Source: Bacteroidales bacterium | Lineage (GTDB): Bacteria; Bacteroidota; Bacteroidia; Bacteroidales; UBA4417 | DNA length: 64,000 nt | Assembly: GCA_035403165.1 (NCBI GenBank) | Contig: DAONEP010000006.1 | Coordinates: 1,496 to 65,495, forward strand | Direction of reading: 5' to 3' | Part shown: positions 1-64,000 of the stretch, piece by piece | Numbering within the stretch: position 1 is the stretch's first letter | Layout of the letters: the number at the start of each line of letters is the position of its first letter | Notes under the pieces: model-generated | Database searches by the model: none | Told to the model about the DNA's origin: nothing | The model's input: only the letters and a program-made list of their open reading frames with translations | Made by a program: the position numbers and the translations under genes

Positions 1-1572
1 CGGAATGCTGTCGATTTTTATGAGCCGCGCCGTGCCGCTTTCCACCACTTCGGCCATGCCATCTCTTATCACTTTTACCCATTCAGGGTTGATAGAGACC
101 ACATTTCGCTTGCTTGTGAAGGTCGTATGATTTTTCTCATTGCCAATGGCTTTTACAACATGCGGCGGATAGAACCAGCCGCCGTTGGCAACCATCGCCG
201 CATAATTAACCAACTGAAGCGGTGTTGCCAGGATTTCTCCCTGCCCGATCGATAACGACCGGATTGTCATTGCATTCCAATGCCCTTTCCCGTAAATTTT
301 GTCAAAATCATCGGACGAAGGAAGGTTCCCTTTTAGCTCAAAAGCCAGGTCGGAATTCAATTTCCGGCCAAATCCCATGCTCATAAGGTGTTTGCGCCAT
401 ACGTCATAACGCTCTTTCACCGATCCGTAATCCGGATCATTCATAATGGCCCTGAAAACCTGCCAATGGTAAGGATTGCACGATTGCTGAATGGCTGTGT
501 AAACATCCAGCGGCGTTTGATGATTATGGGTACATCGGATAGGATAGGATGATGGTCCCTGACATGAAAAACGCGTTGAAGGTGTAATTACGCCTTCCTG
601 CAAGCCGATAAGGTCGTTGGCCATTTTAAAAGTCGAGCCGGGAGGGTACTGCCCCATGATAGCACGGTTGAGCAAGGGTTTCACGGGATCCTCGTTCAGC
701 ATCTGGAAATTCTTTCCCCTGACCCGTCCAACCAACAGGTTCGGATCATAGCCCGGACTGGATAAAAAACATAGAATTTCTCCGGTGGAAGGTTCAATAG
801 CTACCACGCTGCCTCTTTTGTTTTTCATCAGCAGTTCGCCATATTGCTGCAATTCGGCATCCAGTCCCGTATATAAATCCTCCCCCATGACGGCTGCGGT
901 ATCATATTTCCCATTCTGAAAGCTTCCCACATCCCGGTTGAGCACATCCACCATCCTGATTTTCAACCCTTTTATCCCCCTGAGTTCTTCTTCATACGAC
1001 CGTTCGATGCCACTTATCCCGATATAATCGCCTTGCCTGTAATAAGGATTCTTTTCAATCTGGCCCGGCGTAACCTCGCCAATGTATCCCAGAATATGCG
1101 CGGCTATCGCCATAGGATAACTGCGAAGCGTACGCGGCACAACATAAAAACCATTGAAACGGTAAAGCTTCTCTTCGAGGTAACCGTATGTTTCTTTTGT
1201 AATTTGCTTTTCGAAAGCGGAAGCCAGCACCGGCGAATAATCCTTTGCCCTTTTCATCCGCTCGTTGAAGCCTTCGACGGTTATATCAAGTATTTTACAC
1301 AATTCTGCGGTGTCAAGATCATTTACCTGCCGGGGAATTACCATCAGGTCGTAAACGGCTTCATTATAAACCAGCAATTTCCCGTTCCGGTCGTAAACCA
1401 GCCCCCGGGACGGATATTGCGTCACATACCTTAATACATTATTATTAGCCGACAGGATGTAACTGCGGTCAATAACCTGGATGTAAAGGAGCCGCAATAA
1501 ATAGATTCCGCCTACAATAAGAAAAGTAGTGATGATGACAATTTTGCGATCGGCATAGATGCGACTTGCCAT
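1..1572 (-). CDS. mrdA: Penicillin-binding protein 2 (peptidoglycan D,D-transpeptidase). The N-terminal about 524 aa are present and the C-terminus runs off the window.
   Basis: My own minus-strand translation from the ATG at 1572-1570 gives MASRIYADRKIVIIITTFLIVGGIYLLRLLYIQVIDRSY (TM anchor). It later reads ...NRAIMGQYPPGSTFKMAN (SxxK motif) and ...SLSIGQGEILATPLQL. The frame stays open to position 1. It is absent from the ORF track because no stop lies in the window. Confidence 0.85.
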   Translation of the reverse strand, partial: MASRIYADRKIVIITTFLIVGGIYLLRLLYIQVIDRSYILSANNNVLRYVTQYPSRGLVYDRNGKLLVYNEAVYDLMVIPRQVNDLDTAELCKILDITVEGFNERMKRAKDYSPVLASAFEKQITKETYGYLEEKLYRFNGFYVVPRTLRSYPMAIAAHILGYIGEVTPGQIEKNPYYRQGDYIGISGIERSYEEELRGIKGLKIRMVDVLNRDVGSFQNGKYDTAAVMGEDLYTGLDAELQQYGELLMKNKRGSVVAIEPSTGEILCFLSSPGYDPNLLVGRVRGKNFQMLNEDPVKPLLNRAIMGQYPPGSTFKMANDLIGLQEGVITPSTRFSCQGPSSYPIRCTHNHQTPLDVYTAIQQSCNPYHWQVFRAIMNDPDYGSVKERYDVWRKHLMSMGFGRKLNSDLAFELKGNLPSSDDFDKIYGKGHWNAMTIRSLSIGQGEILATPLQLVNYAAMVANGGWFYPPHVVKAIGNEKNHTTFTSKRNVVSINPEWVKVIRDGMAEVVESGTARLIKIDSIP

Positions 1573-1735
1573 TGATAAACAAGGTATTTTTTGTTAATTA
1601 TACTGCGGCTAACCAACTACAAAAGTAGCGATTAGTCGGTTCACGCTGAAATAACCGAAAAGAAAAGGTATCAGTGATATGAAGCATATCCGGAAGAGAC
1701 GGCGCTTCAACATATTTAAAAGGGAAGAATGCTTT

Positions 1736-2302
1736 TCAGGGCTTCATCTTCCTGATTGTTCCCGCCAGTTCTTCGTACCATTTAACGCCATACTTTCTGA
1801 TCAGAGCATCCTTCAAAAATACATAGAGCGGCACGTTCTCCTTTTTGCCCTTTTTCAGGGCTTCGCTGCAAATATACCAGCGATGATAGTTCACCGCTTC
1901 GAAACCTTCATACTTTGAAATCCGCACCGGATAAAGGTGGCACGAAACCGGCTTTTCAAAATCGGTTTTGCCTTCCCGGAAAGCCTTTTCGATGGCACAG
2001 CGGGCTATCCCTTCTTCAAAATAAGCAAATGCACACTCACAGTCCCTGACCAGCGGCGTTACAAATTGCCCGAATGAATCATAATCAAAAACGCCGTTTT
2101 GCTCAACAACCGCTCTGCCTGCAGGTTCCATAAAAGGTTTGATATCATCCAGGGAATCCTCAAGCAGCGAAATTTCTTCCTCCTCCAGCGGCGCCCCGGC
2201 ATCGCCTTCCACACAACAAACCCCTTTACATTCCCTGAGGTCGCAAACAAAACAAACGTTGTGAAGATCGTCGGAAACCAACGTATTATCAATTGCTATC
2301 AT
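1736..2302 (-). CDS. Cys-rich DUF3109-like protein
   Basis: 188-aa ORF. The N-terminus FVCDLRECKGVCCVEGDAGAPLEEEE is typical of the Bacteroidota DUF3109 family as I remember it. Confidence 0.65.
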   Translation of the reverse strand: MIAIDNTLVSDDLHNVCFVCDLRECKGVCCVEGDAGAPLEEEEISLLEDSLDDIKPFMEPAGRAVVEQNGVFDYDSFGQFVTPLVRDCECAFAYFEEGIARCAIEKAFREGKTDFEKPVSCHLYPVRISKYEGFEAVNYHRWYICSEALKKGKKENVPLYVFLKDALIRKYGVKWYEELAGTIRKMKP

Positions 2303-2383
2303 GCCGCAAAGATAGGCTTTTGTGAAAATCGCTCCGGCATGTTCCAGGCCTCAAAGCACCGGTATCCGGAAAGCGGTTTCTGA

Positions 2384-3088
2384 TCACCCGTTTTTACTGA
2401 TGGTCCGGAGAATTTCAATATTCAGTATTTCCAACTCATCTCCGCATTCGTCAAGAATCCCCTCTTCCTTAAATTTTGACAATACCCGGGTCAGATTTTC
2501 CCTGGACACACCCGTCAGATCGGCCAGTTCCTGGCGCGTCAACTGCAGGGGGAAGTGTTGGCCTTCATAAACATTTTCGGAGAGATACAGCAGAACATCG
2601 GCAAATCGCCCGTCAGTTTTTTTATAACTGTTTGACACAAAACGATAATAATTATAAAGATTCTCCTTGTTTACCTCGGTCAGTATCTGGAAGGCAAAGT
2701 TGCCGTTTTCCTTGATCAGTTGTTTGAAAGCGTTGATGTCGATGTAGCATATTTTAACATCCTGCAAGGCGGCATAGACATAATGGTTGATCTTGTCCCC
2801 GAACAGCGAATGAATTCCCAGGTAGGTGTGCGGTTTGAGTATCTGAATAATGCTGGTTTTATTATTCCCGTTCACCATAAACTCCTTGATATAACCTACT
2901 TTTAAATAAATGATATTCGAAATCAGGGTATCGGAGCGGAGTATGACCTCCCCTTTCTTCACAAAGGATTCGATGCTGTGGCTGCTCAACAATTCATACT
3001 GTTCCTTGTTCAGCAACGACACGGCACAGGACATATCCACGCAATCGCAGCAACTGCTTTTATTCAGTTCATCAAACGTTTTTAACAT
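2384..3088 (-). CDS. Crp/Fnr family transcriptional regulator with an N-terminal Cys cluster
   Basis: The central part looks like a cNMP-binding-like fold. The C-terminal HTH reads LTRQELADLTGVSRENLTRVLSKFKEEG. The Cys-rich N-terminus reads NKSSCCDCVDMSC. I prefer the ATG at 3088 (MLKTFDEL) over the GTG at 3139 used by the track. Confidence 0.8.
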   Translation of the reverse strand: MLKTFDELNKSSCCDCVDMSCAVSLLNKEQYELLSSHSIESFVKKGEVILRSDTLISNIIYLKVGYIKEFMVNGNNKTSIIQILKPHTYLGIHSLFGDKINHYVYAALQDVKICYIDINAFKQLIKENGNFAFQILTEVNKENLYNYYRFVSNSYKKTDGRFADVLLYLSENVYEGQHFPLQLTRQELADLTGVSRENLTRVLSKFKEEGILDECGDELEILNIEILRTISKNG

Positions 3089-3124
3089 CTCAACGGTATC
3101 TGGTTGCAAATCTACAAAATAGGA

Positions 3125-3140
3125 TGTGACGAATATCACA
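3125..3140. promoter_or_regulatory. Perfect CRP/FNR-type palindrome TGTGA-N6-TCACA
   Basis: The sequence tgtgacgaatatcaca lies in the divergent intergenic region between the Crp/Fnr-like gene and the DsrC cluster. An 11-12 nt direct repeat AATATCACATAT occurs at about 3132 and about 3155. Confidence 0.5.
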
Positions 3141-3199
3141 TATTGTCTATATTAAATATCACATATATTCTGATTTTCACATAATGCATAATTCTACAT

Positions 3200-3517
3200 T
3201 TGCATTGGAGAGTAAAATATTGTCTGATATCACAAAAAGTGATACATTTTTATGTAAAAGCCATAAAAACAACATTCTTGGAAACTCAGAAATGTCCTAA
3301 TAAAACCACCTGCCCGGTCCATTCTGTTGAAGGGTTTGTGAAAGATCCGGTGAAAAAGGAATATTACATTCATACATACTGCGATGCTGGAGAAGATAAT
3401 TGGAGTAACTGTTGCAGATATATTGCAAAACGATCGCTGAACTTGTGTCCTGTTTTCGTGATGCCGGATTCGGAACTTACTGTTGATGAAATTCTGGACA
3501 AGCTTGAAAATGAATAA
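3200..3517 (+). CDS. Hypothetical small Cys-rich protein with an uncertain start (TTG 3200 or GTG 3239)
   Basis: The ORF ends 18 nt before the dsrC-like gene. It has seven Cys (CPNKTTCP, YC, CC, LC). There is no in-frame ATG near the 5' end and I recognise no family. Confidence 0.35.
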   Translation: MHWRVKYCLISQKVIHFYVKAIKTTFLETQKCPNKTTCPVHSVEGFVKDPVKKEYYIHTYCDAGEDNWSNCCRYIAKRSLNLCPVFVMPDSELTVDEILDKLENE

Positions 3518-3535
3518 TCGATAAATCATACTGAA

Positions 3536-3853
3536 ATGGCAACACTTGAACTAAAAGGAAGGACCTTCGAGGTTGATGGAGACGGGTTCTTATCCACTCC
3601 CGAAATATGGGATGAAGAGATCGCCAGGCTTTTTGCCGAGAGCGACGGATTGAAAGAGCTCAGCGAAAAGCATTGGGTTATCATCCGGTTTATCCGTAAA
3701 AATTTTGAAGAAAAGGGGAATGCTCCCATGATTCGCAGCATTTGCCAGGAAACGGGGATCAAACTCCGCGAGATCTATGAACTATTTCCTTTAGGCCCTG
3801 CCCGCGGTGCCTGCCGGATCGCCGGTTTACCAAAACCTGACGGATGCGTGTAA
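3536..3853 (+). CDS. TusE/DsrC/DsvC family sulfur-relay protein (DsrC type, both C-terminal Cys present)
   Basis: 105 aa. The C-terminus ARGACRIAGLPKPDGCV carries the penultimate Cys and a second Cys 11 residues upstream. Confidence 0.9.
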   Translation: MATLELKGRTFEVDGDGFLSTPEIWDEEIARLFAESDGLKELSEKHWVIIRFIRKNFEEKGNAPMIRSICQETGIKLREIYELFPLGPARGACRIAGLPKPDGCV

Positions 3854-3857
3854 TATT

Positions 3858-4469
3858 ATGAGTTGGTATCTGGTCCTCACCTTTGTTTCGCTGGCCTTTT
3901 GCCTGGCAATGTGTGCATATCATGCATACCGCCTGATTGCTCTTGGCAACCCGAGCGATTTTTCCAAGCCTTCGGGGAACGTCGGCGCCGGCATAAAATA
4001 TTCGTATACCGGCGGCATGGATCCCAGAAAAAAGGAATCTGCATTTCTTCACCTTCCTACCTATACAGCAGGCATACTTTATCATCTGGGTACTTTCTTC
4101 AGCATTGTGCTTTTCGTCTGCATCCTGTTTTCTTTACGGCTGCCTTCCGTAGTCACGATGCTTCTTACAGCCTTTCTGGCCGTTTCGTCGATCTGCGGGG
4201 CAGGAATTCTGATCAAAAGGATCGTTAAGAATACGTTGCGGAAATTATCCAATCCTGATGATTATATCTCGAACCTCCTGGTCACTTCATTTCAACTAAT
4301 TACGGCTGTTTATCTGAACTTCCCGACGCCTGTCTATTATATCCTGGTCAGCGCCCTGCTGCTCTACCTTCCGGCCGGCAAACTGAAACACGTTATTTAC
4401 TTCTTTGCCGCCCGTTACCACCTGGGTTTATTTTTTGGCTATCGCGGAGTGTGGCCTCCTAAGAACTAA
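3858..4469 (+). CDS. Polytopic membrane protein, possibly a NarI/DsrM-like heme-b subunit
   Basis: It has several hydrophobic helices. Conserved-looking His residues occur in AYHAY, FLHLP, LYHLG, KLKHVIYFF and RYHLG. I chose the ATG at 3858 rather than the track start at 3807, which overlaps dsrC. Confidence 0.5.
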   Translation: MSWYLVLTFVSLAFCLAMCAYHAYRLIALGNPSDFSKPSGNVGAGIKYSYTGGMDPRKKESAFLHLPTYTAGILYHLGTFFSIVLFVCILFSLRLPSVVTMLLTAFLAVSSICGAGILIKRIVKNTLRKLSNPDDYISNLLVTSFQLITAVYLNFPTPVYYILVSALLLYLPAGKLKHVIYFFAARYHLGLFFGYRGVWPPKN

Positions 4470-4477
4470 TCTGACTC

Positions 4478-5770
4478 ATGCCGATACTTACTGATAAAAG
4501 GATCCAAAAAGGCCTTTCCATTTTAGAAAACTTCCAGGACAGCAAACTGCTCACACATCTGAACAGTTGTGTGCATTGCGGACTTTGCGCCGAAACCTGC
4601 CTGTATTACCTTACCTTTAAGGACCCCAGATTTATTCCTGCACAGAAGGTAGATTTTATCTCGTCCATTTATAAACGCTATTGTACCTTCATCGGGCGCA
4701 ATGTGCCGTTCCTGGTTAATGCCAGGGACCTGAACGAAGAAAACCTTAAAGAAATGGTCGACCTCTTCTTCGGGGCCTGTACCATGTGCGGCAGGTGTAC
4801 CCTTCATTGTTCGATCGGGGTCGATATTGCCTACCTTGTCAGGACTGGGCGGGTAATGCTGGCCGAAATGGGACTGATACCGTCTTCCATTCAGTCCACG
4901 GTTGATGCAGCCATCAACACCGGCAACAACATGGGCATCACGACGGAAGAATTTACGGATACTATCCAGTGGCTCGAAGACGACCTGAAGGACGATCTTA
5001 ACGATCCGAATGCCTCCATCCCGTTAAATGAGAAAGGGAAAAAGATTTTGTATACCCTGAATCCCAGGGAACCCAAATTCTTTCCCCTCTCCATCTCGGC
5101 CATGGCAAAAATATTTCATGTGGCCGGCGAAAGCTGGACGCTTTCAACCGAGATGTACGATGTGACCAACTACGGATTTTTCACGGGAAGCAGAGGGGAA
5201 GCTTCGACCATCGTGCAACATCTCTACGATGAGATGAAAAATCTCGGATCGCAGGAACTTATCCTCGCCGAATGCGGCCACGGCTCCAGGGCTTTCCGTT
5301 GGGAAGGCCCCAACTATCTGCATAAGAATTTCGACTTCACCGTAAAGACTTCTGTTGAGTTGATGGCCGATTATTTGAGGGAAGGCAGGATTAAAGTAAA
5401 TAAAAAGAGCCTCAAACAGCGCGTGACCCTGCACGATCCCTGTAACCTCGTCCGTAACGGAGGTGTTATTCAGGAACAACGCTTCATCCTGGACCAGATT
5501 GCCGACGACTTTGTAGAAATGACGCCTCATGGTATCGACAATTATTGTTGCGGGGGCGGAGGAGGACAACTTGCCATGAGCGAGTACAACGAGAGGCGGA
5601 TGAAGATCGGCGGCAAAAAAGCGGAACAGATCAGGAATACAGGGGCTCAGATCGTTGTCACGCCTTGCCACAATTGTGTTGACCAGCTCCTTCAGATCAA
5701 CTCCTATTACAAACTGGATGTCCAGATTAAAACCCTGGCAGAAGTTGTGGCCGATGCCCTGATAGTCTGA
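4478..5770 (+). CDS. (Fe-S)-binding protein, HdrD/DsrK-like, with two ferredoxin-type clusters and CCG domains
   Basis: Motifs seen are CVHCGLCAETC, CTMCGRCTLHC, HDPCNLVRNGG, YCCGGGGG and TPCHNC. Confidence 0.8.
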   Translation: MPILTDKRIQKGLSILENFQDSKLLTHLNSCVHCGLCAETCLYYLTFKDPRFIPAQKVDFISSIYKRYCTFIGRNVPFLVNARDLNEENLKEMVDLFFGACTMCGRCTLHCSIGVDIAYLVRTGRVMLAEMGLIPSSIQSTVDAAINTGNNMGITTEEFTDTIQWLEDDLKDDLNDPNASIPLNEKGKKILYTLNPREPKFFPLSISAMAKIFHVAGESWTLSTEMYDVTNYGFFTGSRGEASTIVQHLYDEMKNLGSQELILAECGHGSRAFRWEGPNYLHKNFDFTVKTSVELMADYLREGRIKVNKKSLKQRVTLHDPCNLVRNGGVIQEQRFILDQIADDFVEMTPHGIDNYCCGGGGGQLAMSEYNERRMKIGGKKAEQIRNTGAQIVVTPCHNCVDQLLQINSYYKLDVQIKTLAEVVADALIV

Positions 5771-5881
5771 AAACCAGGTTAATCAAATCTTCGGCACGGC
5801 ATCCCGGCGCTTATCCAATATCAAAAAGAGTACAACATTCTCATTACCTAAAAATATAAATCAGAAATTAACGTCTTCATC

Positions 5882-7045
5882 ATGGAAAACATCATCTATC
5901 TGGACAACTCGGCTACATCGTTTCCTAAGCCTGACCCGGTTTACGAGTTCATGAACAGTTTTTACAGGAACAAAGGAGTAAGCCCCGGAAGGAGCGGTTT
6001 CGACGCTGCGATTGAAACGGAAGAAATGGTCACCAATACGCGAAAAATGCTCACGAGCCTTTTCAACGGCAATGGCGACTTTAACCGGTTGACGTTCAGC
6101 TATAACGCAAGCGACTCCCTGAATATGATTTTACAGGGCCTTGCCGGGGAAGGAGATCATGTGGTTACCACCATGCTGGAACACAATTCGGTGCTCAGGC
6201 CGCTCTATCATCTGACCCAAGCCGGCATTATCGAAACCACCCATGTTGCTTTCGATCCGGTCACCGGTTATGTCGATCCCCAGGATATAAAAAAAGCAAT
6301 CCGGAAAAACACGAAGTTCGTGGTTGTCAACCACTGTTCAAACGTTATCGGGACCATTCAGCCGATTGAAGAAATAGGCAAGATATGCCAGGAAGCAGGC
6401 GTATATTTCATTGTTGACGGCAGCCAGAGTGCAGGGGCAGTGCCTGTGGATATGCAGAAAATGCACATCGACGCATATATTTTTACCGGCCACAAATGCC
6501 TGATGGGACCTACCGGAATTGGCGGATCCTATGTTGCCAAGGATCTCCCCGTTCGCGGAACACGCTTCGGAGGCACAGGCGTTCGTTCAGCCCAGCTCAC
6601 TCACCTGGAAGAATTTCCGTATCGTATGGAATGCGGCACGTTGAACCTTCTTGGCGTGGCAGGCCTGAATGCCGGCGTTCGCTGGATTACCGAAAAAGGA
6701 ATTGATAATCTCCATAACAAGGAAATGGAGTTATGGGATAAACTCCGCAAAGGGGTTCAGGATGTTGATGGGGTTACCACTTATTGCGCCACCGGCAAAG
6801 AGCATAAAAATCCTGTATTGAGCCTTAATATCAAAGGTTTTGAAGCCGGCGACGTAGGGACCATGCTGGATGTTGACTATAACATAGCCTGCCGTACCGG
6901 TTTACAGTGCGCCCCCAAGGTGCATCAAATGATCGGAACCGATAAAATCCACGGGACAGTGCGGCTTAGCGTAGGGCCTTTTAACACAGAGGAACACATC
7001 GATAAAGCTATCCTTGCCATTCGCGAGATTGCAGCCCTGAGATAA
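5882..7045 (+). CDS. Class V aminotransferase / cysteine desulfurase family protein
   Basis: FTGHKCLMGPTGIGG contains the PLP lysine. ACRTGLQCAP matches the SufS/CsdA-like RxGxxCA active-site Cys motif. Confidence 0.85.
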   Translation: MENIIYLDNSATSFPKPDPVYEFMNSFYRNKGVSPGRSGFDAAIETEEMVTNTRKMLTSLFNGNGDFNRLTFSYNASDSLNMILQGLAGEGDHVVTTMLEHNSVLRPLYHLTQAGIIETTHVAFDPVTGYVDPQDIKKAIRKNTKFVVVNHCSNVIGTIQPIEEIGKICQEAGVYFIVDGSQSAGAVPVDMQKMHIDAYIFTGHKCLMGPTGIGGSYVAKDLPVRGTRFGGTGVRSAQLTHLEEFPYRMECGTLNLLGVAGLNAGVRWITEKGIDNLHNKEMELWDKLRKGVQDVDGVTTYCATGKEHKNPVLSLNIKGFEAGDVGTMLDVDYNIACRTGLQCAPKVHQMIGTDKIHGTVRLSVGPFNTEEHIDKAILAIREIAALR

Positions 7046-7078
7046 GCCTCTAACCAACAGACTTTCCTTGCTTTTCTG

Positions 7079-7086
7079 TATCTTTG
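7079..7086 (+). promoter_or_regulatory. Candidate Bacteroidota -7 box (TAnnTTTG)
   Basis: tatctttg lies 5 nt upstream of the glyQS ATG, which would imply a very short or absent leader. Confidence 0.3.
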
Positions 7087-7090
7087 CCGC

Positions 7091-8611
7091 ATGGCACAGA
7101 ACGAAGAAGTATTCAAAAAAATCATTTCCCATGCCAAGGAGTATGGGTTTGTTTTCCCCTCGAGCGAGATTTACGACGGGCTAAGCGCCGTATATGACTA
7201 CGGGCAGAATGGAGTTGAACTGAAGAACAACATCAAGGAATATTGGTGGAAAGCCATGGTTCAGCACCACGAGAATATCGTAGGCATCGATTCGGCTATC
7301 TTCATGCATCCCACCATCTGGAAAGCTTCAGGACATGTGGATGCTTTTAACGATCCCCTTATTGATAACAAGGATTCGAAAAAGCGCTATCGTGCCGATG
7401 TCCTCATCGAAGATCACCTTGCCAAATGGCAGGATAAAATTGATAAAGAGGTTGAAAAAGCGCATAAACGTTTCGGCGAAGCCTTCAACAAGGAGCAGTT
7501 CCTGACGACCAATCCGCGCGTCCTCGAATACCAGGCTAAAATTGAAACTGCGAGCAAGCGCTTTTATGCAGCCATGGAACGCAACGACCTGGCCGATGTA
7601 AAAAAACTCATCGAGGAGCTCGAAATTGTTTGCCCCATCAGCGGTTCCCGCAATTGGACCGAAGTACGCCAGTTTAACCTGATGTTCAGCACGCAAATCG
7701 GCTCTGTGAGCGACGAAGCCAATACCCTGTACCTCCGCCCCGAAACGGCCCAGGGTATCTTCGTGAACTACCTTAACGTGCAGAAAACCGGACGCATGAA
7801 AATACCGTTCGGGATAGCCCAAATTGGTAAGGCTTTCCGTAACGAAATCGTAGCCAGGCAGTTCATTTTCCGCATGCGTGAGTTTGAACAGATGGAGATG
7901 CAGTTTTTTGTCCGTCCCGGCACAGAACTCGAATGGTTTGAAAAATGGAAGGAAAAACGTCTGAACTGGCACCTTTCACTCGGAATACCGGCCGAAAAGT
8001 ATCGCTTCCACAAACACGAAAAGCTGGCGCATTACGCCAATGCCGCCGTCGATATCGAATTTGATTTCCCCATCGGCTTCAAGGAACTGGAAGGGATCCA
8101 TTCACGTACCGATTTTGACCTTACTTCGCACCAGAAATTTTCGGGCAAGAAAATTACCTATTTCGATCCGGAATTGAACGAAACCTATGTTCCATACGTG
8201 ATTGAGACCTCCATCGGCCTCGACCGTACCTTCCTTGCCATTTTGAGCCACGCCTATACCGAAGAAAAACTGGATGACGGGTCCGAAAGGGTTGTCCTGC
8301 GGCTGCCGGCCAAACTGGCCCCGATCAAATGCGGCGTGCTGCCGCTGGTCGCCAAGGATGGCCTTCCCGAAAAAGCGCGCGAGATCATGGACACCCTCAA
8401 GTTTGATTACATGTGCCAGTACGAGGAAAAAGATTCGATCGGGCGCCGTTACCGCCGTCACGATGCTATCGGAACGCCTTACTGTATCACGGTGGACCAT
8501 CAAACCCTTGAAGACAACACCGTGACCATTCGCGACCGCGACACAATGCTCCAGGACAGGATCCCCATCGAAAAAATTGCCGTGTTGATCCGGGAAAAGC
8601 TCATGAAATAG
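7091..8611 (+). CDS. glyQS: Glycine--tRNA ligase (alpha2 type)
   Basis: 506 aa. Recognised stretches are YGFVFPSSEIYDGLSAVYDYGQNGVELKNNIK, LRPETAQGIFVNY and FRNEI..RQFIFRMREFEQMEMQFF. Confidence 0.95.
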   Translation: MAQNEEVFKKIISHAKEYGFVFPSSEIYDGLSAVYDYGQNGVELKNNIKEYWWKAMVQHHENIVGIDSAIFMHPTIWKASGHVDAFNDPLIDNKDSKKRYRADVLIEDHLAKWQDKIDKEVEKAHKRFGEAFNKEQFLTTNPRVLEYQAKIETASKRFYAAMERNDLADVKKLIEELEIVCPISGSRNWTEVRQFNLMFSTQIGSVSDEANTLYLRPETAQGIFVNYLNVQKTGRMKIPFGIAQIGKAFRNEIVARQFIFRMREFEQMEMQFFVRPGTELEWFEKWKEKRLNWHLSLGIPAEKYRFHKHEKLAHYANAAVDIEFDFPIGFKELEGIHSRTDFDLTSHQKFSGKKITYFDPELNETYVPYVIETSIGLDRTFLAILSHAYTEEKLDDGSERVVLRLPAKLAPIKCGVLPLVAKDGLPEKAREIMDTLKFDYMCQYEEKDSIGRRYRRHDAIGTPYCITVDHQTLEDNTVTIRDRDTMLQDRIPIEKIAVLIREKLMK

Positions 8612-8632
8612 CTGAACCATAATTTCTGTGAC

Positions 8633-8658
8633 GCCGGATTTATTATCCGGCTTTTTTT
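8633..8658 (+). terminator. Rho-independent terminator after glyQS
   Basis: gccggat-ttatt-atccggc followed by a T7 run. Confidence 0.6.
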
Positions 8659-8972
8659 GTGCCTGCCACCGGCCCCAATTTCCCGGATGTAACCTTCGCC
8701 CTTAATTTATAAACAATCCAAATTTGTATGCTAAACTCAATCCTGGTTGAGTTTACGGCCTGCCGGTTTAGCAGAAGCAACGGTCCGACATCCGGCTTGT
8801 CCGAAATGAGCCCGTTAAAAAAGTCAAAATATTTCATATTTTCGACCACCGTTATATAAGTGTAATTTTTACGTTTAAAAACGTTCTCCCCCTGCGCCTG
8901 GCCCGACACCTGTTCATTCATCCTTCGAATCCGAACAATAAGTTAATATAAACACTTAAAGCTCATACGATT

Positions 8973-10838
8973 ATGGCAACATTCGACTGGATTGTCCTGG
9001 GTTTTTTCTTTCTTGGACTTATCGGCATCATCATCTGGGTGCTGAGAAAGAAAGACCAGACCACGACAGACTATTTCCTTGCCGGTAAAGACGCAGGGTG
9101 GCTTTCGATCGGTTCATCGATCTTTGCATCAAACATTGGTTCCGAACACCTTGTGGGGCTGGCCGGCGCGGGATTCATCAGCGGGATGGCTATGGCGCAC
9201 TGGGAGATGCATGCCTGGTGGATCATCATCCTGGGGTGGGTATTTGTACCCTTTTATGACCGGATTAAAATCTTTACCATGCCTGAATTCCTGGAACACA
9301 GGTTTTCATCAGGATCCAGATCGGTGCTGTCGGCTATCTCCCTCGTGTCGTATGTACTCACCAAAGTAGCCGTTACCGTTTATGCCGGGGGCGTCGTATT
9401 TAAAACTGTATTCGGGATTGAATCCATCTGGGGCATTGACTTTTTCTGGATCAGCGCCATCGGGCTTGTGGTTATAACAGGGCTGTACACCATTCTGGGC
9501 GGCATGAAAGCTATCATGTACACATCGGTGCTGCAAACTCCGGTTTTACTCATCAGTTCGGTTGTTATTCTCATTGTAGGGCTCGTTAAAGTAGGCGGAT
9601 GGGCCGAAGTTGAAAGAATAGCCGGTCCGAACATGCACCTGATACGGTCGAGTATCGACCCTGAATTCCCCTGGACAGGAGTGCTGCTGGCTTCTGCCAT
9701 CATAGGATTCTGGTATTGGTGCACCGATCAGTACATCGTTCAAAGGGTGCTTTCGGGAAGGAACATGAAGGAAGCCCGACGGGGAACAATCCTGGCCGGA
9801 TATTTTAAACTCCTGCCGGTATTTATATTCCTGATCCCGGGCATGATAGCATTTGCCCTGAACCAAAAAGGATTGCTGCATGTAGGCTCCAGCGATTCGG
9901 CCTTTGCTTCCATGGTAGCCCAGTTGCTGCCTGCCGGTATGACCGGCGTGGTTGTATGCGGACTGCTGGCGGCCCTGATGAGCTCGCTGGCTTCCTTGTT
10001 CAACTCGTCTGCAATGCTCTTTACCGAAGATTTCTATAAAAAATACTGGCCCGGAAAGGGTGAAAAACATTACGTCAGGGTCGGCCGGATTGCTACCACA
10101 ACCATTGTAATCCTGGGTATTTTATGGATTCCCGTCATGATGGGGCTGGGCAAGGTTTTGTATGATTACCTGCAGGGCGTTCAGGGATTGCTGGCCCCGG
10201 CCATTGCTTCGGTATTCCTGTTGGGGGTTTTCTGGAAACGTACCACGGCAAAAGGCGCTTTCTGGGGGATGATAACCGGTTTTTCCATCGGGATGTTCAG
10301 GCTCGTCCTGAATTCATTTATCGGTGCAAAAGTGGCCCTGGTAGTTGAAGCCGAAAAATACTATCAGAAGATCGGCACCATGACCGAAGCCTTCAGGGAT
10401 CAGATAGGAAGCGGAATTGCAGGCATCAGCGGCAAAATATCCGGCACCCTCGGAAGCTCAGGAAAATCGTTTTCCTCCATCGCCGACCAGGCGTCATCGG
10501 CTTACCAGGCAGGAAAATATTCCGATGCCGCCAATCTCCTGGCAACCGCCAAAACAGGAATGGAAAACGCATTTATCGGTCAATACGGCTGGCTTTATAA
10601 AATTGCAGCCATCAACCAGTACCATTTCTGTATTATCCTGTTCGTCATCAGTATGTTAACCATCGTCTGCATCAGCATGGTCACCCCGAAACCAAACGCC
10701 CAACAACTGGAGTTTACCTTTAACGCGAAAACGGCTGAACATAAAATTACTACCAGGGCCAGTTGGAATGGCTGGGATATTTTCCACACAGCAGTCATCT
10801 TAGGCGTTGTAATCCTCTTCTACATTTATTTCTGGTAG
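8973..10838 (+). CDS. Sodium:solute symporter (SSF/SGLT family)
   Basis: 621 aa and polytopic. Typical SSF stretches are DYFLAGKDAGW, IGSEHLVGLAG and TMPEFLEHRF. A Ser/Gly-rich soluble insertion of about 100 aa lies near aa 440-545. Confidence 0.9.
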   Translation: MATFDWIVLGFFFLGLIGIIIWVLRKKDQTTTDYFLAGKDAGWLSIGSSIFASNIGSEHLVGLAGAGFISGMAMAHWEMHAWWIIILGWVFVPFYDRIKIFTMPEFLEHRFSSGSRSVLSAISLVSYVLTKVAVTVYAGGVVFKTVFGIESIWGIDFFWISAIGLVVITGLYTILGGMKAIMYTSVLQTPVLLISSVVILIVGLVKVGGWAEVERIAGPNMHLIRSSIDPEFPWTGVLLASAIIGFWYWCTDQYIVQRVLSGRNMKEARRGTILAGYFKLLPVFIFLIPGMIAFALNQKGLLHVGSSDSAFASMVAQLLPAGMTGVVVCGLLAALMSSLASLFNSSAMLFTEDFYKKYWPGKGEKHYVRVGRIATTTIVILGILWIPVMMGLGKVLYDYLQGVQGLLAPAIASVFLLGVFWKRTTAKGAFWGMITGFSIGMFRLVLNSFIGAKVALVVEAEKYYQKIGTMTEAFRDQIGSGIAGISGKISGTLGSSGKSFSSIADQASSAYQAGKYSDAANLLATAKTGMENAFIGQYGWLYKIAAINQYHFCIILFVISMLTIVCISMVTPKPNAQQLEFTFNAKTAEHKITTRASWNGWDIFHTAVILGVVILFYIYFW

Positions 10839-10897
10839 AAAAGGTTATCCTGAACAATATGCAGCATATTCCCAAGGGATCTTAACGTAATGGTCCG

Positions 10898-11602
10898 ATG
10901 ACTACCTTGCCCGAAATTTACACTAATCACAAGCCAATGCTGGTGGCGGTCGATTGTATCGTTTTCGGTTTCGACCAGTGTGAGCTTAAACTGCTGGCCG
11001 TTAAAAGACAGATGGATCCTGCCCGTGGCGAATGGTCGCTCATGGGCGGTTTTCTGGGCGGGAATGAAAGCCTCGATGAAGCCGCTGCCCGAATTCTTCA
11101 CCAGCTTACCGGGCTTACCGGTATTTACATGGACCAATTATATGCCCACAGCAAACCGGATCGCGATCCCGGTGCAAGGGTAATCTCGGTGTCATACTAT
11201 GCCCTGATCAAAATAAGCGACCATAACGGGGAACTGGCTAAAGAACATGGCGCTGAATGGTTTTCGCTTTCTGAGATTCCCCAATTGATTTTCGACCACA
11301 ACGAGATGGTTGAAATGGCTTTGCAACTGTTGCGCCGGCAGGCAAAAACCAAACCGGTCGGTTTTGAGTTGCTTCCCGAAAAGTTCACCCTGCCTCAACT
11401 CCAGGCCCTTTATGAAGCTATTTACCAGAAAGTCCTTGACCGGCGAAACTTCCGGAAAAATGTGCTTTCGATGGGGTTACTCGAAAAACTTGATGAAAAA
11501 GACAAGGCCGGATCACGCAAAGGAGCCTGGTTATATCGGTTTAACGTAGAAAAATATGACACTTTCCGTAACCAGGGCTTCTTCTTTAATGTGTCGGTGT
11601 GA
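10898..11602 (+). CDS. Nudix-fold transcriptional regulator (NrtR/AraR-like)
   Basis: The Nudix box is degenerate (GGFLGGNESLDEAAARILHQLTGL, with no REXXEE). A C-terminal winged-helix-like part follows. The gene sits directly upstream of GH127-like genes. Confidence 0.7.
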   Translation: MTTLPEIYTNHKPMLVAVDCIVFGFDQCELKLLAVKRQMDPARGEWSLMGGFLGGNESLDEAAARILHQLTGLTGIYMDQLYAHSKPDRDPGARVISVSYYALIKISDHNGELAKEHGAEWFSLSEIPQLIFDHNEMVEMALQLLRRQAKTKPVGFELLPEKFTLPQLQALYEAIYQKVLDRRNFRKNVLSMGLLEKLDEKDKAGSRKGAWLYRFNVEKYDTFRNQGFFFNVSV

Positions 11603-11730
11603 TGATATCGGTTATTCCGGAACTGTCCGCCATACCGGTTTACTAAATCTTCCGGTTTATCTCCTGAGATAAAGATGAACCGTAACCATAATTACCTTTC
11701 CTGATGACCCTGCAAACGAATCCGATTATC

Positions 11731-14118
11731 ATGAAAATAATTCCTGCTTTGCTCATCCCACTGTTGTTCACAGGTTTTTACCAAACCGCCTGCGCACAGC
11801 AACAGGATTACCCGGTACAACCTGTGCCTTTTACATCGGTGCATATTACAGATGATTTCTGGGCCCCGCGCATCCGCCGGAACCACGAAGTGACCATCCC
11901 GATAGCCATTCAGAAATGCCGCGAAACCGGCCGCATCGACAACTTCATGATCGCCGGGGGCCTTAAAAAAGGAGCTTTCTGTTCCAGTTATCCTTTCGAT
12001 GATTCGGATGTTTTCAAAATTCTTGAAGGCGCATCCTATTCACTTCAGATGTTTCCCGATGAAGCGCTTGAAAAGACGCTGGATTCCCTGATCTTTTACA
12101 TCGCAAAAGCACAGGAACCCGATGGTTACCTGTATACCAACCGGACCATTGACTCAACCCACCTGCATCCCTGGGTCGGTAAAAAACGCTGGGAAAAAGA
12201 TCCCGAGCTCAGCCATGAACTGTATAATCTAGGGCATCTCTACGAGGCCGCCGTTGCCCATTTTATGGCCACCGGCAAACGCACCCTGCTCGACGTCGCC
12301 ATTAAGAGCGCCAACCTGGTTTACAACGATTTCATCGGAAAGAAACTTACTTACTACCCCGGTCACCAGGTTATCGAAATGGGACTCATAAAAATGTACC
12401 GCGTTACCAGCGACTCCCGCTACCTTGAACTGGCAAGGTATTTTCTTGATATCCGCAAAGGCGGTGAGGAATACAATCAGGCACATAAACCGGTTACCGA
12501 ACAGGATAAAATTGTAGGACATGCCGTTCGCGCCACATATATGTATTCAGGAATGGCCGATGTGGCTGCCATTGAAGGTGTGCCGGCCTATACGTCAGCG
12601 CTCGGCAAAATCTGGGACGACCTGATCGGAACCAAATATTACATTACAGGCGGCATCGGCTCCAGCGGATCGAATGAAGGATTCGGCGAACCTTACGAAC
12701 TTCCCAACATGAGCGCCTATTGCGAAACCTGCGCTTCCATCGGGCTGGTCTTCTGGAATTACCGCATGTTTCTGCTGACAGGCGAATCAAACTATTACGA
12801 CATCATCGAACGCACCCTTTACAATGCGCTCTTATCAGGCGTTTCGCTGTCGGGCGATCATTTCTTCTATCCCAACGTACTTGAATCGCGCGGCCAGCAC
12901 GAACGCAGCCCCTGGTTCGGATGCGCCTGCTGCCCCAGCAACATCTGCCGCTTTATACCTTCTATCCCCGGTTATGTTTATGCCCGCGACAAATCGACAA
13001 TCTATGTTAACCTTTACATCCGGAATACCGCCGAGATCGACTTCAACGGGAACATGACTCAGATAACCCAAACAACAGGGTATCCCTGGGACGGTCAGGT
13101 TACCGTGACCGTTAATCCTTCAACTGCCGGGTATTTCTCACTTGCCTTGCGCATCCCGGGATGGGCAAAAGGCGAAGCCATCACCGGAAACCTGTATCAT
13201 TTCCTACCCGATGAAAATCCTCCCTTTACCCTCACCGTCAACGGCATGCCGGCAAAATATATGCTCCGAAACGGATACGCCGTCATCACACAAACATGGA
13301 AACCCGGCGATAAAGTAGGGATAAATTTCCCGATGCCGGTCAGGAAAATTGCCGCCAGTTCACGGGTGACAGCCGATCATGATAAAGTAGCCCTTCAGCG
13401 CGGCCCCCTCGTTTATTGCCTCGAAGGACCCGATAACAAAGAGGAACGCGTTTTGAACCTTGTACTTGACTCAACCGCTGATCTCCGGGCTTCCTTTAAT
13501 CCGGAACTGCTCAATGGCGTTGAAACTATTTCCGGCAAGGCGAATGTGGCTGTTAGCGAAGAGAATGGTTACCAAACGGCCGACAAACAAGATTTTACGG
13601 CAATTCCCTATTATGCCTGGGCAAACCGGGGCAGCGGGGAAATGGAGGTCTGGATACCGCTTAAAGCAACAGCAGCCCGCCCTGTTCTGCCGCCTACCCT
13701 TGCCAGCCGGAGCAAAATAAGCGGTTCAACGCAGGGAAAGTCGCTGCATTCGGTCAACGATCTCGAACTCCCTTCCAATTCAAACGATCACGATGTACTT
13801 TACTTTCACTGGTGGCCGAAGAAGGACACAACGGAATATATTCAATACGACTTCCAGGAGAAGTCAAAGGTTTCGGAGTGTACCGTTTACTGGTTTGACG
13901 ACGGTCCCTGGGGCGGTTGCCGCATCCCGGAATCCTGGAGAATTCTCTACAAATCAGGCAATCAATGGTTACCGGTGAAAACGGTTGACGGATATTCCGT
14001 TACCAAGGACAAACCGGATACGGTGAAGTTTAAAACCGTGATGACAAAAGCCCTGAAACTCGAAGTTACCCTGCAAAAAGAGTTTTCCTCGGGCATCTAT
14101 GAATGGATCGTAAAATAG
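11731..14118 (+). CDS. GH127-family beta-L-arabinofuranosidase-like protein (DUF1680)
   Basis: The signal peptide reads MKIIPALLIPLLFTGFYQTACAQ. The Zn/catalytic Cys motifs AYCETCAS and FGCACCPSN are as in HypBA1-type enzymes. Confidence 0.85.
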   Translation: MKIIPALLIPLLFTGFYQTACAQQQDYPVQPVPFTSVHITDDFWAPRIRRNHEVTIPIAIQKCRETGRIDNFMIAGGLKKGAFCSSYPFDDSDVFKILEGASYSLQMFPDEALEKTLDSLIFYIAKAQEPDGYLYTNRTIDSTHLHPWVGKKRWEKDPELSHELYNLGHLYEAAVAHFMATGKRTLLDVAIKSANLVYNDFIGKKLTYYPGHQVIEMGLIKMYRVTSDSRYLELARYFLDIRKGGEEYNQAHKPVTEQDKIVGHAVRATYMYSGMADVAAIEGVPAYTSALGKIWDDLIGTKYYITGGIGSSGSNEGFGEPYELPNMSAYCETCASIGLVFWNYRMFLLTGESNYYDIIERTLYNALLSGVSLSGDHFFYPNVLESRGQHERSPWFGCACCPSNICRFIPSIPGYVYARDKSTIYVNLYIRNTAEIDFNGNMTQITQTTGYPWDGQVTVTVNPSTAGYFSLALRIPGWAKGEAITGNLYHFLPDENPPFTLTVNGMPAKYMLRNGYAVITQTWKPGDKVGINFPMPVRKIAASSRVTADHDKVALQRGPLVYCLEGPDNKEERVLNLVLDSTADLRASFNPELLNGVETISGKANVAVSEENGYQTADKQDFTAIPYYAWANRGSGEMEVWIPLKATAARPVLPPTLASRSKISGSTQGKSLHSVNDLELPSNSNDHDVLYFHWWPKKDTTEYIQYDFQEKSKVSECTVYWFDDGPWGGCRIPESWRILYKSGNQWLPVKTVDGYSVTKDKPDTVKFKTVMTKALKLEVTLQKEFSSGIYEWIVK

Positions 14119-14138
14119 CCTTCAATGAATTAATTGGA

Positions 14139-16499
14139 ATGAAAAATATTATTATTTCAGCGGCCATCCTTTTAACCTTCAACTGCATACTCCGGGCCCA
14201 GACCTATGTGCCGGAGCTTCATAACAATAAAATCATCATCAGCCCGGCAGCCCGAATCAAGGCCTATTCCTTCAATCTCGGAGATGTTAAACTGCTCGGC
14301 GGAAGCCCTTTTGAGAACGCCATGAAAAAGGATTCCGCTTACCTGCTGACGCTTGATCCTGACCGGTTGCTGCACCGTTTTCACCGTAATGCCGGCTTGC
14401 CCGCAAAAGGCGACGTTTACGGGGGCTGGGAGAGCGAAGGGCTTTCAGGACATACGCTCGGTCATTATCTTTCGGCCTGCGCGCTCTTTTATGCCAATAC
14501 GGGCAATGTTGAATTCAGGAACAGGGTTGATTATGTCGTTTCAGAGCTCAACCTATGTCAGCAGGCCCGCAAGACCGGGTATGTCGGGGCTATTCCTAAT
14601 GAAGATACCTTGTGGGCAAAGGTTGCCCGCGGAGAAATAAGGTCCGGCGGCTTCGACCTCAACGGGGCATGGTCGCCCTGGTACACGGTGCACAAGCTGA
14701 TGGCCGGACTGGTGGATGCTTATCTTTATTGCGACAACCAGCAAGCATTAAAAGTAGTGACCGGCATGGCCGACTGGGCCGACAGCCTGCTGAAAAACCT
14801 TACCGAAGATCAGCGGCTGAAGATGCTGAACTGCGAATATGGCGGGATGCAGGATGTGTTGTCGAACCTCTGTTCCATCACCGGCAATAAAAAATACCTC
14901 GATCTCTCCCGAAAATTTGACGATGAATTTGTCATGGGACAGCTTGCCAAAGGGATCGATCCGATGCCGGGCAAACATTCCAATACCAATGTCCCCAAAG
15001 CCGTGGGTGCGGCCCGGCGCTATGAGCTCACCAGTTCGGCAAAGGACAGCACTATTGCCCGGTTTTTCTGGGAAACCATGGTCCGCCACCACAGCTATGT
15101 GATTGGCGGCAACAGCAACTACGAATACTGCGGCGAGGAAGATAAACTGAACGATCGCCTCAGCGATAACACCTGTGAAACCTGCAATACCTACAACATG
15201 CTGAAGCTTACCGGGCATTTGTTTGCCTGGGAACCCGACAGCCGGATTTTCGATTTCTACGAACGGGCTCTCTATAATCATATCCTTTCATCGCAGAATC
15301 CCGAAGATGGTATGATGTGTTATTTTACACCGCTTCGCATGGGAACACATAAAGAATTCAGCGACCCGTTCAATACGTTCACCTGTTGCGTGGGCAGCGG
15401 CATGGAAAATCACAGCAAGTATGCCGGGGCCATCTATAACGAAACCTCCGGCGGCGATCTGTATGTCAACCTTTTCATTCCGTCGCAACTAAACTGGAAA
15501 AGCCGTGAGGCCACCATCCGCCTCGAAACAGGATTCCCATACAACGATAAAGTGACGGTCACTGCCGGTCTGAAGAAGAGTCAATCGTTTACCTTGCTCA
15601 TTCGCAGGCCGCATTGGGCGGCAGGAGAAGTAAAAGTAACCGTCAACGGGAAACCATTCAACACTAAAATGAGCCCATCCGGATACCTTGAAATAAAGCG
15701 GCTCTGGAAGAATGATGATAAAGTGGTGATCCTTCTTCCGATGGACCTTCATATTGAAACCATGCCCGACAATGCCGACCGCATTGCATTCCTGTATGGC
15801 CCGGTCGTGCTGGCTGCCGATCTGGGAGATTCCCTCCCCGACCCCGTTTTCGGCGCCCCAGTACTGCTCACCGATAACCGGAACGTGAAAGACTGGGTTA
15901 AACCCGTTGATTTGAAATCGCTTACGTTCGTAACCAAAGCAACCGGACAGCCTTCCGATATCACCCTGAAGCCTTTTTATACGCTGTACAATAAGTATTA
16001 CAGCGTTTATTTCGACTTTTTTACCCGGGAAGCATGGACCGCCAGGCAGGCAGGTTATGAAGCGGCGAAGCAACAACAAAAGCTGATCGATGACCAGACG
16101 ATCGATTACTTCCGTATCGGCGAAATGCAGCCCGAACGCGACCACAACCTGACGGCATCCGAAAAATCGTATGTGGATATCGCCCTGGGACGCACCGGAC
16201 GCGAAGCAAGGGCCGACAATTATTTTACCTTCGACATGAAGGTGCAGCCGGGAATCGCCAACAGCCTGATGCTTACTTATATCGGAGACGACAAGAACAG
16301 GAAATTCGATGTTAAAATTGATGGTGTAGTGATTGCCACCGTCGACTGGAAAGGCGGTGAAACAGGCAGGTTTTACGATATGGAATACCCCATCCCGGCA
16401 GAACTTATTACCGGAAAATCCTCAGTGAATATAAGGATCGAAGCCAATTATGGCCAGACGGCAGGCCGGATATTCGGTTGCCGGACATTGAGGAAATAG
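14139..16499 (+). CDS. DUF1680 / GH127-GH146-like glycoside hydrolase
   Basis: The signal peptide reads MKNIIISAAILLTFNCILRAQ. Motifs seen are NTCETCNTYNML and FTCCVGSGMENH. The track ORF starts at 14103, overlapping the previous gene. Confidence 0.8.
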   Translation: MKNIIISAAILLTFNCILRAQTYVPELHNNKIIISPAARIKAYSFNLGDVKLLGGSPFENAMKKDSAYLLTLDPDRLLHRFHRNAGLPAKGDVYGGWESEGLSGHTLGHYLSACALFYANTGNVEFRNRVDYVVSELNLCQQARKTGYVGAIPNEDTLWAKVARGEIRSGGFDLNGAWSPWYTVHKLMAGLVDAYLYCDNQQALKVVTGMADWADSLLKNLTEDQRLKMLNCEYGGMQDVLSNLCSITGNKKYLDLSRKFDDEFVMGQLAKGIDPMPGKHSNTNVPKAVGAARRYELTSSAKDSTIARFFWETMVRHHSYVIGGNSNYEYCGEEDKLNDRLSDNTCETCNTYNMLKLTGHLFAWEPDSRIFDFYERALYNHILSSQNPEDGMMCYFTPLRMGTHKEFSDPFNTFTCCVGSGMENHSKYAGAIYNETSGGDLYVNLFIPSQLNWKSREATIRLETGFPYNDKVTVTAGLKKSQSFTLLIRRPHWAAGEVKVTVNGKPFNTKMSPSGYLEIKRLWKNDDKVVILLPMDLHIETMPDNADRIAFLYGPVVLAADLGDSLPDPVFGAPVLLTDNRNVKDWVKPVDLKSLTFVTKATGQPSDITLKPFYTLYNKYYSVYFDFFTREAWTARQAGYEAAKQQQKLIDDQTIDYFRIGEMQPERDHNLTASEKSYVDIALGRTGREARADNYFTFDMKVQPGIANSLMLTYIGDDKNRKFDVKIDGVVIATVDWKGGETGRFYDMEYPIPAELITGKSSVNIRIEANYGQTAGRIFGCRTLRK

Positions 16500-16670
16500 G
16501 TTTAAAAGAAATCATTTTATTCCTTCAATGATTCCCGGCCGGTAGTTCCGAACATGATTCTCAGTAAATTTACCGCCTTTCAGACGCTCAACCGCCGAGC
16601 GGCCAGCCCTGGCAGAGCCGTCAACGGATACAAAATCAGAAATAACCCAATCAAAAATCAAAATAATATA

Positions 16671-18485
16671 ATGAAGCGGATTACTGTTTTTTTGCTTGCA
16701 ACCTTTGCTTTTACCACCGTTTATGCCCAGCAGTGGAAGCCTGCCGGCGAAAGGATAAAAACGATTTGGGCCGAAAAGGTCGATCCGGCCAATCCTTTGC
16801 CCGAATACCCCAGACCCGGCATGGAACGGGCCCGGTGGCAAAACCTGAACGGCCTGTGGGATTATGCCATCCTGCCCAAAGGAAGCGCCATCCCTTCCGC
16901 TTTCGACGGGAAAATACTGGTTCCTTTCGCTGTTGAATCAAGCCTGTCGGGTGTTCAGAAAAGCGTGGGTGAGAACAATGAATTATGGTATAGTCGTTCA
17001 TTTTTGATACCAGCAGACTGGAAAAGCAACCATATCCTCCTGAATTTCGGCGCCGTCGACTGGAAAGCCGATATCTGGATCAACGGCATTCAGATCGGAA
17101 CACACCAGGGGGGATACACTCCTTTCTGTTTCGACATCACTCCCTACCTACTGGCCGGCAAACCGCAGGAACTGGTCGTACGGGTATGGGACCCCACCGA
17201 CAGGAGTTTTCAGCCTCACGGCAAACAGGTTTCAAGGCCCGGCAGCATCTGGTACACCGCTGTAACCGGTATCTGGCAGACTGTATGGATTGAACCGGTC
17301 GGTGAAAATCATATTCAGTCGCTGAAAACAGTTCCCGACATCGATCGGAATACCGTCACGGTAACCCCGGTGACTTCAGCGCCCGATCCTTCTGCCCTGG
17401 TTGAGGTCACCATACTGGAAGGCGAAAAAGTCATTTCGAAAGGCAGGGGTATTTCAGGGCAGCAAATTCTCCTTCCGGTGCCTGATGCAAAACTGTGGAG
17501 CCCTGAATCGCCTTTCCTGTATGATATGCAGGCAGAAGTGATCCGCAACGGCAAAGTGACCGACAAGGTGAAAAGCTACCTGGGAATGCGGAAGATTTCT
17601 TCCAAACGGGATGAAGGCGGAGTTGTGCGCCTGCAACTCAACAACAAGGATTACTTCCAGTTTGGCCCCCTTGACCAGGGTTGGTGGCCCGACGGGCTTT
17701 ATACCGCCCCCACGGATGAAGCGCTGAAATACGATATCGTTAAGACAAGGGAACTGGGCTTCAACCTGATCCGTAAGCATGTGAAGGTGGAACCGGCCCG
17801 CTGGTATTACCATTGCGACCATGAAGGAATCCTGGTATGGCAGGACATGCCCAGCGGCGACGAAGGCCCTGAATGGCAAACCGAACAGTATTTCAACGGG
17901 CAGGATGCGGTTCGTTCGGCTGAATCGGAAACCAATTACAGGAACGAATGGAAAGCCATCATCGATCTGCTGGTCTCCCATCCCTGCGTTGTGAGCTGGG
18001 TGCCCTTTAATGAATCCTGGGGCCAGTTTAAAACCGTTGATATAGCCCAGTGGACGAAGCAGTATGATCCGTCGCGATTGGTAAACCCGGCCAGTGGCGG
18101 CAATTTTTACCCTGTGGGCGATATCCTCGATATCCATCATTACCCGGATCCGAAAATGACGCTTTACGACGGCAACCGCGCCTGTGTTCTTGGAGAATTC
18201 GGTGGCATCGGGCTTGTCATCGATGACCACCTGTGGGTAAAGGACCGAAACTGGGGATATGTGCAGTACAAGACCTCGGCCGAAGCCACCGATGCCTATA
18301 TCGCGCTGGTCGAAAAACTGAAATTGCTGATTGAAAAGGGCTTTTCGGCCGCCATCTACACCCAGACCACCGATGTGGAGGTGGAAGTAAACGGTCTGAT
18401 GACTTACGACCGCAAGGTAGTGAAGCTCGATGCCGACAGGATCGGGAAGGTGAACCGGGAAGTGTGCGGTGCGCTGGGAAAGTAG
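16671..18485 (+). CDS. Glycoside hydrolase family 2
   Basis: The signal peptide reads MKRITVFLLATFAFTTVYAQ. GH2 motifs seen are HQGGYTPFCFDIT, WVPFNESWGQ and LGEFGG. Confidence 0.85.
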   Translation: MKRITVFLLATFAFTTVYAQQWKPAGERIKTIWAEKVDPANPLPEYPRPGMERARWQNLNGLWDYAILPKGSAIPSAFDGKILVPFAVESSLSGVQKSVGENNELWYSRSFLIPADWKSNHILLNFGAVDWKADIWINGIQIGTHQGGYTPFCFDITPYLLAGKPQELVVRVWDPTDRSFQPHGKQVSRPGSIWYTAVTGIWQTVWIEPVGENHIQSLKTVPDIDRNTVTVTPVTSAPDPSALVEVTILEGEKVISKGRGISGQQILLPVPDAKLWSPESPFLYDMQAEVIRNGKVTDKVKSYLGMRKISSKRDEGGVVRLQLNNKDYFQFGPLDQGWWPDGLYTAPTDEALKYDIVKTRELGFNLIRKHVKVEPARWYYHCDHEGILVWQDMPSGDEGPEWQTEQYFNGQDAVRSAESETNYRNEWKAIIDLLVSHPCVVSWVPFNESWGQFKTVDIAQWTKQYDPSRLVNPASGGNFYPVGDILDIHHYPDPKMTLYDGNRACVLGEFGGIGLVIDDHLWVKDRNWGYVQYKTSAEATDAYIALVEKLKLLIEKGFSAAIYTQTTDVEVEVNGLMTYDRKVVKLDADRIGKVNREVCGALGK

Positions 18486-18550
18486 TAAGTACTTTACGAA
18501 TATAAATGCCCGTCCGTTCCTGTTAAAAATCGTCGAATTGACAAATTTGG

Positions 18551-18580
18551 AAAAATCCGGAATTAAGCTCCGGATTTTTT
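18551..18580 (+). terminator. Rho-independent terminator after the GH2 gene
   Basis: aaaaatccgga-attaagc-tccggatttttt. Confidence 0.55.
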
Positions 18581-18785
18581 CATATCATGTGGTATGATTC
18601 CACATATTGCAGCTGAAGAGCGGTATGAACCGGCTTCACTGACGAAAGCCGGCGGAGCTGTTTTTGATGAAATGTAACGCGTTTTACAAATCTTCTCCTG
18701 TTTACAGAAAATATCCGATCATCCGGTTATTCCCGAAGTCTCGTTCAACCTTATTCTTTTCAGTCTGAGCTACAGTGCGTTTGTC

Positions 18786-19044
18786 CTAATCGTAGTGGAA
18801 TCTGCATTTTGCTATCAAAATAGTATCCTCTTTAACCTGATAAATTAATCGATGTTCATCACTGATTCTGCGTGAACAGAATCCCTTGTATTTAAATTTT
18901 AAAGTTTCCGGTTCCCCCGGTCCGGTAAAGGGATTACGCGAAATATCCTTTAGCAGGTCATTCAATCGCCGGAGCATCTTTTTTATCATTCTCCTGCCAA
19001 TAAAGATAATCTTCCCAGTACTCTTCCACGAAAATATATTTCAT
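18786..19044 (-). pseudogene. yoeB: YoeB/Txe-family toxin, frameshifted in a homopolymer
   Basis: One frame gives MKYIFVEEYWEDYLYWQENDKK from the ATG at 19044. A second frame gives KKMLRRLNDLLKDISRNPFTGPGEPETLKFKYKGFCSRRISDEHRLIYQVKEDTILIAKCRFHYD. The two join at an A6 run (T6 on the plus strand, 18979-18984). Deleting one A restores an 85-aa YoeB-length protein. Confidence 0.75.
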
Positions 19045-19322
19045 GATTCAATAAGGTCTTTTTCAAAAGAGCCGGATGATCTTAATTTTTCAATCGCCGA
19101 ATCAAGCCTTTGTTCATTAATTTTCGAAGAGAGTTCATGGTAAGTGGCCGTAAGAGAATTGTATTCTTCCAGCGACATAATAACGATTCCCCTGTCTCTG
19201 CCCCGGTTAATGATCAGCGTTTCAAAGTTTTCTGTAACCTTATCGAGATATTTTTTGATATCTCGGCGAAAATCGGAAATGGAGGCCGTAAGCATGGTTG
19301 ATTTATTTATGTACTTATTCAT
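19041..19322 (-). CDS. yefM: Phd/YefM-family antitoxin
   Basis: SISDFRRDIKKYLDKVTENFETLIINRGRDRGIVIMSLEEYNSL matches the family. Its stop overlaps the toxin ATG (ATGA). The real start is possibly Met10 at 19295. Confidence 0.8.
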   Translation of the reverse strand: MNKYINKSTMLTASISDFRRDIKKYLDKVTENFETLIINRGRDRGIVIMSLEEYNSLTATYHELSSKINEQRLDSAIEKLRSSGSFEKDLIES

Positions 19323-19340
19323 GTACTAATTTTAGTACAT
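19321..19340. promoter_or_regulatory. 9-bp perfect inverted repeat, a candidate TA operator
   Basis: atgtactaa-tt-ttagtacat lies at or just upstream of the antitoxin start. Confidence 0.4.
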
Positions 19341-19556
19341 TCATTCAATAATTGACAATTGGGATGTTCGAATGTCGGATAACGGTCAAGATTGTTTTTG
19401 CCTCTCGCCGTTCATTACTGAGTGGCCTGCTTTGAGAGATGGGAAAAGAGAATAGAAATATTCGATTTTGGGTTATTGGAACACACATTATGAAACACAT
19501 TTCTCTGATTGACAGAATGTTTTCAAATATAACAGGAACTTTTTTTATATGACCTA

Positions 19557-20270
19557 TTATTTCTCGAATAACATAAGTTGATCTTGTTTGAGTTGAGGAA
19601 ATGAAGAAAGAAAAGCATACAACCTCTCTATATTGGTCTTGCCTATAACACGTTTATCGTTAATTCTATAATTGCATAGTTGGAATAAACTATTTACCTT
19701 TTGAGATTCTAAAAGATCTTGAATTTTCACCCAATATCTTGCTTGGATTCCAGAACCATTTACAAGGTCTTCAGATTTCATGCTAAGCAATTTCTTCAGT
19801 TTTTCAAATAGTGGGTCTGATGAAGAAGTATCAAATTCATATATTTCGATTTCAATATCCGGCAAATTTTGGAGATATTTTCGAGTAATACTTTTTATAG
19901 TATCAAGAGGTAACCCGCCATTCATAGCACCCATCCAAGGAAAAGCGACTGAGTTGATTCCGAGATTTTTATAATTTTCACAAAATTTCTTGAGGGTTTC
20001 TTCTATCCATTCTTTTTTAGAAGGATTTTTCCAATCATCTTTAATTGCGAAATTCAAAATCCACGGATAACTTTTTTTGTAGAGGAGAATCTGGCCAGGT
20101 TTTAAAAGATGCTGAGTACAGATTTTTTGGTATTCTTTGAACATTTCCGGGAAACGAAGTCTAAACTCCAGAGCAATCCCTTTACCCATTACACCTACAC
20201 AATTCACAGTATTTACAAGAGCCATTGCTTGGGAGTTAAAGATATTTCCTAGAATTTCTATGTAGGCCAT
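19557..20270 (-). CDS. Macrodomain protein, DarG-like ADP-ribosyl glycohydrolase, with a C-terminal tail of about 85 aa
   Basis: ALVNTVNCVGVMGKGIALEFRLRFPEMFKEY and WMGAMNGGL closely resemble the DarG/TARG1-type macrodomain signature. The start lies 1 nt after the stop of the upstream giant gene. Confidence 0.8.
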   Translation of the reverse strand: MAYIEILGNIFNSQAMALVNTVNCVGVMGKGIALEFRLRFPEMFKEYQKICTQHLLKPGQILLYKKSYPWILNFAIKDDWKNPSKKEWIEETLKKFCENYKNLGINSVAFPWMGAMNGGLPLDTIKSITRKYLQNLPDIEIEIYEFDTSSSDPLFEKLKKLLSMKSEDLVNGSGIQARYWVKIQDLLESQKVNSLFQLCNYRINDKRVIGKTNIERLYAFLSSFPQLKQDQLMLFEK

Positions 20271-20271
20271 A

Positions 20272-23200
20272 CTATTTATTTTTAATACATGCTATTAGAT
20301 CCCTGTAGGGGTCGTTCCATTTAATGTCGTTTGTCAAACCAGGCAATAAATCCATAAAGTTGATTATCCTATTACCAATCTCTGTTTTGAATAATTCAAG
20401 ACGAAGATACGATTTATCACACTTTGATCGAAAGCGGCCTCGGTCTAATGCATCAGCATCTTTCAGAACTTTCCAAATAATGCTATCTTTGACCATAGAT
20501 GGGCATTCAGAATCAGCGACAGAATGATATATTATGGCATTTAGCGCTTGATTTTGGGTGTCTTTTTCGAGAACAAACTCACTGATCTTTGAATCATATT
20601 TCTTAGCGGATTTTAAGCCATGTGAAGGACCTTCCATATCAGATGATTTACCTAGATCATGAATAATTGCTGAATAATAGATAGCATCCTTAATTTGAGA
20701 CGAGATCATATCTGAGTACTTTAGTATCAGACAGGTTCCAAATAAAACTCTTGTAGTGTGAGCGATGCCATGATTTGAGTCAACCATTTTGGGTTCGAAT
20801 AAACTCCTGGATATCTTGAGTTTTAAACGAACCTCAAGCTGTAAAAATTCCTCAATTAGGTCTTCAGAAATTAGTGATTCTGAGTAATCAGTTGAGATGA
20901 TACTGGAATTTTTATTAGTGCTATAATTGGAATATACAATCCATTCACGTTTCCCAAGGGCCAGATCAACGAAACGAACCTCAATTGGTTTCTCTGTGAT
21001 TGTGAATCGTAATTCAGGATAGGCCATTATTTCGTCATCGGTTTCCTTGATAATTTTTTCGATATTGAGTATTTGAGTGTTCTTTAAACCTGAGCCTTTG
21101 ATTGAAAGATATGCATTATCGAGGTATTCAGATCGGATTGAAACTTCATTATTATCAAAATTAACAATAAGTTCTCTATTCATCCTGTGAAAAATATCCC
21201 ACCCATCTGCATTAATTTTCTTACAAATAGGGTCGTTGCCTAATTGAGATTTTAGCAAGTTAGCATATTCTTCGTTATAACAAATGATTTCAAATGAATC
21301 TAATGTTGAAAAATCAAATTCCTCAAGAACAAGAAATTCCTGTTGAGAATATTGTTTGTAATTTTCATAATCTGAAACTTCAGAATATAGATGCAATGTA
21401 TTGAGCGATTTAGGATTTTCGCTAACTTTTTCTACTCTTGCCCAATTTGTTTGCATATTTCCAGTACTATAAAAGCACTTGTTGGAAATTTTCATTATAA
21501 CTTCTTTCAAATTAAATTTGAAGAATACCGGGATAGGACACCTGGGTAATCCGAGATTACGAAATTGGGGATAATACGATTTCCAAATTTTTGACCATAT
21601 TTTATTGCCCTTCCAATCATACCCATCGAAAGCCCATCCTTCCTTGCCTGACTTGGAATCCATACCTAAGCATTCATTATAAAACTGCGTCGGGGTCTGA
21701 GTACGAAAATAAAATCGAGCGTAGTCGTGTGCAGTGCTTCGTCTTGCTACAAGATTACCTGCGGCATTGGAAAATTTACCATCAGCTTTGTTTCGACTAA
21801 GAATTTTCCGGCTTTTGATAATATCAATTGCATTGAATAGATGCGTAAAATGATAAATGTATGGTTCTCTGTCAAATTGCTCTAAAAATTCAACACAATT
21901 GAATTCTTCTTTGTATTTGCTTTTAGCATTGCCAATTTTTTCAATTATTTGAGGGTTTTTTCGTAGCAATTGCCAATCCCAGTTTTTGCGATACTTTTCA
22001 ATAAGTTCTTCCGTAAATTGAATTTCCAGCGATTCTGAAACATTTGACCAATTCAGAACATCTGAAAATGGTTCAAGAAGTTCGTTTGTTATTCTAAAAT
22101 CCTTTCTAGAATTAATCTCAATCCAATTCAATTTGTCTTTAAATAGTTTCAGATTTTCAGTATACATTTTAAACTTATCTGATTGAGAAATAAAATCCCA
22201 ATCGACATAATTTTGATACTTACTTAAAAATGAAATATCGGAAATATCAACAACTTCATTTTGGGTTATAAATTTCCAATCTAGACTTTCCTTATAATCC
22301 CAAAGAATTTCGGTTGAAAGATTTATATTTTTAGAAATTGCCTTCCAATCAATGTTTTGAGATTTAAGTAAAGAAAGCGTTTTAGAATTAGGTACAAAAG
22401 ATTTGTTCTGGGAAATTAGATACCAATTAATTGGCTTGCCTATCAATTTAATTACAAGTTCTTCAGAAAAAGCAATATCTGCTCTAGTTGATATAGCCTC
22501 CCAATCCCAATTCTGGTTTAAAAGTTCTATAAAGATTTCATTTTCAAACTTAATGTCATTTCTACCTGAAAGAGTTTCCCATTCCCAAGGCTTTTCTTTA
22601 TTTTCTTTTATAAATGCTAGAGAAAGTTTAACCGAAAGATTTTCTGATAGAGATGTCCAATCCCAATCATTACTAATTGTTTCAGCGAGTAGTTTCTCTG
22701 TGATATCTGAATCAGTTCTTTTAGAGAAAGAAGTAAAGTTGATAAACTTAGCGAACTTGCGGAATCGTCTTAAAAAATCTCTTTCTTTTTTGAAGCAACT
22801 GCTAAATTCTGATAGATACTCCCAATCCCATTTTTCCGACTCAATACTTAGAATTGAATCGTTCCAATTAATGTTATCTAACCTCGATAACGACTTGAAA
22901 TCCCACTTATAGGATTTGTTTTTCAATAATCTAAAAATGTCTTTTAGCCATACCTCATAGCTAAACAGAGACTTATCATATTGAAAAGATTTATTTAGTG
23001 CAATAGAACCTGATAATGTTTTCCAATCAACAAACTCGATGTTTTCGTTCAAATATTGCCTTGGATTAAAACTTGTCAAATCGTAGAAATAGCTATAATC
23101 CCATTGAAATACATCTTGATTAAATGTTTGGGAAACCAAATTTTCTAACTCTTCATAATCAAATTTGCTGGTAATTGTCTTCCAAAGTTGCTGCTTTAGC

Positions 23201-25563
23201 TCTTCGTTAAAAACATAGATACATTTTGCAACCTCTGTCAAATATTTAGAAGGTTGTAAATCTCCTTTTTCAAAGCGCTTTTTTAAAAGCATATCCCAAT
23301 TCCAGTAATCATTATACTCAGGTAGGTGATTTATGACAAATTCCTTATTTAAATTAATTGATAGGTAATCCCAATCCCAATATTCAAGATATAAATCTAA
23401 TTTATCTTCAATAATAGATAAATCAATATTCGTAGTAAGGTAGTTCCAATCCCACTTGTTAACCCATTTAGGATTACCAAGAGAATCAATTTTTATTGTA
23501 GAACAAAAGCGCTTTGTAAGAATAGACCAATCCCAATTATAATCAATATGGTTAAGAATAAACTCCTTGGAGGATTTTTCAGTAACATCTTTCCAGCATC
23601 CTGAGTTAATCTCCAAATAAGATAAAACATTTGCCTTAAAAAAAACTGCCTCTAATGTTTGGCCCGATATTCTTTTAAGCAGGATGTCAAAATTAAGTTT
23701 GTCTTTTACTGATATTAAGAACTCTGAATCATTTATCAGATTCTCATTTTCGGAAATTATATCCCAATTCCAGTTAAAATCAGGAAACTTATTAATAATC
23801 CCAGTCTCTGAGATGCGAGCAGAAATAAAATTAGAACCCTTTTGGGTTTTAATTTTTGAATTGTACTTTGTAAAAAAGTCCGGATTCCATTCAATAAATG
23901 GATTACATTCGAAACCTAGAACAAAGCTACCGCTTTCCCAGGTTAAGTACCCTGAGCTTTCTAACAAGGAAATAAGTTGATCTGTCCAAAAATAATTAGC
24001 CAGATTGGGCTGATAATCAGATAATGTAAATTCTTGTGCCGATAGAAGCACTTGAACAAAGTGAGCGGAATCACAAAACAATTTTGTATGATTTTCGGAA
24101 GCAAAAGCCCGATTGATTAAAATTTTGAGATTAAGAAATCCACTAAATTGTTGTATATTTTCTAAAATAAAGAACAAATCATAATCAGTCGAAATGAACA
24201 ACCAATTCCATTTTTTATCAGGGTATATCTCAATTAGCCTTTTTACCTCATTGTTATTGATTTCTGTCAATTCGGATAATTCAAAGTTTATTGTATTTAT
24301 ATTAGATTTGATAAACTCGAAATCCAACAACGGCATTATTCTATCCCAATCCCATTCATACTCTTTTAGTTCTGGAATCAGTAATAATGTTTTTAGGATT
24401 TCAATGCTAATATCTTCTTTGGCTGATATAATTTCAAAATTCCAAGGAAATAGAGTAGCATTTTGGATTAAAAAAACATCGTCAATCCTTAAGGATATGG
24501 AAGTCCAATCAAGATTGTCTCTATATGTTTTAAAGTACAGCTTTAATACATCAATCGGACAATGGTTTGAAATATTGAACCATTGATTTGCGTTTGCATT
24601 CTCACCCATGAAGGTAAACAATTGATTATCTTCCCAACACAAACGGGTGTCTTCTACAAGTGAATCCAAATCCAATAAATCTTCAAATGGTCTTATGGAC
24701 TTATAATCTAAAACAGCCGATGGGTCTTTTAAAAGTTTCAAGTACAAGCCCCATTCTATTTTTTTCTCTTTTGAGTCTGTATTATCTTGGCTATTCAATA
24801 AATCGGTTGCCTCATTGCAGATTTTACTGTTGTAGAATATTATTGGAAAGTATTCAGTGCCCTGTTTGTAAAGACGAATTTCTACCTGAATACTTGATAA
24901 TTTAAAGTGATTTGTTGGTTCCGATTTAAAAATTTGATAATTTTCTTTGGACTGTAAATTATGGCGTTTAATTAACTCTGATTCAACAATTTTAAATGCA
25001 TCATTGATGTCAACTTGATCATATTTAATTTGTGTTTTTCCTGTAATTTCGGAAAACTCGCCCAGTGAAGAATAAAATGGAAAAAAAATATTCTCCTTTA
25101 ATCCTGCAGGTTTGATATTGGTATTTTCTAATAACTCCTTATCCCCAGTATAGAATTTATATTTTTCTCCTAACGAAAGTGCCCTGTACCCTAAATCAGT
25201 CAATTTGAAAATAACAGGAAGTCCTTTCTCTGAAATTTGCTCAACTATACCCCAACCTAAAACAGGTTTAATAATAGCTTTAAAAATATCAAATTCAGCT
25301 TTATCGGCATATTGTTTGGGAGTTGCTTCAAAGTCGTCAAACACATTGAATCCCAATATTGTAGCAATTTTATTTTCTTCAATGAAACCATTGTTTGATT
25401 CAAGCATACTACAAATAATTCTGTCAATATCTTCAAGTGGGAAAGTTTCATAAAACGAAACCTTACAAGTGGTTTCTTTTAAACTCCAGGTGCGAAATCC
25501 TTTATCTTCAGCAACTGAAGCGTAAACAAGTTCAGAATTATTAACTATTTCTTGCCAATTCAT
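20272..25563 (-). CDS. 1763-aa multidomain protein. It has an unknown N-terminus, about 20 W-D-W repeats, a DarT-like (DUF4433) ADP-ribosyltransferase domain (about aa 1233-1440) and a C-terminal HD domain (about aa 1595-1715).
   Basis: DarT-like motifs are PYIYHFTHLFNAIDIIKSRKILSRN, LVARRSTAHDYARFYFRTQTPTQFYNE and YSQQEFLVLEEFDF. HD motifs are NHGIAHTTRV, IIHDLGK, IIYHSVAD and KDADALDRGRF. It is a single uninterrupted ORF in about 30% GC DNA. Confidence 0.85.
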   Translation of the reverse strand: MNWQEIVNNSELVYASVAEDKGFRTWSLKETTCKVSFYETFPLEDIDRIICSMLESNNGFIEENKIATILGFNVFDDFEATPKQYADKAEFDIFKAIIKPVLGWGIVEQISEKGLPVIFKLTDLGYRALSLGEKYKFYTGDKELLENTNIKPAGLKENIFFPFYSSLGEFSEITGKTQIKYDQVDINDAFKIVESELIKRHNLQSKENYQIFKSEPTNHFKLSSIQVEIRLYKQGTEYFPIIFYNSKICNEATDLLNSQDNTDSKEKKIEWGLYLKLLKDPSAVLDYKSIRPFEDLLDLDSLVEDTRLCWEDNQLFTFMGENANANQWFNISNHCPIDVLKLYFKTYRDNLDWTSISLRIDDVFLIQNATLFPWNFEIISAKEDISIEILKTLLLIPELKEYEWDWDRIMPLLDFEFIKSNINTINFELSELTEINNNEVKRLIEIYPDKKWNWLFISTDYDLFFILENIQQFSGFLNLKILINRAFASENHTKLFCDSAHFVQVLLSAQEFTLSDYQPNLANYFWTDQLISLLESSGYLTWESGSFVLGFECNPFIEWNPDFFTKYNSKIKTQKGSNFISARISETGIINKFPDFNWNWDIISENENLINDSEFLISVKDKLNFDILLKRISGQTLEAVFFKANVLSYLEINSGCWKDVTEKSSKEFILNHIDYNWDWSILTKRFCSTIKIDSLGNPKWVNKWDWNYLTTNIDLSIIEDKLDLYLEYWDWDYLSINLNKEFVINHLPEYNDYWNWDMLLKKRFEKGDLQPSKYLTEVAKCIYVFNEELKQQLWKTITSKFDYEELENLVSQTFNQDVFQWDYSYFYDLTSFNPRQYLNENIEFVDWKTLSGSIALNKSFQYDKSLFSYEVWLKDIFRLLKNKSYKWDFKSLSRLDNINWNDSILSIESEKWDWEYLSEFSSCFKKERDFLRRFRKFAKFINFTSFSKRTDSDITEKLLAETISNDWDWTSLSENLSVKLSLAFIKENKEKPWEWETLSGRNDIKFENEIFIELLNQNWDWEAISTRADIAFSEELVIKLIGKPINWYLISQNKSFVPNSKTLSLLKSQNIDWKAISKNINLSTEILWDYKESLDWKFITQNEVVDISDISFLSKYQNYVDWDFISQSDKFKMYTENLKLFKDKLNWIEINSRKDFRITNELLEPFSDVLNWSNVSESLEIQFTEELIEKYRKNWDWQLLRKNPQIIEKIGNAKSKYKEEFNCVEFLEQFDREPYIYHFTHLFNAIDIIKSRKILSRNKADGKFSNAAGNLVARRSTAHDYARFYFRTQTPTQFYNECLGMDSKSGKEGWAFDGYDWKGNKIWSKIWKSYYPQFRNLGLPRCPIPVFFKFNLKEVIMKISNKCFYSTGNMQTNWARVEKVSENPKSLNTLHLYSEVSDYENYKQYSQQEFLVLEEFDFSTLDSFEIICYNEEYANLLKSQLGNDPICKKINADGWDIFHRMNRELIVNFDNNEVSIRSEYLDNAYLSIKGSGLKNTQILNIEKIIKETDDEIMAYPELRFTITEKPIEVRFVDLALGKREWIVYSNYSTNKNSSIISTDYSESLISEDLIEEFLQLEVRLKLKISRSLFEPKMVDSNHGIAHTTRVLFGTCLILKYSDMISSQIKDAIYYSAIIHDLGKSSDMEGPSHGLKSAKKYDSKISEFVLEKDTQNQALNAIIYHSVADSECPSMVKDSIIWKVLKDADALDRGRFRSKCDKSYLRLELFKTEIGNRIINFMDLLPGLTNDIKWNDPYRDLIACIKNK
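21949..24516 (-). repeat. Protein-level repeat array with a period of about 25-26 aa and core W-[DNE]-W-x2-[LI]-[ST]-x-[NR]
   Basis: Examples are NWDWSILTKR, KWDWNYLTTN, YWDWDYLSIN, KWDWEYLSEF, DWDWTSLSEN, PWEWETLSGR, NWDWEAISTR, IDWKAISKN, VDWDFISQS and NWDWQLLRKN. The W positions 967, 993, 1019, 1047, 1073, 1096, 1122, 1147, 1172 and 1195 give spacings of 23-28 aa. Confidence 0.7.
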
Positions 25564-28500
25564 TTTGCTTTATACTTTATAATTCGACCATTGGGATTAC
25601 TTGCAATCGTTCTATATACATTGTCATATATTTCTTTTTGCCTAAACAGTTCACTATTACCAACAATAATAAGTAATCGTTTCGCACGAGATAACGCAAC
25701 ATTTAAACGATTAGGCGATTGAGCAAAACCTAAGTCATTTTGTGCAGGAAATCCCAATTCACCATAGAGGTAATAATCTGCTCTTTGTTTCTTATCTGAA
25801 GCAATACAATTACTTCTGACCATGGAAACAATGATTATGTTACGCTCCATACCCTGGAACCGGTCAACTGTACTAACTCTAATCGGGATTTCGTTAAATT
25901 CTCGCCTAATATTGCGCAACAGCTTTATTTGTTTATTGTAAAAACTAATAAGACCAATTTGTTGGTCTTCTGGATTTTCCCAAAACGCCTGATATTTTTT
26001 AAAGCTATCTGAATTGCGAATCATAGTTAGGACATGACGAATAGCATCAACTTCTCCCATATTTATTCTTGAGGTCCCATCTAACATTTCAGGTGAATTG
26101 GTGTCCAACCAAATTACATGGTTGCTTGGTGAGATTAGTCCTTCAACTTCAATTCCATGATAACGAGAAGCAGGATTATTCATGTTCTGGTCATTAACAC
26201 CTAAGTCGATAGGTGATATTAAGCCACATTCCAGACCACCATCCTGAATATAGAACTGCTTAATAACATCATTTATGTCAGGATGCATACGATATTGCAG
26301 GTTAAAAACTCCTTTCAAACTTCTATCTATATCTTTAAAAAGACGTTCGAAATGTGAAATTTCCATTTCTTTAAAATGTTTGGTAATATATAACTTTAGA
26401 TATAGTAATTTTTTTCTCTCTTCAACATTATCTATTCTATCAAGTAGATAATCAAAAGATAATATAAATTCTTCTTTATCAAGTAGTGGTGGTAATTGCC
26501 GGTGGTCTCCTATTACAATGTTTTTTTTACCGTAAATTAATGGTAGAGATAATTCGGCAGGGGTCGCTTTACTTGATTCATCCTGAATTACAGTAGTAAA
26601 GTAGATCTTATTCCGTGAGCTATTTGTCGGAAATCTATGTTCATTAGTCGAAAAATGATTTGGGCCAAAAATCTCACAATAGTTTTTGTAGAAACTTGTG
26701 GGTTTACCTCTTGTGTTTTTTTCACCGATTGAACTGCATGTTGCACCAACTACATTACAATATTTTAAATAGTTTGAATAAAAAATCTTTCGTAATTCCT
26801 TAGATGGATGAGTTAATAGTCTTAGCCAAAGTTCAAATATACCTTTATCAAGTTCTGACTGACTGATTCTTGATCGAATGTTATCAATCCAATTTTGCAG
26901 GATTAATTTTTGTGGTAACAGTTCATCTTCTTCAGACTTTTCATCAGAATCATATTGAATCGATCCATTTTCAACCCATTTTTTCATTAAATCAAGTGAA
27001 AATTGACGACCTTCTATTTCCAGTTTATCTTCGTCACCAAATCGAATAGGTTTCACTAAATTGTGATTTTTATTAACAATGCGATCAATAGCATTATCAA
27101 CTGCCAGATTGGTCTCGGAAGTAAGTAATATCCTTTCATTGGCATTTTTACGGATATGTTGCCACATTATTTCTGCAATAGCAGTTGATTTCCCAGTACC
27201 AGGTGGACCTTGAATTATGACTAGATCTTCAGCCAATAACGTTTTAATAATAGCATGCTTTTGCGAATCATTCACTTGCTTATTCAACAAGTGATTTTCT
27301 ATCTCTACATATGTTTCGCTTTGAGAATTTGTATGGTAATCAATATCATCTATTTTTTTTGCTTTTCCCGAGTCGAAGATAAAATCTTTCAAATTTGGGT
27401 TTTGCAAATTTTCTCCGCTTTTTATTCTATCGAGAGAATTTCTAAGTCTGTGAATTTTTTCTAAGTCACCAGTCACATCAGGATTAATCGAGGATACGAT
27501 ACTTTTTTCAAATAAAAGTGAAGTTTGCTCGCATTTATCGCCAGATATATCAAAAATCAATTCGGGATAATTAACTTTTATCAGCTTTCCAAAATAGTTT
27601 TTGCCAACATTAAAATCATGGCCTCGAAGTTCTTTCAAGACAGCAGAGAGTGATTCTTTCTGAGAATGAGGATCGAGTATAAATAAGTACTTTTCTTTGG
27701 ACTCTGGAATCTTAAAAAGACCAAGATTAAAAGAATCTGCGTTCAATGAATTTATTTCTGATTCAATAATCTGTCTGAGCCTAATGCATTGTTCTGAGGA
27801 TTGATATGGTTGATAAAAATAAAATTCACCTTTTTTGTCATTTCTAAGGCATTGGATTGATGGGAATTTCTCGCGCAAAATAGCTTCTACCTGATCTAAA
27901 GACAAATTTTGTATTTGTAAATCAACGTTACACTTGTGATTCTTATAAAGATTAAAATTTAAAAAAGGGTATTTAAGTGAAAGATTCTCAATGAGATTGT
28001 CTATTGATTCATTTTGCCAATTAAAATCCATTCCAATACTATTTGTGCTTTCACTGATACTTACTGTCTCGTTATCACTCGAAGCATATATTTGCGCCCA
28101 AACATCAGATTCGGAGTAATAATGTTTCGGCAGATAATCAGTGTCAAACTTATAAAGATCATATGTATATATGAATTTCGCTCTGAATTTTATGTTTTCA
28201 GAACCAAAATAAGAGTCAAAGAATCGCTTTAATCGTGTATATTTTAGATCGAAATCCCATTTTTCTTCGTAATAAGAACGAAATAGGTCATCTTTTTCTA
28301 TGTTATTATCTTTGAGACTTGTATGAAAAGTAAATGACCACTCATCGCGATTTAGTTCTGGTAGAATAATGGATGATGTCTTGGGATCATATTTTGAGAG
28401 TACACGAGGATCAACAAAAAAAGTAAAGTCGTATCCAAAAACCGTTAGTCCGATCTCATCTTTTAACTTGTTCAGTACAGCATTGTTCAAATATCCACCA

Positions 28501-29198
28501 ATTATTTCAATAGATCTTTGCACGATTGATATGTACTCTTCGTTATTTCCTAAATTGATTGCTTCTTTGTTCTTTTTTCTGTGACAAAGGGTTCTGTGAT
28601 TAAAGTTTAAATCGGGAAATTCTTTGGAAAGGAAGAATATTGGATTGGGACGAACTTGTAAAACAACGCTTGCGGTATCGGGAATTTGAATATTTATATT
28701 AGACAGTGAAAGGGAATTTGCTAACCTAACTATATCTGGAATTGAAACCTGCAACCTTTCCCTTCTATCAAATGAATAATCAATATTAGAAAGTTCCATT
28801 ATTTTTTTAAGCTTGTCAATTGTAGACTCTTTCTCAATTACGTAACCATCTATGACAGGATAAGGAGTAAAATTGATAAAATTTGCCGCAGCCCTCTCAG
28901 ATAATCTTTTTTTGACCACATAATCAATATTTCGAGCAATCCTACTTTCTGCAAAAAAGTAACCATTTTCAGTATTTATATCATCAATTGAAATTCTAAA
29001 TTCTTTTGAAATTTCAGCAAGGATCTCATCAATTTTTGCATTTTCGTCTGCAATCAGGTAAAGTTTATCACCAACAATTTTAGAGGAATTCGAAATAATT
29101 GATACAGGAATTGAGCGTGAAAGAAGAATTTGTTCCTGAACTTCGGTAAACTTCTGCCAGATTTCCTGAAGCTCAATTCTTGGATTTACGTTTTTCAT
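25560..29198 (-). CDS. SF1B (Upf1/DNA2-like, AAA_11/AAA_12 type) helicase with an uncharacterised N-terminal region of about 630 aa
   Basis: Walker A is IIQGPPGTGKST. Other motifs are VIQDESSKATPAE, VIGDHRQLPP, VDRFQGMERNIIIVS and RLNVALSRAKRLLIIVGN. Its stop overlaps the next gene's start by 4 nt. Confidence 0.85.
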   Translation of the reverse strand: MKNVNPRIELQEIWQKFTEVQEQILLSRSIPVSIISNSSKIVGDKLYLIADENAKIDEILAEISKEFRISIDDINTENGYFFAESRIARNIDYVVKKRLSERAAANFINFTPYPVIDGYVIEKESTIDKLKKIMELSNIDYSFDRRERLQVSIPDIVRLANSLSLSNINIQIPDTASVVLQVRPNPIFFLSKEFPDLNFNHRTLCHRKKNKEAINLGNNEEYISIVQRSIEIIGGYLNNAVLNKLKDEIGLTVFGYDFTFFVDPRVLSKYDPKTSSIILPELNRDEWSFTFHTSLKDNNIEKDDLFRSYYEEKWDFDLKYTRLKRFFDSYFGSENIKFRAKFIYTYDLYKFDTDYLPKHYYSESDVWAQIYASSDNETVSISESTNSIGMDFNWQNESIDNLIENLSLKYPFLNFNLYKNHKCNVDLQIQNLSLDQVEAILREKFPSIQCLRNDKKGEFYFYQPYQSSEQCIRLRQIIESEINSLNADSFNLGLFKIPESKEKYLFILDPHSQKESLSAVLKELRGHDFNVGKNYFGKLIKVNYPELIFDISGDKCEQTSLLFEKSIVSSINPDVTGDLEKIHRLRNSLDRIKSGENLQNPNLKDFIFDSGKAKKIDDIDYHTNSQSETYVEIENHLLNKQVNDSQKHAIIKTLLAEDLVIIQGPPGTGKSTAIAEIMWQHIRKNANERILLTSETNLAVDNAIDRIVNKNHNLVKPIRFGDEDKLEIEGRQFSLDLMKKWVENGSIQYDSDEKSEEDELLPQKLILQNWIDNIRSRISQSELDKGIFELWLRLLTHPSKELRKIFYSNYLKYCNVVGATCSSIGEKNTRGKPTSFYKNYCEIFGPNHFSTNEHRFPTNSSRNKIYFTTVIQDESSKATPAELSLPLIYGKKNIVIGDHRQLPPLLDKEEFILSFDYLLDRIDNVEERKKLLYLKLYITKHFKEMEISHFERLFKDIDRSLKGVFNLQYRMHPDINDVIKQFYIQDGGLECGLISPIDLGVNDQNMNNPASRYHGIEVEGLISPSNHVIWLDTNSPEMLDGTSRINMGEVDAIRHVLTMIRNSDSFKKYQAFWENPEDQQIGLISFYNKQIKLLRNIRREFNEIPIRVSTVDRFQGMERNIIIVSMVRSNCIASDKKQRADYYLYGELGFPAQNDLGFAQSPNRLNVALSRAKRLLIIVGNSELFRQKEIYDNVYRTIASNPNGRIIKYKAK

Positions 29199-29293
29199 TA
29201 GGATATTGTTAATTCGTTGATTTTGTTGTAAAGAATTAAATACTTAGAATCTCAAAAACTAATCATGTGTTGACATTAGGACTTTGAACAAGA

Positions 29294-31354
29294 CTACAAA
29301 AACCACAAATTATCTTTTCCAAATTCAGGGACATCGAGGCCGTCGAAGTGGGGGGCTATCTGGGCGATGATTTCGGGGTATTTGATGGTGACAGGTAGGT
29401 TCTGCTGGCGTACTGATTTCCAGTACATGCGGCTGAACTGGTACACCTGGTCTATCAGGTCGCGGATGATGGTTGTATCGTCCAGCTTGCTTTTATCGGT
29501 ACAATCAATTTTCAATTTGATTGGGAACGGCCATCCGTCGGCTTCGCGAAACGGCTGATTGCTGTAACGGGTATTGTTAAACAGCAGGTATTTGCGGTTT
29601 CCAATGTTGATATAGGTTCCGCTGTAAGGCATTTTATCGCTCCATGATTCATCGAAAGCCACAATATCCTCAGATTCCGTTTTGTTGATGGATATAATAA
29701 AGACAGGAATGTGAAGGTCCAAGGCTTCGAGGGCTTTCTGGATGGGTTGCAGCTCATCGTCGGACATGGTCTTGTAGAAATGGATAATCAACCTGTCAGG
29801 TGAGGAATTGACCGTTGCATATTCACGAATCTGGTGAGAGATAGATCCGGCAAGCAATTCGAGTTCATGTTTCATGAAATACTCGAAGCGGTTGAAAGTG
29901 CCATTGTTGTTGAAGCTAAAAGCACTGCCAATATACTGAACATCGGTTTCGATGTGTTTGAATGCTCCAACACCGACAATGAGTTCGTTTTTTAGCTGGG
30001 CTTTCAAACGCCAGGGCGTTCCTTTTAACTTAGCCAGGATTGCAATGGAAATATTTGTAAGGCTGTAAACATAATCAGCACCCTGTTCAATGACCTTTTT
30101 TGAATCGATGACCTGTGAGGGTATATCCCTTTTAAGCAGCAGCTCTTTGACCTTATAGTAGATTTCACGTTTTTGTAAATCCTGATCAAACTTGGTGTAA
30201 GGGGTCAAATAGATGGCAAAGTACTTCACATCCTGATTGAAGCTGCGTTTTGCCAATACTTCATTTATTTCCTGTACCGGATTTTCTTTGTCCTTAAACA
30301 GGATGCTGAAATGCGGTTCGGTGTGAAAAAGTATTTTTACATACTTATTCAAGCCTTTAAACCAGTCTAAACCGGTTTCGAGGTATGTTTTCACTGCTTT
30401 GGCAATCTCGGCATCGGAATTATGAAGGATAAAGAACAGATGTATCTTTTTGTAAGGGGTTTTGTCGTATGGACCGTTTAATTTGATGCCATTGTGAGGA
30501 ACAATATCGGTTGCGCTATTTCCGAATACCATCTGATTGCTATCGAAGTTGGTAGTGCTGATGAGTGCAGGATTCACTTTCAGAAAGCCTGTATGATGCA
30601 AAGGAATGATTTCACGGAACTCCTTTATGTTTAAGAAAGTCTTGTGAAAATCGTTAATCTTGTTCCGGTAATGCTTGTACTTGTTTTCTTTTGAAGGTAT
30701 TGGCGCAGGGAAACCAAGCGCCCTTGCAAGTTCGTTATTCAATACCGGATAAACGTTTTCGTAATCATCAGACAAGTCATCCGGCAGATCATCGAATTTA
30801 TGCAATTGGTTTTTTACCATTACCCAATTTAACAACGAAGGCGAATTATCAGCCATCAGTTCAGCTACACTCTTCTTCAAAACCTTGGATGTACCTTCGT
30901 ATGATATAAAGATTTCTGGGTATTGGCTCACTGTAGCGATCTGGACCTTGAGTGCATATTTTTCATATACTTCAAACTGGTCGGTATCTGCCGCAGGTAC
31001 TGGCAACCAAATGGTATTCTCCTTAATAAATCCAACCTGGACAATCTGATTAACGATTACCCGGAAGTAGTAGTTTATTTTCCGATCGAAATAGCGCTTT
31101 ATGAATGCGGGTGTTTCTTTTCTTGCATCCAAGGTGCAAGGAATAAAGCCTGCTGTTTCGCCAGTGAATGTGGTATAAACAAAATCGGAGCCGTTGGCAC
31201 TTATTCCGGGAAATATAGTTTCAACTGCAGCCGGGAAGATTGATTTGTGGATACGCTGGCAACGGCCGTTGTCCGCTTTGCTGAAATAGAAAGTTAGCTT
31301 TTCTTCAGGCCAGTCGAAGGTAAGTATGTTGAAATGGAGATCGGGAGGAGGCAT
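29294..31354 (-). CDS. Prokaryotic Argonaute (MID-PIWI), predicted catalytically inactive (long-B-like / DdmE-like)
   Basis: MID-like motifs are YYKVKELLLKRDIPSQVI and NISIAILAKLKGTPWRL. The PIWI motifs have lost their acidic residues (IVGVGAFKH instead of GxDV, LIIHFYK instead of hRDG). Also seen are LPVTIKYPEIIAQ and the C-terminal NLWFL. Confidence 0.8.
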   Translation of the reverse strand: MPPPDLHFNILTFDWPEEKLTFYFSKADNGRCQRIHKSIFPAAVETIFPGISANGSDFVYTTFTGETAGFIPCTLDARKETPAFIKRYFDRKINYYFRVIVNQIVQVGFIKENTIWLPVPAADTDQFEVYEKYALKVQIATVSQYPEIFISYEGTSKVLKKSVAELMADNSPSLLNWVMVKNQLHKFDDLPDDLSDDYENVYPVLNNELARALGFPAPIPSKENKYKHYRNKINDFHKTFLNIKEFREIIPLHHTGFLKVNPALISTTNFDSNQMVFGNSATDIVPHNGIKLNGPYDKTPYKKIHLFFILHNSDAEIAKAVKTYLETGLDWFKGLNKYVKILFHTEPHFSILFKDKENPVQEINEVLAKRSFNQDVKYFAIYLTPYTKFDQDLQKREIYYKVKELLLKRDIPSQVIDSKKVIEQGADYVYSLTNISIAILAKLKGTPWRLKAQLKNELIVGVGAFKHIETDVQYIGSAFSFNNNGTFNRFEYFMKHELELLAGSISHQIREYATVNSSPDRLIIHFYKTMSDDELQPIQKALEALDLHIPVFIISINKTESEDIVAFDESWSDKMPYSGTYINIGNRKYLLFNNTRYSNQPFREADGWPFPIKLKIDCTDKSKLDDTTIIRDLIDQVYQFSRMYWKSVRQQNLPVTIKYPEIIAQIAPHFDGLDVPEFGKDNLWFL

Positions 31355-31373
31355 TTCGTTTTACTTAAATGGT

Positions 31374-34300
31374 TCAAAATATGGCTGAGAGGTACTGTGT
31401 ATTGTCTTCAATGAATACAATGTGGTTGTAAGTAAATTCGTCGCGGGTTGCACCGTTTGCGCCCCAAACCGAGCAAATGTCTTTGAATGGCGTGACGGAG
31501 AGTATCCAGGCGTCAATTGAAACAGTGAGATCAATCTTATTTTGCTTCAAATCCTGATTGATTTTCTTTTCGAGGTCTTTAACCTGATCGCGGCAGAAGA
31601 TAACTTTTGGATTATTGAAGTTGCGTGTTTCGCGGATTCCTTTGGGATCAATGAAATAGATATGCTGATGCCCGGGTTCAATAATCCATATCATGAAATC
31701 GGGATAGAAGGAAGAACTCTCGATAAAGAAACCCATTCCTTTTTGCGAAAGGTTGCGCAGCACAAATACTTCCTTATTTTTAAAGCGTTCCTGTTCACTG
31801 TCGATAAATCTGCGGAGGTGCAGCATGAAATCTCTTTCTCCCTGATTTAAGCGTACCGGAACAGTCTTAATCTCGTTGAATTTTTCGCCTTTTGCCCATG
31901 AAGCGATCGGAGAGTATAGATGATGGCTAAAATGGAGAGTCGGAATCGTGCCATCGTCGCGAAGATAGAGTTGACTGATATTTGCCGATAGTTCCTTTAT
32001 GACTTCTTCGTATTGTTTGGGCACTCTCACAATCATTTGCTGCGATGCCGGGAACATTTCGCCCTGAGAAACAGGATCAAGAAGGTCGTAAGTAAGGTGC
32101 CTGGTAAGAAATGCTTTTTCCTGATCGGCATAGAATTTATTGATATAGTCCTTGATGATGAACCCGGCAATGTTTTGCAGTTTTCCGTTCAAGACTTCCT
32201 GCATACCGAATTGTTCGGGGTGGCTTAAAATATTATAAGCATTCCCACGGATAATTTCTTCAATAACCGGAAGACTGATCATAAGGTTTGTGTAACCTTT
32301 CAGCAACTTATAGCGATTTGCTTCGAGAAACAGGCTGCTGTAGTTGATAAAATCCAGGTACGGTTTTGTGAAATTAACCTCATACCCTCCTGAATCATCA
32401 GCCACACCTCTGCTGAAACTGCTTACAGCTACTGAAATTTTATTCCGGAGGTCGATAGTAACACGATTGGCAATAGCGGGCTTATAGCTAAGCTGGATGA
32501 GTTCGTTGCGGAACGACAGGCCTTGCTCTGTTTTAAATGTAAGAATATGCCGATTCCATTCATCGGGTCTGTTATAGGCTATTTTTACCGGGAACTCCTC
32601 ATATACCGGCACTTCTTTACCGATTTCTTCCAGAAAACGGTTGATATAGGAAGCATTGAGGCCAACTATAGAGATTGTTTGCAGGGCTTTGAGGTGGTAG
32701 GGAGTTCCTGCTTCATCGCGTTTTAAGGATAGTTCTTTCCCTTTGAGGCGCACCCCCCGGCCGAACAACTGAATGATTTGGGCACCTTCGCTTTTACCCA
32801 TGTTCATTAATCCCATGCTTGAAACACGCCATGAGTTCCAGCCTTCAATAAATTTTTTAGACCCAATCAGGATATTAATGGAAGAATCGGAATCGGCAAT
32901 GGACCCGAACAATGACCGGGAATAATTGTCATCCTGTACGGTCAGATCTTCGTCTTTCTCTTTTTCGAGATTTTTTACATAGGAGGGAACATCGCCAATG
33001 TTGATTACTGCAAAATACTGCTCTCCCGATTTTGTTTTAAGGGCAATTTCACCATCAGCCTGTTTTATCTCCCAGGCTTCAATATTACCGATGCCATGAA
33101 AAACCTTTTGAAGAACCTGATCGGCTGTAGGCTTGATTTCTTTCAGATATGTGAACCGGTTCTTGAAAATGTCGTCGCCGAGTTGGTTAATGAGGCCTGA
33201 ATTTTCAGAAATGATGTTATCAATTATCCGCTGGAAAACTGAGGGGTTTTTCAGGACAAAGGTGAAGAACCGAACTACTTTTGTTATGTCGGATTGGTTG
33301 CCTTCGCCCTGAACTTTACTGCCTACGAAAATCCATAGGGGTTTCTCGATGTTAAACGGCCTCAGTCCCTCTTTGTGCTTATCAAATAATTCCAGTTGCT
33401 CGTAGAATCCAAGCAGACTTGCCGACAAGAGCAAGCGGTTTTGATCTTCTGTGTATTCGTTCTTTACATCTAAGTTGAACACTGAAAAATCTTTGCCGTA
33501 ACCATCAGCATAGAAATGGCGATATGAATAGTCGAAAATGATAGCGCGTCCATATTCCTGTAAGAGGTCCTGGGTTCCGGCGCTAATTATCTGACCGAAG
33601 GTAGCAGAATACTCAAACGTGAATGAACCCTCGCCACGTGTAATGTGTTCGCGCAGACCTTTCCATGCCCGTTCTTCGGACTTCTGCCCTTTGTGGCCTT
33701 CGTCGATAAATACCAGGTTTTTATACTCAGCAAAGTGATCAACATCCACACTTACTCCTTCGCCGGACTTTTCCTTTACCAGCTTGGTTATTTCGAGAAT
33801 TAATATTTCATCATCCCCGGTTTTAAGGCTTTCTTCGCTGCCCGAATACAATTTGGCCGGAATGCCACTGGCGGTAAGATCGTCGTAATGTTGGCGACTG
33901 AGCCCTTCGTTGGGCGTGATCAGTATGATGTTCTCCCAATCGGGGAAATATTTAACAATCTGCCAATAATTGCAATGCATAATCAGCGTTTTGCCGCTTC
34001 CGGTTGCCATCCAGAAAGCTAACTTTCGAAGGTCGGCAGCAGTGTAATCCTCAATAATCTTAAAATCTTTTGATGCGTGTTTATACGCATTCAGGTTGCT
34101 TACAAATGTTTCGGGATCCTGACTGTACTGATCAAGGTAATACTCGGTGAAAAGCAACGAAAACCATTGGTAGTATTTAAATGAAAGGAATGGTTCAGCC
34201 CTGTTTTCACGCAGCTTTTTCTCATATCCCTGTATTGCTTCGTCGTAAGTGAAGATGGTTTGGTTTTCGATCAGCTTTTCGGAACGGTTCAACAAGATAC

Positions 34301-34436
34301 TTGCAAAGAAAGTATGCCCTGATGAGTTGGTTCCTGTTTCCCTGGTATTAAATTCTTCGCGAAGGGAATCAAAGGTATCGTACCCAAACTGGCGTAGGAT
34401 GTAGCGGAATAATATGAGTTGTTTGTTCAGTTGCAT
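31374..34436 (-). CDS. SF2 (ResIII-type) helicase fused to a C-terminal PD-(D/E)xK nuclease (DdmD-like or type III Res-like)
   Basis: Helicase motifs are WMATGSGKT (I), VFIDEGH (II), YSATF (III), IEGWNSWRV and QLFGRGVRL (VI). The C-terminus FYPDFMIWI...IYFIDPKG fits PD...DxK. The gene ends 19 nt before the pAgo start. Confidence 0.8.
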   Translation of the reverse strand: MQLNKQLILFRYILRQFGYDTFDSLREEFNTRETGTNSSGHTFFASILLNRSEKLIENQTIFTYDEAIQGYEKKLRENRAEPFLSFKYYQWFSLLFTEYYLDQYSQDPETFVSNLNAYKHASKDFKIIEDYTAADLRKLAFWMATGSGKTLIMHCNYWQIVKYFPDWENIILITPNEGLSRQHYDDLTASGIPAKLYSGSEESLKTGDDEILILEITKLVKEKSGEGVSVDVDHFAEYKNLVFIDEGHKGQKSEERAWKGLREHITRGEGSFTFEYSATFGQIISAGTQDLLQEYGRAIIFDYSYRHFYADGYGKDFSVFNLDVKNEYTEDQNRLLLSASLLGFYEQLELFDKHKEGLRPFNIEKPLWIFVGSKVQGEGNQSDITKVVRFFTFVLKNPSVFQRIIDNIISENSGLINQLGDDIFKNRFTYLKEIKPTADQVLQKVFHGIGNIEAWEIKQADGEIALKTKSGEQYFAVINIGDVPSYVKNLEKEKDEDLTVQDDNYSRSLFGSIADSDSSINILIGSKKFIEGWNSWRVSSMGLMNMGKSEGAQIIQLFGRGVRLKGKELSLKRDEAGTPYHLKALQTISIVGLNASYINRFLEEIGKEVPVYEEFPVKIAYNRPDEWNRHILTFKTEQGLSFRNELIQLSYKPAIANRVTIDLRNKISVAVSSFSRGVADDSGGYEVNFTKPYLDFINYSSLFLEANRYKLLKGYTNLMISLPVIEEIIRGNAYNILSHPEQFGMQEVLNGKLQNIAGFIIKDYINKFYADQEKAFLTRHLTYDLLDPVSQGEMFPASQQMIVRVPKQYEEVIKELSANISQLYLRDDGTIPTLHFSHHLYSPIASWAKGEKFNEIKTVPVRLNQGERDFMLHLRRFIDSEQERFKNKEVFVLRNLSQKGMGFFIESSSFYPDFMIWIIEPGHQHIYFIDPKGIRETRNFNNPKVIFCRDQVKDLEKKINQDLKQNKIDLTVSIDAWILSVTPFKDICSVWGANGATRDEFTYNHIVFIEDNTQYLSAIF

Positions 34437-34442
34437 TGGATC

Positions 34443-34527
34443 GTTTCAGAGTTTCAGAGTTACAGGGTTTCTTGGTTTCAGGCTTGCCTGCCTGGGCGGG
34501 GTTGCGGGTGAGAGGACAGGGTTTCAG
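34443..34527. promoter_or_regulatory. Cluster of GTTTCAG heptamers upstream of the helicase-nuclease/pAgo genes
   Basis: gtttcag occurs at 34443, 34451, 34475 and 34521, with a gtttct variant near 34467. Confidence 0.35.
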
Positions 34528-35033
34528 ACAAGGGCCCAGGCCTCATAGCGTTTTTGGCATTCTGATTTCGGAAGACCGAGGCGCGGATTTATAATTTCAG
34601 TGAGCGTTTTAAGAGCAGTTGTGGCTTCCATACCAGATAACACGCTACATTCCACAAGCCGGTCAAAAACCCAGAGATAGCCATAGGCTTCCAGGTGATT
34701 ATTGCGGGCATGTTTTTTTAGGGAGTTGTCGCCTGTTACCAATACTCCAGCCATTTTGCGGGCATGGAAGAAGGCAGAACAATCCTGAGGGGATAAAGTG
34801 GGCTTTTTCAGGTTGATTTCGTTTATTTCATTCAGATCGTTATCTGAAAAGTCAACTACAACCAGTTTTGTTGCCTGAATATAAGGCTCGAGTTCGGCTT
34901 GCTGGTAGTCGTAAAGTTCATCCATGATGGGGGCTGTTGTCTGGAACTCGAAGGGCAGACTAAAGAATTGTTGCAGCAGCCCAAGCTCAACAAGATCAAT
35001 CAGAATATTTGCATCATTGACGATTACCCTCAC
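34524..35033 (-). CDS. PIN-domain protein (DUF3368-like)
   Basis: The N-terminus reads VIVNDANILIDLVELGLL. Later LSPQDCSAFFHARKMAGVLVTGDNSLKKHA gives acidic residues in PIN-like positions. Its start overlaps the upstream stop by 4 nt. Confidence 0.6.
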   Translation of the reverse strand: MRVIVNDANILIDLVELGLLQQFFSLPFEFQTTAPIMDELYDYQQAELEPYIQATKLVVVDFSDNDLNEINEINLKKPTLSPQDCSAFFHARKMAGVLVTGDNSLKKHARNNHLEAYGYLWVFDRLVECSVLSGMEATTALKTLTEIINPRLGLPKSECQKRYEAWALV

Positions 35034-36076
35034 AGCGCTAAAAATTCTTTACGAAACTCCGCCAGTTTCTGATTCATAATATTGGCAGCTTTGCTGAGCG
35101 AGATAATTTCCTCCGCTGCTGCACGATAAGTGAGTTGCTTAAATCTCAAGGCTTCTTCGGTTCCGGAATAGGTTCCCAGTCCTTCTTCTTTCCGATTATG
35201 ACTAATCCATTTGCGAAAACGCAAATAGGAAGATTCGGAGATTACTTCCAGTAACTTAGCCCTGGCCATGAGCGCCTGAACGGAAATGCCGTAAGTAGCT
35301 TTGTATAACCGATATTCAGGGATTGAGAACTGAGACCGGATTTCACCTAACTCTTTTTTGAAAGTAGTACGAGGCAGCAACATAGCCCCTGCAAACTGAA
35401 AGCACAGGTGCTCAATGTCGCGGGGCGTGAATTTTGGATCGAAACTCAATAACAGGTGACCTAATTCGTGTAAGGCAGTAAGCCTTTTCCTGTCTGCCGG
35501 ATAGTTGTTGTTGACTACAACTACAGGGTACCTGCCGTCAGCCCAGCCAGAAAGGCCGTCAAAGGCTTCGTGTGCTGCGATTTCGATCACTTTGATTTCG
35601 TGATCTTCGAGCATATCGATGACGTTGGGTAGCCCGTTGAAACTCAGATGCCATTCGTACAACAGTTGTTCGGCTGCCAGTTCCACCTCTTCGGAAGATT
35701 TGATGACAACATCCTGCAAGGGATTAACGAAATCAGTCTGGATGTTGAGGAACTGCTCCAATTCGATGTAGCGTTCGATCGTATCGGTGGCTTGTTGCCT
35801 GATACTTGCCAGATCTTTTTTGGAAAGCCTGCTCTTTTTGCGAAAATCTATCTGGCCTATTTCGATGGAGAAAGGGCGAAAGAAATAATCGAACTTAACA
35901 TCGAGGGCTTTGGCCAGGGATGCCATTACTTTGCTGTCGGCCATCATTTCGCCCTGTTCATACTTTGAAATGGCATTCTTGGAGACGGTATTGCCCATGC
36001 GTTCCACAAGTTGATCCATGGATAAGCCTGCACGAATACGTGCGCTCTTGAGCCGTTTACTAAAAATATCCTTCAT
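35030..36076 (-). CDS. XRE-family HTH fused to an ImmA/IrrE-type zinc metallopeptidase
   Basis: The HTH reads LKSARIRAGLSMDQLVERMGNTVSKNAISKYEQGE. The HEXXH motif is in LTALHELGHLLL. Confidence 0.85.
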   Translation of the reverse strand: MKDIFSKRLKSARIRAGLSMDQLVERMGNTVSKNAISKYEQGEMMADSKVMASLAKALDVKFDYFFRPFSIEIGQIDFRKKSRLSKKDLASIRQQATDTIERYIELEQFLNIQTDFVNPLQDVVIKSSEEVELAAEQLLYEWHLSFNGLPNVIDMLEDHEIKVIEIAAHEAFDGLSGWADGRYPVVVVNNNYPADRKRLTALHELGHLLLSFDPKFTPRDIEHLCFQFAGAMLLPRTTFKKELGEIRSQFSIPEYRLYKATYGISVQALMARAKLLEVISESSYLRFRKWISHNRKEEGLGTYSGTEEALRFKQLTYRAAAEEIISLSKAANIMNQKLAEFRKEFLAL

Positions 36077-36298
36077 GGTGGCAGGTGTGTTTTGGTTTAC
36101 AAAATTAAACTAATATAGTTAAATGTAAACCAAATTGTAGAAGGTAAGCATTTTTTATTATTTCTTTAAGGGATTCATATGTACAAGTATGTTTTGGTCT
36201 TATAGATGTTCTTATAGTAGTGCACACGTTTTATCTCCATCTAAAAGAGGTTTATTTGCTGATAAACAATTAGATACAACTATATTGCCTACCTTAGG

Positions 36299-36360
36299 TC
36301 TTATAATTGTCTTATAAAAATGGCTTATAAAAATAGCATGTAAATATGGCTTATAAAAAT
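36299..36360. repeat. Four direct copies of CTTATAA(AAAT) upstream of the HTH-ImmA gene
   Basis: Copies are gtcttataat (36299), cttataaaaat (36311), cttataaaaat (36324) and cttataaaaat (36350). Two more cttatag copies lie near 36200-36220. Confidence 0.5.
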
Positions 36361-36448
36361 GCCTAATCTTTTTCCCTTGTAAGACCACTTGTTTCATGCC
36401 AATTTTATTTATTACAATTTGTGACAACAACTTCATTGTTAAGAAACT

Positions 36449-38110
36449 TTATAAGAGTACCCATTTTGACTTACTATCCGATCCAATATTCCTGATTATT
36501 TTTTTTTCTCTTAGCTCGGAAAGAAGGTTGGTGATTTTAAGTTTCTTTTGTTTGTCAGTATACAAATCAGACAATCTATCCCAAAGTAATTGTTCAATAT
36601 CTGGTCGTGAAAGATACCCGTGGTCTTTAATACCTTTGATAATCCAATCAAAGTATTGTTGTTTGGAGAAAGCCTTATTACGGGTATAGGCTGCTTTCTG
36701 ACCTGTAATTTGAGCAACCTTGGCCGAGATAATGAGATTTGGTTTCTTTCCTTCGATCAGACCTTTAGAGCGCAAAAGCTTAACCTGTTCAGTTGTTAGT
36801 TCGAAGCGTTTCTGCACTTTATCCAGCAGCATGATTTCTAACAAACTCAGAGAACTATTGCGTGCCAATACGCGGGCGTAATTAATATCGATAACTTTAC
36901 CTATAATTGTCAATTTCACCCTGTTACCAGCAAAATCATATTCGGGCATCGGAAAAAAACGCGTCCTCTGATAGTTGAACATTCTTTTAATACCACTTCC
37001 AATGGTATCCACCATTTTAAGATTGAACATGGCAGTGGCCAGGAAAGGATTCCGGTAGATTTCTTCAGGAGCATCCCTGTTGATTACATTCTCAACAGTG
37101 CCTGGAATAAAACTTCCAACATTAGTAAAGATCAGTTCATCCTCTTTCTCAACAACATTGATCTTTCCGGCAAGCGTATAATCCTGATGAGCTATACAAT
37201 TATTCAGCGCTTCACGTATAACATACGGTTCGTATTGGTCAACTTCTTCGGGAAAAATAGTATCATCGCGCAGGTAGCGATATTTAAGGTTTCGGATTCT
37301 TTTAAAAACTTCATCTGCGCTTAAAAGGAAAGGGCAACTGTAAACAGAATAGTCTTTCTCATTTCCTTCTTTGTCTTTTAATATCCAGCGAATTTTAACG
37401 TCTGCCGGACTTATAAAGTGTTCCGACTCAGGTTTACCCAGGAGAAGAATAGCAGTACGGGTAACCTTACCCCGTATCGTAATTTTAGCCTTATTAAGAA
37501 ACGTAATATCGTTCCATGAATCCACCTCAGTCGCCAGGTCAGGAAATTTATTTTTATAATTTTCTCTGGCTTTCAGGATTGCTTCAGGGTCGAGGTCAGA
37601 AATGTCAGCCTCATGGCAAATTGCAGAACTCCAATCGGGCATTGAAGCCTGGGCTCTTATCCGGTCAAGTTCTTCGATATTAAGGGGGGAAAGTTCCTGT
37701 CCGTTCCTGCCATAATAATGCCCTTCCCATGCTACGGGAATACCGCTCGGCGCAGCAGGTATCTGGAACATTACTACCCGTCCTTCCGGTAGATTAAGTT
37801 CATAGATTTCAATAAATGTGATTCCATTGGTTGTTTTACCGGCAATTTCTGCTTTAAGACTATCCAGATATGGGCGATTGTTATTCCTAAATAATGAACC
37901 AACAATATTTTTCTTCTTATCCTCAACGCCAAAGATCAGCCAGGATACGTGCTTGCCTTTAAGATTAGCCTCGTTGGATAAAGCAGAAAAGTACCTGCCC
38001 AATTTGTTGAAGTCGTAGTTGCGATTGGCTTCTTTAAACTCGACAACCTCGGTTTCGGCCGGTAATGAACGAAGTTCATTTAAAATCTGAACAAGCTGCG
38101 ACTCTGTCAT
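36449..38110 (-). CDS. AlbA_2 (Schlafen-like) DNA-binding domain protein with HATPase_c_4-like and C-terminal wHTH-like regions
   Basis: The N-terminus ESQLVQILNELRSLPAETEVVEFKEANRNYDFNKLGRYFSALSNEANLKG is typical of AAA_4/AlbA_2 'putative DNA-binding' proteins often embedded in R-M loci. Confidence 0.65.
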   Translation of the reverse strand: MTESQLVQILNELRSLPAETEVVEFKEANRNYDFNKLGRYFSALSNEANLKGKHVSWLIFGVEDKKKNIVGSLFRNNNRPYLDSLKAEIAGKTTNGITFIEIYELNLPEGRVVMFQIPAAPSGIPVAWEGHYYGRNGQELSPLNIEELDRIRAQASMPDWSSAICHEADISDLDPEAILKARENYKNKFPDLATEVDSWNDITFLNKAKITIRGKVTRTAILLLGKPESEHFISPADVKIRWILKDKEGNEKDYSVYSCPFLLSADEVFKRIRNLKYRYLRDDTIFPEEVDQYEPYVIREALNNCIAHQDYTLAGKINVVEKEDELIFTNVGSFIPGTVENVINRDAPEEIYRNPFLATAMFNLKMVDTIGSGIKRMFNYQRTRFFPMPEYDFAGNRVKLTIIGKVIDINYARVLARNSSLSLLEIMLLDKVQKRFELTTEQVKLLRSKGLIEGKKPNLIISAKVAQITGQKAAYTRNKAFSKQQYFDWIIKGIKDHGYLSRPDIEQLLWDRLSDLYTDKQKKLKITNLLSELREKKIIRNIGSDSKSKWVLL

Positions 38111-38151
38111 TGTATCATCTGTTTAATAGCTTACCCTGTAGTTTAACGAAC

Positions 38152-41100
38152 TCAGGACATCATTTTATTTTTAAAAATCTCCTCTATGGGCTGGTAGCCT
38201 TCGATGTGAGCCTGTCCGCTGATGTATAACTGATCGTAAGTAAAGGCTTCCAATTCGGCGAGGAGGGTTTGCCGGTCGGCTTCGTAATCGGGCAGTTGCC
38301 AGCCGGCAGTGTTGCGCCAAACAACGAGCAGTTGTTTTCCGGCATTGTTATGACCTGAAACGAACTGATAGTTTTGGCCATTAATTTGTTTGGTAACGCA
38401 TTTCTGCATGTGTAAGCCGATGAGGTAATTGAAGGTTTCGACCAGATCGACAGGCTGCTCATTGTCGTACGTATAGCCATCCCACACTTTCAGGTTATAC
38501 GCCCAGGGATTGGCCATGGCATCGGTATTGACCAGCGTGGGGCTGCCCTGCGTTTCGAAATTAAGGAAGTATTTGGGAATGTATTGATCAAATTCAAGCG
38601 CTTTCTGCATTGATTCCTCAGGCGCCGTGAATGCAATATTTTCGAGGGCTTCTTCGTACTGTTCGAGGCGCTGGTATTTGAAGAATCCACCTCCTTTGAA
38701 TTTTGCTTCTTTTGTTATGCCCGACTCTTCACCATACAAGACTTTTTTCATTCGTGGCAAAATGAAAGTGAAAAATTGATCACCAGCCTCAATCCCAATC
38801 CATTTTCTTTTCAATTTTTGAGACGCAGCTACAGTAGTTCCAGATCCTAAGAAATAATCTAGAATGTAATCACTATGTTTTGATTGGCTATCGATTATTC
38901 TTTTTAGTAATAGCTCAGAATTTTCAGTTTTAAATCTCCAGTTATTTGAATAACCTTTTATGTCCAACCAGTTATTGTCAGACATGACAAATTCTCTGGG
39001 TGGTATCCAGTATTTGATTGAACCTATAATATTATTATCACCGAACTTCCAAAGAAATTCTTGGTTCTTACCCGTTTTCTCCCAGTATTCATCTAGAGAA
39101 ATCTTGGAATTAGCAAATTCTACAAGATACTTTTCATAGTTTTCAAGTGCTTTGAAAGCTCTTTCTTTACTCCACATCCATTGACCTTTCTCAAGATTTA
39201 CTCCTTTGATTTCATATCTTAGATTAGGACGATTTTCTGCTTTCCAGAATGAATGCCATTGAGAGTTTGCTTGTTCAACTGAAGTTTTCTTTAGAAATCT
39301 TTCAAATCTGGAATCAAATGATCTTGAGTACCAATAAACATTATCATAATTAACTGTGATTGATTTAACTGAATCAAATTGTTTATTCAAATCACCTTTA
39401 TTTAATTCAGCCCTCCTTACAATAATCTCATTCCTAAAATTCTCTTCACCAAAAGAAATATTCATTAGACTTCTAACTAAGAAATTTCCGTCATGATTAC
39501 ATCTAATGAAAATAGAACCATTTAATGGGTTAAGAAGATATTTTGAAATTGCTAAGCGGGGTTCTAAAAGAGAAAGCCAAGTAGAATCTTTATAATCTAC
39601 TTTATAATTATATTCTGGCTCAGTTCCCAAATTGAATGGAGGATCAATATATATAATTTTAATAATATCATGGAATTTGGGACCGATTAAAACCAGACCA
39701 TGGTAGTTATCTGAGTGTAGTATTAGCCCGTCGGCTTTTTCTTCGAGGTTAATTTTGGCTGACAAGGCATTGAGGAGGTTTTCTTTGAAAGCTGCGGGGA
39801 AATGTACCGTGTCGATGGGTAATTTCCTCCATGCAAAGGCATCGGCTTTGAGGAGGTCGATGGTGAGCGGGCAGGCAGGTATATTTTCTTTACCAAACAG
39901 TTCAATCCACTCGTCCAGTTGCTTTTTGTTGGCAATAACTTCGAGCAACAAGGGAGTGGCCGTTTCGATGCCGATATACTCCACCAGCCGGTCGATGGTG
40001 ATGACCCATTCGGTTGACAGGACGAACTTTTTCTTTTCCCAGAGTTTTTTCTGGAACTCCTCAAGCTGGGCCAGAAACTCGATAATGGTATCCGCAATCA
40101 GCTTGAATACCTTAATGGTTTTGAGGTTGTGTTTTATATGGTTGAAATGCTCGTCGTTTTCGGACACGTAGAGGTCGTCCACATTTACCAGTTCGCTTTT
40201 AATATAGAAATCGAGTTCGCGCTGCAGGAAGCCTTTCAGGTTTTTATGGATAAAGAAATCGTAGGAATTTTTACGGGTATAACGATGAAGGTGTTGCAGG
40301 AGGAGGCTTTCGCCCTTGTCGTCGGCTGCCCAGAGGTTGATGCAGAGTGGTTCGTTTTTGAAAGCTGCCTTTATTTTATCGGCTGCCTCGGCATCGAGTA
40401 CATCTTGTTTGTTGCCGGTATAGGTTTTCTTTTCATCTTCAGTAAATGCACGGTATTCGAAGAAGATGTCCAGGACCTCACCCCGGCCCTCTCCTGAAGG
40501 AGAGGGTGAAAGTCCGGCGGGCTTGGCGGAAAGGATGAAGTAGCGGGCTTCGTTGGCTTTCACGTTGCCTTGTTCGGTTTCGGCTTCGGTAAGCTTAAAG
40601 TTTACGATGAGATTGCCGGAACCGTGCGGTACTTTGAAGGCGTATTTCTGGAAAGATTCGGAGGATTTGATGTAGTACTGATCCTGGTTAGCCCAGTAAA
40701 AATGGGTTTCTTCGCCGTTGTAAGGCACTACGTACTTTTCGTTCTTTCCAAACCGGCGTTTGCTGATAAAGTCGCCTTTGTCGTAATAACGGGAAAAGAA
40801 AAGGGTAAGATGATTGTAAATCAGGTTCTCGGTTTCTACAGAAACCCTGGCATGCTGGACCTGCTGCTGCAATTCCTGGTAATGCTCTATTTTATCCTTT
40901 CCGTACTTCAGCAGGGTATTCTTTTCGTTTTCATCGGCAGAAAGCCAGCCTTTGATGATGTCGTCGTGTTCCAGTTCCTGCAGCTTTTGAAGCGCTTCCT
41001 GCGATTGGGCAAGGGTAAGCACCTGTAGTTGCTCCTTCACTCTGTCGACCAGGAGTTCGTTGATGAACTGTTTTATTTCAGTACGCTTGTAGTGAAGAAT

Positions 41101-41226
41101 TTTATACACACCGAAGTCCAATTCCTGGCTTTCGAACTGGAAGAGTTTGTTCAAGAAGGATTGAAGTTTTTCGAGTGGGGTAGTATTCTTATCCATCGGG
41201 AGAGTTTTCTCGGTTAAATATTTCAA
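38152..41226 (-). CDS. Beta-class N6-adenine/N4-cytosine DNA methyltransferase with an N-terminal extension of about 500 aa
   Basis: Motif IV is IIYIDPPFN. It lies upstream of motif I, DYFLGSGTTVAASQKLKRKWIGIE. The protein is 1024 aa. Confidence 0.85.
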   Translation of the reverse strand: MKYLTEKTLPMDKNTTPLEKLQSFLNKLFQFESQELDFGVYKILHYKRTEIKQFINELLVDRVKEQLQVLTLAQSQEALQKLQELEHDDIIKGWLSADENEKNTLLKYGKDKIEHYQELQQQVQHARVSVETENLIYNHLTLFFSRYYDKGDFISKRRFGKNEKYVVPYNGEETHFYWANQDQYYIKSSESFQKYAFKVPHGSGNLIVNFKLTEAETEQGNVKANEARYFILSAKPAGLSPSPSGEGRGEVLDIFFEYRAFTEDEKKTYTGNKQDVLDAEAADKIKAAFKNEPLCINLWAADDKGESLLLQHLHRYTRKNSYDFFIHKNLKGFLQRELDFYIKSELVNVDDLYVSENDEHFNHIKHNLKTIKVFKLIADTIIEFLAQLEEFQKKLWEKKKFVLSTEWVITIDRLVEYIGIETATPLLLEVIANKKQLDEWIELFGKENIPACPLTIDLLKADAFAWRKLPIDTVHFPAAFKENLLNALSAKINLEEKADGLILHSDNYHGLVLIGPKFHDIIKIIYIDPPFNLGTEPEYNYKVDYKDSTWLSLLEPRLAISKYLLNPLNGSIFIRCNHDGNFLVRSLMNISFGEENFRNEIIVRRAELNKGDLNKQFDSVKSITVNYDNVYWYSRSFDSRFERFLKKTSVEQANSQWHSFWKAENRPNLRYEIKGVNLEKGQWMWSKERAFKALENYEKYLVEFANSKISLDEYWEKTGKNQEFLWKFGDNNIIGSIKYWIPPREFVMSDNNWLDIKGYSNNWRFKTENSELLLKRIIDSQSKHSDYILDYFLGSGTTVAASQKLKRKWIGIEAGDQFFTFILPRMKKVLYGEESGITKEAKFKGGGFFKYQRLEQYEEALENIAFTAPEESMQKALEFDQYIPKYFLNFETQGSPTLVNTDAMANPWAYNLKVWDGYTYDNEQPVDLVETFNYLIGLHMQKCVTKQINGQNYQFVSGHNNAGKQLLVVWRNTAGWQLPDYEADRQTLLAELEAFTYDQLYISGQAHIEGYQPIEEIFKNKMMS
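40476..40520. repeat. GC-rich palindromic mini-repeat inserted in frame in the methyltransferase gene
   Basis: The sequence is cctcaccccggccctctcc-tgaa-ggagagggtg, translated on the minus strand as SPSPSGEGRGEV. The first 19-20 nt recur in intergenic DNA at 56228-56247 (cctcacccctgcccctctcc). Confidence 0.5.
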
Positions 41227-41296
41227 TGGCTGTCTGATTTCTGTTTATACATTCACTGATCAGATCAGGTAAATTGATGAATATATATAACACTTG

Positions 41297-41304
41297 CAAA
41301 TATA
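41297..41304 (-). promoter_or_regulatory. Candidate -7 box TAnnTTTG for the methyltransferase gene
   Basis: The minus strand reads tatatttg about 70 nt upstream of the ATG at 41226. Confidence 0.3.
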
Positions 41305-41472
41305 AAAGAAAACGATAAAAATCTCAATAAAAGTTATTTACATAATTTTGTTTATTACCTGATTAAAAGCGCTTAACGATGAGAGGCGTTACTGTTGAAC
41401 TGAAATAGCTGCAATCGTTAATTTCATCAATATAAATTTTAAAGAAGTACTATATGATAATGTAAAGCGCTT

Positions 41473-41772
41473 TCAATCAGCCTGTATTCTATCCTTGTTG
41501 TTTTCCCCGCTGTAATTGGCTTCGAGCAGCGCTTCTATGTCCGATATCCTGTAATAGAATTTGCCGTTGATACGGCTGAACGGCAAAGCTCCGCTGTCGC
41601 GCAATGTTTGGAGCGTCCTCTGGCTCACATGCAGCATCTGCATCACATCCTGCCTGTCGGCCCAGGTTGCGGAAAATCTTTCTTTCCACGGTATTTTGTT
41701 TTTCTGCATGGCTTCGGCAATAGCCTTTATTTCATCCTGCATCGAAAAGATCAATTCAACAATCCCCATCAT
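41473..41772 (-). CDS. Excisionase/MerR-like helix-turn-helix protein (mobile-element type)
   Basis: DVMQMLHVSQRTLQTLRDSGALPFSRINGKFYYRISDIEALL matches the family. I prefer the start at MMGIVEL; the track ORF extends to 41883. Confidence 0.6.
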   Translation of the reverse strand: MMGIVELIFSMQDEIKAIAEAMQKNKIPWKERFSATWADRQDVMQMLHVSQRTLQTLRDSGALPFSRINGKFYYRISDIEALLEANYSGENNKDRIQAD

Positions 41773-42079
41773 AGTTCCTTTCCCCTTTGCATCGTTTGAA
41801 TAACAACTTCCCCGATCGTCTTCACAGTCGGAATACTGATTAAACCTTTCGGTCCTACCCGGACTTGTTTGTAATTTGTCCATTACTGCACTTGCATTAA
41901 GTTGGAAATGGACATTTGGCCAAATGTCATCCCTGATTATCAGGAACGAGGCAAAAATCAGAAAGAGTTATCAGTAATTATAAAAGCGGTATTTTCATCC
42001 CGCTCAACATGCAGATATATTGATAGTTATAAATACGGATAGCATTAACAAACGGTATTTTGAAGGAATTTTGCTTCTT

Positions 42080-43117
42080 TTATCCTGTGGGTAAATTGCC
42101 AAACCAAATATGTGTTTCGGCAAAAGCCGCCACCTCCTCAGGGTTATTCTTATAGTTCCTGAACTGTCTGTCAATGTTAATATTGTAGCGGTAATCAAGA
42201 AATCTGCGGATATCAACAGGCCGTATTGCTTTTTTCCCTTCAAAATTACGTGGTGAGAAATAGCCTTTTTTGATCAGCAGGTGATAAATAGCCGCCATTT
42301 CATTCTTCATGCCGTGCCTGTTGGTAAAATTGTAATCTGTATCAATATATCCGTGCAGGTACAATTGTTCTTCGAAAGTCGCAAAACGGGAGGGCGTATG
42401 GATGATTGTTCCGTAAGGCAAAACACCTTTTGCTTCTTTGCGGAAGTCAGCGGCGATGGCTCTGAATTCCGCCTGCTGTACCCGTGTAGCAAGGGGTGAA
42501 CCGGGTGTTGCTATTTTGATTTTATCAATCTTAATAATCCCTGAAGGGTCAGGCGCTCCCTGCCTGAAATATAGTCGGTAAATATCCTTTTCATCCAGAA
42601 TATCCGCACTGACGAGTTCCGGGTAGGAATCCTGCACTTCCAGGTACAGGCGGACAAGAACCTGTTTCAGGTAACTGGTAATATAATTCCCATCTTCATT
42701 CACAGCGCCTTCGGGGCTGTTACTTTCCTGAAAACCGTGTTGTTCAAGGGCATAACCATGTTCTTCCATCACCCGGGCAACATCCTGTAACTTGTCGTTC
42801 AGTGTCCTGGTGAGTGCCATGTGTATCAGGTATTTTTTGGCATGCTGGTCAATGCTCAGGCTGATTTCATTGTGAAATTCATTCAGGAATCGGTTTGCTG
42901 CATTGTCAATCAACATCCTGAAATATTTCCTTTTAGCAGTCAAAGCTTTGGGGTAATTCACTTCATACAAAGGCTGAATATTGCAAAATACCTTTTGAAG
43001 CCCGTTTAAATCCTGTTTAAACTTCGCTTCCGGCACATCGGTCAACAGCCAGGGCCTCAGGTCAAGAAACAAAATCCGGTTATATTCTCCGATGGTTGTA
43101 TTCATAATACCTGGCAT
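42080..43117 (-). CDS. Hypothetical protein (345 aa)
   Basis: It is a long ORF with backbone-like composition. I recognise no motif. Confidence 0.5.
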   Translation of the reverse strand: MPGIMNTTIGEYNRILFLDLRPWLLTDVPEAKFKQDLNGLQKVFCNIQPLYEVNYPKALTAKRKYFRMLIDNAANRFLNEFHNEISLSIDQHAKKYLIHMALTRTLNDKLQDVARVMEEHGYALEQHGFQESNSPEGAVNEDGNYITSYLKQVLVRLYLEVQDSYPELVSADILDEKDIYRLYFRQGAPDPSGIIKIDKIKIATPGSPLATRVQQAEFRAIAADFRKEAKGVLPYGTIIHTPSRFATFEEQLYLHGYIDTDYNFTNRHGMKNEMAAIYHLLIKKGYFSPRNFEGKKAIRPVDIRRFLDYRYNINIDRQFRNYKNNPEEVAAFAETHIWFGNLPTG

Positions 43118-43769
43118 TTTCTATTGTATAGTCTAAATTCTCTTGATTTATCGGTGGTATAAAAATAAAGAGGTCAAACTAACCTGTATACCTGTATTCC
43201 GGAATATCTTTCCGGCAATTCTGCCTCAGGTTTTAAGTTATTCCGGAATGTTCGGATCCATCATCCGGGTTTTTATCTTTCAAAGTTGATAATAATCATT
43301 GAAATCATCAAATAGAAGCATAACAGAAATAACCTTTTCGAATTCTCTTTCAGCAAAACCTGCTGATTTATAGCCCGGTGAAATGCGCTTCATCTCCGCA
43401 TTTCCTCCGTATCAACGCTCTGACAGAACCAGTTCATTAAGGGGTCAGGTTCGCTTTGAAGCCGATCTATGTGCAGACAAAAGGCATCCTCAAACCGTTT
43501 ATGAAGCGAACCTGGTATATCCCTGATATAGCGCCGGCATGATCCTGGCAAGCGCTCGGATACATTCAGAATCATAATTCATAAGGGTTTTTGTCAATTC
43601 CCCTGCTTCCCCCGTTTGATTGACAGGCTCTATTTGTCAGGAAGAATATGACAGGAGGATGTAAAATGATGCAAAGCATTCCGCCGGCGGGCTTTTGCAT
43701 GCTAATTGTCAGTTCATTCATGGTCTGCATAAGTTGCAGACAGCAAATAAACCTTAAGGACAAAATGTT

Positions 43770-44432
43770 ATGAGCAAAAATAAACTCAACTTACCTGATA
43801 TTTTTCGGGGTAAAATCGGAAACCTGATCATTTCAAGCTGGAAAGGCAGAACCTATGTGAAAATGAAACCGGAAAAAATTAAGGATGCCAGAACGCCGGA
43901 TCAGCTCATACAGCGGACGAAATTTGCCACGATAAGCCGGATACTATCTCCGTTGTCGCCTTTTCTGCGGTTAGGTTTTGGCTCATACGCACAAAAGATG
44001 ACATCCTATAATGCTGCTATTTCATGGAACATGAAGAAAGCAATAGCCGGCGCCGGCAGCCAGTCCGGAATTGACTATGGCGGATTTCTGTTCTCCAAAG
44101 GAACTTACGTCTCAGTTGACAAGGCGGCATTCATTCCGGCAGGCAATCTCACCCTGGATTTGTCATGGAACCCTGAACATGAACCCGGTGCAGGAAGAGA
44201 TGATGACCGGGTTTATGCCGTTGTCGTCAATGAGACCCTGGGGGAATCAAATTATTTTGCCGATATAGCCTTCAGGTCTTCCGGCAGCGCCAGGATCCAT
44301 TTGTCTGCAGCCCAGCCAGGCGATACAGTTCACTGCTATCTGACCGTCATCAATTCGGTTAAAGGCACCGACGGAAAAAACAGGCAATATATTGCCGACA
44401 GCATATACTTAGGCAAGGCTGTTCTTAGTTAA
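43770..44432 (+). CDS. Hypothetical protein, paralog 1 (possibly the DUF6266 family)
   Basis: The N-terminus FRGKIGNLIISSWKGRTYVKMKPEKIKDARTPDQLIQRTKF parallels paralog 2. Confidence 0.55.
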   Translation: MSKNKLNLPDIFRGKIGNLIISSWKGRTYVKMKPEKIKDARTPDQLIQRTKFATISRILSPLSPFLRLGFGSYAQKMTSYNAAISWNMKKAIAGAGSQSGIDYGGFLFSKGTYVSVDKAAFIPAGNLTLDLSWNPEHEPGAGRDDDRVYAVVVNETLGESNYFADIAFRSSGSARIHLSAAQPGDTVHCYLTVINSVKGTDGKNRQYIADSIYLGKAVLS

Positions 44433-44862
44433 GAATTTTCATAAAATCAGGTAACGTTCCGCCCCCCCTTATTCATACTGTAATGTCTTCCCCGGGAACG
44501 CCGGCTTTATTTTTTGAGTTTGTTTTATCCAGGGGCCGGCAGATTCTTTCTTTGTAAGAAGTAGATCTCCGGCATCCATTGAAGAATAATCCTTTTTTTT
44601 TAGCAAAATTCGTCAATCCCGTCTGATACACAGGCTGATATATTGTTAAACCTGCCTAAATGAGTGTCACGGTGACATACCCTCCGAAATCGGTTGCAGT
44701 GTTTTGCACATCGTGTCACTGACACTGTCAGGGTATTAATGACATGTCCGGGCAGGGCAGGGCAATAGTATGCAAAAAAATCCCGGGAATAACTATTCCC
44801 TGAAAATTGATGAATGGCAAGTATCTGCGGCAATGTCGCTGCAGTGTAAAAATTATAACATT

Positions 44863-45525
44863 ATGGCAACCTTTAAACAAGGAATCCATGGAAACTTCAA
44901 GGGTAAGGTCGGCAACATTGTCGGCTCCACCTGGAAGGGTACGGGCGTAATGAGGATCCGCCCTGCTTCAGTTAAAAACCCCAATACCGAGCTTCAGCAG
45001 GCCCAGCGCCAACGCTTTGGATTGGTCGGGCGCTTTATACAGGCGCACCGTAATTTAGTGAACATAGGTTTCAAAGCCTATTCTCCCGGCATGACAGCTT
45101 CCAACGCCGCAATGTCGTACAATCTGGCTAATGCCATCAGTGGTGAATTCCCGGATCAGGCTGTTGATATGACGAAAGTTCAGATCAGCCGTGGCATCCT
45201 CGCACCCCTGACGGCAGCCGAAATTACCTCCACTGCTCCGGCAACCATCGGGTTGGCATGGAGTAACAACTCAGGCATGAGCAATGCCAACGAAACCGAT
45301 CACATATCGGTAAGCTGTTACGACGCCTCCACAGGGGAAGTTGTCTATTTCCTGAACTGCGCTGTGCGTTCTGATGGCAACGTAACGCTGAACCTGGCGG
45401 CAGAGTGGTCGGGTAAAACCCTGCATGTACTGGCATTTTTCAATTCGCTGAAAAATCCGTCGGATGCGGTTTCACGCGAGTTGATCTCCAACACGGCCTA
45501 TGCCGGTTCGGTTGTTCTGTCCTGA
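44863..45525 (+). CDS. Hypothetical protein, paralog 2 (possibly the DUF6266 family)
   Basis: MATFKQGIHGNFKGKVGNIVGSTWKGTGVMRIRPASVKNPNTELQQAQRQRF. I chose the ATG at 44863 rather than the track start at 44770. Confidence 0.55.
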   Translation: MATFKQGIHGNFKGKVGNIVGSTWKGTGVMRIRPASVKNPNTELQQAQRQRFGLVGRFIQAHRNLVNIGFKAYSPGMTASNAAMSYNLANAISGEFPDQAVDMTKVQISRGILAPLTAAEITSTAPATIGLAWSNNSGMSNANETDHISVSCYDASTGEVVYFLNCAVRSDGNVTLNLAAEWSGKTLHVLAFFNSLKNPSDAVSRELISNTAYAGSVVLS

Positions 45526-45551
45526 TATTAGCGGCATTCTTATCAAAGGAA

Positions 45552-45585
45552 AGAGGCTGCTGATAACCGGCAGCCTCTTTTTTTC
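45552..45585 (+). terminator. Rho-independent terminator
   Basis: agaggctgc-tgataaccg-gcagcctct followed by a T run. Confidence 0.6.
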
Positions 45586-45696
45586 AGTCAGGTTTTTGCA
45601 TTATGTATGATAGAATGTAATATCTACTCAAATCATAAAACAAAATTGTCACAATAAATGTATAACAGTCGTTTAGTCTGAAGATATCGAACTATT

Positions 45697-45895
45697 CCGA
45701 ATACCGAACCGGTATAGGATTCAGGGGGGTGGCATATCTTACCCCCTGGCTTTCATCATTTATTATTGAACTCCGACATGGTCTTTGCCATTCCCGCCAG
45801 AATAAAGCTCTTTACCATTTCTACTGCCGTATTGATGCGGGGAATGAGGATTTTTCCCTCCGAAGAACTCCAACGGCCCACGACTTCCGGCCAGA
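45697..45895 (-). pseudogene. Duplicated 3' fragment of pth with its downstream flank (repeat copy A)
   Basis: It aligns by eye to 52981-53165 with a few substitutions and small indels. It encodes ...GRWSSSEGKILIPRINTAVEMVKSFILAGMAKTMSEFNNK, against the Pth C-terminus ...GRWSSSEEKILIPRINTAVEMVKSFILAGTAKTMSEFNNK. Confidence 0.8.
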
Positions 45896-46189
45896 AGGTC
45901 TGTTGGCTGTCATCATAGAAACCGGCAAGGATAATATTGAGGAAACCGACAGAGATCAGCGCGATAGATGCGATCATGATGATGTTGCGGGTCCGGTAGA
46001 TGCAGTTGCGGATGATCTGATTCCGGTTTCACAGGGCAACCAGCTTGTCAGAACGCTGGAAAAATAGCTTTTACTCATGATCATTCATAAAATACCGGGA
46101 ATCATGATGATTTTCTGTATTTTTATTTCTGATTTAACAGATACTATACCAGTGTTTTAAGCTGAATTTTTTTCTAATTTGCGACCGTT

Positions 46190-48301
46190 ATGCATAACAA
46201 TTTCAAACAAACTGGTTTGTCGGTGCTTCTACACCCTGCAACATTAGCTTTGCCGGTAGCCCTGATTTTTATCCATATTCTTCCGGATGTTTACGACAAA
46301 TATACCATCCGGCTCGACCATGAAAAAATCCATCACGACGATTCAAGGTTCGAATACTACGATCTGGATCACGACGGCATTTCGGAATGTAATTATGTAG
46401 GCTGTAATGCTATCAGCGGGTCAGCCATAGTAGTCCACAATCAGTTGGGTATTGTTCATCATTGGGATTTTAAAGGGAAGTTTTTAACGGATAAGGACAG
46501 ATGCCTGGTTGGTGATTGCGACAATAACGGCAAAGATGAAATATATGCGTTTACCTATACGACGGATTCACTTTTACTTAATGGGATTGATTACCGGAAT
46601 CAGGGCCGGTTTATTATACATAACAAATTAATAATCAGGATAAAGCGATATAACAACGAGGTAGATTTTAATCTTAAACTCATTACCCTGACTGATTTGG
46701 ATGGAGATCGTTTTAAAGAACTTGTTTTTGCGACATCAACCGGTTACGGGGTGAAACCCAGACGGGTATATGCTTACGATATTAAGAGGGACAGCCTTTA
46801 CTCATCTCCCGAATTGGGAGGCCATATCGGTCCATTCGATGTTAAAGATATTAATGGCGACGGGTTTAAAGAAATTGCAGTGTCCAATTACGGTCCGGGC
46901 AACAATCACGATTTGACTGATAAAATGCCTGATACCTGCGCTTATGTTCTTGTGCTCAACAACAGCCTGAATTTCCTGTTCCCTCCTATCCCATTCCCGG
47001 GGAAATATAATGGAATCTATAGTCAATTTATCCGCGACGGGAATCGATACCTGTTGGCCACTTACTGGTCGCTTAACAGCCAGTTGCCAGGTAATCCTGA
47101 AATCAAAATATTCGATGCAAAAGGAAAAATGTTATATGAAAGGAAATTTCCTGTCCGGTCAAGATCACAGGAGAAGAATATAGAGGTTATTGAAACCAGG
47201 AAAGGCTGTGATAAGTTGTTGTTGATTCCTCATTATGGAAATCTATCGGCTTTCAACGTCCGGTTACATTCGGTCAGAATCCCTGAAGTCGGGAATGGAG
47301 AGCCCGGTCACATAAAATTTGATTTTGATCAGGATGGCCGGCAGGAACTATTACTCAAATCTGTGAAACCCGGCGAATGGATTATTCTCAGAAATTCGCT
47401 TAAAAATCCGGTAATGCTTAAAATGCAGGAATGTCAGCGTTTACCTGCTATTTTCCTGATCCTCAATAAGAGTGAAAAACCAAAATTCAGCCTGCAGCTT
47501 GATGAACACGAGTATGTATACAAGTATAGCTTCAACCCTCTTTATTATTGGAAATATCCCCTGTACACAGGCATCTATCTGAGTGTTTTCCTCTTTATCA
47601 TGCTTATCCGTTATATTCTTAAAATTCAGATAAAGAAAAAATATGAAGCAGAGAAGCGCTTAACCGAAATGCAGTTGAATGCCATCCACAGCCAGATGGA
47701 TTCCCATTTTACATTCAACGTAATAAATACGATCGGGTCGGCCATATTAAAAGAAAATAAGGGACCTGCATATATTTTGCTCACCCGTTTTTCAAATCTT
47801 CTGCGGTCAACGCTTGCCGATTCTGACAGTGTTACCCGTAAATTATCCGGAGAATTACTATTCGTGAGAAACTTTCTTGAAATTCAAAAAACTCGTTTCA
47901 AGAATGTGTTCGATTACGAGATTATAGAAGACAATCCGTCTGCCACCGATCAGTTGGTCCCAAAAGGTTGTATACAGACTTACGTGGAAAACTCCATCAA
48001 ACATGGGCTGAGTAACAGGAAGAGCGGCGGAAAGATTACTATAATAACAAAAGCGGCATCAGACAAATTGATAATAACCGTCGAAGATAACGGAATTGGC
48101 CGGGCTGCAACTCCTATCAGGAAAGAAGGCTCTACAGGCAATGGTATCAACCTGATGCATCAGTATTACGAAATTCTTAACAGGAATAACAGTGATAAGA
48201 TAACTGAAGAAATCATTGATCTATACGGCCCGGAAGGCAAACCTGCAGGAACGCGGGTCGTCATAACTATCCCCGGCGGATTTGATTTCGGTAAAAAATG
48301 A
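46190..48301 (+). CDS. LytS/YehU-type sensor histidine kinase with an N-terminal FG-GAP/VCBS-like repeat sensor domain
   Basis: Repeated DxDxDG-like motifs are DLDHDGISE, GDCDNNGKDEIY, DLDGDRFKELVF, DINGDGFKEIAV and FDFDQDGRQELL. One TM helix follows (LYTGIYLSVFLFIMLIRYIL). The His_kinase region reads LNAIHSQMDSHFTFNVIN, and an HATPase region follows. Confidence 0.85.
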   Translation: MHNNFKQTGLSVLLHPATLALPVALIFIHILPDVYDKYTIRLDHEKIHHDDSRFEYYDLDHDGISECNYVGCNAISGSAIVVHNQLGIVHHWDFKGKFLTDKDRCLVGDCDNNGKDEIYAFTYTTDSLLLNGIDYRNQGRFIIHNKLIIRIKRYNNEVDFNLKLITLTDLDGDRFKELVFATSTGYGVKPRRVYAYDIKRDSLYSSPELGGHIGPFDVKDINGDGFKEIAVSNYGPGNNHDLTDKMPDTCAYVLVLNNSLNFLFPPIPFPGKYNGIYSQFIRDGNRYLLATYWSLNSQLPGNPEIKIFDAKGKMLYERKFPVRSRSQEKNIEVIETRKGCDKLLLIPHYGNLSAFNVRLHSVRIPEVGNGEPGHIKFDFDQDGRQELLLKSVKPGEWIILRNSLKNPVMLKMQECQRLPAIFLILNKSEKPKFSLQLDEHEYVYKYSFNPLYYWKYPLYTGIYLSVFLFIMLIRYILKIQIKKKYEAEKRLTEMQLNAIHSQMDSHFTFNVINTIGSAILKENKGPAYILLTRFSNLLRSTLADSDSVTRKLSGELLFVRNFLEIQKTRFKNVFDYEIIEDNPSATDQLVPKGCIQTYVENSIKHGLSNRKSGGKITIITKAASDKLIITVEDNGIGRAATPIRKEGSTGNGINLMHQYYEILNRNNSDKITEEIIDLYGPEGKPAGTRVVITIPGGFDFGKK

Positions 48302-48346
48302 GTATTCAGAATTTACAACAGGTTGAACCTAAATAATATTTGTACC

Positions 48347-49099
48347 ATGAAACAGAGATATACCGCCATGATCGTCGATGACGAGCCTGAAGCCATTGCT
48401 TCGATGGAAATTCTCCTGGAAGGAATTGAAGATATTGAGGTTGTATGTTGCGCCACGGAGCCTGAAAAAGCGCTCACTTTATTCAGGCATTGGAAGCCCG
48501 ATTTGTTGTTTCTCGATATTCAAATGCCAGCTCTCAGCGGATTTGAAATTCTTGAAAGACTGTATTTGCTGCATTATGGTCCCTGCGTGATTTTTACCAC
48601 CGCGTATGATAAGTACGCTCTGCAGGCTATCAAGGCAGGGGCTTTCGATTACCTGCTCAAACCGGTTGATATGGATGAGCTTAGAAAGACCGTGACAAAG
48701 GCAGTGGAAAAATGCAAAGCATTCAACATTGAACAAAGGCTTTCTGACCTAGAAAAAGCTGTACAGAACCACCGAAAGCTGCGCTTTAATACCCGAAGTG
48801 GTTTCATCCTCATCCATCCGGATGAAATTTTCTATATCGAAGCAGATGCAAACTATTCTGAAATATTTTTATCGAAAGAGAATTGCGAGGTGGTATCAAT
48901 GAATATTGGTACTGTTGAAGAAATATTGCCAAAACAATTTATTCGAATAAATCGTTCCGTGATAATTAATTCCCACTATTTAACTAAAGTATCGGGTGTC
49001 AATAAAAACTGTACGCTTAAAAAAGACGAAGATGAAATAACTTTAAGTGTTCCCGATAAGCAGATGCCGGACTTGAAAAGACGGTTTGGAGAACGCTGA
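48347..49099 (+). CDS. LytTR-family response regulator
   Basis: The receiver domain reads MIVDDEPEA...LLFLDIQMP. The C-terminal LytTR domain reads FYIEADANYSEIF...FIRINRSVIIN. I chose the ATG at 48347; the track uses the TTG at 48323. Confidence 0.9.
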   Translation: MKQRYTAMIVDDEPEAIASMEILLEGIEDIEVVCCATEPEKALTLFRHWKPDLLFLDIQMPALSGFEILERLYLLHYGPCVIFTTAYDKYALQAIKAGAFDYLLKPVDMDELRKTVTKAVEKCKAFNIEQRLSDLEKAVQNHRKLRFNTRSGFILIHPDEIFYIEADANYSEIFLSKENCEVVSMNIGTVEEILPKQFIRINRSVIINSHYLTKVSGVNKNCTLKKDEDEITLSVPDKQMPDLKRRFGER

Positions 49100-49233
49100 C
49101 ATCATGATTTACACTATTCTTAATAAAATGGATCACAGCTTCATGTGGTATTTAAGTTCCTTCATACAACAAATGCCTCATTTTTAAAGCAAGGAATCGA
49201 TCAAAACTATTTTTGATTCGCAAACCTTTAAAG

Positions 49234-52200
49234 ATGATAGCTATGAAAACAAGAATTTTTATCTACTTGATTGTGCTAGTAATTAGCATCATCAATAAAG
49301 AATCAAAAGCATTGAATGTATCATCTCCCATTGCAACATATACGATTGCTGATTGTTTATGGGCAGATAATATTGACATGGATGGAGATGGGTACACCCG
49401 GTCAAGGACTTTATGCACGGATGTTAATGTAAATGACGGGGCAATACACAGTATCTATTTGAAAATATACTGTAAGATTGCTAGTGCCACGTCTTATACG
49501 CTGTATTATACGACGTCGAATTATAATATTACCGGAACCTCATCCGGGGATTTTAATTTCGTTACGATAGGTTTACCCAATATCGAACTGGACCAGAATA
49601 CATATGATTTTAAAGTAGCGGCATATGAAGCTGGAGGTACGACTGTTGTAGCTTCAAAAGATGCGACCACTGACATTGACCTGAATGATCAGGATTTCGA
49701 AACAGCAGTTCAGGATCCGGAAATATATGATTGTATTCCTGATGTTGAGTATATTCAAATAAATGGAACTGATGTTCCTTTCAGTAGTACGGTGGATTTA
49801 ACATTAAATAGTCTGAATGATTCTTTCCTCATTAGGTTACGTGGCGAAAACGATGGTACCGATATGGCCCCTGCCAATTTAAGTAACCTCACTATCTCCT
49901 TTCAGCAATTCACTTCTTCAGCCGACAAGAATCTTATCACAATTAACTCTTCTACCAATTCTGATCTGACTATGACTAAGTATTTTGGCTCCGAGGCAAC
50001 CGGAGGAGATGGTTATGCAGATTATGTTATGGTCGAAGGCACTGACAACAATGGTTGGGACCCGAATGAAAGCAACAATATTTATCTGAATGTAAAACCC
50101 AAAGACTGGGGCCAATTTCCTATTGAGTTCAGGATGGGTCTGCCCACTGATAATTCCTGGGCAAATTTCTTGCATGACCCTAATGGAGGTTATTGTCCAT
50201 CATGTAATGAATCCACCATTGGTATAGACCCAATTAAATTTGTGAGTTACTGGATTGTTCTGAACATCAATCAACCAATTACAAATTATACGATTACAAC
50301 CTCTCCTAATCCACCTGAAGGCGGCTCTACATCAGGAGATGGAACTTATCCTAATGGCTCAACCTGCACGGTTACAGCAGAACCAAATAACTGCTACCAG
50401 TTTGTTAATTGGACTGAGAATGGCAATGTGGTTTCAAACTCTGCATTATACTCGTTTACCGTTAATGGTAACCGAAACCTGGTTGCCAATTTTTCAACTA
50501 TTAACTATACCATTAATACTTCATCGAATCCTCCTGCCGGAGGTTCCACGAGCGGTGGGGGCACAAAGCAATGTGGCTCAACCTGCACGGTTACAGCAGA
50601 ACCAAATAACTGCTACCAGTTTGTTAATTGGACTGAGAATGGCAATGTGGTTTCAAACTCTGCATTATACTCGTTTACCGTTAATGGTAACCGAAACCTG
50701 GTTGCCAATTTTTCAACTATTAACTATACCATTAATACTTCATCGAATCCTCCTGCCGGAGGTTCCACGAGCGGTGGGGGCACAAAGCAATGTGGCTCAA
50801 CCTGCACGGTTACTGCTACACCAAACAACTGTTACCAGTTTAATAATTGGACCGAAAATGGCACTGTAGTTTCAACATCTGCATCCTACCAGTTTACAGT
50901 CAATGGAGACCGTAACCTTGTTGCTAACTTTTCCATCATCAATTACACAATAACCACTTCTGCAAATCCGACAGCCGGTGGCTTAACAAATGGCGGCGGC
51001 TCTTTTGCCTGTGGTTCAACCTGCACATTAATAGCTAGTCCTAATACCTGTTACCAGTTCGTTAGCTGGACTGAAAACGGTAATGTGGTTTCCAACTCGG
51101 CAACATATTCATTTACAGTTAACAGCAATCGCAACCTTGTGGCTAACTTTTCCATTACCAGTTACACCATAACCACTTCATCTAATCCAGCAGCCGGTGG
51201 CTTAACAAGTGGCGGCGGCTCTTTTGCCTGTGGTTCAACCTGCACCGTAATAGCTACACCTTCTACTTGTTATGAGTTTGTCAATTGGACAGAAAACGGC
51301 AATGTGGTTTCCACATCTTCCACATATTCCTTCACAGTAATTAGTAATAGAAATCTTGTCGCTAACTTTTCCATTATCAGTTACACCATAACCACTTCAT
51401 CTAATCCAGCAACCGGTGGCTTAACAAGTGGCGGCGGCTCTTTTGCCTGTGGTTCAACCTGCACCGTAATAGCTACACCTTCTACTTGTTATGAGTTTGT
51501 CAATTGGACAGAAAACGGCAATGTGGTTTCCACATCTTCCACATATTCCTTCACGGTAATTAGTAATAGAAATCTTGTCGCTAACTTTTCAATACTCTAT
51601 CCCACAATTAATACTTCATCCAACCCATCAGCCGGTGGCTTAACAAGTGGATGTGGTTCAACGCCTTGTGGCTCTACGTGTTGTGTAACAGCCACACCCA
51701 ATACTTGTTACCAGTTTGTCAATTGGACTGAGAATGGTAATGTGGTTTCCACCTCTGCTTCTTATTGTTTTACATTAAATTGTAACAGAAATCTTGTTGC
51801 AAACTTTTCTATAATCCAGTATTCTATCACTACCTCCTCATACCCCGATGAAGGTGGTACGACTTCAGGAGGCGGAATAAAAGATTGTGGATTAAAGTGT
51901 ACCGTCACAGCTACGCCAACTTATCTATATCAACTTACATGCTGGACGGAGAACGGTGTGATTGTCACAGATAGTTTATCATTTACTTTTACGGTGAATT
52001 CTGATAGGAATTTGGTAGCCAACTATATTTCTACAGGCATCGATTTAAAATTAAAAAATAATCCGGTCACGGTTGTTCCTAATCCATTCATGTCAAGTAC
52101 CCAAATAGTATTAGATTTGACGAATGGTGCTGAGGTGACACAGTATCTCAAAGATGCAGTTGGCAGAACAGTTGGGATTGTTAGATACAGAGATATTTTA

Positions 52201-52329
52201 TCTTCCGGTAAAGACAATTTCAGGCTTGAGACTGGCAACTTATCCGCTGGCATCTACTATCTTGAAACAATAATCGACAGAGTGCGCTTTGTAAACAAAC
52301 TAATTAAAACTGAGTCAATAAGCTATTAA
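49234..52329 (+). CDS. Secreted repeat protein with eight 73-aa Listeria-Bacteroides/InlB-B-like repeats and a T9SS C-terminal sorting domain
   Basis: It has a signal peptide. The repeat unit reads YTI.TSSNP.AGG.TSGGG...CGSTCTVTA.PN.CYQFVNWTENGNVVS.S..YSFTV...RNLVANFS. The C-terminus reads VVPNPFMSSTQIVLDL...LSAGIYYLETI...KLIK. Confidence 0.85.
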   Translation: MIAMKTRIFIYLIVLVISIINKESKALNVSSPIATYTIADCLWADNIDMDGDGYTRSRTLCTDVNVNDGAIHSIYLKIYCKIASATSYTLYYTTSNYNITGTSSGDFNFVTIGLPNIELDQNTYDFKVAAYEAGGTTVVASKDATTDIDLNDQDFETAVQDPEIYDCIPDVEYIQINGTDVPFSSTVDLTLNSLNDSFLIRLRGENDGTDMAPANLSNLTISFQQFTSSADKNLITINSSTNSDLTMTKYFGSEATGGDGYADYVMVEGTDNNGWDPNESNNIYLNVKPKDWGQFPIEFRMGLPTDNSWANFLHDPNGGYCPSCNESTIGIDPIKFVSYWIVLNINQPITNYTITTSPNPPEGGSTSGDGTYPNGSTCTVTAEPNNCYQFVNWTENGNVVSNSALYSFTVNGNRNLVANFSTINYTINTSSNPPAGGSTSGGGTKQCGSTCTVTAEPNNCYQFVNWTENGNVVSNSALYSFTVNGNRNLVANFSTINYTINTSSNPPAGGSTSGGGTKQCGSTCTVTATPNNCYQFNNWTENGTVVSTSASYQFTVNGDRNLVANFSIINYTITTSANPTAGGLTNGGGSFACGSTCTLIASPNTCYQFVSWTENGNVVSNSATYSFTVNSNRNLVANFSITSYTITTSSNPAAGGLTSGGGSFACGSTCTVIATPSTCYEFVNWTENGNVVSTSSTYSFTVISNRNLVANFSIISYTITTSSNPATGGLTSGGGSFACGSTCTVIATPSTCYEFVNWTENGNVVSTSSTYSFTVISNRNLVANFSILYPTINTSSNPSAGGLTSGCGSTPCGSTCCVTATPNTCYQFVNWTENGNVVSTSASYCFTLNCNRNLVANFSIIQYSITTSSYPDEGGTTSGGGIKDCGLKCTVTATPTYLYQLTCWTENGVIVTDSLSFTFTVNSDRNLVANYISTGIDLKLKNNPVTVVPNPFMSSTQIVLDLTNGAEVTQYLKDAVGRTVGIVRYRDILSSGKDNFRLETGNLSAGIYYLETIIDRVRFVNKLIKTESISY
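50278..52030 (+). repeat. Tandem array of 8 x 219 bp inside the T9SS protein gene
   Basis: The motif ggctcaacctgcacggtta recurs at 50356, 50575 and 50794, giving a 219-bp period. Copies 1/2 appear identical over about 240 bp. Copies 5/6 (about 51157 and 51376) are nearly identical. Confidence 0.9.
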
Positions 52330-52349
52330 TTAAGGTTGCAGGCTCAGTA

Positions 52350-52382
52350 TGGACGCTTCGTTATGACGGACGGAGCGTCCAT
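52350..52382 (+). terminator. Possible terminator hairpin after the T9SS repeat gene
   Basis: ggacgcttcg-ttatgacgga-cggagcgtcc has one mismatch and a weak T tail. Confidence 0.35.
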
Positions 52383-52542
52383 TTAATCTCGAGCATATTT
52401 ATTTTCTAATTCATTCCATCATTCGCTTGAACTGAATATTCCTGGCAAACCAGGCCAGTGATTCCCTGCCAAAGGCAGGCAGGCGGAGTAAAGTAGGCCA
52501 CTTAGCAATTAACGGTGGGAGTGCAAAAAATAGCTCTTTTCT

Positions 52543-52650
52543 TTATTGAGTTTTCTTTCTGAGAGATTCCCTTTTGAGTTCAATCCGATGGTTCTAACCT
52601 TCCAATCTTTCCACTATTGCATCGGGGAGGGTGGGTTTATCCGGTTATTA
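52543..52650 (-). pseudogene. Remnant of an IS21-family istB (helper ATPase) C-terminus
   Basis: The minus-strand translation is PDKPTLPDAIVERLEG*NHRIELKRESLRKKTQ*. The IstB C-terminal consensus as I remember it is ..PT.ADAILDRL.HNAHRIELKGES.RK. There is an in-frame stop, and the frame is broken further upstream. Confidence 0.5.
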
Positions 52651-52980
52651 GTATCATGATTTTACGGGGAGTTTTGTAAGCAAACGTTGATAAGCATCCT
52701 TTATGTCGTCTGCATGCTGCGTACAGGAATTGTTTGTCCGTTTTGTATAAAAAATGAGCCGGTCCAGTTGAGCAGAACCCTGTTAAATAATTCGGGTATG
52801 TTTGGTTCCGCTTGCCGCTGGCAGGGTATGGTGGCTTGTTTTTGTCCAGAATATTCACAAAAACGGAAGAATAGAATTAATTTTCGTTGTTTCCAAACAA
52901 CACTTTTCAGGTTATGCTGTTGTGACAAAACAACAGATGATCCTCTATAAATCATGAAACTAAAACAATGGATTAGACTA

Positions 52981-53165
52981 TTACGAATACAGAACCGGTA
53001 TAGGATTCAGGGGGGCATATCTTACCCCCTTGGCTTTCATCATTTATTATTAAACTCCGACATGGTCTTTGCCGTTCCTGCCAGAATAAAGCTCTTTACC
53101 ATTTCTACCGCCGTATTGATGCGGGGAATGAGGATTTTTTCCTCCGAAGAACTCCAGCGGCCCAG
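52981..53165 (-). repeat. Repeat copy B: the 3' end and downstream flank of the intact pth gene
   Basis: It is the partner of 45697-45895, in the same orientation. Confidence 0.8.
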
Positions 53166-53609
53166 CACATACTCCACCTGGAATCCCCTGGCATAATCCT
53201 TTCCGATCCCCACCCGAAGCCTGGGAAAATCGGTCGTCCCCAAGGTTTCGATGATATGGTTCAGCCCGTTATGGCTGCCGCCGCTGCCCCTGGCGCGCAT
53301 ACGCAATGTTCCGAGGTCCAGGTCCACATCATCGGCGATCACCAGGATGTTCCCCGGTTCGATTCCTTCCTTTTCCATCCAGTATTTCACGGCTTTGCCG
53401 CTCAGGTTCATGTAGGTTGTCGGCTTGATGATGAACAGTTGTTTGTTCTTCAGCCTGGCTTCGGTCACCGAAGCGTGGCGCCCGATGGTAAATTTCACGC
53501 CCAGGTCGGCAGCCAGTGCATCGGCAACGATAAACCCGATGTTATGACGCGTATTTGCATATTCGTCGCCGATATTGCCAAGTCCGGTAATCAGGTATTT
53601 TTCAGGCAT
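53040..53609 (-). CDS. pth: Peptidyl-tRNA hydrolase
   Basis: KYLITGLGNIGDEYANTRHNIGF and GGSHNGLNHI match the family. I chose the start at Met29 of the track ORF. Confidence 0.9.
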   Translation of the reverse strand: MPEKYLITGLGNIGDEYANTRHNIGFIVADALAADLGVKFTIGRHASVTEARLKNKQLFIIKPTTYMNLSGKAVKYWMEKEGIEPGNILVIADDVDLDLGTLRMRARGSGGSHNGLNHIIETLGTTDFPRLRVGIGKDYARGFQVEYVLGRWSSSEEKILIPRINTAVEMVKSFILAGTAKTMSEFNNK

Positions 53610-53762
53610 CGATGATATTTTCTGTATTTCGAACCACGAATTTACATGAATAGGGAGAATGCCGGTTTTTATTCGCGGCATTATTTCGTGCATTGCCTAT
53701 AAATGATAACAGGCGCAAAGTGGTTCACCCTGCGCCTGCCATTTAAAAAACTTCTGCTTTGT

Positions 53763-54338
53763 TTACTGTTTTTCCGGCTCGGGAGTACCTTCAACAGCAC
53801 GTGTCGAAGCAATAGAAACAACAGTACTGGTAGCAATATCAAGCATCTGAACATGATCTATTTTGATATCTCCAACCTTGATCATATCATTGATGTCCAG
53901 TTCGGTGATGTCGATCAGTATTTCGTCGGGCAGATGCTCAGGAAGCGCTTTTACTTTCAGTTTGCGGAATTTCTTTACCATCCTGCCGCCGCGAAGGACA
54001 CCTTTCGAGCTGCCCTGGATACGGATAGGCAGTGATACAACGATCGGTTTGCCGGCAATGAGTTCCAGAAAATCGACATGGAGGATTTCATCCGTAACCG
54101 GATGATACTGAACCTCTTTAAGGATCGTTTTGTACTGCTGTTTGTCAACAGTGAGGTTGATCAGATGAATGTACGGGGTAAAAATGACCGGTCCGAAGTC
54201 TTTTTCGTCAACAACGAAATGAACTTCTTCCTTTCCACCGTACAACACGCAGGGGATCTTGCCGTCGGCCCTGTTTTTGCGTGCATCCTTTTTCCCTACG
54301 TTCTCGCGAAGAGAACCGCTCATGGATACAGTTTTCAT
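53763..54338 (-). CDS. rplY: 50S ribosomal protein L25 / general stress protein Ctc
   Basis: GKKDARKNRADGKIPCVLYGG...VQYHPVTDEILHVDF matches the family. It sits in the classic pth-ctc-prs neighbourhood. Confidence 0.9.
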   Translation of the reverse strand: MKTVSMSGSLRENVGKKDARKNRADGKIPCVLYGGKEEVHFVVDEKDFGPVIFTPYIHLINLTVDKQQYKTILKEVQYHPVTDEILHVDFLELIAGKPIVVSLPIRIQGSSKGVLRGGRMVKKFRKLKVKALPEHLPDEILIDITELDINDMIKVGDIKIDHVQMLDIATSTVVSIASTRAVEGTPEPEKQ

Positions 54339-54361
54339 GTTGTGTAATTGTTGGTTTTTAA

Positions 54362-55294
54362 TTATTTGAATTGAAACAATGAGGAGATGGATTCAAAATT
54401 CTCCACTCTTTTTATTACGTCGGCCAATAAATCGGCCGTGGTAAGCACTTTAATCTTTGAACTGGGACGTTTCAGCGGAATGGTATCCGTTACAATAATT
54501 TCATCGAAAGCTGAATTTTCGAGACGGTCGTAAGCATTTCCCGAAAGTATCGGGTGCGTGGCCATGCAACGCACACTGGCTGCACCGTTGTCGACCATAA
54601 TCTGCGCTGCTTTGGTAATGGTGCCGCCGGTATCGATAATATCATCGAGCAGGATAACATCTTTCCCTTTCACGTCGCCGATAAGTTGCATGGTTTCGAC
54701 CAGGTTGGCTTTTAACCGCTGTTTATAGCAGATCACAAACGAAGCATCCATGGCCTTGGCATAAGCGGCAGCCCTGCGTGTTCCGCCGGTATCGGGTGAA
54801 GCAAAAACCAGGTTGGGGAGGTTCATGCTCTTGATATAAGGCAGGAATATTGAAGAGGCATACAGGTGGTCAACCGGTAAATCGAAGAAGCCCTGTATCT
54901 GGTCGGCATGGAGATCAATGGTGATAATCCTGTTAACCCCTGCCGCGGTGATCAGGTTGGCAATCAGTTTGGCTGTAATCGGCACACGGGGCTTATCTTT
55001 GCGGTCCTGACGGGCAAACCCGAAGTAAGGCATAACGGCAATGATTTGCCTCGCTGAGGCGCGTTTGGCCGCATCCACCAGCATCAGCAACTCAAAAAGG
55101 TTTTCGGCAGGCGGAAAAGTGGACTGGACAATGAACACATCACGGCCGCGCAGATTTTCCTCGAATGAAGTGTTGAATTCGCCATCGCTGAATACAGTAA
55201 CCTGCACTTCACCTAACGGCTGGCTGTATGAAAAAGCTATTTTTTCTGCCAGGTAACGGGTAGCCCTGCCTGAAAATATTTTAATTTGTGCCAT
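54362..55294 (-). CDS. prs: Ribose-phosphate pyrophosphokinase
   Basis: MAQIKIFSGRATRYLAEKIA, YFGFARQDRK and DDIIDTGGT match the family. I chose the start at Met71 of the track ORF. Confidence 0.9.
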   Translation of the reverse strand: MAQIKIFSGRATRYLAEKIAFSYSQPLGEVQVTVFSDGEFNTSFEENLRGRDVFIVQSTFPPAENLFELLMLVDAAKRASARQIIAVMPYFGFARQDRKDKPRVPITAKLIANLITAAGVNRIITIDLHADQIQGFFDLPVDHLYASSIFLPYIKSMNLPNLVFASPDTGGTRRAAAYAKAMDASFVICYKQRLKANLVETMQLIGDVKGKDVILLDDIIDTGGTITKAAQIMVDNGAASVRCMATHPILSGNAYDRLENSAFDEIIVTDTIPLKRPSSKIKVLTTADLLADVIKRVENFESISSLFQFK

Positions 55295-55527
55295 GATGGA
55301 ATTGTTTTCACCAAACCGTTGCAAAATTAGAAATTTTTCGAAACCCGGCAACGTTTTCTGTTCAGCCATCATGGAAAAGCAGTCAGAAATAAGCAGGAAA
55401 GACCAGCGCCCCGGACAAAAAACTGTTTCCGGTTCCCTTATCTCTCTGATAAAGTTAACGGATAAGCCGACCTGCTTAATGAAATGCCGGATAACTGCCG
55501 GCATTCGTAAAAGAATGCCTGTGTGGA

Positions 55528-56073
55528 TTAGTCCAACAATTTTTTACTCAGCCGCCTGACCAAAAAAACGATCAATCCTAAAATCGAAACGACAATAATC
55601 ACATACCAGATTATGTGATCAAGAAATACAAAATACCGGTGAATGACCTTCCCCAGGGAAAAGCCCAGCAGGCTGAATGCCGAAACCCAAACCAGAATTG
55701 CCATTACACTGTACAGCATGAATTTCCTGGTCGTGATGCTGCTTACCCCCAGCATCATAAGCGTCACGACCCTGAACCCATACATAAACCTGTATAAGAA
55801 CGACATCAACCGCGGATTGCGCTCCAGCCTGACGGGTGACTTCTGCATTCTGCGCTGAAGGGAAGGGAACCTTTTCAGGAAATGCCCGCCTAAAAACCTG
55901 GTGCTGAAGAACACGCCCCAGTCTACCATCAGCGTACCTGTGAAGGCAACCAGAAACAGGATCCAAAATTCCAGGTGTGCATTCTGCGCTGCAATGCAGG
56001 CCGACAACAAGGCTATTTCCCCTTCCATTGAGACGCCTGCAAATACAGCCAAATATGCGTAAACTGAATTCAT
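55528..56073 (-). CDS. DedA/VTT-family membrane protein
   Basis: 181 aa and polytopic. FAGVSMEGEIALLSA and the RFMYGFRVV region are DedA-like. Confidence 0.75.
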   Translation of the reverse strand: MNSVYAYLAVFAGVSMEGEIALLSACIAAQNAHLEFWILFLVAFTGTLMVDWGVFFSTRFLGGHFLKRFPSLQRRMQKSPVRLERNPRLMSFLYRFMYGFRVVTLMMLGVSSITTRKFMLYSVMAILVWVSAFSLLGFSLGKVIHRYFVFLDHIIWYVIIVVSILGLIVFLVRRLSKKLLD

Positions 56074-56294
56074 GATGCGGACGGCTACTTATGGCAGATT
56101 AATGACGAATTGGTTTCGGCCTGTGCAAAGTAGTCCGTTTTTGTGACAAAGATGCAATTTATCGGGAATAAAATTTGAATTTAAACTATTACTAACCGGC
56201 AGAATGAGTTGAGTAATTCAAAACAGGCCTCACCCCTGCCCCTCTCCCCGACAGGGCGGGGCAAGCCCTGAAGGCGAGGAACTGCCCTTTGAAC

Positions 56295-56327
56295 AGACCC
56301 TGAAGGTTTTTGAAACCTTCAGGGTCT
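56295..56327. repeat. 15-bp perfect inverted repeat (palindromic intergenic element)
   Basis: agaccctgaaggttt-ttg-aaaccttcagggtct. Confidence 0.7.
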
Positions 56328-56390
56328 AACGAGCCACCCGCACGAAGGGATCACGAATTAGAATTGTAAAATACCGGTTTTCGTGATAAT

Positions 56391-56582
56391 CCGTGTTCCG
56401 GCGATGCCCGTTTCGTGTAATTCGTGGTTAAGTTTTCTCCACGAATTTTCACGAATGAAACACGAATGGACACAAATTATTTTTTCAGATTGCCGGGGAG
56501 GCATTTCGTGGTAATTCGTGTTCCGGCGCAGCCTGATAAGTGTAATTCGTGGTTGCTTTTTCTCCACGAATTTTCACGAATT
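56391..56582. repeat. Two direct copies (about 66 nt, spaced 125 nt) of a CACGAAT-rich intergenic repeat
   Basis: Copy 1 reads cgtgttccggcg...gtgtaattcgtggttaagttttctccacgaattttcacgaat. Copy 2 reads cgtgttccggcg...gtgtaattcgtggttgctttttctccacgaattttcacgaat. Confidence 0.7.
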
Positions 56583-56606
56583 GAAAAATCATCGCTTTCG
56601 CCGAAG

Positions 56607-58664
56607 TTACCGTATCTCGCTGCCGCTGTCGAAAGGTTCGTCAGGCTGGACAAAGCTAAGCTTTCCTTCGCGGTTTTCGGCCATCAGGATCATTCCCTCC
56701 GATTCGATGCCTTTCAGTTTGCGGGGAGCCAGGTTGAGAAGGATCGTGACTTTTCGCCCGATGATCTCCTCCGGTTTATAATGCGCAGCAATGCCTGAAA
56801 CAACCGTGCGCTTATCAAGTCCCGTATCAACGGTGAGTTTTAGCAGTTTATCGGCCTTGGCGACTTTTTCGGCCGCCATAATGGTTCCCACCCGCAGGTC
56901 GAGTTTGGTGAAATCATCGAAGGTGATGGTTGGCTTTTGCGGCGATGGCTGCCACTGAGCCGCTTCATTGGCTTTTTTGGTGTCGAGAAGTTTCTGCACC
57001 TGCGCTTCCACCACCGAATCCTCTATCTTTTCGAACAGGAAAGCCGGAGCGTTCAAAGTATGTCCCGGAGCCAGGATACGGACGCTTCCTGCTTCTTTCC
57101 ATTTCAATGCGCCGATATTCAGCATTCCGGTAAGCTTGGCGGCTGTGAATGGCAGGAACGGCTCACACAGGCAGGAGAGGTTGGCGCAAATCTGCAGGGC
57201 GAGATTCAGGTTAGTGGCTACCCGGTCGGGATTGGCGGGAAAATTTTTCCACGGTTCGGTATCGGTCAGGTATTTGTTGCCGAGGCGGGCCAGGTTCATC
57301 AATTCGCCCAGCGCTTCGCGGAAACGGTAATTATCAATGCTTTCCGAAATTTTGCCGGGAAATTTGCCGATCTCCTCAACGACCTGTTTGTCGTAGTCAT
57401 CCAACGTATTGCAGGCAGGCGTCCTGCCGCCGAAATATTTATGCGTCAACACAAGGGTGCGGTTCACGAAATTGCCGAAAATAGCCAGCAACTCGCTGTT
57501 GTTCTTCAGTTGGAAGTCCTTCCAGGTGAAATCGTTGTCCTTGGTTTCGGGTGCATTGGCGGCCAGCACATAACGGAGCACATCCTGCTTGCCGGGCAAC
57601 TCTTCCAGGTATTCGTGCAGCCATACAGCCCAGTTACGCGACGTGGAAATTTTATCGCTTTCGAGATTCAGGAATTCGTTGGCCGGAACATTGTCGGGCA
57701 GAATGTAACTGCCTTCAGCCTTTAGCATTACCGGGAAGATGATGCAATGGAATACGATGTTGTCCTTGCCGATGAAATGGACCAGCTTGCTGTCGGACGA
57801 TTTCCAGTAAGGTTCCCAGTCTTTTCCTGTTTTCTGCGACCATTCGCGCGATGCCGAGATATATCCGATGGGAGCATCAAACCACACATACAGAACTTTA
57901 TCCCCGGCGCCTTCAACAGGCACTTTTACGCCCCAGTCGAGGTCGCGGGTTACGGCGCGCGGTTGCAGCCCGCCGTCGAGCCACGACTTGCATTGCCCGT
58001 AAACGTTGGTTTTCCAGTCTTCCTGGTGCGAGTCCAGGATCCACTCCCGAAGCCACCCTTCATATTGATCCAACGGCAGAAACCAATGTTTGGTTTCTTT
58101 CATCACGGGAGTATTCCCGCTGAGGGCCGATTTTGGGTTGATGAGTTCGGTAGGGCTGAGCGATGAACCGCAACTTTCGCACTGGTCGCCGTAAGCTTTT
58201 TCGAATCCGCATTTGGGACAGGTTCCGGTGATGTAACGGTCGGCAAGGAAGTGTTTTGCTTCCTCGTCGTAATACTGCTCACTGTATTTCTCGATGAAAT
58301 TACCCTGGTCGTAAAGTTTCCTGAAAAACTGCGAAGCCGTTTCATGATGCACCGGCGAAGAGGTCCTGCTGTAAATATCGAAGGAAATCCCCAGTTCCTC
58401 GAAGGATTTCCGGATCATTTCGTGGTACTTATCAACTACCTGCTGCGGTGTTAGGCCTTCCTTACGGGCGCGGATGGTGATGGGTACGCCATGCTCATCG
58501 CTTCCGCCAATGAATAAAACATCTTCGCCTTTCGACCGTAAATAGCGCACGTATATGTCGGCCGGGATGTAAACGCCGGCAAGGTGCCCGATGTGAATGG
58601 GACCGTTGGCATACGGCAACGCGGATGTAACCGTATATCGCTTATATTTGGACTGATCGCTCAT
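56607..58664 (-). CDS. metG: Methionine--tRNA ligase
   Basis: [17 protein letters not shown] is the HIGH motif. The zinc knuckle reads CPKCG...CESCG. KISTSRN is the KMSKS-like motif. A C-terminal tRNA-binding domain follows. I chose the start at Met21 of the track ORF. Confidence 0.95.
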
Positions 58665-59167
58665 GAGTTCGTAATAGATCGTGAAAAGAACGGCAAAGAT
58701 AAGGATTCTGTAAAAGAGGATCATAAACGTAATTTCAAAGAGCGTGAAATGGAGGTTGGGTGATTATAACTATCAACTGTCGGACATTGAGTTGTAACTG
58801 AAATGAAGGCCTGGAAAGGAAACCGGCATCTCCCTGAGTCCGGCAGCCCTGATTTCATTCAGGCGCCGGATACTGCGGTTCACGGCTAAACAACCGGGAT
58901 AAACGAAGTCGGTACAAACGAGCGTTCAAATTCTGGGGGCCTGAATTTCTTAATCCATTCAATCCGGATAATTTCGCCGGCAAACCGGCAGCCGGATACC
59001 CAAAGGCTGGCAGGGCGCACCCGCCCTTCAGATTTAATGTATTATCCGGTAAATCTGTTCAGTCAACGGTTTTTACAGGAAGATTTTCCGGTATTTCAGC
59101 CATTCAAAATACTATGCAAACACATTTCAAAATTTCTAACTTTGTAAATACCAATCATGCGGTTATT

Positions 59168-62100
59168 ATGAAACTTTTAAGAAATACTCTGTTACTCCTC
59201 CCTGCGCTGATTTTCCTGACCAGCAATCTTTCCGCTCAGAAACAGGTTAGTTCCCGTCAGCCTCAGACGCCCTTTGCCGGTTCTGCCCCGGAAATCAGTT
59301 ACCAGCCGGGATTGGATTATCCGGATTACCCGTTGCTGATTTTACCTGAATCATACCGGGGCCGGCAGCTTCCTTCATCCGTTGATAATTCTGCCTTGCC
59401 TTATATGCGGCCTGTATTCATGCAGCAGGGAGCCTCCTGCGGACAGGCTGCCAGCGTCGGCTATGATTTCTGCTATGAGATTGACAGGGTACGGGACCTT
59501 CCTGCCGATACCTCCATTAACCAATATCCCACACATTTTACCTGGAATTTCACCAGTACCGACGATGGAATGGTTGGCGGAGGCGTCAGCTATTTCCGCA
59601 CCTTTGAAATCCTGAGGTCTTACGGGTGCCCGAACGAAGCCGATTTCGGCCCTATCACCATGGATGACGACTATTACTGGATGAGCGGCTACGATAAATA
59701 CCTGGCTGCCATGCACAACCGCATCAGGATGGTCAATTCAATTAACGTAGGGACCCCGGAGGGACTGCTGACGCTCAAGCACTGGCTGAATGATCACCTC
59801 GAAGGGTCGGCAACAGGCGGATTAGCCAATTTTTATACTGGTTACGGATCGGTTATCCCTTTGCCTGCCAACACGCCCGAAGCCGGGAAAGGCGTTATTA
59901 CCAACTGGACGTCACCGGCCGTGCATGCGCTTACTATCGTTGGCTACAATGATTCCATACGGTATGATATCAACAAAGACGGGTTGTTCACCAACGATAT
60001 CGATATCAATTCCGACGGCATTGTGGATTTAAAGGACTGGGAGATTGGCGGTTATAAAATTGTTAACAGTTATGGAGAGGACTGGGCCAACTTTGGCTAT
60101 TCTTATGCACTTTACCGGTCTCTGGCACTGGATTACGGAGATGGCGGAATATGGAACAATGCGGCGCATGTGGTTACCGTGGAGCCGGACTATGCCCCGC
60201 TTTTAACCATGAAAATAAAGATCAGCCACAACAAACGGGGGCGTATACGCGTGAGGGCAGGCATCAGCGCCGATACCAGTTCTGCATATCCCGAAACAAT
60301 CACCGGCTTTTCCATCTTCAATTTTCAGGGAGGCGATTATTATATGTGCGGGGGAAACAGAGCCGCCGATAAAGAATTGGAATTCGGCCTGGACATTACG
60401 CCCCTGATCGGAGCAATGAAAACCGGCGCCCCTTCAAGAGTTTTCCTGCTTATTGACGAAAAAGACCCGGATAATACGGCAGAGGGCGATGTCAGCCAAT
60501 TCTCCGTCATCAGTTACCTTAATGATACGATAGAATATAACTGCGGTGATGCCCCTTCCCCCATCGTAAATAACAGTGAGACCATGTTTTCTGTTGTTTT
60601 GCCGGGCAATTTTCCGGTTCCCGTAATCACGCCGGAATACCTGCCTGCCGCCGTTGCCGGATTTCCATACAGCCAGCATCTTACTGCTTCTTCCGGATAT
60701 CCTCCCTATAAGTGGCAAATCCAGGAAACATACACCACTGCGATCAGCCAGGCGGATTATGTACCCGGTCAGGGACAACTTCTCAGCTTTCCGAATACTG
60801 CAAGCGGAATTGCCGTTTGTAAACTGCCCTTTGAATTTCCATTCTATGGGGAAAAATATGATACCATCCGGGTTCAAACCGATGGATACCTTTTTCTTGA
60901 AAACATCGAAGCGCCCTATCCCTATGTCCAGGATGAATCACTCTACCTTTCACAGATCAAGGCCATTTCGCCTTACATGAACCGGTTTCAGCAGATCACG
61001 GCTGCAGGAACGGGCGTCTGGTTTGAAGCCGATGCCTCGCACGCTGTTTTTACCTGGAAAGTGGACGGGGAAAGTTGCGATACCACCAAATCCGATAATT
61101 TTAAAGCGACCCTTTATCCTGACGGGAAAATTGAATTCTCCTATGGGGCGCTGGATATTCCGTTGACTCAGGGCGCGATTGCCGGCATCTCGAACGGGGA
61201 CGGCCTGAACTTCCAGTTTGGCGACCCTGATTTTGTGGCCCCATCTGCCTTGTACAGCCTGATTCCCGAAAAACTCCCCGGCGGACTTGCCATCAGCCCT
61301 GACGGTGTGATTTCGAGCGATACAGTGCAGGGCGATTTCTCGGCGAAAATGACCGTGGCGGTGACCGACAGCAGGAATATCCACTGTGTAAAACCCTATA
61401 CCCTGTCAACCGGCCCGATTGTGGAAACTTCCATCCGAAGCGGCGAAGATACAGTCATGGAACCCGGTGAAGAGGCCGTCATGTCGCTTCTGATCCATAA
61501 TCTTACCTCCGGAAACGTCCATAACCTGGAACTCAGGCTGCAATCCTTATCACCGCTGGTGGCCATATCGGATTCAACCGAAGAATGTTCAGATATCCCG
61601 AACGGCCTTGATCTGAACCTGGCTGATGCTTTCAGGTTCCGGGTCCCCGAAGCAGGCAGCCAGGGCCGTGATCTGAATTTCAAACTCAGACTCGCCTGGG
61701 ACAATCACTCGGCCGAGCAGTTGCTGACCTATTCGCAGGCCTTACAGGAATACGCCTTTTCCGGGCCTTTGATCATTGACGGGAATAACAAACGGCTGGA
61801 TGCAGGGGAGTCCTGCAAGCTTATATTCCGGGTTACTTACGGAGGGGCTCCCCCGGAAGATACCATCATGGGTAATATTTATACCGACGATCCCTATGTT
61901 TCGGTTTCAGAAACGTCGTTGGTGCCGTTCCTGAACCCCGGAGGCCACAGCAGTTATAAACTTGCGGAATGGAATGTCAAAGCCAACCCGCATACCCCCC
62001 CGGGCCGGCTCGTCAAATTTTCATTTGAAGGTATCCCGGGAAAGGGAGACACCATGCATGAAACTTTCAACCTGGGTATAGGTAAAACGCCTGTCGCAGT

Positions 62101-63226
62101 TATTGACCTGGATGGAAATAAAAATTCCGGGAGGCATATCATTGCCAGCATGGAGAAACTCAATGTAAACCCCGACCAGCTTTACTTCATCGACAGCGCT
62201 ATCTGTGATTATGATAATCTGTTTCTATGCCTGGGAACAAAACCGATTGCTAATTATCATGTGCTTACGGACGAAGAAGGCGCGTTTCTCGATTATTTTC
62301 TTAGCCAGGGGAACAATCTGTATATGGAAGGCGGGGCCACATTCGGGTACGACAAACAGCTTCCTGTTCATGAAAAATTCAGTGTGAAAGGAAAGAAACT
62401 AGCCTGGCCCTATCCTGCCGACAGTATTGCCGGAGATTCCTCAACTTTCGCCGAAGGCATTCATTTTATTTATAAAGGCGATAACCTGATGACGGATAAC
62501 CTGAACCCGCTGGATTCCGCCATTTCCATATTTACCGATGAAAACACGCACTATCACTTTACAGTAATTAATGATGCCTGTTCCTATCGCACGATAGCTT
62601 CATCCATTGAGTTTGGAGGGTTTTACCCCTACGGGGGATCGACAAGGGAAGAAATCATGAAACATTATCTTGACTTCTTCGGCTATAATTCTCAATCCCT
62701 GGCGGCAAACTTCGTGACGGACCACTACACTACCTGTGCAGGAACCTCTATGGAATTCAGGCCGAATTGCGCCGGTTCCCCTCTCACATATCATTGGACT
62801 TTCGAGGGAGGAATTCCGTCGGGATCAGAAGATCAGAACGCCTATGTAAGATGGGATGAACCGGGCATTTATGATGTAAGCCTCATCGTTACCGATTCGG
62901 TTACCAGCGATACGCTTGTCAGGGAAGGCCTCATCACGGTGCTGGACTGCAGCAGCATCCCGGAAGAAACCGTCGCTTTTGAACTTAACGCATATCCTAA
63001 TCCCGTTTCTCAACAGTTATATCTGAGGGCTAATACCAATTGTCCGGGATTTTACGAACTTTCCCTCACCGATCTGGTCGGCAGGAATATGCTCTCCGGG
63101 GAAGCATTCTTCCCAGCCGGTATTTCTGTGTACCCGGTTGATGTGTCGGGAATGAAGAAAGGCGTTTATATTTTGGTTCTCCGGAATAATCATACCCGGC
63201 TTACAAGAAAGATAGTTGTAAATTAG
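59168..63226 (+). CDS. Large secreted T9SS substrate with an N-terminal papain-like cysteine peptidase domain, a PKD domain and a T9SS C-terminal sorting domain
   Basis: The signal peptide reads MKLLRNTLLLLPALIFLTSNLSAQ. Papain-like motifs are QQGASCGQAASVGY, HALTIVGYND and VNSYGEDWANFGY. The PKD-like part reads YHWTFEGG...GIYDVSLIVTD. The C-terminus reads YPNPVSQQLYL...KGVYILVL. Confidence 0.8.
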   Translation: MKLLRNTLLLLPALIFLTSNLSAQKQVSSRQPQTPFAGSAPEISYQPGLDYPDYPLLILPESYRGRQLPSSVDNSALPYMRPVFMQQGASCGQAASVGYDFCYEIDRVRDLPADTSINQYPTHFTWNFTSTDDGMVGGGVSYFRTFEILRSYGCPNEADFGPITMDDDYYWMSGYDKYLAAMHNRIRMVNSINVGTPEGLLTLKHWLNDHLEGSATGGLANFYTGYGSVIPLPANTPEAGKGVITNWTSPAVHALTIVGYNDSIRYDINKDGLFTNDIDINSDGIVDLKDWEIGGYKIVNSYGEDWANFGYSYALYRSLALDYGDGGIWNNAAHVVTVEPDYAPLLTMKIKISHNKRGRIRVRAGISADTSSAYPETITGFSIFNFQGGDYYMCGGNRAADKELEFGLDITPLIGAMKTGAPSRVFLLIDEKDPDNTAEGDVSQFSVISYLNDTIEYNCGDAPSPIVNNSETMFSVVLPGNFPVPVITPEYLPAAVAGFPYSQHLTASSGYPPYKWQIQETYTTAISQADYVPGQGQLLSFPNTASGIAVCKLPFEFPFYGEKYDTIRVQTDGYLFLENIEAPYPYVQDESLYLSQIKAISPYMNRFQQITAAGTGVWFEADASHAVFTWKVDGESCDTTKSDNFKATLYPDGKIEFSYGALDIPLTQGAIAGISNGDGLNFQFGDPDFVAPSALYSLIPEKLPGGLAISPDGVISSDTVQGDFSAKMTVAVTDSRNIHCVKPYTLSTGPIVETSIRSGEDTVMEPGEEAVMSLLIHNLTSGNVHNLELRLQSLSPLVAISDSTEECSDIPNGLDLNLADAFRFRVPEAGSQGRDLNFKLRLAWDNHSAEQLLTYSQALQEYAFSGPLIIDGNNKRLDAGESCKLIFRVTYGGAPPEDTIMGNIYTDDPYVSVSETSLVPFLNPGGHSSYKLAEWNVKANPHTPPGRLVKFSFEGIPGKGDTMHETFNLGIGKTPVAVIDLDGNKNSGRHIIASMEKLNVNPDQLYFIDSAICDYDNLFLCLGTKPIANYHVLTDEEGAFLDYFLSQGNNLYMEGGATFGYDKQLPVHEKFSVKGKKLAWPYPADSIAGDSSTFAEGIHFIYKGDNLMTDNLNPLDSAISIFTDENTHYHFTVINDACSYRTIASSIEFGGFYPYGGSTREEIMKHYLDFFGYNSQSLAANFVTDHYTTCAGTSMEFRPNCAGSPLTYHWTFEGGIPSGSEDQNAYVRWDEPGIYDVSLIVTDSVTSDTLVREGLITVLDCSSIPEETVAFELNAYPNPVSQQLYLRANTNCPGFYELSLTDLVGRNMLSGEAFFPAGISVYPVDVSGMKKGVYILVLRNNHTRLTRKIVVN

Positions 63227-63264
63227 CCTCGTTTTTATCTGCATTAGTTTTTAACAGCCGACTC

Positions 63265-64000
63265 ATGATCACTCCTCCCTTCCTTAAATCCGGCGATACG
63301 GTTGCCATCGTTGCTCCGGGGCGGAAAGTGTCGCCCGCCGAAATGGAACCCGCTATCCGGCAGCTCAGGAGTTGGGGACTGAAGGTGATAACCGGACCGC
63401 ATCTGTTCGGCCAACAGGACCAATACTCGGGTAAGGATGAGGAGAGAGCTGCCGATCTGCAGTTGATGCTTGACGATGAAACAGTCCGTGCCATCATTTG
63501 TGCAAGGGGCGGCTATGGAACCGTCAGGATCGTCGACAGGCTTGATTTCGGTCTCTTTTCGAAAAATCCCAAATGGATTGTTGGTTACAGCGATATTACG
63601 GTCCTCCATTCTCACGTCAACAGGCAAACAGGCGTTGAAACACTCCATGCCACCATGCCCATCAATTTCCCTGCCGACGGATCGGAAAACGAGTCCACGC
63701 AATCGCTTCACGAAGCCCTGTGCGGCAAGGTCCCTGAATATGAAACAGGCCCATATCCGTTAAACAGGACAGGAAAAGCGAAAGGCATACTGACCGGCGG
63801 CAATCTTTCAATACTCTATGCCTTGAATGGCACTCCTTCGGACATGAATACCGACGGGAAAATCTTGTTTATCGAAGACCTTGACGAATATCTGTACCAC
63901 ATCGACCGCATGATGATGACGCTGAAACGCTCAGGGAAGCTCAATAATCTCGCCGGAATGATTGTCGGAGGAATGTCGAAAATGAACGATAACACGGTTC
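63265..64000 (+). CDS. LD-carboxypeptidase (peptidase S66), N-terminal part; the 3' end runs off the window
   Basis: My own translation gives MITPPFLKSGDTVAIVAPGRKVSPAE...AIICARGGYGTVRIVD...WIVGYSDITVLH (Ser nucleophile motif GYSD)...ILFIEDLDEYLYHIDRMM. It is not in the ORF track because no stop lies in the window. Confidence 0.85.
   Translation, partial: MITPPFLKSGDTVAIVAPGRKVSPAEMEPAIRQLRSWGLKVITGPHLFGQQDQYSGKDEERAADLQLMLDDETVRAIICARGGYGTVRIVDRLDFGLFSKNPKWIVGYSDITVLHSHVNRQTGVETLHATMPINFPADGSENESTQSLHEALCGKVPEYETGPYPLNRTGKAKGILTGGNLSILYALNGTPSDMNTDGKILFIEDLDEYLYHIDRMMMTLKRSGKLNNLAGMIVGGMSKMNDNTV

Follow-up and report, generated by a model that had tools for sequence, protein, structure and literature searches.

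DarTG2 reportedly consists of DarT2, a toxin that ADP-ribosylates thymidine in single-stranded DNA (ssDNA), and the macrodomain antitoxin DarG, as described by Jankevicius in 2016 and LeRoux in 2022. DarTG is frequently found inside type I R-M loci (PMC5179494). In DarHTG (Liu-DS3; NAR 2026), a DarH helicase is combined with DarT and DarG3, and phage defense depends on the ATP site of the helicase as well as on the active site of DarT (PMC13069673). Within the window, a stretch of 64,000 nucleotides from a Bacteroidales bacterium, an earlier note had proposed that a helicase, a giant DarT-containing protein, and a macrodomain protein make up an undescribed defense system. We found no entry with this composition in PADLOC, NCBIfam, or the literature; "undescribed" must nevertheless be softened, since the validated DarHTG also combines a helicase, DarT, and a hydrolase (PMC13069673). 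The DarT and macrodomain matches proved real, the trio co-occurs, and no named system fits it. The locus looks like an unnamed anti-phage variant of the DarTG toxin-antitoxin (TA) system. On balance, the operon is probably a conserved, horizontally mobile, Bacteroidota-wide defense-type module derived from DarTG, which would act by the helicase-DarT mechanism proposed below.

Operon structure and genomic setting

According to the list of open reading frames, all three genes lie on the minus strand. Gene 1 (25560..29198) encodes a 1,212-aa SF1B (Upf1/IGHMBP2/DNA2-like) helicase, gene 2 (20272..25563) encodes a 1,763-aa giant protein (wHTH-containing N-domain, α-solenoid, DarT, β-rich domain, and HD), and gene 3 (19557..20270) encodes a predicted 237-aa DarG-type macrodomain ADP-ribosyl hydrolase. 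The coordinates and lengths of these tightly packed genes are exactly those given previously, and both junctions were seen as described when the sequence was read directly: the helicase stop and giant start form an ATGA with a 4-nt overlap (AAGCAAAATGAATTG), and the TAG stop of the giant is followed by 1 nt and the ATG of the macrodomain gene (AATAAATAGTATGGCC). A GC content that had been estimated by hand as low against a backbone of about 0.50 was computed as 0.30 to 0.34 across 19 to 29 kb, versus 0.48 to 0.53 in the glycosidase genes on either side.

Whether the trio are conserved neighbors, a check that the earlier note had called for, was answered in 79 species-level genomes, almost all of them Bacteroidota. 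The helicase gene was in the cluster in 66 of 66 informative loci, directly upstream in 65 of them, and the macrodomain gene was in the cluster in 64 of 65. Helicase and giant identities correlate (rho = 0.71, P = 1e-10); the two proteins co-evolve, and the three genes form one unit. The trio is a real operon, conserved in many Bacteroidota.

The operon is patchily distributed, with a consistent place among defense genes over many genera. Its neighbors include pAgo, type I and III R-M, BREX genes, BrxL, GmrSD, a YobI-type ATPase, RT, Fic, EcoRV/EcoRI R-M, and TA genes, in keeping with the suspected defense-island setting. A non-defense reading would make the operon a selfish addiction module that keeps a mobile island stable. 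Alternatively, it would regulate replication or repair of host DNA through reversible ADP-ribosylation, a role proposed for mycobacterial DarTG. A YoeB/Phd pair adjoins the operon just downstream, one homologue is plasmid-borne, and growth-control roles are described for DarTG in Mycobacterium (PMC12170906; PMC11543638). However, the patchy distribution, atypically low GC, and consistent place among defense genes of many genera argue against this reading, as do the size and sensor-like solenoid of the giant, which are typical of immune proteins and not of housekeeping regulators. We regard it as very improbable.

A full-length pAgo (PADLOC, 9e-270) lies 95 bp upstream of the helicase in the same orientation, and the gap contains no convincing terminator. 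Counting the window, a related pAgo stands at this position in 6 loci (identity in the 5 others, 36 to 49%), and in locus L080 a pAgo with 54% identity is found further upstream. The trio might on these grounds be the effector arm of the pAgo, with guide-loaded sensing recruiting or activating helicase-DarT in a four-gene system. In the reverse test, however, 59 pAgo-clade loci had sufficient downstream sequence; only 1 of them contained helicase/DarT genes, and these were not adjacent, a result that largely refutes such a system. In addition, >85% of the system's loci are without pAgo, the upstream slot being occupied by HsdR, BrxL, GmrSD, RT, or others, and the GC content rises from 0.32 to 0.41 right at the trio/pAgo junction. 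The four-gene system is hardly credible, and pAgo was rejected as a component on the reverse test and is regarded as an island neighbor.

Domains of the three proteins

Gene 1 had been described as an Upf1-like helicase with an N-terminal 630 aa of no known identity, and the searches agree on both points. The core (aa 631 to 1212; 25563..27308, minus strand) matches Pfam AAA_11 (4e-31) and AAA_12 (6e-39) and, in the PDB, IGHMBP2 (3e-21) and UPF1 and DNA2 (about 1e-18); we class it as SF1B, Upf1/IGHMBP2-like. All six SF1 motifs are intact (GPPGTGKS, 664 to 671; QDESSKA, 872 to 878; GDHRQLPP, 897 to 904; QYRMHP, 968 to 973; VDRFQGMERN, 1111 to 1120; LNVALSRAK, 1165 to 1173), and their columns are nearly invariant among 25 homologues. 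The N-terminal region (aa 1 to 630; 27309..29198, minus strand) is a family-specific string of small α/β modules (AF2 pLDDT, 82) for which Pfam and PADLOC gave no match and Foldseek found no known fold in the PDB (best E value, 0.02; TM, <0.1). Full-length relatives constitute a closed family (48 to 65% identity, with the next scores falling to 119 bits) that is confined to the present operon type and found nowhere else. Some of them carry a Ppx/GppA domain.

The giant begins with an α/β domain (aa 1 to ~280; 24724..25563, minus strand; AF2 pLDDT, about 88) containing a winged-helix module, which matched F93, AspA, ArsR, and MarR in Foldseek over ~85 to 90 aa (probability, 1.0; TM, 0.5 to 0.67). 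The repeats noticed earlier upstream of DarT, then put at ~850 aa, form an LRV-like α-solenoid of ~950 aa (aa ~281 to 1225; 21889..24723, minus strand), as seen from repeat spacing and AF2. Its unit is a 25- to 26-aa WxWxxLSxN repeat of two short helices, the model is confidently all-α (pLDDT, 89 to 90), and Foldseek returned generic HEAT/ARM-type matches only. One protein sharing the repeats has an LRV_2 match near threshold, and the same WxW repeats are elsewhere joined to kinase or HNH heads. This reuse with other enzymatic heads and the likeness to Avs/DSR2-type sensors suggest that the solenoid may have a sensing role. Relatives of the giant fall into >100 clusters (81 representatives at E < 1e-30), and no N-domain/solenoid scaffold without DarT was found among them.

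The DarT-family ADP-ribosyltransferase domain (aa ~1226 to 1445; 21229..21888, minus strand) was identified by Pfam (4.5e-13 with the whole giant and 2.3e-17 with the excised segment), by PADLOC (aa 1232 to 1443 against profile positions 8 to 183 of 196), and by profile search. Pfam and PADLOC agree with the DarT-like core that had been recognized from its motifs: YIYHFTH (1235 to 1241), HDYARFYFR (1279 to 1287), and QQEFLV (1407 to 1412, with E1409). Within these, YxH..H, ARFYxR, and QQE are invariant. Residues H1238, H1241, R1257, A1282-R-F-Y1285, R1287, and Q1407-Q-E1409 are invariant. The likeness to a solved DarT is weak at the sequence level even with a 21-sequence profile (0.0024 against Thermus DarT, 7omv); in this alignment the QQE falls at the position of E160, which is catalytic in Thermus DarT (PMC5179494), consistent with the previous choice of E1409 as the candidate catalytic glutamate. 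A β-rich domain follows (aa ~1446 to 1560; 20884..21228, minus strand), which is common to all giant family members as a conserved block in two alignments and had no family match in Pfam.

The giant ends in an HD-superfamily domain (aa ~1561 to 1763; 20275..20883, minus strand) with H1598, H1602, H1635-D1636, H1648, H1680, and D1702/D1704/D1707. The single sequence matched Pfam weakly (0.017), and a 10-sequence profile matched the HD hydrolase 2pq7 in the PDB (3.3e-6), with H..HD..H..D aligned and invariant. Cas3-HD was matched weakly by the giant tail of the window (0.014) and at 2.9e-6 by the HD-macrodomain fusion type. The presence of this domain, as previously claimed, is confirmed by the profile, but it is not an integral effector. 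Of 79 other loci, 10 have the giant-type HD; about half of the family is without HD, two unrelated HD types occupy the slot, and HD is exchanged along with the macrodomain gene, not along with DarT. Across the family, HD occurs as a fusion with either the giant or the macrodomain, or joined to PIN_4.

Gene 3 encodes a macrodomain (aa ~6 to 150) and a tail of about 85 aa. The protein matches Pfam Macro (2e-14), PADLOC DarG (1.2e-52), and the DarG macrodomain of T. aquaticus (PDB 5m31; 2e-29), in which K80-K-H-W83 aligns with K77-D-D-W80 here; K80 has a catalytic role in that DarG (PMC5179494). Across 72 macrodomain sequences, K77 and the motifs GNIF, VNTxNCVGxMGKG, and AFPxxGxxNGG show conservation of at least 95%. 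The NCBIfam DarG score was 172 bits against a cutoff of 250, over profile positions 6 to 169 of 338. Judged by sequence, the protein is the enzymatic half of DarG only, without the C-terminal DarT-binding half; the DarG-type class assigned earlier stands, and a full DarG does not. Because the DarT-binding half is absent, we propose that the protein is a purely enzymatic antidote.

The locus could also be an ordinary DarTG TA (abortive-infection) pair whose toxin has accreted domains, beside a functionally unlinked helicase from a neighboring defense gene. DarT and DarG-type macrodomain genes are adjacent and their catalytic residues are conserved; the PADLOC models for DarT and DarG both match, and automated tools may therefore label the locus DarTG. 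This reading is nonetheless improbable, given the ubiquity of the helicase in the cluster, its translational coupling and correlated identity with the giant, and its family-wide restriction to this operon. Moreover, the macrodomain protein is without the toxin-binding half, the macrodomain gene is missing from two operon variants whose DarT motifs are intact, and no free-standing small DarT is encoded at the locus.

Proposed mechanism and substrate

We infer anti-phage activity, toxicity, the substrate, and complex formation for the DarTG-derived module as follows. The helicase and giant would work as a complex, in which the winged-helix domain and LRV-like solenoid would hold DarT inactive and provide a recognition or scaffold surface. 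During infection, the SF1B helicase would translocate on or unwind invader nucleic acid and expose single strands, which the tethered DarT would ADP-ribosylate with NAD+ as donor. If it resembles DarT2/DarG pairs in this respect, it would modify thymidine in ssDNA. Replication and transcription of the modified strands would be blocked. Where present, the HD domain, weakly Cas3-HD-like, might also cleave or process single-stranded nucleic acid, and the small DarG-type enzyme would strip stray ADP-ribose from host nucleic acid. Because the two variants without a macrodomain gene keep the DarT motifs and the macrodomain protein is without the DarT-binding half, control would be by autoinhibition rather than by a strict TA arrangement.

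The system might instead be directed at RNA, with an Upf1/MkoA-like helicase acting on phage transcripts or RNA intermediates, DarT modifying RNA or RNA being sensed, PIN_4 and HD serving as RNA-degrading co-effectors, and the macrodomain reversing RNA ADP-ribosylation. The closest characterized relatives of the helicase core are the RNA helicases UPF1, IGHMBP2, and SEN1, and PADLOC MkoA matches it at 3e-95. S1 domains accompany the system in ~17 related loci and are attached in two independent ways: 12 loci have them fused N-terminally to the helicase, and 5 have a separate gene with multiple S1 domains that lies 1 bp upstream. PIN_4 is joined to HD in ~8 loci. Because relatives carry S1 and PIN_4 modules, RNA is a possible substrate, and together with the RNA-helicase relatives (Upf1, MkoA), these modules make RNA fit at least as well as DNA. 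However, DNA2 is equally close to the helicase, the substrates of IGHMBP2 and DNA2 include DNA, and ssDNA is also bound by S1/OB folds. The HD modules show a weak resemblance to Cas3-HD, an ssDNA nuclease, and neither an S1 nor a PIN module is encoded in the operon of the window. Finally, characterized DarTs paired with DarG macrodomains target ssDNA thymidine (PMC5179494; PMC11543638). We consider an RNA-directed system rather unlikely.

Comparison with described systems

The operon shares features with several described systems. Like Cas3, it brings together a processive helicase and an HD domain, the latter a weak match to Cas3-HD models; unlike Cas3, the helicase is SF1B and not SF2, HD is optional and resides on the DarT or macrodomain polypeptide instead of the helicase, and the operon is without CRISPR or Cascade context. 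The single-chain immune proteins Avs and DSR2, with helical-repeat sensors, similarly join a big α-solenoid to an NAD+-consuming or nucleic-acid-directed effector in a single polypeptide, and Avs3 and DSR2 were among weak, nonsignificant Foldseek matches of the solenoid (E value, 0.1 to 0.3). The giant, however, has neither a STAND NTPase nor SIR2, its repeat is a distinct 25- to 26-aa WxW/LRV-like unit, and a separate helicase and antidote enzyme are encoded. Mokosh type I (MkoA helicase and MkoB PLD nuclease) likewise consists of a large Upf1-like helicase and an effector, and the cores are strongly similar (PADLOC, 3e-95 and 3e-78). The match covers the core only and leaves the N-terminal 630 aa without a PADLOC match, domain searches found no PLD nuclease in the present operon, and its effector is instead an ADP-ribosyltransferase, accompanied by a hydrolase as antidote.

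With DarTG2 the operon shares the enzyme pair, namely, a DarT-family ADP-ribosyltransferase with the catalytic glutamate and NAD-binding motifs and an adjacent DarG-type macrodomain with the catalytic lysine, and the habit of occupying defense islands and type I R-M loci. It differs in that DarT, a toxin of ~200 aa in DarTG2, is an internal domain (aa ~1226 to 1445) of a 1,763-aa protein, the macrodomain protein has 237 aa and is without the second, DarT-binding half of DarG, an SF1B helicase gene is obligatory, HD, PIN_4, S1, and Ppx/GppA modules are optional, and two variants are without any macrodomain gene. The nearest precedent is DarHTG (2026), which is likewise built on DarT and has recruited a helicase. 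DarH is UvrD-like (SF1A) without a 2B domain, whereas the helicase encoded here belongs to SF1B, is Upf1/IGHMBP2-like, and has a unique N-terminus of 630 aa; the antidote DarG3 is an ARH-type glycohydrolase, whereas here it is a DarG-type macrodomain; and DarT, a small protein in DarHTG, is here part of a fusion with a wHTH domain and a solenoid of ~950 aa. The described DarHTG comes from E. coli, and the present family is Bacteroidota-wide.

Operon structure and conservation

The operon consists of three minus-strand ORFs encoding a macrodomain (macro) protein (19557-20270; 237 aa), a giant DarT-containing protein (20272-25563; 1763 aa), and a helicase (25560-29198; 1212 aa), all exactly at the positions reported in the earlier note. 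The close packing described there was read directly in the sequence: the TGA of the helicase gene and the ATG of the giant gene share ATGA, which gives the claimed overlap, and the TAG of the giant gene is followed by one base and then by the macro ATG, which gives the claimed 1-nt spacing. The hand estimate of low GC also held, with values of 0.30 to 0.34 over 19 to 29 kb versus 0.48 to 0.53 in the adjoining GH127/GH2 glycosidase genes. The three genes form a transcription-unit-like block. Terminator and promoter counts in the pAgo-helicase gap and at the operon ends were at chance level, the sigma-70 consensus being inapplicable to Bacteroidota. Several assemblies of a Bacteroidales bacterium from metagenomes contain the identical operon in the same chromosomal setting. 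Megablast against 5,426 Escherichia coli genomes matched neither the operon nor its flank, and with nothing similar in these genomes, E. coli origin or homologues were rejected.

Relatives of the giant number more than 100 at the 90%-cluster level, and an exhaustive search returned 81 representatives at E<1e-30. A conservation scan with one genome per species returned 79 loci, distributed over Flavobacteriia, Bacteroidia, Chitinophagia, Sphingobacteriia, Cytophagia, and Saprospiria, with a few differently labeled MAG bins. Seven loci (L005, L014, L030, L047, L050, L059, and L077), mostly on short contigs, come from bins with the non-Bacteroidota labels Desulfosporosinus, Oscillospiraceae, Clostridia, Puniceicoccaceae, Paratractidigestivibacter, or Gammaproteobacteria; either Bacteroidota contigs were misbinned or the system has truly moved beyond the phylum. 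Among phage records, none encodes the giant, and the sole match was weak and confined to the repeats.

The earlier note had proposed checking whether the trio is conserved as neighbors, and it is: the helicase was in the cluster in 66/66 loci, the count being limited to loci with at least 2.5 kb upstream, and the macro gene lay 3' in 64/65. The helicase core ended no more than 400 bp from the giant in 51 of the 66 loci, and in 12 others the helicase ORF extended into an extra C-terminal domain and ended at the start of the giant. In two further loci the helicase was adjacent with fragmented matches, and in one it was placed after the macro gene. Sequence identities of the helicase track those of the giant (Spearman 0.71, p=1e-10), showing coevolution of the two proteins.

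Domains of the three proteins and their exchangeable parts

Residues ~1226 to 1445 of the giant form a DarT domain (PF14487/DUF4433), with a Pfam match at 4.5e-13 (2.3e-17 with the segment excised) and a PADLOC DarT match at 5e-7 that covers the whole profile. This agrees with the DarT-like core and candidate catalytic E1409 that had been proposed from the sequence alone. H1238, H1241, R1257, ARFY1285, R1287, and Q1407-Q-E1409 were invariant in alignments of 14 to 33 sequences. The family profile matched the Thermus DarT 7omv, with E1409 falling on the E160 position, and this DarT2-type enzyme was the sole DarT entry at E<=1 in a PDB profile search, a hint that the domain may modify thymidine in ssDNA as DarT2 does. 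Mutation of E160 in Taq DarT abolishes toxicity (PMC5179494). The giant is named "DarT ... family protein" by NCBI, and nothing more.

All of the 60-plus full-length giant relatives are 1400 to 2000 aa long. An AlphaFold2 model of residues 1 to 1200, built with the family alignment (pLDDT 89), showed an alpha/beta N-domain up to residue ~280, followed by an unbroken all-alpha solenoid of short paired helices that corresponds to 25- to 26-aa WxWxxLSxN repeats. The all-alpha model rules out a beta-type LRR reading of these repeats. Foldseek identified a winged-helix module in the N-domain (probability 1.0, TM 0.5 to 0.67); for the solenoid it returned only generic, nonsignificant HEAT/ARM-type matches, among them Avs3 and DSR2. 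Neither Pfam nor PADLOC matched the N-domain, the solenoid, or the helicase N-terminus. DarT was present on every full-length relative of the N-domain/solenoid scaffold, which excludes effector swapping on this scaffold and makes scaffold and DarT a fixed unit. The WxW solenoid alone is shared with proteins P0279, P0317, and P0318 (Pkinase), P0284 (HNH), and P0290 (DUF5754 + LRV_2), which suggests that it is a reusable recognition module in other, uncharacterized conflict proteins with protein-kinase or HNH-nuclease heads.

A DarG-type macrodomain had been claimed for the 237-aa protein, and matches to Pfam Macro (2e-14), PADLOC DarG (1.2e-52), and the Thermus aquaticus DarG macrodomain 5m31 (2e-29) confirmed it. 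Macro K77-D-D-W80 aligns to Taq K80-K-H-W83, which places K77 on the catalytic lysine of the Taq enzyme, K80 (PMC5179494). Across 72 family members, conservation is at least 95% at K77 and in the motifs of the ADP-ribose pocket. The protein comprises the macro half of DarG only, scoring 172 bits against the cutoff of 250 for NCBIfam antitoxin_DarG (profile positions 6-169 of 338) and covering positions 7-193 of 329 of the PADLOC DarG profile. The part of DarG outside the macrodomain also inhibits DarT through protein contact (PMC5179494). Two Cytophagales variants lack a detectable macro gene and retain the other two genes, with the DarT motifs of the giant intact. These are Nibrella saemangeumensis (L070) and plasmid NZ_CP043645.1 of Hymenobacter sp. 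NBH84 (L164, 4688-12986). Transposases, IS3 among them, and an integrase surround the latter, which is the sole plasmid-borne homologue found.

The helicase core (aa 631 to 1212) is a Upf1/IGHMBP2/DNA2-like SF1B core (AAA_11/AAA_12) with all motifs intact, as the Upf1-like assignment had anticipated. It matched Mokosh MkoA in PADLOC at 3e-95, and UvrD Pfam models scored marginally (2e-4 and 7e-3). The 630-aa N-terminus, described at the outset as unknown, lacked any PADLOC or Pfam match and was modeled by AlphaFold2 as a chain of small alpha/beta modules (pLDDT 82). A Foldseek search of this region against the PDB gave nothing significant, although a whole-chain query may mask single-domain matches. 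Full-length relatives of the helicase share 48 to 65% identity and make up a closed family, beyond which scores fall to 119 bits.

Variants with an N-terminal S1 and a C-terminal Ppx/GppA-family domain occur in 12 to 13 loci; helicases with S1 and a Ppx/GppA domain of ~385 aa were seen in L019-L022, L027, L028, L039, L047, L058, L059, L061, L063, and L076. Five loci have a separate multi-S1 gene 1 bp upstream of the helicase. In these (L013-L016 and L018) a 507-aa, rpsA-like multi-S1 ORF ends 1 bp before the helicase; by tblastx synteny of the L013-L018 multi-S1 gene, the shared block begins exactly at the S1 gene only for L016 versus L018. This gene may belong to the system or may be the housekeeping rpsA.

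The claim of an HD domain was upheld for the tail of the giant, but not as a constant feature of the family, since ~35 loci are without HD. As a single sequence the tail gave a weak match (Pfam 0.017); a 10-sequence tail profile matched the HD hydrolase 2pq7 (3.3e-6), and the invariant H..HD..H..D ligands lined up with those of the hydrolase. Catalytic residues are conserved in the ART, helicase, macro, and HD domains.

The HD slot after DarT is filled by two types that can be aligned at the HDxGK motif only. Homology of the window tail to the "X" HD module of relatives was rejected because hhalign aligned HDxGK alone (probability 35%), and the modules are treated here as two HD subfamilies in one slot. 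Fusion of the window type to the giant is seen in 10 loci besides the window itself. The second type (LLHDIGK...YYQCD; 30 loci) is found in three arrangements: N-terminal in a 450-aa HD-macro fusion, attached to the C-terminus of the giant, or, in a 385- to 390-aa HD-PIN_4 protein encoded 3' of the macro gene, as the N-terminal half. Both types weakly resemble Cas3-HD. The helicase, giant N-terminal part, and DarT of the window are nearest to the L005/L006 type (54 to 75% identity), whereas its HD tail (39 to 50%) and macro protein (60 to 71%) are nearest to the L013/L027/L037 type. Identity in the macro protein is uncorrelated with that in DarT (rho 0.01). Given these different nearest types and this independence, HD and macro behave as an exchangeable 3' cassette.

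Island neighbors and the pAgo gene

The operon lies in a low-GC island that extends from position ~18.7 kb to 53 kb, between GH2 and pth/L25/prs. The island includes a YoeB/Phd pair, the trio, pAgo, and a type III restriction-modification (R-M) system into which an RmrA-like gene pair and a Schlafen/AlbA gene are inserted. The YoeB toxin ORF (18786-18989, minus strand; 7e-25) is possibly N-terminally shortened, because its match is restricted to profile positions 17-80 of 80. Together with the Phd/YefM antitoxin (19041-19322, minus strand; 1.8e-16), it marks the island edge (18786-19322) and adjoins the macro gene.

The R-M system (31374-41226, minus strand) comprises Res (31374-34436) and Mod (38152-41226). 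Inside it, on the same strand, are a 169-aa PIN/DUF3368-like ORF (34524-35033), the RmrA-like HTH+M78 peptidase gene that it overlaps (35030-36076), and a Schlafen AlbA_2 + HATPase_c_4 protein (36449-38110). Schlafen/AlbA_2 proteins of this kind also occur immediately 3' of macro in L013, L020, and L027, and in L001 one is encoded close to the system. On the plus strand, two DUF6266 genes stand in tandem (43770-45525); a DUF6266 gene is also found a few kilobases from the system in Winogradskyella (L001, 19840-20481), and these genes may mark a shared mobile element. A LytTR-type two-component pair, in which an FG-GAP-repeat histidine kinase (46190-48301) precedes a response regulator (48323-49099), is followed on the same strand by a gene for a Por-secreted protein of 1038 aa that contains eight Flg_new_2 repeats. 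PADLOC gave no match for the pair or the secreted protein (46190-52329, within the low-GC region).

In other genomes, the slot upstream of the system holds pAgo (5 loci and the window), HsdR (5 loci), BrxL, GmrSD, a YobI-type ATPase, a reverse transcriptase, UvrD-type helicases, or a nonspecific endonuclease, and downstream genes include EcoRV, EcoRI methylase, Fic/DOC, RhuM, and Schlafen-type genes. This gene set is a defense-island signature. A 1268-aa AAA_30/UvrD_C_2 helicase adjoins the system after the macro gene in L049 (15408-19214) and between pAgo and the helicase in L080 (2621-6427), and probably stands between pAgo and the system helicase in L101. It may be a further accessory or an independent defense gene.

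The full-length pAgo of the window (29294-31354, minus strand; 686 aa; PADLOC pAgo PDLC02385, 9e-270) has a PIWI domain nearest to AfPiwi and RsAgo-type entries. This gene shares its strand with the helicase and is separated from it by 95 bp on the upstream side, and a pAgo of the same clade recurs directly upstream in 5 of about 66 other system loci; linkage was therefore tested from the pAgo side. Among 59 metagenomic loci carrying this pAgo clade, each with at least 1.5 kb downstream, helicase/DarT genes were found in one, where they were nonadjacent. A GC step, from 0.32 to 0.41, also coincides with the pAgo-helicase junction. The reverse neighborhood test and the GC step rule out pAgo as a fourth component; it is a frequent island neighbor and not part of the system.

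Proposed mechanism and comparison with known systems

We propose that the helicase and the giant would associate in a complex in which DarT would be restrained and targeted by the winged-helix domain and the solenoid. The helicase would supply single-stranded nucleic acid, DarT would ADP-ribosylate the supplied strands, and HD, where present, would add a nuclease or phosphohydrolase action. Off-target marks would be erased by the macro enzyme through catalysis alone. The helicase role is supported by DarHTG, a system of helicase, DarT, and hydrolase in which defense depends on the active site of DarT as well as on the ATP site of the helicase (PMC13069673). Autoinhibition is supported by the half-length DarG and the existence of macro-less variants, and a solenoid that serves as a recognition or scaffold module fits the presence of the WxW repeat in other proteins that have kinase or HNH heads.

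By DarT/DarG precedent the candidate substrate is ssDNA, and the Upf1/MkoA-like helicase and the S1 and PIN_4 modules of relatives speak for RNA. In an unlikely reading, the helicase-giant complex would be an RNA-guided-by-structure or RNA-directed immune machine: the helicase would feed it phage RNA or RNA-DNA intermediates, DarT would ADP-ribosylate the RNA, and the macro enzyme would erase host damage. The giant would then be the first DarT-family enzyme acting on RNA, and the combination of a bacterial Upf1-like helicase, a PIN nuclease, and nucleic-acid ADP-ribosylation would recall eukaryotic RNA surveillance.

To our knowledge, DarTG is among the few systems that defend through chemical ADP-ribose modification of DNA. 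Here, the DarT/macro pair is rebuilt as a much larger machine, in which a winged-helix domain and a ~950-residue solenoid are joined to the transferase, which always comes with a dedicated Upf1-like helicase, and in which HD, PIN, S1, and Ppx/GppA modules are swappable. The family is widespread in Bacteroidota, including the gut genera Bacteroides, Parabacteroides, Phocaeicola, Hoylesella, and Alloprevotella. As far as we know, Bacteroidota defense systems have received little experimental exploration and are invisible to E. coli-centered screens. If validated, the system would give a dominant gut phylum an additional named defense family, exemplify in nature a helicase-coupled, autoinhibited nucleic-acid ADP-ribosyltransferase, and offer a test of purely catalytic antidote action in such systems. 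It would also supply an enzyme that marks DNA or RNA, could be targeted, and may find use in biotechnology.

DarTG is defined by sequence-specific thymidine ADP-ribosylation in ssDNA that is reversed by the macrodomain. The operon resembles it in having a DarT-family domain with the catalytic Glu next to a DarG-type macrodomain with the catalytic Lys, and in its predicted mechanism of reversible nucleic-acid ADP-ribosylation. However, the DarTG toxin is free-standing and ~200 to 230 aa long, whereas here the core occupies residues ~1226 to 1445 of 1763; full-length DarG is ~340 aa, of which only the macro half is present; and DarTG is a two-gene toxin-antitoxin operon, whereas here a three-gene core is conserved, with the helicase in 66/66 informative loci. 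Membership in DarTG therefore fails.

DarHTG is similar in its helicase-dependent DarT action, which is predicted here by analogy. DarH is a UvrD-like helicase without the 2B domain (PMC13069673), whereas the helicase here is an AAA_11/AAA_12 Upf1-like SF1B enzyme, and the DarHTG antidote DarG3 is an ARH-type glycohydrolase, whereas here it is a macrodomain. Since both families differ, membership in DarHTG fails as well. The match to the MkoA helicase of Mokosh type I is in the core, the 630-aa N-terminus having no PADLOC match, and no PLD domain, either as an MkoB partner or as an MkoC fusion, was found in the three proteins or the flanking ORFs. Unlike in a pAgo-associated effector operon, obligate co-occurrence with the pAgo clade is absent (1/59 loci).

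The earlier note knew of no named system with this composition, and the architecture is indeed absent from PADLOC, NCBIfam, and Pfam models and from the literature searched, which covered DarT/DUF4433 and its links to Argonaute, Mokosh, and Bacteroidota. The operon is a well-supported, widespread, unnamed candidate defense system, and its helicase-DarT principle already has a validated precedent in DarHTG.

Follow-up and report, generated by a model that had tools for sequence, protein, structure and literature searches.

The window analysed, a stretch of 64,000 nucleotides from a Bacteroidales genome, carries a short DarG-type macrodomain gene on the minus strand (19557-20270), which encodes a protein of 237 amino acids followed by a stop codon and was delimited, from an ATG start, by its open reading frame and by profile matches. 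The gene lies directly behind a giant gene on the same strand (20272-25563), whose product of 1763 amino acids consists of an N-terminal region, W-D-W repeats, a DarT domain and an HD domain. Read on the minus strand from the giant gene to the macrodomain gene, the junction is TAGTATG (20268-20274): the TAG stop codon of the giant gene (20272-20274) is separated by a single base from the ATG of the macrodomain gene (20268-20270), as originally predicted. This spacing suggests that the two genes are co-transcribed and that the macrodomain gene is translationally coupled to the giant gene. The corresponding gap measured 2-17 nt in six of nine giant-type loci; in locus L001 it is 3 nt, in locus L006 4 nt. 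A promoter and terminator scan around the macrodomain gene gave nothing above shuffled expectation, Bacteroidota promoters lying outside the models of the scan. On its other side the giant gene is overlapped by 4 nt by the gene for an SF1 helicase (AAA_11/AAA_12, MkoA-like; 25560-29198, minus strand), the first gene of a conserved module and present in all giant-type loci.

Residues 1232-1443 of the giant protein (21235-21870, minus strand) make up its DarT domain, which was recognized by Pfam (4.5e-13, 49.8 bits) and contains the motifs IYHFTH and HDYARFYF and the catalytic-Glu motif QQE(1409)FLV. In the alignment, E1409 falls on the glutamate that is mutated to alanine (E160A) in the crystallised Thermus DarT, and the invariant H, N and E-F positions are kept, so that the domain looks active. 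A profile of its clade matched the Thermus DarT structure 7omv at 1.6e-24 and E. coli DarT1 (8baq) at 0.0039. On these comparisons, the partner transferase is nearer to the thymidine-specific DarT2 than to DarT1, and with an antidote that is a macrodomain and not a NADAR protein the pair is of the DarTG2 type. The giant DarT domain also carries an insertion of about 50 residues (GMDSKSGKEGWAFDGYDWKGNKIWSKIWKSYYPQFRNLGL...) past the TPT motif, at residues ~1295-1345, which is found in neither plain DarT nor DarT-HD partners. The HD region of the giant (HGIAH..IIHDLGK..DADALDR; 20440-20760, minus strand) gave a weak Pfam HD match (E 0.017), its motifs could be located, and a homologous region is present in every giant and DarT-HD locus.

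The host genome contains no DarT besides the domain of the giant and no second DarG-like macrodomain; its only other macrodomain belongs to a different, housekeeping-type gene on another contig. The three-gene module of helicase, giant and macrodomain has a GC content of 30-35%, against ~50% to its left and 40-44% on the right-hand side, where the pAgo and the restriction genes lie. No close homologue of the module was found among 40 related genomes, 24 of them of the same genus, and three of the 40 have an ordinary DarG of 345-354 aa instead. The long pAgo gene (29294-31354) was considered as a further component of the module and rejected: it is absent from every other giant-type locus, its GC content is ~40% compared with 30-35%, 95 nt lie between it and the helicase gene, and an S1-domain protein holds that position in other loci.

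Macrodomain, helical tail and terminal peptide

The first 148 residues of the protein (19827-20270, minus strand) form the macrodomain, delimited with an AlphaFold2 model and Foldseek, within which Pfam Macro matches residues 19-126 (2e-14). The protein is also matched by the PADLOC DarG profile (PDLC02990) at 1.2e-52, and its best solved relatives in an HMMER search of the PDB are the DarG proteins of T. aquaticus (5m31, 2e-29) and M. tuberculosis (5m3i, 3.5e-26). The AlphaFold2 model, built with 44 homologues as input, has a mean pLDDT of 85 and a pTM of 0.81. Its top Foldseek matches are 5m31 and 5m3e, both T. aquaticus DarG, with target-normalised TM scores of 0.82-0.86 and an rmsd of 1.9-2.6 A, the value of 1.9 A being that for the ADP-ribose complex; human TARG1 appears lower in the list. 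By sequence and predicted fold, the protein is thus a DarG/TARG1-type macrodomain. The two motifs named in the original prediction were located in it, the loop-1 motif NTVNCVGVMGKGIALEF at residues 20-36 (20163-20213) and the loop-2 motif GAMNGGL at residues 114-120 (19911-19931), both on the minus strand, and their assignment to the DarG/TARG1 type agrees with the Macro and DarG profile matches.

The catalytic lysine of T. aquaticus DarG is K80, whose replacement by alanine (K80A) leaves the enzyme inactive, and the residue that stacks on the thymidine is W83 (PMC9967889, a review). The HMMER alignments place AIK(77)DDW(80) of our protein opposite TK(80)KHW(83) of both solved DarGs, so that K77 corresponds to K80 and W80 to W83; the K77-D-D-W80 segment with the putative catalytic lysine and base-stacking tryptophan is encoded at 20031-20042 (minus strand). 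All 44 close homologues keep K77 and W80 as well as the residues of the glycine-rich loops (G26, M28, G29 and G31 in the first; G114 and G118 in the second), and the same lysine, tryptophan and loop glycines are invariant in a distant alignment of 16 sequences that takes in two canonical DarGs scoring above the NCBIfam cut-off. N20, T21 and N23 of loop 1 are likewise invariant, canonical DarG included. Aligning the protein with DarG, the check proposed along with the prediction, therefore revealed no loss of the catalytic lysine or of the glycine-rich loops.

The resemblance to canonical DarG stops shortly after the macrodomain. The NCBIfam DarG equivalog (NF048014) scored 172 bits against a cut-off of 250 and matched over only positions 6-169 of its 338, the PADLOC profile matched over positions 7-193 of 329, and a BLAST alignment with a canonical 368-aa DarG ended at residue 180. 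On these comparisons the DarT-sequestering C-terminal domain of canonical DarG is absent from the 237-aa protein, and it is because this domain is missing that the score falls under the NCBIfam cut-off. In EPEC DarG, residues 127-330 sequester DarT, and the macrodomain alone strips ADP-ribose from ssDNA and rescues cells from DarT (PMC7003065). The tail of about 85 residues noticed at first sight proved to be 89 residues long (149-237), compared with about 190-200 residues past the macrodomain in canonical DarG.

Most of this tail is folded in the model. Residues 149-222 (19605-19826, minus strand) form five helices with pLDDT above 90, which run to about residue 222 whether the whole protein or the tail alone is modelled, and the stretch is conserved: within its segment IGKTNIERL, residues G210, K211, T212 and N213 are invariant in the 44 close homologues. 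Judged from conservation and predicted structure, the 89-aa tail is a conserved folded module and not a remnant. The aligned segment of distant homologues resembles a classical helix-hairpin-helix (HhH), for example LQKVKGIGEKTIEKLYEF, and the tails of all eight relatives compared gave Pfam HhH matches (HHH_3, HHH_5, HHH, HHH_2), all of them sub-threshold, the best being HHH_3 with 26.2 bits against a cut-off of 27. The window's own tail had no match in Pfam; the tail-only model found nothing below E = 1 when compared with the PDB by Foldseek, and the tail sequence hit only RPA70 in the PDB, at a chance-level E of 0.13. The clade of the window, the Bacteroidales type, carries a 5-residue insertion in the second hairpin. 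We therefore describe the tail as HhH-like with moderate confidence. The net charge of the tail is near zero and the window's tail has no Pfam or Foldseek match, which leaves DNA binding by the tail weakly supported. A search for the tail outside macrodomain proteins yielded, among 39 candidates, macrodomain proteins and one 195-aa protein without Pfam annotation.

Past the last helix, residues 223-237 (19560-19604, minus strand) form a low-confidence linker in which pLDDT falls, with block means of 61 and 37 and values below 50 at residues 227-237 of the full model. The protein ends in QLMLFEK, the QLMLF lying at 19566-19580. In the short tailed homologues, linker and motif together extend a median of 16 residues past the last helix, and the leucine-phenylalanine pair is strongly enriched at the end: among 144 distinct C-termini of short DarGs, 76 show LF in their last six residues, compared with a mean of 5.9 and a maximum of 13 for shuffled linkers, and in 57 of the 144 LF is the very end. 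A comparable hydrophobic-aromatic ending is rare in long DarG-like proteins (9/46). The relatives mostly terminate in x-[S/D/N/Q]-L-F, the archaeal homologues bear the same kind of LF ending, and the more specific pattern Q-x-x-h-F occurs in 19 of the 144 C-termini against 0.7 in shuffled ones. The consensus for binding to the bacterial sliding clamp is QL[S/D]LF, reportedly defined by Dalrymple in 2001. QLMLF fits this consensus and lies within the low-pLDDT C-terminal stretch, the glutamine being present in only those 19 of the 144 family C-termini. A DinB homologue encoded elsewhere in the host genome (L098:769-2010, contig C31) has QIDLF about 50 residues from its C-terminus, plausibly a clamp-binding motif of the same form as QLMLF.

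Relatives of the short macrodomain protein and their toxin partners

The macrodomain protein has thousands of close homologues, typically of 237-240 aa and many of them from Bacteroidales; one Parabacteroides distasonis sequence was found in 2400 blocks of the sequence collection. In Parabacteroides and in metagenome contigs the gene order is constant, with an S1-domain protein (or S1 fused to the helicase), the SF1 helicase, a giant DarT of 1847-2035 aa and the macrodomain gene, which trails the giant by 3-4 nt.

In a survey with one genome per species, 80 loci were obtained, and four types were distinguished. The first, found mainly in Bacteroidales, has a giant repeat-DarT-HD protein followed by the short tailed macrodomain, with the helicase present. 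In the second, the short tailed macrodomain precedes a DarT-HD protein of 415-563 aa, and the hosts include Methanothrix, Methanoperedens, Altiarchaeales, Halobacteria, WOR-3 and Anaerolineaceae. The third has the short tailed macrodomain followed by a plain DarT of 213-228 aa, and in the fourth the macrodomain proteins are longer and the DarT arrangement is canonical or of another kind. The genome loci scanned contained 39 short macrodomains (226-270 aa), and a DarT open reading frame adjoins 32 of them; among the other seven, at least two are cut by a contig end.

A maximum-likelihood tree computed from the macrodomain columns only groups all macrodomains paired with DarT-HD or giant toxins into a single clade (SH-aLRT 100, 21 rows), within which the giant partners are nested, and canonical DarG forms a separate clade. 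The antidote thus follows the architecture of its toxin.

Several further observations were made in these loci. Two giant-type loci, L025 and L026, are labelled Oscillospiraceae and Clostridia, yet their macrodomains are nested among those of Bacteroidales loci on the tree, which reflects either recent transfer or mis-binning. In loci L063-L090 (for example L063:9-1518 and L087:8875-10348) a macrodomain protein of 281-313 aa is followed by a DarT open reading frame of 332-405 aa, mostly ~340, and this arrangement forms its own clade on the macrodomain tree (SH-aLRT 96). In a Methanoperedens locus, the macrodomain gene is followed by a gene (L033:10750-11727) for a 325-aa product that has 59% identity to a DarT-HD partner and keeps the HD-like region, with no Pfam DarT match; it may encode a decayed toxin. 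Parabacteroides loci carry a 555-aa SLFN/AlbA_2 gene directly after the macrodomain stop (L001:10721-12388). The window holds a full-length homologue of this gene (36% identity, 6e-99) at 36449-38110 on the minus strand, 16 kb from the macrodomain gene in the same island and amid restriction-modification genes. Elsewhere, a 515-aa S1-domain protein is encoded ahead of the helicase, or the helicase has S1 at its own N-terminus (L001:1-269, L006:314-4450), the S1-bearing form being 1378 aa long and also showing a Ppx-GppA match. Neither form was detected in the window, whose helicase gave no S1 match, and the place of the S1 protein is taken there by the long pAgo.

Function of the macrodomain protein

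We consider it likely that the macrodomain protein is the cognate enzymatic antidote of the giant's DarT domain, that is, a DarG-type ADP-ribosyl-DNA glycohydrolase. This is the best reading because the canonical C-terminal domain is missing and the macrodomain of a DarG can by itself be enough to protect cells against DarT, as reported for EPEC (PMC7003065). It agrees with the presence of a single DarT and a single DarG-like macrodomain in the genome, with the frequent adjacency of short macrodomains to DarT and with the one toxin-linked clade in the tree. The comparisons above show the family, the conserved residues, the gene architecture, the synteny and the co-phylogeny, whereas the substrate, the rescue of toxicity and the role of the tail are inferred. 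The macrodomain protein would be made from the same transcript as the toxin and directly after it. The DarT domain of the giant would place ADP-ribose on thymidines of the cell's own ssDNA, and the macrodomain enzyme would continuously take it off again by means of K77 and W80, the outcome being a type-IV-like enzymatic self-protection. The helical tail, which is probably HhH-like, and the flexible linker with its LF peptide may bring the enzyme to DNA or to a partner protein. The original prediction of an enzymatic antidote that need not act as a stoichiometric inhibitor is supported, with K77, W80 and both loops kept and the C-terminal domain missing, although the tail is not merely short and could add a docking or stoichiometric role. 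Several points weigh against this reading: the DarT of the giant is divergent, with its insertion and its score of 49.8 bits, and its target base or nucleic acid could differ; the protein falls short of the NCBIfam DarG cut-off (172 against 250 bits); DNA binding by the tail is weakly supported; and conservation of the tail and of the LF peptide hints at an interaction with a partner, for which a model of catalysis alone has no use.

Such an interaction is the core of an explanation that does not exclude the antidote reading and that we hold to be possible but less likely than not: besides catalysis, the tail, the LF peptide or both would attach to the DarT (or HD) portion of the giant and inactivate it stoichiometrically, the tail being a smaller functional replacement for the canonical C-terminal domain. 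Canonical DarG uses both modes (PMC7003065). The tail with its LF ending accompanies all three DarT architectures in bacteria and archaea, DarT being the sole common partner, and both the enrichment of LF over shuffled linkers, with its rarity in long DarG-like proteins, and the confinement of the tail to macrodomain proteins in the search described above fit with this explanation. Yet some 75 folded residues would have to do the work of a canonical sequestering domain of ~200, the DarG profiles match just the first 20-45 residues of the tail, and the tails of relatives resemble a motif that binds nucleic acids. The peptide can also be read as a tether to the replisome, where QLMLF would bind the beta sliding clamp and hold the glycohydrolase at forks, the place where ssDNA meets DarT. 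Its fit to the clamp-binding consensus five residues before the end of the protein in a low-confidence stretch, the x-[S/D/N/Q]-L-F endings of most relatives, the enrichment of Q-x-x-h-F and the QIDLF of the host DinB speak for this, but most family members lack the glutamine, the archaeal homologues bear the same peptide even though their clamp, PCNA, uses another motif, and the module moves between distant hosts; we regard the tether as unlikely. Taken more broadly as a docking motif, which would either tether the glycohydrolase to the sliding clamp or plug a pocket on DarT, the LF peptide is a tentative proposal that we put only slightly higher. If it were true, immunity to DarT-HD toxins would rest on the placement of a repair enzyme and not on sequestration of the toxin.

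The substrate itself could be another one, such as RNA carrying ADP-ribose, a product made by the HD domain or the giant itself after auto-ADP-ribosylation, in which case the protein would regulate the system and not repair DNA. TARG1-type macrodomains also cleave protein-Glu-ADP-ribose, TARG1 is among the Foldseek matches, and the toxin clade, besides being divergent, carries a fused HD hydrolase. We find this improbable in view of the invariance of the DNA-specific features of DarG, the lysine and the stacking tryptophan, of the toxin clade being closest to thymidine-specific DarT, and of the pairing of the same short macrodomain type with plain DarT devoid of HD. That an orphan anti-DarT macrodomain of a phage or mobile element, or a housekeeping macrodomain, lies beside the giant gene by chance is hardly credible and is disfavoured. 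DarG-like macrodomains do occur in 278 phage records, but the phage homologues span residues 1-147 only, at less than 45% identity and without the tail; the adjacency to DarT is conserved across phyla, and the genome encodes its housekeeping macrodomain in a separate gene on another contig.

DarTG serves as a model of how DNA is reversibly ADP-ribosylated, with roles in phage defence and in growth control of M. tuberculosis, and its antidote is commonly seen as a two-domain protein, an enzyme joined to a toxin sequestrator. The short subfamily puts a small helical tail and a terminal peptide where the sequestering domain stood. It ranges over human-gut Bacteroidales, in which it is common (for example in Parabacteroides distasonis), archaea, Chloroflexota, WOR-3 and other phyla, and co-diversifies with DarT-HD toxins up to helicase-associated giants of 2000 aa, so providing a natural test of whether catalysis alone suffices for immunity to DarT and of what extra modules add. 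Current HMM rules under-call these short tailed proteins as DarG.

Comparison with known systems

The protein was filed as a variant of DarG, because the macrodomain and the presumed mode of DarG are kept and the sequestering C-terminal domain, one of the defining features of the curated family, is missing. Searches of the literature on DarG with helix-hairpin-helix, DarT with an HD domain and DarTG in Bacteroides found no description of the short subfamily. The short DarGs with an HhH-like tail thus form a large and apparently undescribed subfamily.

Canonical DarG of DarTG2 systems (T. aquaticus, M. tuberculosis, EPEC) shares with our protein a macrodomain of 38-47% identity, the same predicted fold, the lysine, the tryptophan and the loops, and is likewise encoded beside a DarT2-like transferase. 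It is, however, ~330-400 aa long and has a sequestering C-terminal domain, whereas the protein described here has 237 aa and a helical tail of ~75 aa with a terminal LF instead; the toxin of the window is, moreover, a domain of a 1763-aa protein with HD, and a helicase gene is also present. The short HhH-tailed macrodomains beside plain DarT or DarT-HD (for example in loci L043, L048, L027 and L045) are of 226-270 aa, carry the same tail and LF architecture and are 38-63% identical over their full length. There the macrodomain gene precedes that of the toxin, which has only 213-563 aa, whereas in the window the toxin comes first and the tail has the 5-residue insertion. The orphan DarG-like macrodomains of phages, which act as anti-DarTG factors (PMC13309987, PMC11481870), are also short and without a sequestering domain; they differ in being phage-borne with no adjoining DarT and in matching only residues 1-147, without the tail.

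Human TARG1 (C6orf130) belongs to the same macrodomain subclass and has an equivalent catalytic lysine, but it is only 18-19% identical and is a stand-alone eukaryotic enzyme without a toxin partner. In the DarTG fusion of Thermosipho africanus (7OMU), DarT and a similar macrodomain (5.4e-18) are also very tightly linked, being fused where the window has a 1-nt gap between genes; its one polypeptide chain of 406 aa is without HD, repeats, helicase or HhH-like tail. DarHTG (Liu-DS3, E. coli; PMC13069673) is, like the module of the window, a DarT system with a recruited helicase, which is an essential component there. It combines a UvrD-like helicase with an ARH-type antidote, DarG3, and a separate small DarT, whereas the window combines a Upf1/MkoA-like SF1 helicase with a DarG-type macrodomain.

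Follow-up and report, generated by a model that had tools for sequence, protein, structure and literature searches.

A giant DarT gene of a Bacteroidales bacterium encodes a 1763-residue protein with a genuine array of W-D-W repeats, about 25 tandem units of 25-26 residues spanning residues ~345-1210. By predicted fold and by its bacterial sequence relatives, this array belongs to the already named tryptophan repeat gene family, whose repeat is LRV-like. The gene lies in a 64,000-nucleotide stretch of DNA (the window), to which all coordinates refer (Table 1). The first-pass annotation had reported an array at 21949-24516, with at least 20 W-D-W copies and a spacing of 23-28 residues in the C-terminal half. 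These coordinates correspond to residues ~350-1205 of ORF 20272-25563 on the minus strand, and both the copy number and the spacing proved correct.

Several lines of evidence confirmed that the array is real. A regular-expression search found 14 strict W-[DNE]-W-like cores in the array span, with spacings of 25-27 residues recurring in both halves. An HMM derived from the array itself detected 22 units, and an independent unit HMM, trained solely on other proteins (P0123-P0270), detected 25 units across residues 352-1206, 19 of them at i-E<0.01. In contrast to these 19, shuffling of the array region (n=50) yielded a mean of 0.06 significant units and a maximum of 1. We also built a four-unit profile, A4, from non-DarT proteins alone; it matched the array ORF six times (E 1.7e-19 to 7.7e-4) and nothing outside this ORF in the same genome. 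The 25-26-residue period is regular across residues ~886-1206 (13 units), and the N-terminal half of the array is broken by non-repeat helical inserts at residues ~465-585 and ~770-880. Across the repeat family the mode of the unit spacing is 25 residues, and the family consensus of the unit is DKWDWEALSSNPSLPWSEELIEKYK. Tryptophan makes up 5.0% of the array versus 1.3-2.2% of the other domains of the giant protein.

The AF2 model of residues 331-1230 (900 aa) had a pLDDT of 91.5, and DSSP assigned helices only, save for two isolated single-residue bridge marks. The model of residues 948-1215 (268 aa; pLDDT 92.8, pTM 0.80) has a helix of 5-7 residues every ~13 residues. The array is thus predicted to be a strand-free, all-alpha solenoid with two short helices per unit, in accordance with the long solenoid suspected in the first-pass annotation, which had held that a prediction without a repeat solenoid would count against it; both models are confident helical solenoids. 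Each unit would consist of a helix W-x-x-L-S-x, a loop and a second helix (E)ELIEK, with the conserved Trp, Leu, Ser and Asn packing the core and the stacked units forming the solenoid. Sequence searches of the PDB with the array, its relative P0185 and profile A4 produced no match better than E 0.14. Fold searches of the PDB returned generic HEAT-type solenoids alone for the 900-aa model, the best being karyopherins (E 2.6e-4, TM ~0.1), and nothing below E 0.9 for the 268-aa model, with no LRV structure among the results. Weak Foldseek matches included Pumilio repeats (E 1.7-7, TM <0.2).

The first-pass annotation could not place the array in a named repeat family. Understandable as that was, it no longer holds: the array matches the tryptophan repeat gene family at the level of fold and, via bacterial relatives, at the level of sequence. 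A Foldseek search of BFVD with the array model gave 44 matches at E<1e-3 with probability 1.0, including MSV027 (1.4e-9), MSV205 (1.8e-9), MSV029 (1e-7), AMV029, phage G gp558-563 (6e-10 for gp563) and giant-virus proteins; E-values against the family ranged from 1e-10 to 1e-3 at 18-26% identity. Family members have the same 23-26-residue units and predicted stack of short helices as the array. However, the viral tryptophan repeat proteins are small (~130-630 aa), stand-alone and often encoded by multigene families, whereas the array places ~25 units inside an enzyme of 1763 residues. Phrog_3532 matched the array directly (2e-12, residues 1069-1219) and was the sole non-spurious match in a PHROGs scan of the array. 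[quoted passage not shown] By its own criterion, the first-pass annotation would have given up its reading if the repeats had proved to be those of a familiar family whose established role lies outside defence; this did not happen, as no role is established for the tryptophan repeat gene family. Scanning Pfam, NCBIfam, PADLOC and PHROGs with the complete protein and with the isolated array identified no repeat family; apart from phrog_3532, the matches in question (ZapC_N, HTH_Tnp_2 and Myb) were spurious. In the literature we found no relevant work on a WDW repeat or motif or on LRV_2/PF25591. The name itself is annotated in entomopoxviruses, Bacillus phages G and BpSp, iridoviruses and giant viruses.

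At least 1263 representative protein clusters (50% identity) carry the repeat at E<=1e-3. Among the relatives listed, Ser/Thr kinases are the commonest fusion partner (27 of 120), and further partners are Pif1-type helicases, UDG, PLD, HNH, HRDC and DarT. In one genome a stand-alone repeat protein is encoded 3 nt after a PLD gene, and PLD and the repeat are fused in other genomes. When we looked for short stand-alone close homologues with 263 aa of the array as query, DarT fragments alone were returned. On the viral side, AMV254 is reported as an F-box plus tryptophan-repeat protein (PMC7728225), the layout of a substrate-recognition subunit.

The likeness to LRV comes from relatives with a 23-residue period. 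P0192 and P0180, found by phmmer with the array (E 3e-18 and 1e-20, respectively), pass LRV_2 (PF25591) with 40.4 and 32.6 bits against a gathering cut-off of 27, although only profile positions 28-43 of 61 match and no single stretch passes; relative P0184, with 26.6 bits, falls below this cut-off. LRV/LRV_2 and the array have in common a 23-26-residue period, two short helices per unit, the lack of strands and the motif [LI]-S-x-N-P-x-L-[PT]-x-x-x-I-E-K-Y, whereas the Trp core is a feature of the array that is absent from LRV. Neither the giant protein nor the array alone matched LRV or LRV_2 at E<=10, and we found no sequence or fold match to classical LRV (PF01816, the Azotobacter LRV protein). 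An idealised consensus of eight copies, searched against Pfam, likewise gave no LRV, LRR or TPR; its matches to Sigma_1s and CaM-KIIN were spurious.

We consider it very improbable, and already largely refuted, that the repeats are a variant of classical LRR or of TPR/HEAT with an ordinary housekeeping role, or that their periodicity arose by compositional accident. The L-S-x-N motif does resemble the asparagine ladder of LRRs, and the full-length model weakly matches HEAT-type karyopherins. However, no strand was predicted in either AF2 model by DSSP, so the array is not a classical LRR, which has a strand per unit and the pattern LxxLxLxxN. The 25-26-residue period and the helices of 5-7 residues are also unlike the 34-47-residue hairpin units of TPR, HEAT and ARM repeats, and Pfam gave no match to LRR, TPR or HEAT families at E<=10. 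An accident of composition is contradicted by the loss of the signal on shuffling, and a housekeeping role by the location of the gene in a horizontally acquired, defence-type island.

Full-length homologues of the giant protein form 118 clusters of about 1400-1950 aa, among them a few shorter, apparently partial entries; most carry a precomputed DarT (PF14487) match, and the nearest are 73-76% identical. Its DarT domain scores 49.8 bits against a cut-off of 22.5, and the YHFTH..N..SR and QQEFL columns are almost invariant within the giant-DarT family. The N-terminal domain had no Pfam match at E<=10. The HD-like C-terminal region, with an occupancy of 0.44, is present in fewer than half of the orthologues; the giant protein itself gave no match to Pfam HD at E<=0.1, but PF01966 (HD) was found in homologues P0091, P0100 and P0136.

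Table 1 Features of the giant DarT locus (positions in the window)
Feature	Position	Strand	Basis
DarG-like macrodomain protein, 237 aa	19557..20270	-	Pfam Macro 2e-14, PADLOC DarG 1e-52
Giant gene, 1763 aa: N-domain, Trp-repeat array, DarT, HD-like C-terminus	20272..25563	-	ORF list, translation
C-terminal HD-like region, residues ~1560-1763	20275..20886	-	H...HD motif (HGIAHTTRV ... IHDLGK)
DarT ADP-ribosyltransferase domain, residues ~1232-1443	21235..21870	-	Pfam PF14487 4.5e-13, PADLOC DarT 5e-7
Tryptophan-repeat (W-D-W) array, residues ~345-1210, ~25 units and two helical inserts	21934..24531	-	Unit HMMs, AF2, profile A4
Regular C-terminal sub-array, residues 878-1210, 13 units, adjoining DarT	21934..22932	-	Unit spacings 23-26 aa, AF2, BFVD, phrog_3532
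N-terminal domain, residues 1-344	24532..25563	-	Identity 0.45, occupancy 0.97 among orthologues
SF1 helicase, 1212 aa, MkoA-like C-half and 630-aa N-half	25560..29198	-	AAA_11/AAA_12, PADLOC MkoA 3e-95

The giant gene is the middle member of a translationally coupled trio. The stop of the upstream SF1 helicase gene overlaps its start by 4 nt, and the downstream macro gene starts 1 nt after its stop. All five homologue contexts contain the trio, even at identities as low as 25%; in the fifth (L011), the upstream gene seen is a 407-aa end-of-contig gene without Pfam data. The neighbourhood of the trio is a low-GC island that also carries pAgo, R-M and Schlafen-type genes, and Winogradskyella has the same order of R-M helicase, pAgo, SF1 helicase, giant DarT and macro genes. 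We rejected the idea that pAgo is a fourth component of the module, because the Saccharicrinis, JGI and P0119 contexts lack it (the contig of P0110 stops within the upstream gene and has no bearing on its presence). pAgo is a frequent neighbour of the trio and not a core part.

The locus resembles DarTG in that neighbouring, coupled genes specify a DarT domain and a macrodomain of the DarG type. However, canonical DarT is a small single-domain protein of ~200 aa, whereas the giant DarT has ~1200 extra N-terminal residues, including the array, plus the HD-like tail. The locus further differs in having an SF1 helicase as its obligatory third gene and in a macro protein that lacks the C-terminal half of DarG, which is the DarT-binding part in canonical DarTG. 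This protein covers positions 7-193 of 329 in the PADLOC DarG profile and positions 6-169 of 338 in the NCBIfam DarG model, where it scored 172 bits against a cut-off of 250. The locus therefore has the DarT domain of a DarTG system but, in place of a full-length DarG (macro plus C-terminal domain), a match to the macro half alone. We found no description of a giant or helicase-linked DarT in the literature.

Among orthologues the length and unit number of the array are fixed down to 26% identity, its occupancy is 0.98 and its identity is 0.44, compared with 0.45 for the N-domain. We saw neither repeat-number variation nor hypervariability as a sensor signature, and a fixed unit number in an array that evolves no faster than the N-domain gives no sign of rapid, immune-sensor-type diversification. 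Identity is 0.62 at core positions versus 0.36 at surface positions and lowest (0.21-0.30) at positions 6, 7 and 10 of the W-x-x-L-S-x helix; the Trp core positions are invariant. The array thus presents a variable exposed face on a conserved core.

We propose, as our best reading and one that is about evenly poised, that the array is a protein-binding recognition and regulatory arm of the giant DarT. The ~25 units and two inserts would form a fixed 870-residue arm between the N-domain and the DarT ssDNA ADP-ribosyltransferase. The surface of this arm would bind proteins, docking the SF1 helicase and/or recognising an invader-derived protein, and the arm would keep DarT silent until triggered, while the short DarG-like macrodomain would only erase stray ADP-ribose. 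The lack of the DarT-binding half of DarG in the macro protein suggests the need for a brake on DarT other than DarG. The variable face on a conserved core also speaks for this reading, as does the context of a coupled, conserved trio in its island. The occurrence of the repeat both on many unrelated enzymes and alone suggests use as a modular recognition arm, and the acidity of the array (net charge -35, pI 4.8) points to a protein rather than a nucleic acid as ligand.

Two other functions were weighed against this recognition arm. The array could be a passive spacer or oligomerisation scaffold that fixes the distances between the N-domain, DarT and HD region, or assembles with the helicase into a multimer, with no ligand recognition. 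The strictly kept length, the invariant Trp core and the absence of repeat expansion or contraction would suit such a role, but we regard it as unlikely: the repeat occurs on unrelated enzymes and alone in multigene families of large viruses, as is typical of interaction modules, and the exposed positions are far more variable than the core. Less likely still, and on balance improbable, is a nucleic-acid-binding solenoid like PUF, PPR or TALE that positions DarT on ssDNA unwound by the helicase. DarT acts on ssDNA, and DNA enzymes are enriched among the fusion partners of the repeat; as several of these act on nucleic acids, they could equally indicate a nucleic-acid-related role. The Pumilio matches point the same way but are not significant. 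Moreover, the array is strongly acidic, a kinase is the commonest partner among those listed, and the conserved tryptophans act as core residues.

For the recognition arm, the first-pass annotation had drawn a parallel with the sensor arrays of STAND, Avs and other defence proteins. Like the TPR, LRR and WD40 arms of STAND, Avs and NLR proteins, the array is a long repeat solenoid on an effector in a defence-island context, with a conserved core and a variable face. These proteins, however, combine a STAND NTPase with other repeat types, whereas no NTPase match was found in the giant protein, its partner is an SF1 helicase (whose nSTAND matches were below threshold and covered the P-loop only) and its repeat number is fixed. 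The parallel is therefore an analogy only, in which a sensor or recognition role survives as the best guess.

More broadly, and as a tentative idea that we think somewhat unlikely, the tryptophan repeat might serve both sides of biological conflicts as a general recognition cassette that can be exchanged. Bacteria would attach it to DarT, PLD, HNH, Pif1-type helicases, UDG and Ser/Thr kinases as an invader-sensing arm, and jumbo phages, entomopoxviruses and giant viruses would use stand-alone repeats as decoys or host-factor binders. If so, the repeat would be a new class of immune sensor, of equal standing with LRRs in NLR and TPRs in Avs proteins, and the giant DarT a helicase-assisted, trigger-gated DNA ADP-ribosylating defence enzyme.

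A repeat found in more than 1000 clusters at 50% identity, from bacteria, jumbo phages and large eukaryotic DNA viruses, without a Pfam or NCBIfam model represents a gap in the domain databases. As the 870-residue core of a conserved helicase/DarT/macro system, the array offers the first setting in which the family is coupled to an enzyme and amenable to genetics, and in which the toxin read-out could show what the repeats bind. Such an arm would explain how DarT could be controlled even though its DarG-like partner lacks the toxin-binding half and, if it is a sensor, would extend prokaryotic and viral immunity by a new class of repeat.

The W-D-W array that the first-pass annotation reported, which lies in a giant protein of 1763 aa, is real, and AlphaFold2 models bear out the long solenoid proposed there, showing it as helical. 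A strict pattern search returned 14 W-[DNE]-W-type cores in the reported span, with a spacing of 25-27 aa recurring, and a self-built unit HMM returned 22 units. A non-circular unit model, built solely from other proteins (representatives P0123-P0270), found 25 units at residues 352-1206, 19 of them at i-E<0.01, against a mean of 0.06 units when the region was shuffled 50 times. When A4, a four-unit profile made solely from non-DarT proteins, was run against the 3.29-Mb genome, it gave six matches (best E 1.7e-19), all of them within the giant ORF. The array has a period of 25-26 aa, contains 5.0% Trp and carries a net charge of -35 (pI 4.8). Thirteen units follow in almost unbroken succession at residues ~886-1206, and non-repeat helical inserts lie in the N-terminal half (~465-585 and 770-880). 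The family-wide unit consensus is D-K-W-D-W-E-A-L-S-S-N-P-S-L-P-W-S-E-E-L-I-E-K-Y-K, spaced most often at 25 aa with minor modes of 23, 24 and 26; in the window units the W-D-W-x-x-[LI]-S-x-N half is well kept and the L-P-W-S-x-E-L-I-E-K-Y half loosely kept.

The AlphaFold2 model of residues 331-1230, made with a family alignment of 39 sequences, is helical all along save two isolated single-residue bridge marks; its mean pLDDT is 91.5, and none of its segments falls below 50. The regular part was also modelled by itself (residues 948-1215; pLDDT 92.8, pTM 0.80), and here helices of 5-7 residues recur at intervals of ~13 residues, giving each unit two short helices. Mapped on the sequence, helix one corresponds to W-x-x-L-S-x, beginning at the second Trp of W-D-W, and helix two to the (E)ELIEK segment, with the N-P-x-L-P-W-S and Y-x-D-x-W-D stretches as the predicted loops between them.

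The array drew no match from Pfam or NCBIfam models, not even when the threshold was relaxed to E<=10 or an idealised consensus served as query, and a sequence search of solved structures gave nothing (best E 0.14-0.26). Foldseek against solved structures returned only generic HEAT solenoids (TM ~0.1) for the 900-aa model and nothing below E 0.9 for the 268-aa model. A library of predicted viral structures yielded 44 matches at E<1e-3, each of probability 1.0. Among them were the 'tryptophan repeat gene family protein' members MSV027, MSV205 and MSV029 of Melanoplus sanguinipes entomopoxvirus, AMV029 and same-named proteins of other entomopoxviruses, gp558, gp560, gp562 and gp563 of Bacillus phage G, proteins of Megaviridae, Marseillevirus, Pithovirus, Orpheovirus and Mimivirus, and a baculovirus; an iridovirus protein matched more weakly (E 4e-3). 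At the sequence level, PHROG 3532 matches residues 1069-1219 (2e-12), and phmmer against the full database with residues 878-1215 retrieved 1263 representative clusters at E<=1e-3, of which 206 reach E<=1e-10. The relative P0292 of Flavobacterium cellulosilyticum bears the UniRef name 'Tryptophan repeat gene family protein', and the relative P0185 matches Bacillus phage vB_BpuM-BpSp genes that carry the annotation 'putative tryptophan repeat gene family protein'. On this fold-level and transitive sequence evidence, we assign the array to the tryptophan repeat gene family. The repeat, which the first-pass annotation could not place in a named family, thus carries a name, but the name is an annotation label only, used in virus genome papers without functional information (PMC12484599, PMC6669658, PMC3901692); an F-box has been reported in the entomopoxvirus member AMV254 (PMC7728225). 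We found no paper describing the structure or function of the tryptophan repeat, and none describing giant DarT proteins.

The [LI]-S-x-N-P-x-L-[PT]...I-E-K-Y motif and the unit of two short helices are reminiscent of leucine-rich repeat variant (LRV) repeats. When 73 relatives bearing the repeat were scanned with Pfam, three matched LRV_2 (PF25591) at E<=0.001, and two of these exceeded the gathering score (P0192, 40.4 bits; P0180, 32.6 bits; cut-off 27). Both have a 23-aa period and match the window array by phmmer (E 3e-18 and 1e-20). Because the relatives' matches span only profile positions 28-43 of 61 and the giant protein of the window reaches neither LRV_2 nor LRV, 'LRV-like' likely denotes a distant relationship rather than membership. 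The 23-aa-period variant (metagenomic P0192, P0180, P0184 and P0210) consists of near-perfect tandem copies of Y-E-N-K-L-D-W-x-x-L-S-x-N-P-x-L-T-P-A-L-I-E-K; it accounts for the only relatives matching LRV_2, and DUF5754 is also present in two of the four.

Homologues of the giant DarT protein fall into 118 clusters (90% identity), mostly of 1400-1950 aa, with 98-100% of the array aligned and, in most, a precomputed DarT match; the named members are Bacteroidota (Paludibacter, Saccharicrinis, Winogradskyella, Oceanihabitans, Bacteroidales). The comparison of repeat number that the first-pass annotation had suggested revealed no sign of expansion or contraction among 38 homologues with identity down to 26%. 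In most of them the array region spans 860-960 aa (805-1124 overall, with 37-52 Trp residues), and its alignment occupancy is 0.98; the number of repeats is therefore fixed. Mean identity to the window protein is 0.44 in the array, 0.45 in the N-domain and 0.59 in the DarT ADP-ribosyltransferase domain (residues ~1232-1443; Pfam, PADLOC). The HD-like tail, with an occupancy of 0.44, is missing from more than half of the orthologues and is an optional add-on, since most end at ~1540 aa, shortly past DarT. Within units, identity is 0.62 at core positions and 0.36 elsewhere, and the least conserved positions, 6, 7 and 10 (0.21-0.30), are those exposed on the W-x-x-L-S-x helix.

Features of the window and of homologous loci (L007, Winogradskyella; L009, Saccharicrinis)
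Feature	Position	Strand	Remark
Giant gene	20272-25563	minus	one long ORF, 1763 aa; middle member of tightly packed trio
Reported W-D-W span	21949-24516	minus	residues ~350-1205 of giant protein
HD-like C-terminal region of giant protein	20275-20886	minus	
SF1 helicase gene	25560-29198	minus	stop overlaps start of giant gene by 4 nt
Macrodomain gene	19557-20270	minus	237 aa; start 1 nt past stop of giant gene
Piwi-domain pAgo	29294-31354	minus	directly upstream of trio
Low-GC island	~18500-44000		GC 30-44%, down from ~50%
Small toxin-antitoxin-like pair	~18790-19320		where Winogradskyella and Saccharicrinis have PIN_4
pAgo, Winogradskyella epiphytica	L007:2224-4323		same order, behind R-M helicase
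PIN_4 protein, Winogradskyella	L007:13311-14483		past macro gene
PIN_4 protein, Saccharicrinis	L009:14255-15412		past macro gene

The order helicase, giant DarT, macro protein, with genes overlapping or abutting, was seen again in each of the five homologue contexts that we inspected (Winogradskyella, Saccharicrinis, a JGI contig and two distant homologues of 25-31% identity), the upstream gene in the context of homologue P0110 being seen by its 3' end only, without Pfam data. The helicase is MkoA-like (PADLOC 3e-95), its best MkoA stretches lying in the C-terminal part (residues 861-1203), and for its residues 1-630 neither Pfam nor NCBIfam gave a family. The macro protein resembles DarG (PADLOC 1e-52), yet matches the macrodomain half of DarG profiles only; in canonical DarTG, DarT is bound and neutralised by the DarG half that this partner lacks. 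A pAgo gene lies immediately upstream of the trio in the window and Winogradskyella only; three of the other contexts lack it, and the fourth contig ends short. It counts as a common neighbour in the island and not as part of the core. The PIN_4 proteins of Winogradskyella and Saccharicrinis (385-390 aa) follow the macro gene with a gap of <50 nt or an overlap of a few bases, and the window has no PIN_4 gene there. The giant ORF lies in a stretch of 30-35% GC, compared with ~50% in the flanking glycoside-hydrolase genes; genes of this kind (GH127, GH2) form the left border of the island. Besides the trio and pAgo, the island holds a ResIII/SNF2 helicase, an HTH-IrrE protein, a Schlafen AlbA_2 protein and an N6/N4 methyltransferase, and there are no tRNA genes within the 64-kb window.

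The repeat is also fused to other enzymes. Of the 120 top-ranking relatives found with a stand-alone repeat protein, about 70 carry no other domain, 27 a Ser/Thr kinase, six a Pif1/AAA_30-type helicase, three UDG, two each PLD, DarT (short forms of 762-861 aa) and HRDC, and one each a dynamin-like GTPase and Hsp70. Other partners are HNH and a weak MUG113/T5orf172-like N-domain, and one Pif1-repeat fusion is flanked by genes for integrases, a WHH/colicin-DNase protein, UDG and PLD. In Flavobacterium cellulosilyticum the stand-alone P0292 begins 3 nt past a PLDc_2 gene (both within L015:4637-7497), and PLD and repeat are joined in one protein in other bacteria (P0310, P0312). This is a Rosetta-stone pair, which argues that the repeat functions jointly with the accompanying enzyme.

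We infer, as the most economical reading, that the Trp repeat acts as a modular solenoid for binding proteins. The array may serve as a recognition and control arm of DarT, which would dock the helicase, with the N-terminal 630 helicase residues as a candidate partner, and/or bind an invader-derived protein; DarT would be held inactive by the arm until then. The promiscuous fusion pattern, the F-box precedent of AMV254, the conserved core and variable face of the unit, and a macro partner without the DarT-binding half of DarG all favour such an arm, as does the acidic charge, which speaks against non-specific nucleic-acid binding. Against it, several fusion partners are DNA enzymes; a solenoid that binds nucleic acid nevertheless seems improbable given that charge. 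The architecture is also fixed and slowly evolving, and a passive scaffold, although unlikely beside the promiscuous fusions and variable face, is the less doubtful of these two alternatives. An ordinary LRR or TPR array, or an artefact, is hardly credible: no strands are predicted in the array by the AlphaFold2 models, so it is not a classical LRR, and its period and helix lengths do not suit TPR, HEAT or ARM.

The first-pass interpretation is supported in part: the solenoid holds, and the comparison with STAND/Avs proteins survives as a likeness only. The array would work in the manner of STAND/Avs/NLR repeat arms, but the giant protein contains no STAND NTPase and the array is thus not such an arm. 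It differs as well from the viral tryptophan repeat members, which stand alone, whereas the window array comprises 870 residues inside a DarT enzyme from a bacterium, one member of a three-gene system that is conserved.

What the first reader, a model, noticed from the sequence alone, without database searches (positions are those of the whole stretch)
45697..53165. Direct duplication of about 190 bp of the pth 3' end bracketing a 7.3-kb segment (att-like scar of an integrated or rearranged element)
45697-45895 and 52981-53165 align in the same orientation with only a few substitutions and small indels. Both cover the last 45 codons or so of pth plus about 55 nt downstream. The right copy belongs to the intact gene. 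The left copy is an orphan fragment fused to unrelated sequence.

This is the pattern left by an element that integrates into the 3' end of a gene and supplies a replacement end. The enclosed cargo is a LytS/LytTR two-component system, a T9SS repeat protein and an IS21 remnant. No integrase is present, so the element may be decayed, or the duplication may be IS-mediated.
Basis: seen in the sequence. Interest (0 to 1): 0.6.

Follow-up and report, generated by a model that had tools for sequence, protein, structure and literature searches.

The report
Orphaned pth gene end beside foreign DNA
The repeat is real: a stray copy of the last ~190 bases of the housekeeping gene pth sits 7.1 kb from the intact gene, with foreign genes between. 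It looks like an ordinary recombination scar at a highly variable chromosome junction, not the footprint of a self-integrating element.

Summary
Window 45691-45880 and 52977-53164 are direct repeats (179/191 identical, E 1e-80) and the only two copies in the genome. Each covers the last ~41 codons of pth plus 63 nt downstream.

The att-scar reading is only partly supported.
- The 7.1 kb between the copies is foreign: low GC and no counterpart in 44 congeners.
- It lies inside a larger variable interval of ~34.5 kb between convergent GH2 and pth genes. That interval is 1.5 kb in the nearest relative and ~45 kb in another.
- No tyrosine recombinase lies on the contig, and no serine recombinase was found in the genome. 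None sits next to pth in ten congeners, whose downstream neighbours differ widely.
- A ~99%-identical strain lacking the block keeps homology ~95 nt beyond the repeat's outer edge, so that edge is not an element boundary.
- The nearest relative has an analogous orphaned end of the other gene (GH2) at the same junction.
- The orphan shares variants with other strains' working pth alleles.

Best reading (about 0.55): 3'-end displacement by one-sided homologous plus illegitimate recombination, or a single crossover through the ~190-nt homology. A decayed integrase-less element remains possible (about 0.2).

This is ordinary genome plasticity.

The parts
45691..45880 (-). Orphan copy of the pth 3' end: last ~41 codons, the stop, and 63 nt downstream ('D')
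   Evidence: 94% identical to 52977-53164. It is identical in all 8 strain contigs that carry it.
52977..53164 (-). Matching stretch that belongs to the intact pth gene and its 63-nt downstream region D
   Evidence: Contiguous with pth. Polymorphic among strains (95-98% identity).
53040..53609 (-). Intact pth (peptidyl-tRNA hydrolase, 189 aa), last gene of the conserved prs-L25-pth block
   Evidence: Pfam PF01195, E 2e-60. The exact protein is found in other assemblies.
45756..45977 (-). 73-aa chimeric ORF: 32 unrelated hydrophobic N-terminal codons fused in frame to the orphaned pth end. Probably not a real gene.
   Evidence: No Pfam hit.
45881..46189 (.). Unassigned junction segment between the orphan and the kinase gene. 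The inner breakpoint is at 45880/45881.
   Evidence: No paralogue in the genome. No significant match in 300 genomes of the order or in 44 congeners.
45582..45690 (.). 110-nt AT-rich spacer between the DUF6266 gene's terminator-like hairpin and the orphan. The outer breakpoint is at 45690/45691.
   Evidence: Homology with G016 stops at 45581. Not alignable with the flank of the right copy.
46190..48301 (+). Cargo: membrane histidine kinase (FG-GAP region plus LytS-type His_kinase/HATPase_c)
   Evidence: Pfam. Best homologues are <=36% aa identical in the order, with none in the genus.
48347..49099 (+). Cargo: LytTR-type response regulator (250 aa)
   Evidence: Pfam Response_reg plus LytTR. The exact protein occurs on 9 contigs, and all 7 places shown have the same arrangement.
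49243..52329 (+). Cargo: surface repeat protein with eight Flg_new_2 (InlB B-repeat-like) domains and a weak T9SS sorting-tail match. Repeat number varies between strains.
   Evidence: Pfam. 219-nt tandem repeats. 1028 aa versus 882 aa between strains.
52432..52677 (-). Degenerate remnant of an IS21-family element: last 43 IstB codons with 4 stops, plus the IS terminus
   Evidence: 70% identical to the end of a 2768-bp IS that is intact in G005. Pfam shows IstA and IstB in that IS. tblastn hit.
52878..52976 (.). 'D2': sequence just beyond the right copy's outer edge. It is shared (~80% identity) with a strain that lacks the cargo.
   Evidence: L053.
43770..45525 (+). Tandem DUF6266 genes flanking the orphan on the left. 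Also present mid-interval in G016.
   Evidence: Pfam. 71-86% aa identical to the G016 pair.
18594..18725 (+). Remnant of the start of a DUF4143 AAA-ATPase gene. It marks the left edge of the ~34.5-kb variable interval.
   Evidence: Homology to the intact G022 gene.
16554..18485 (+). GH2 glycoside hydrolase: the conserved left anchor of the variable interval, convergent with pth
   Evidence: Pfam. Synteny with G022 and G016.

Best explanation
The left copy is a displaced, orphaned 3' end of pth. It is a by-product of recombination at the boundary between the conserved prs-L25-pth block and a hypervariable interval. It is not an att site.

Incoming DNA from a related strain carried its own pth end. 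It was fixed in one of two ways:
- homologous exchange in a conserved flank plus an illegitimate join at the other end, at 45880/45881 (homology-facilitated illegitimate recombination, HFIR); or
- a single crossover between the chromosome and a circular molecule sharing ~190 nt of pth-end homology.

Either route leaves one complete pth and a stranded fragment of the other allele, with the foreign kinase/regulator/surface-protein genes between them.

Shown: the repeat, the foreign cargo, the lack of a recombinase, the variability of the junction, and the allelic nature of the orphan.
Inferred: the recombination route and its direction.
For: 1. The GH2-to-pth interval is 1.5 kb in G022, 34.5 kb here and ~45 kb in G016. 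Ten congeners show at least six different gene sets downstream of pth, none with a recombinase.
2. No Phage_integrase hit lies on the contig, and there is no Resolvase hit in the genome.
3. G022 carries an analogous orphaned ~100-nt 3' end of the other convergent gene (GH2), next to an inserted ATPase gene. A site-specific integrase would not be expected to target two different genes. Recombination anchored in whichever conserved flank is available would.
4. L053 (~99% identical, no cargo) shares ~95 nt beyond the repeat's outer edge.
5. The orphan shares five variants with other strains' functional pth ends. Its two unique coding changes that alter the protein are the kind expected after release from selection. 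Overall there are 4 synonymous and 2 non-synonymous differences.
6. The inner breakpoint falls inside the ORF, fused to unrelated sequence, and no inverted repeats lie at the segment ends.
7. Both routes are documented. Single crossovers left 109-950 bp duplications of a gene end in E. coli (PMC3240628). HFIR-type displacement has been proposed to explain orphaned 3' regions in Vibrio T6SS and rhs loci (PMC5361080).
Against: - The predicted pre-insertion state (DUF6266-spacer-D-complete pth) was not found in any strain.
- The donor context of the cargo is unknown, so microhomology at the illegitimate junction cannot be checked.
- HFIR is rare where it has been measured, and DNA uptake is undocumented for this lineage.
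- D2 is only ~80% identical between the window and L053, against ~99% in the genes beside it. It could instead be a conserved flank of two related elements.
- Mobile-element-type tyrosine recombinases exist elsewhere in the genome (C14, C129) and could act in trans.
- The synonymous excess rests on six sites.
Confidence: 0.55

Rival explanations
1. Decayed integrative element, or an integrase-less cis-mobilisable element (CIME-like). A site-specific integrase once inserted an element into the pth 3' end. The element supplied the replacement end (right copy) and displaced the original (left copy). The integrase gene was later lost, or acts in trans.
For: - Direct repeats containing a gene's 3' end bracket foreign, low-GC DNA.
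- The orphan lies on the distal side, next to older neighbours (the DUF6266 pair, shared with G016), as that model predicts.
- Tyrosine recombinases exist elsewhere in the genome.
- D2 at ~80% identity in L053 could be a shared att-flank of related elements.
Against: - No recombinase in the 34.5-kb interval or on the contig.
- No recombinase beside pth in ten congeners.
- No clean empty site. The only alternative strain breaks ~95 nt outside the repeat.
- The same junction shows an orphaned end of a different gene in G022.
- pth was not found as a reported integration site in a full-text search (a weak negative).
Confidence: 0.2
2. IS21-mediated rearrangement. An IS21 copy near pth mediated a cointegrate, adjacent deletion or composite transposition that brought in the cargo and duplicated the pth end.
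For: An IS21-family remnant lies between the cargo and pth at 52432-52677. L053 diverges from the window within 200 nt of its truncated edge.
Against: - There is only one ~245-nt, heavily degenerate remnant, with 4 stops in 43 codons.
- It lies 300 nt from the repeat, with none at the left junction.
- IS21 makes target duplications of a few bp (general knowledge), not ~190 nt.
- No other IS21 copy was detected in the genome.
Confidence: 0.1
3. Local tandem duplication of the pth end region by replication slippage or unequal crossing-over, followed by independent insertion of foreign DNA between the copies and neutral decay of the spare copy.
For: The two copies are in direct orientation. The orphan's two unique non-synonymous changes and a 3-nt insertion look like decay.
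Against: - Five of the orphan's differences are shared with other strains' functional alleles, which in-place decay does not predict.
- It needs extra independent events at both edges.
- It does not explain the parallel GH2 orphan in G022.
Confidence: 0.1

Closest known systems
3'-end (C-terminal) displacement by HFIR-like events, as proposed for Vibrio T6SS effector-immunity arrays and rhs/CDI loci (Kirchberger et al. 2017, PMC5361080; Jackson et al. 2009, as cited there)
   Same: A conserved upstream part serves as the anchor. Incoming DNA brings a new 3' end plus new genes. The old 3' end is pushed downstream and persists as an orphan. No dedicated recombinase is involved. It recurs at the same locus.
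   Different: Here the gene is a housekeeping enzyme whose two ends are near-identical alleles, not alternative toxin tips. The orphan has no plausible function or selective role. The cargo is unrelated to the anchor gene.
Single-crossover (Campbell-type) integration of a circular molecule through short homology (E. coli conjugation study, PMC3240628)
   Same: It produces a direct duplication of the homologous gene-end segment (109-950 bp there, ~190 nt here) flanking the inserted DNA, without site-specific recombination.
   Different: That was an engineered plasmid under selection. Here the circular intermediate is hypothetical.
Genomic islands and integrative elements that target the 3' end of a tRNA or protein gene and restore it, including integrase-less CIMEs of streptococci (from general knowledge)
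   Same: Direct repeats that include the target gene's 3' end bracket foreign DNA, and the gene stays intact.
   Different: There is no integrase, excisionase or transfer gene within the repeats. No related element sits at pth in relatives. The strain breakpoint does not coincide with the repeat edge.
Chromosomal hotspots of gene gain and loss between conserved core genes (general concept, from general knowledge)
   Same: One inter-core-gene interval (GH2 to pth) holds unrelated accessory DNA in different species and strains, including a defence island.
   Different: Nothing essential. This is a typical example, with an unusually legible scar.

Membership tests
Integrase-mediated island with att duplication (including CIME) | Direct repeats containing the target gene's 3' end flank the inserted DNA | tested here: met
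   190-nt repeat, 94% identity.
Integrase-mediated island with att duplication (including CIME) | Tyrosine or serine recombinase gene inside the element, normally next to one att site. (A CIME lacks its own and depends on one acting in trans.) | tested here: not met
   Pfam scans of ORFs of at least 120 aa across 18.5-53 kb. No PF00589 hit on the contig and no PF00239 hit in the genome.
Integrase-mediated island with att duplication (including CIME) | Related strains show an empty site equal to precise loss of the DNA between the repeats | tested here: not met
   At least 10 assemblies share the filled arrangement. The only alternative (L053, L055, L056) has other genes, and its breakpoint lies ~95 nt outside the repeat.
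Integrase-mediated island with att duplication (including CIME) | Related elements use the same att site in other genomes | tested here: not met
   Ten congeners examined downstream of pth: no recombinase and unrelated gene sets. The genus-wide integrase listing was truncated, so this is not exhaustive.
Integrase-mediated island with att duplication (including CIME) | Excision to a circle with re-formed attP and attB | not testable with these tools
HFIR-type 3'-end displacement | A conserved anchor gene borders non-homologous incoming DNA, and a complete gene is retained | tested here: met
   prs-L25-pth is conserved in relatives. The cargo has no counterpart in the genus.
HFIR-type 3'-end displacement | An orphaned 3' fragment lies distal to the insert, truncated at an arbitrary point and joined to unrelated DNA | tested here: met
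   The breakpoint at 45880/45881 lies inside the ORF, fused to an unassigned sequence.
HFIR-type 3'-end displacement | Short microhomology (a few bp) at the illegitimate junction | not testable with these tools
   The donor sequence beyond 45881 is unknown. No other context of the cargo was found.
HFIR-type 3'-end displacement | The orphan derives from a different allele than the retained gene | tested here: inconclusive
   Five orphan variants are shared with other strains' alleles, and differences are 4 synonymous to 2 non-synonymous. The numbers are small.
IS21 composite or IS-mediated transposition | IS copies or IS ends at both borders, with a target duplication of a few bp | tested here: not met
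   A single 245-nt remnant lies 300 nt from the repeat, with nothing at the left junction. The duplication is ~190 nt.

The most novel reading that the evidence does not exclude
The pth 3' end, and in G022 the GH2 3' end, could be insertion sites of an unrecognised mobilisation route in this Bacteroidota genus. Integrase-less cargo blocks bounded by 100-190-nt gene-end repeats would be moved in trans by a recombinase encoded elsewhere (for example the element-type tyrosine recombinases on contigs C14 and C129). That would make pth a new attachment site and the 7.1-kb block a cis-mobilisable element.
Probability: 0.1. Interest if true: 0.5.

Novelty: new member of a known kind. Interest (0 to 1): 0.25.

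Why it matters
As found, it matters little beyond annotation:
- The 73-aa and 112-aa ORFs over the orphan should not be called genes.
- The two-component system and surface protein should be flagged as strain-variable accessory DNA.
- The region between GH2 and pth should be treated as one hotspot that also holds the defence island studied by other follow-ups.

It is a clean natural example of how recombination at a hotspot border strands a gene end without any dedicated recombinase. It is also a caution against reading every gene-end duplication as an att site. If the minority reading were true, it would add a new attachment site and a trans-mobilised element class for Bacteroidota.

Tried and rejected
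1. I guessed that 45881-46070 (minus strand) was the N-terminus of an FtsX/MacB-type permease. There was no paralogue in the genome. The only hit in 300 genomes of the order was weak and signal-peptide-like (E 0.0075 per genome). I dropped the guess and the segment stays unassigned.
2. I called the G-rich hairpin in D a terminator. The consensus scan does not call it on either strand, so I describe it only as a hairpin.
3. Multiple pth matches in G014 and G006 suggested that pth might ride on elements. They turned out to be strain-variant contigs of one locus.
4. Rfam found nothing credible in 45400-53200 (one sub-threshold sRNA hit over the DUF6266 terminator-like hairpin).
5. Pattern scans of metagenome contigs (two) and genome contigs (one) for the D motif and the pth end returned nothing.
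6. Gene conversion between the copies was considered for the SNP cluster at 53136-53151. I rejected it because an intervening site disagrees with the orphan and other strains share the window's allele.
8. The genus-wide integrase listing was truncated, so I replaced it with direct annotation of pth neighbourhoods.
Full report
**1. Observation**

Alignment, repeat finding and BLASTN agree on a direct repeat: window 45691-45880 versus 52977-53164. Identity is 179/191 (8 substitutions, a 3-nt insertion and a 1-nt deletion), E = 1e-80. A search of the whole 3.29-Mb assembly finds only these two copies.

pth lies on the minus strand (53040-53609, 189 aa; Pfam Pept_tRNA_hydro, E 2e-60). It follows the L25 and prs genes. 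The repeat covers its last ~41 codons with the stop (125 nt) plus 63 nt downstream, which I call D. D contains a G6/C5 hairpin that a simple consensus scan does not score as a terminator.

The right copy is part of the intact gene. The left copy is an orphan. On its inner side (45880/45881) it is fused in frame to unrelated sequence, giving a 73-aa ORF. On its outer side (45690/45691) it meets a 110-nt AT-rich spacer and then the terminator-like hairpin after the second of two DUF6266 genes.

**2. What lies between and around the copies**

Between the copies:
- an unassigned 309 nt;
- a membrane histidine kinase (FG-GAP plus LytS-type His_kinase);
- a LytTR response regulator;
- a ~1030-aa surface protein with eight Flg_new_2 repeats and a weak T9SS tail.

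These are followed by ~650 nt of non-coding DNA. Within that stretch, 52432-52677 is the degenerate end of an IS21-family element. It is 70% identical to the terminus of a 2768-bp IS whose copies in relative G005 are 99.5% identical and have terminal inverted repeats. That IS encodes IstA (rve) and IstB (IstB_IS21). Only the last 43 IstB codons survive here, with four stops. The remnant's truncated edge is 300 nt from the repeat, and nothing comparable lies at the left junction.

The cargo has 37-43% GC against 47-53% in the core flanks. It has no DNA-level counterpart in 44 genomes of the genus, apart from repeat-domain hits and the IS end. The kinase's best homologues in 300 genomes of the order are at most 36% identical, with none in the two congeners sampled. 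So the cargo is foreign to this lineage.

**3. The segment is part of a much larger variable interval**

In the nearest relative G022 (a different species; its pth-L25 DNA is ~77% identical to the window's), window genes 7091-18485 are collinear. There the GH2 gene (window 16554-18485) ends only 1.5 kb from the convergent pth. The window therefore holds ~34.5 kb of extra DNA between GH2 and pth. From left to right:
- a remnant of a DUF4143 ATPase gene start (18594-18725);
- a YoeB/YefM pair;
- a defence island: macrodomain, giant DarT-domain protein, SF1 helicase, Piwi-domain Argonaute, ResIII helicase, ImmA/IrrE-HTH, AlbA_2 protein, DNA methylase;
- HTH_17, DUF6617 and two DUF6266 genes;
- the orphan, then the 7.1-kb cargo.

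In G016 the same interval is ~45 kb. It has the DUF6266 pair in the middle and ordinary metabolic and ABC-transport genes next to pth.

Downstream of pth, ten congeners show at least six unrelated gene sets:
- MatE;
- aldehyde dehydrogenases followed by MatE;
- ATP-grasp/NTP-transferase/MacB;
- a PKD/GEVED protein;
- TonB-dependent receptors;
- ATPase plus GH2.

In G014, strain-variant contigs differ by a 4-kb block of two broken aldehyde dehydrogenase genes that starts exactly at the pth stop. The pth-side flank is only 84% identical, while the other flank is 97.7%. This junction is a hotspot of gene gain and loss.

**4. Tests of the att-scar idea**

- *Recombinase.* Pfam scans of the ORFs of at least 120 aa from 18.5 to 53 kb found none. 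A six-frame search of the genome puts its Phage_integrase hits on contigs C3, C49, C14 and C129, none on this contig. It finds no Resolvase hit at all.
- *Relatives.* No recombinase sits next to pth in the ten congeners examined (section 3). A genus-wide integrase listing was truncated and could not serve as an exhaustive test.
- *Strains.* Exact-protein look-ups recover the window's arrangement, collinear at 98.4-100% identity, in at least ten independent metagenome, MAG and Logan assemblies.
- *One alternative strain* exists (L053, plus short contigs L055 and L056). It has the identical 189-aa Pth and ~99% DNA identity across window 52878-63814. But pth is followed there by D, then ~95 nt that align with window 52878-52976 ('D2', ~80% identity), then Peptidase_M54, Pmp3 and an EEP-family gene. 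A search of the window's genome did not find these genes. So homology between the strains runs through the right copy and ~95 nt past its outer edge.

Under a simple att model, the DNA immediately beyond the pth-proximal repeat should be element DNA. A strain without the element should not share it. The predicted empty site (pth followed directly by the sequence left of 45691) was not seen in any assembly.

**5. A parallel case on the other gene**

In G022, the intact GH2 gene is followed by a hairpin and an intact DUF4143 ATPase gene. Then, 20 nt from the pth stop, comes a second, decayed copy of the last ~100 nt of GH2. It ends exactly at the stop codon and contains in-frame stops. The window retains the hairpin and the first ~130 nt of that ATPase gene after GH2. 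That insertion therefore predates the split of the two species.

So the same junction has twice acquired DNA in a way that strands a gene's 3' end, once for each convergent gene. A site-specific integrase would not be expected to target two different genes. Recombination anchored in whichever conserved flank is available would.

**6. The orphan is an allele, not just a decayed copy**

- Across eight contigs that carry it, the orphan is invariant. The intact ends differ among strains by 1.6-4.9%.
- Of the orphan's differences from the window's own pth end, five are shared with functional pth ends of other strains: two substitutions and a 1-nt indel in D, and two synonymous sites.
- Its unique changes are a 3-nt insertion in the hairpin, two synonymous substitutions and two non-synonymous substitutions (Thr to Met, Glu to Gly).
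- In the coding part, the two copies differ at four synonymous and two non-synonymous sites.

This fits an allele that evolved under selection in another genome and then drifted a little after being stranded. The numbers are small, and I treat this as supportive only.

**7. Most likely mechanism**

The anatomy is what one-sided recombination produces. DNA from a related strain, carrying its own pth end at the border of its own version of the variable interval, recombines homologously in a conserved flank. Its other end is joined illegitimately. The two genomes' pth ends then lie in direct orientation, with the non-homologous DNA between them.

The direction cannot be resolved. Either the cargo came in with a fresh pth, or the DUF6266-side block came in ending inside the donor's pth.

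A single crossover between the chromosome and a circular molecule sharing the ~190 nt would give the same product.

Both routes are documented:
- In E. coli conjugation, most recombinants carried a 109-950 bp duplication of the lacZ end, from a single crossover with a circular molecule (PMC3240628).
- HFIR-like displacement has been proposed for orphaned 3' regions in Vibrio T6SS clusters and rhs loci (PMC5361080).

I put this reading at about 0.55. The rivals:
- a decayed or trans-dependent integrative element, about 0.2;
- an IS21-mediated event, about 0.1 (the single, old, distant remnant and the 190-nt length argue against it);
- a local duplication followed by insertion, about 0.1.

Assembly artefact is excluded by the independent assemblies.

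**8. Limits**

- Collection scans for the D motif and the pth end returned nothing, possibly because near-identical records are withheld.
- The identity of 45881-46189 is unresolved.
- The donor context is unknown, so junction microhomology cannot be examined.
- A full-text search found no report of pth as an island integration site. That is a weak negative.

**9. Verdict**

The feature is real and accurately described. Its meaning is ordinary: a recombination scar at a hotspot border, of a kind already known from other loci, here on a housekeeping gene. The novelty class is a new member of a known kind, and interest is low to moderate.

Earlier notes of this scan on the same window (IS21 remnant, DUF6266 pair, defence island, surface-protein repeats) were checked where they touch this finding and broadly agree. 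One correction: the IS remnant does not sit at the repeat border.

Noticed in passing
L029 (G022:C190) 15208-16767; orphan at 16649-16747: In the nearest relative, an intact DUF4143/AAA_14 ATPase gene is inserted between GH2 and pth. It is followed by a decayed second copy of the last ~100 nt of GH2, ending exactly at the stop codon, 20 nt from the pth stop.
   Followed up: partly
L086 (G014:C19) 4213-8210 versus L085/L087: Strain-variant contigs of one MAG differ by a 4-kb block of two frameshifted aldehyde dehydrogenase genes that starts at the pth stop. The pth-side flank is 84% identical and the other flank 97.7%. G013 has the same two genes intact.
   Followed up: partly
window 50355-51966: The 219-nt tandem repeats of the surface protein vary in number between otherwise identical strains (1028 aa versus 882 aa). 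They account for nearly all differences across 38347-53135.
   Followed up: partly
window 53136-53151: Three clustered SNPs inside pth (Ser/Ala polymorphism) are the only non-repeat differences between the window and six other strains over ~15-18 kb. This suggests a very short imported tract.
   Followed up: partly
window 18486-19322: The left edge of the variable interval keeps the hairpin and the first ~130 nt of the ATPase gene seen intact in G022. A YoeB/YefM toxin-antitoxin pair follows directly (Pfam E 7e-25 and 2e-16).
   Followed up: partly
window 56379-56460 and 56504-56586: An ~83-nt inverted repeat (85% identity) lies in the intergenic region between the DedA/VTT gene and metG. One strain (L045) also has a shorter metG call (646 aa versus 705 aa) and an alignment break near 56812-56869.
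   Followed up: no
window 52885-52940: D2 contains two short hairpins built on the motif AACAACA (GTTGTTTCCAAACAAC and CTGTTGTGACAAAACAACAG). They are conserved in the alternative strain L053 despite ~20% divergence around them.
   Followed up: no
L053 12500-12559; L055 and L056 ends: Assemblies of the alternative strain all stop ~45-60 nt after the EEP-family gene, two of them at the same base. This suggests a repeat or strain-variable junction there.
   Followed up: partly
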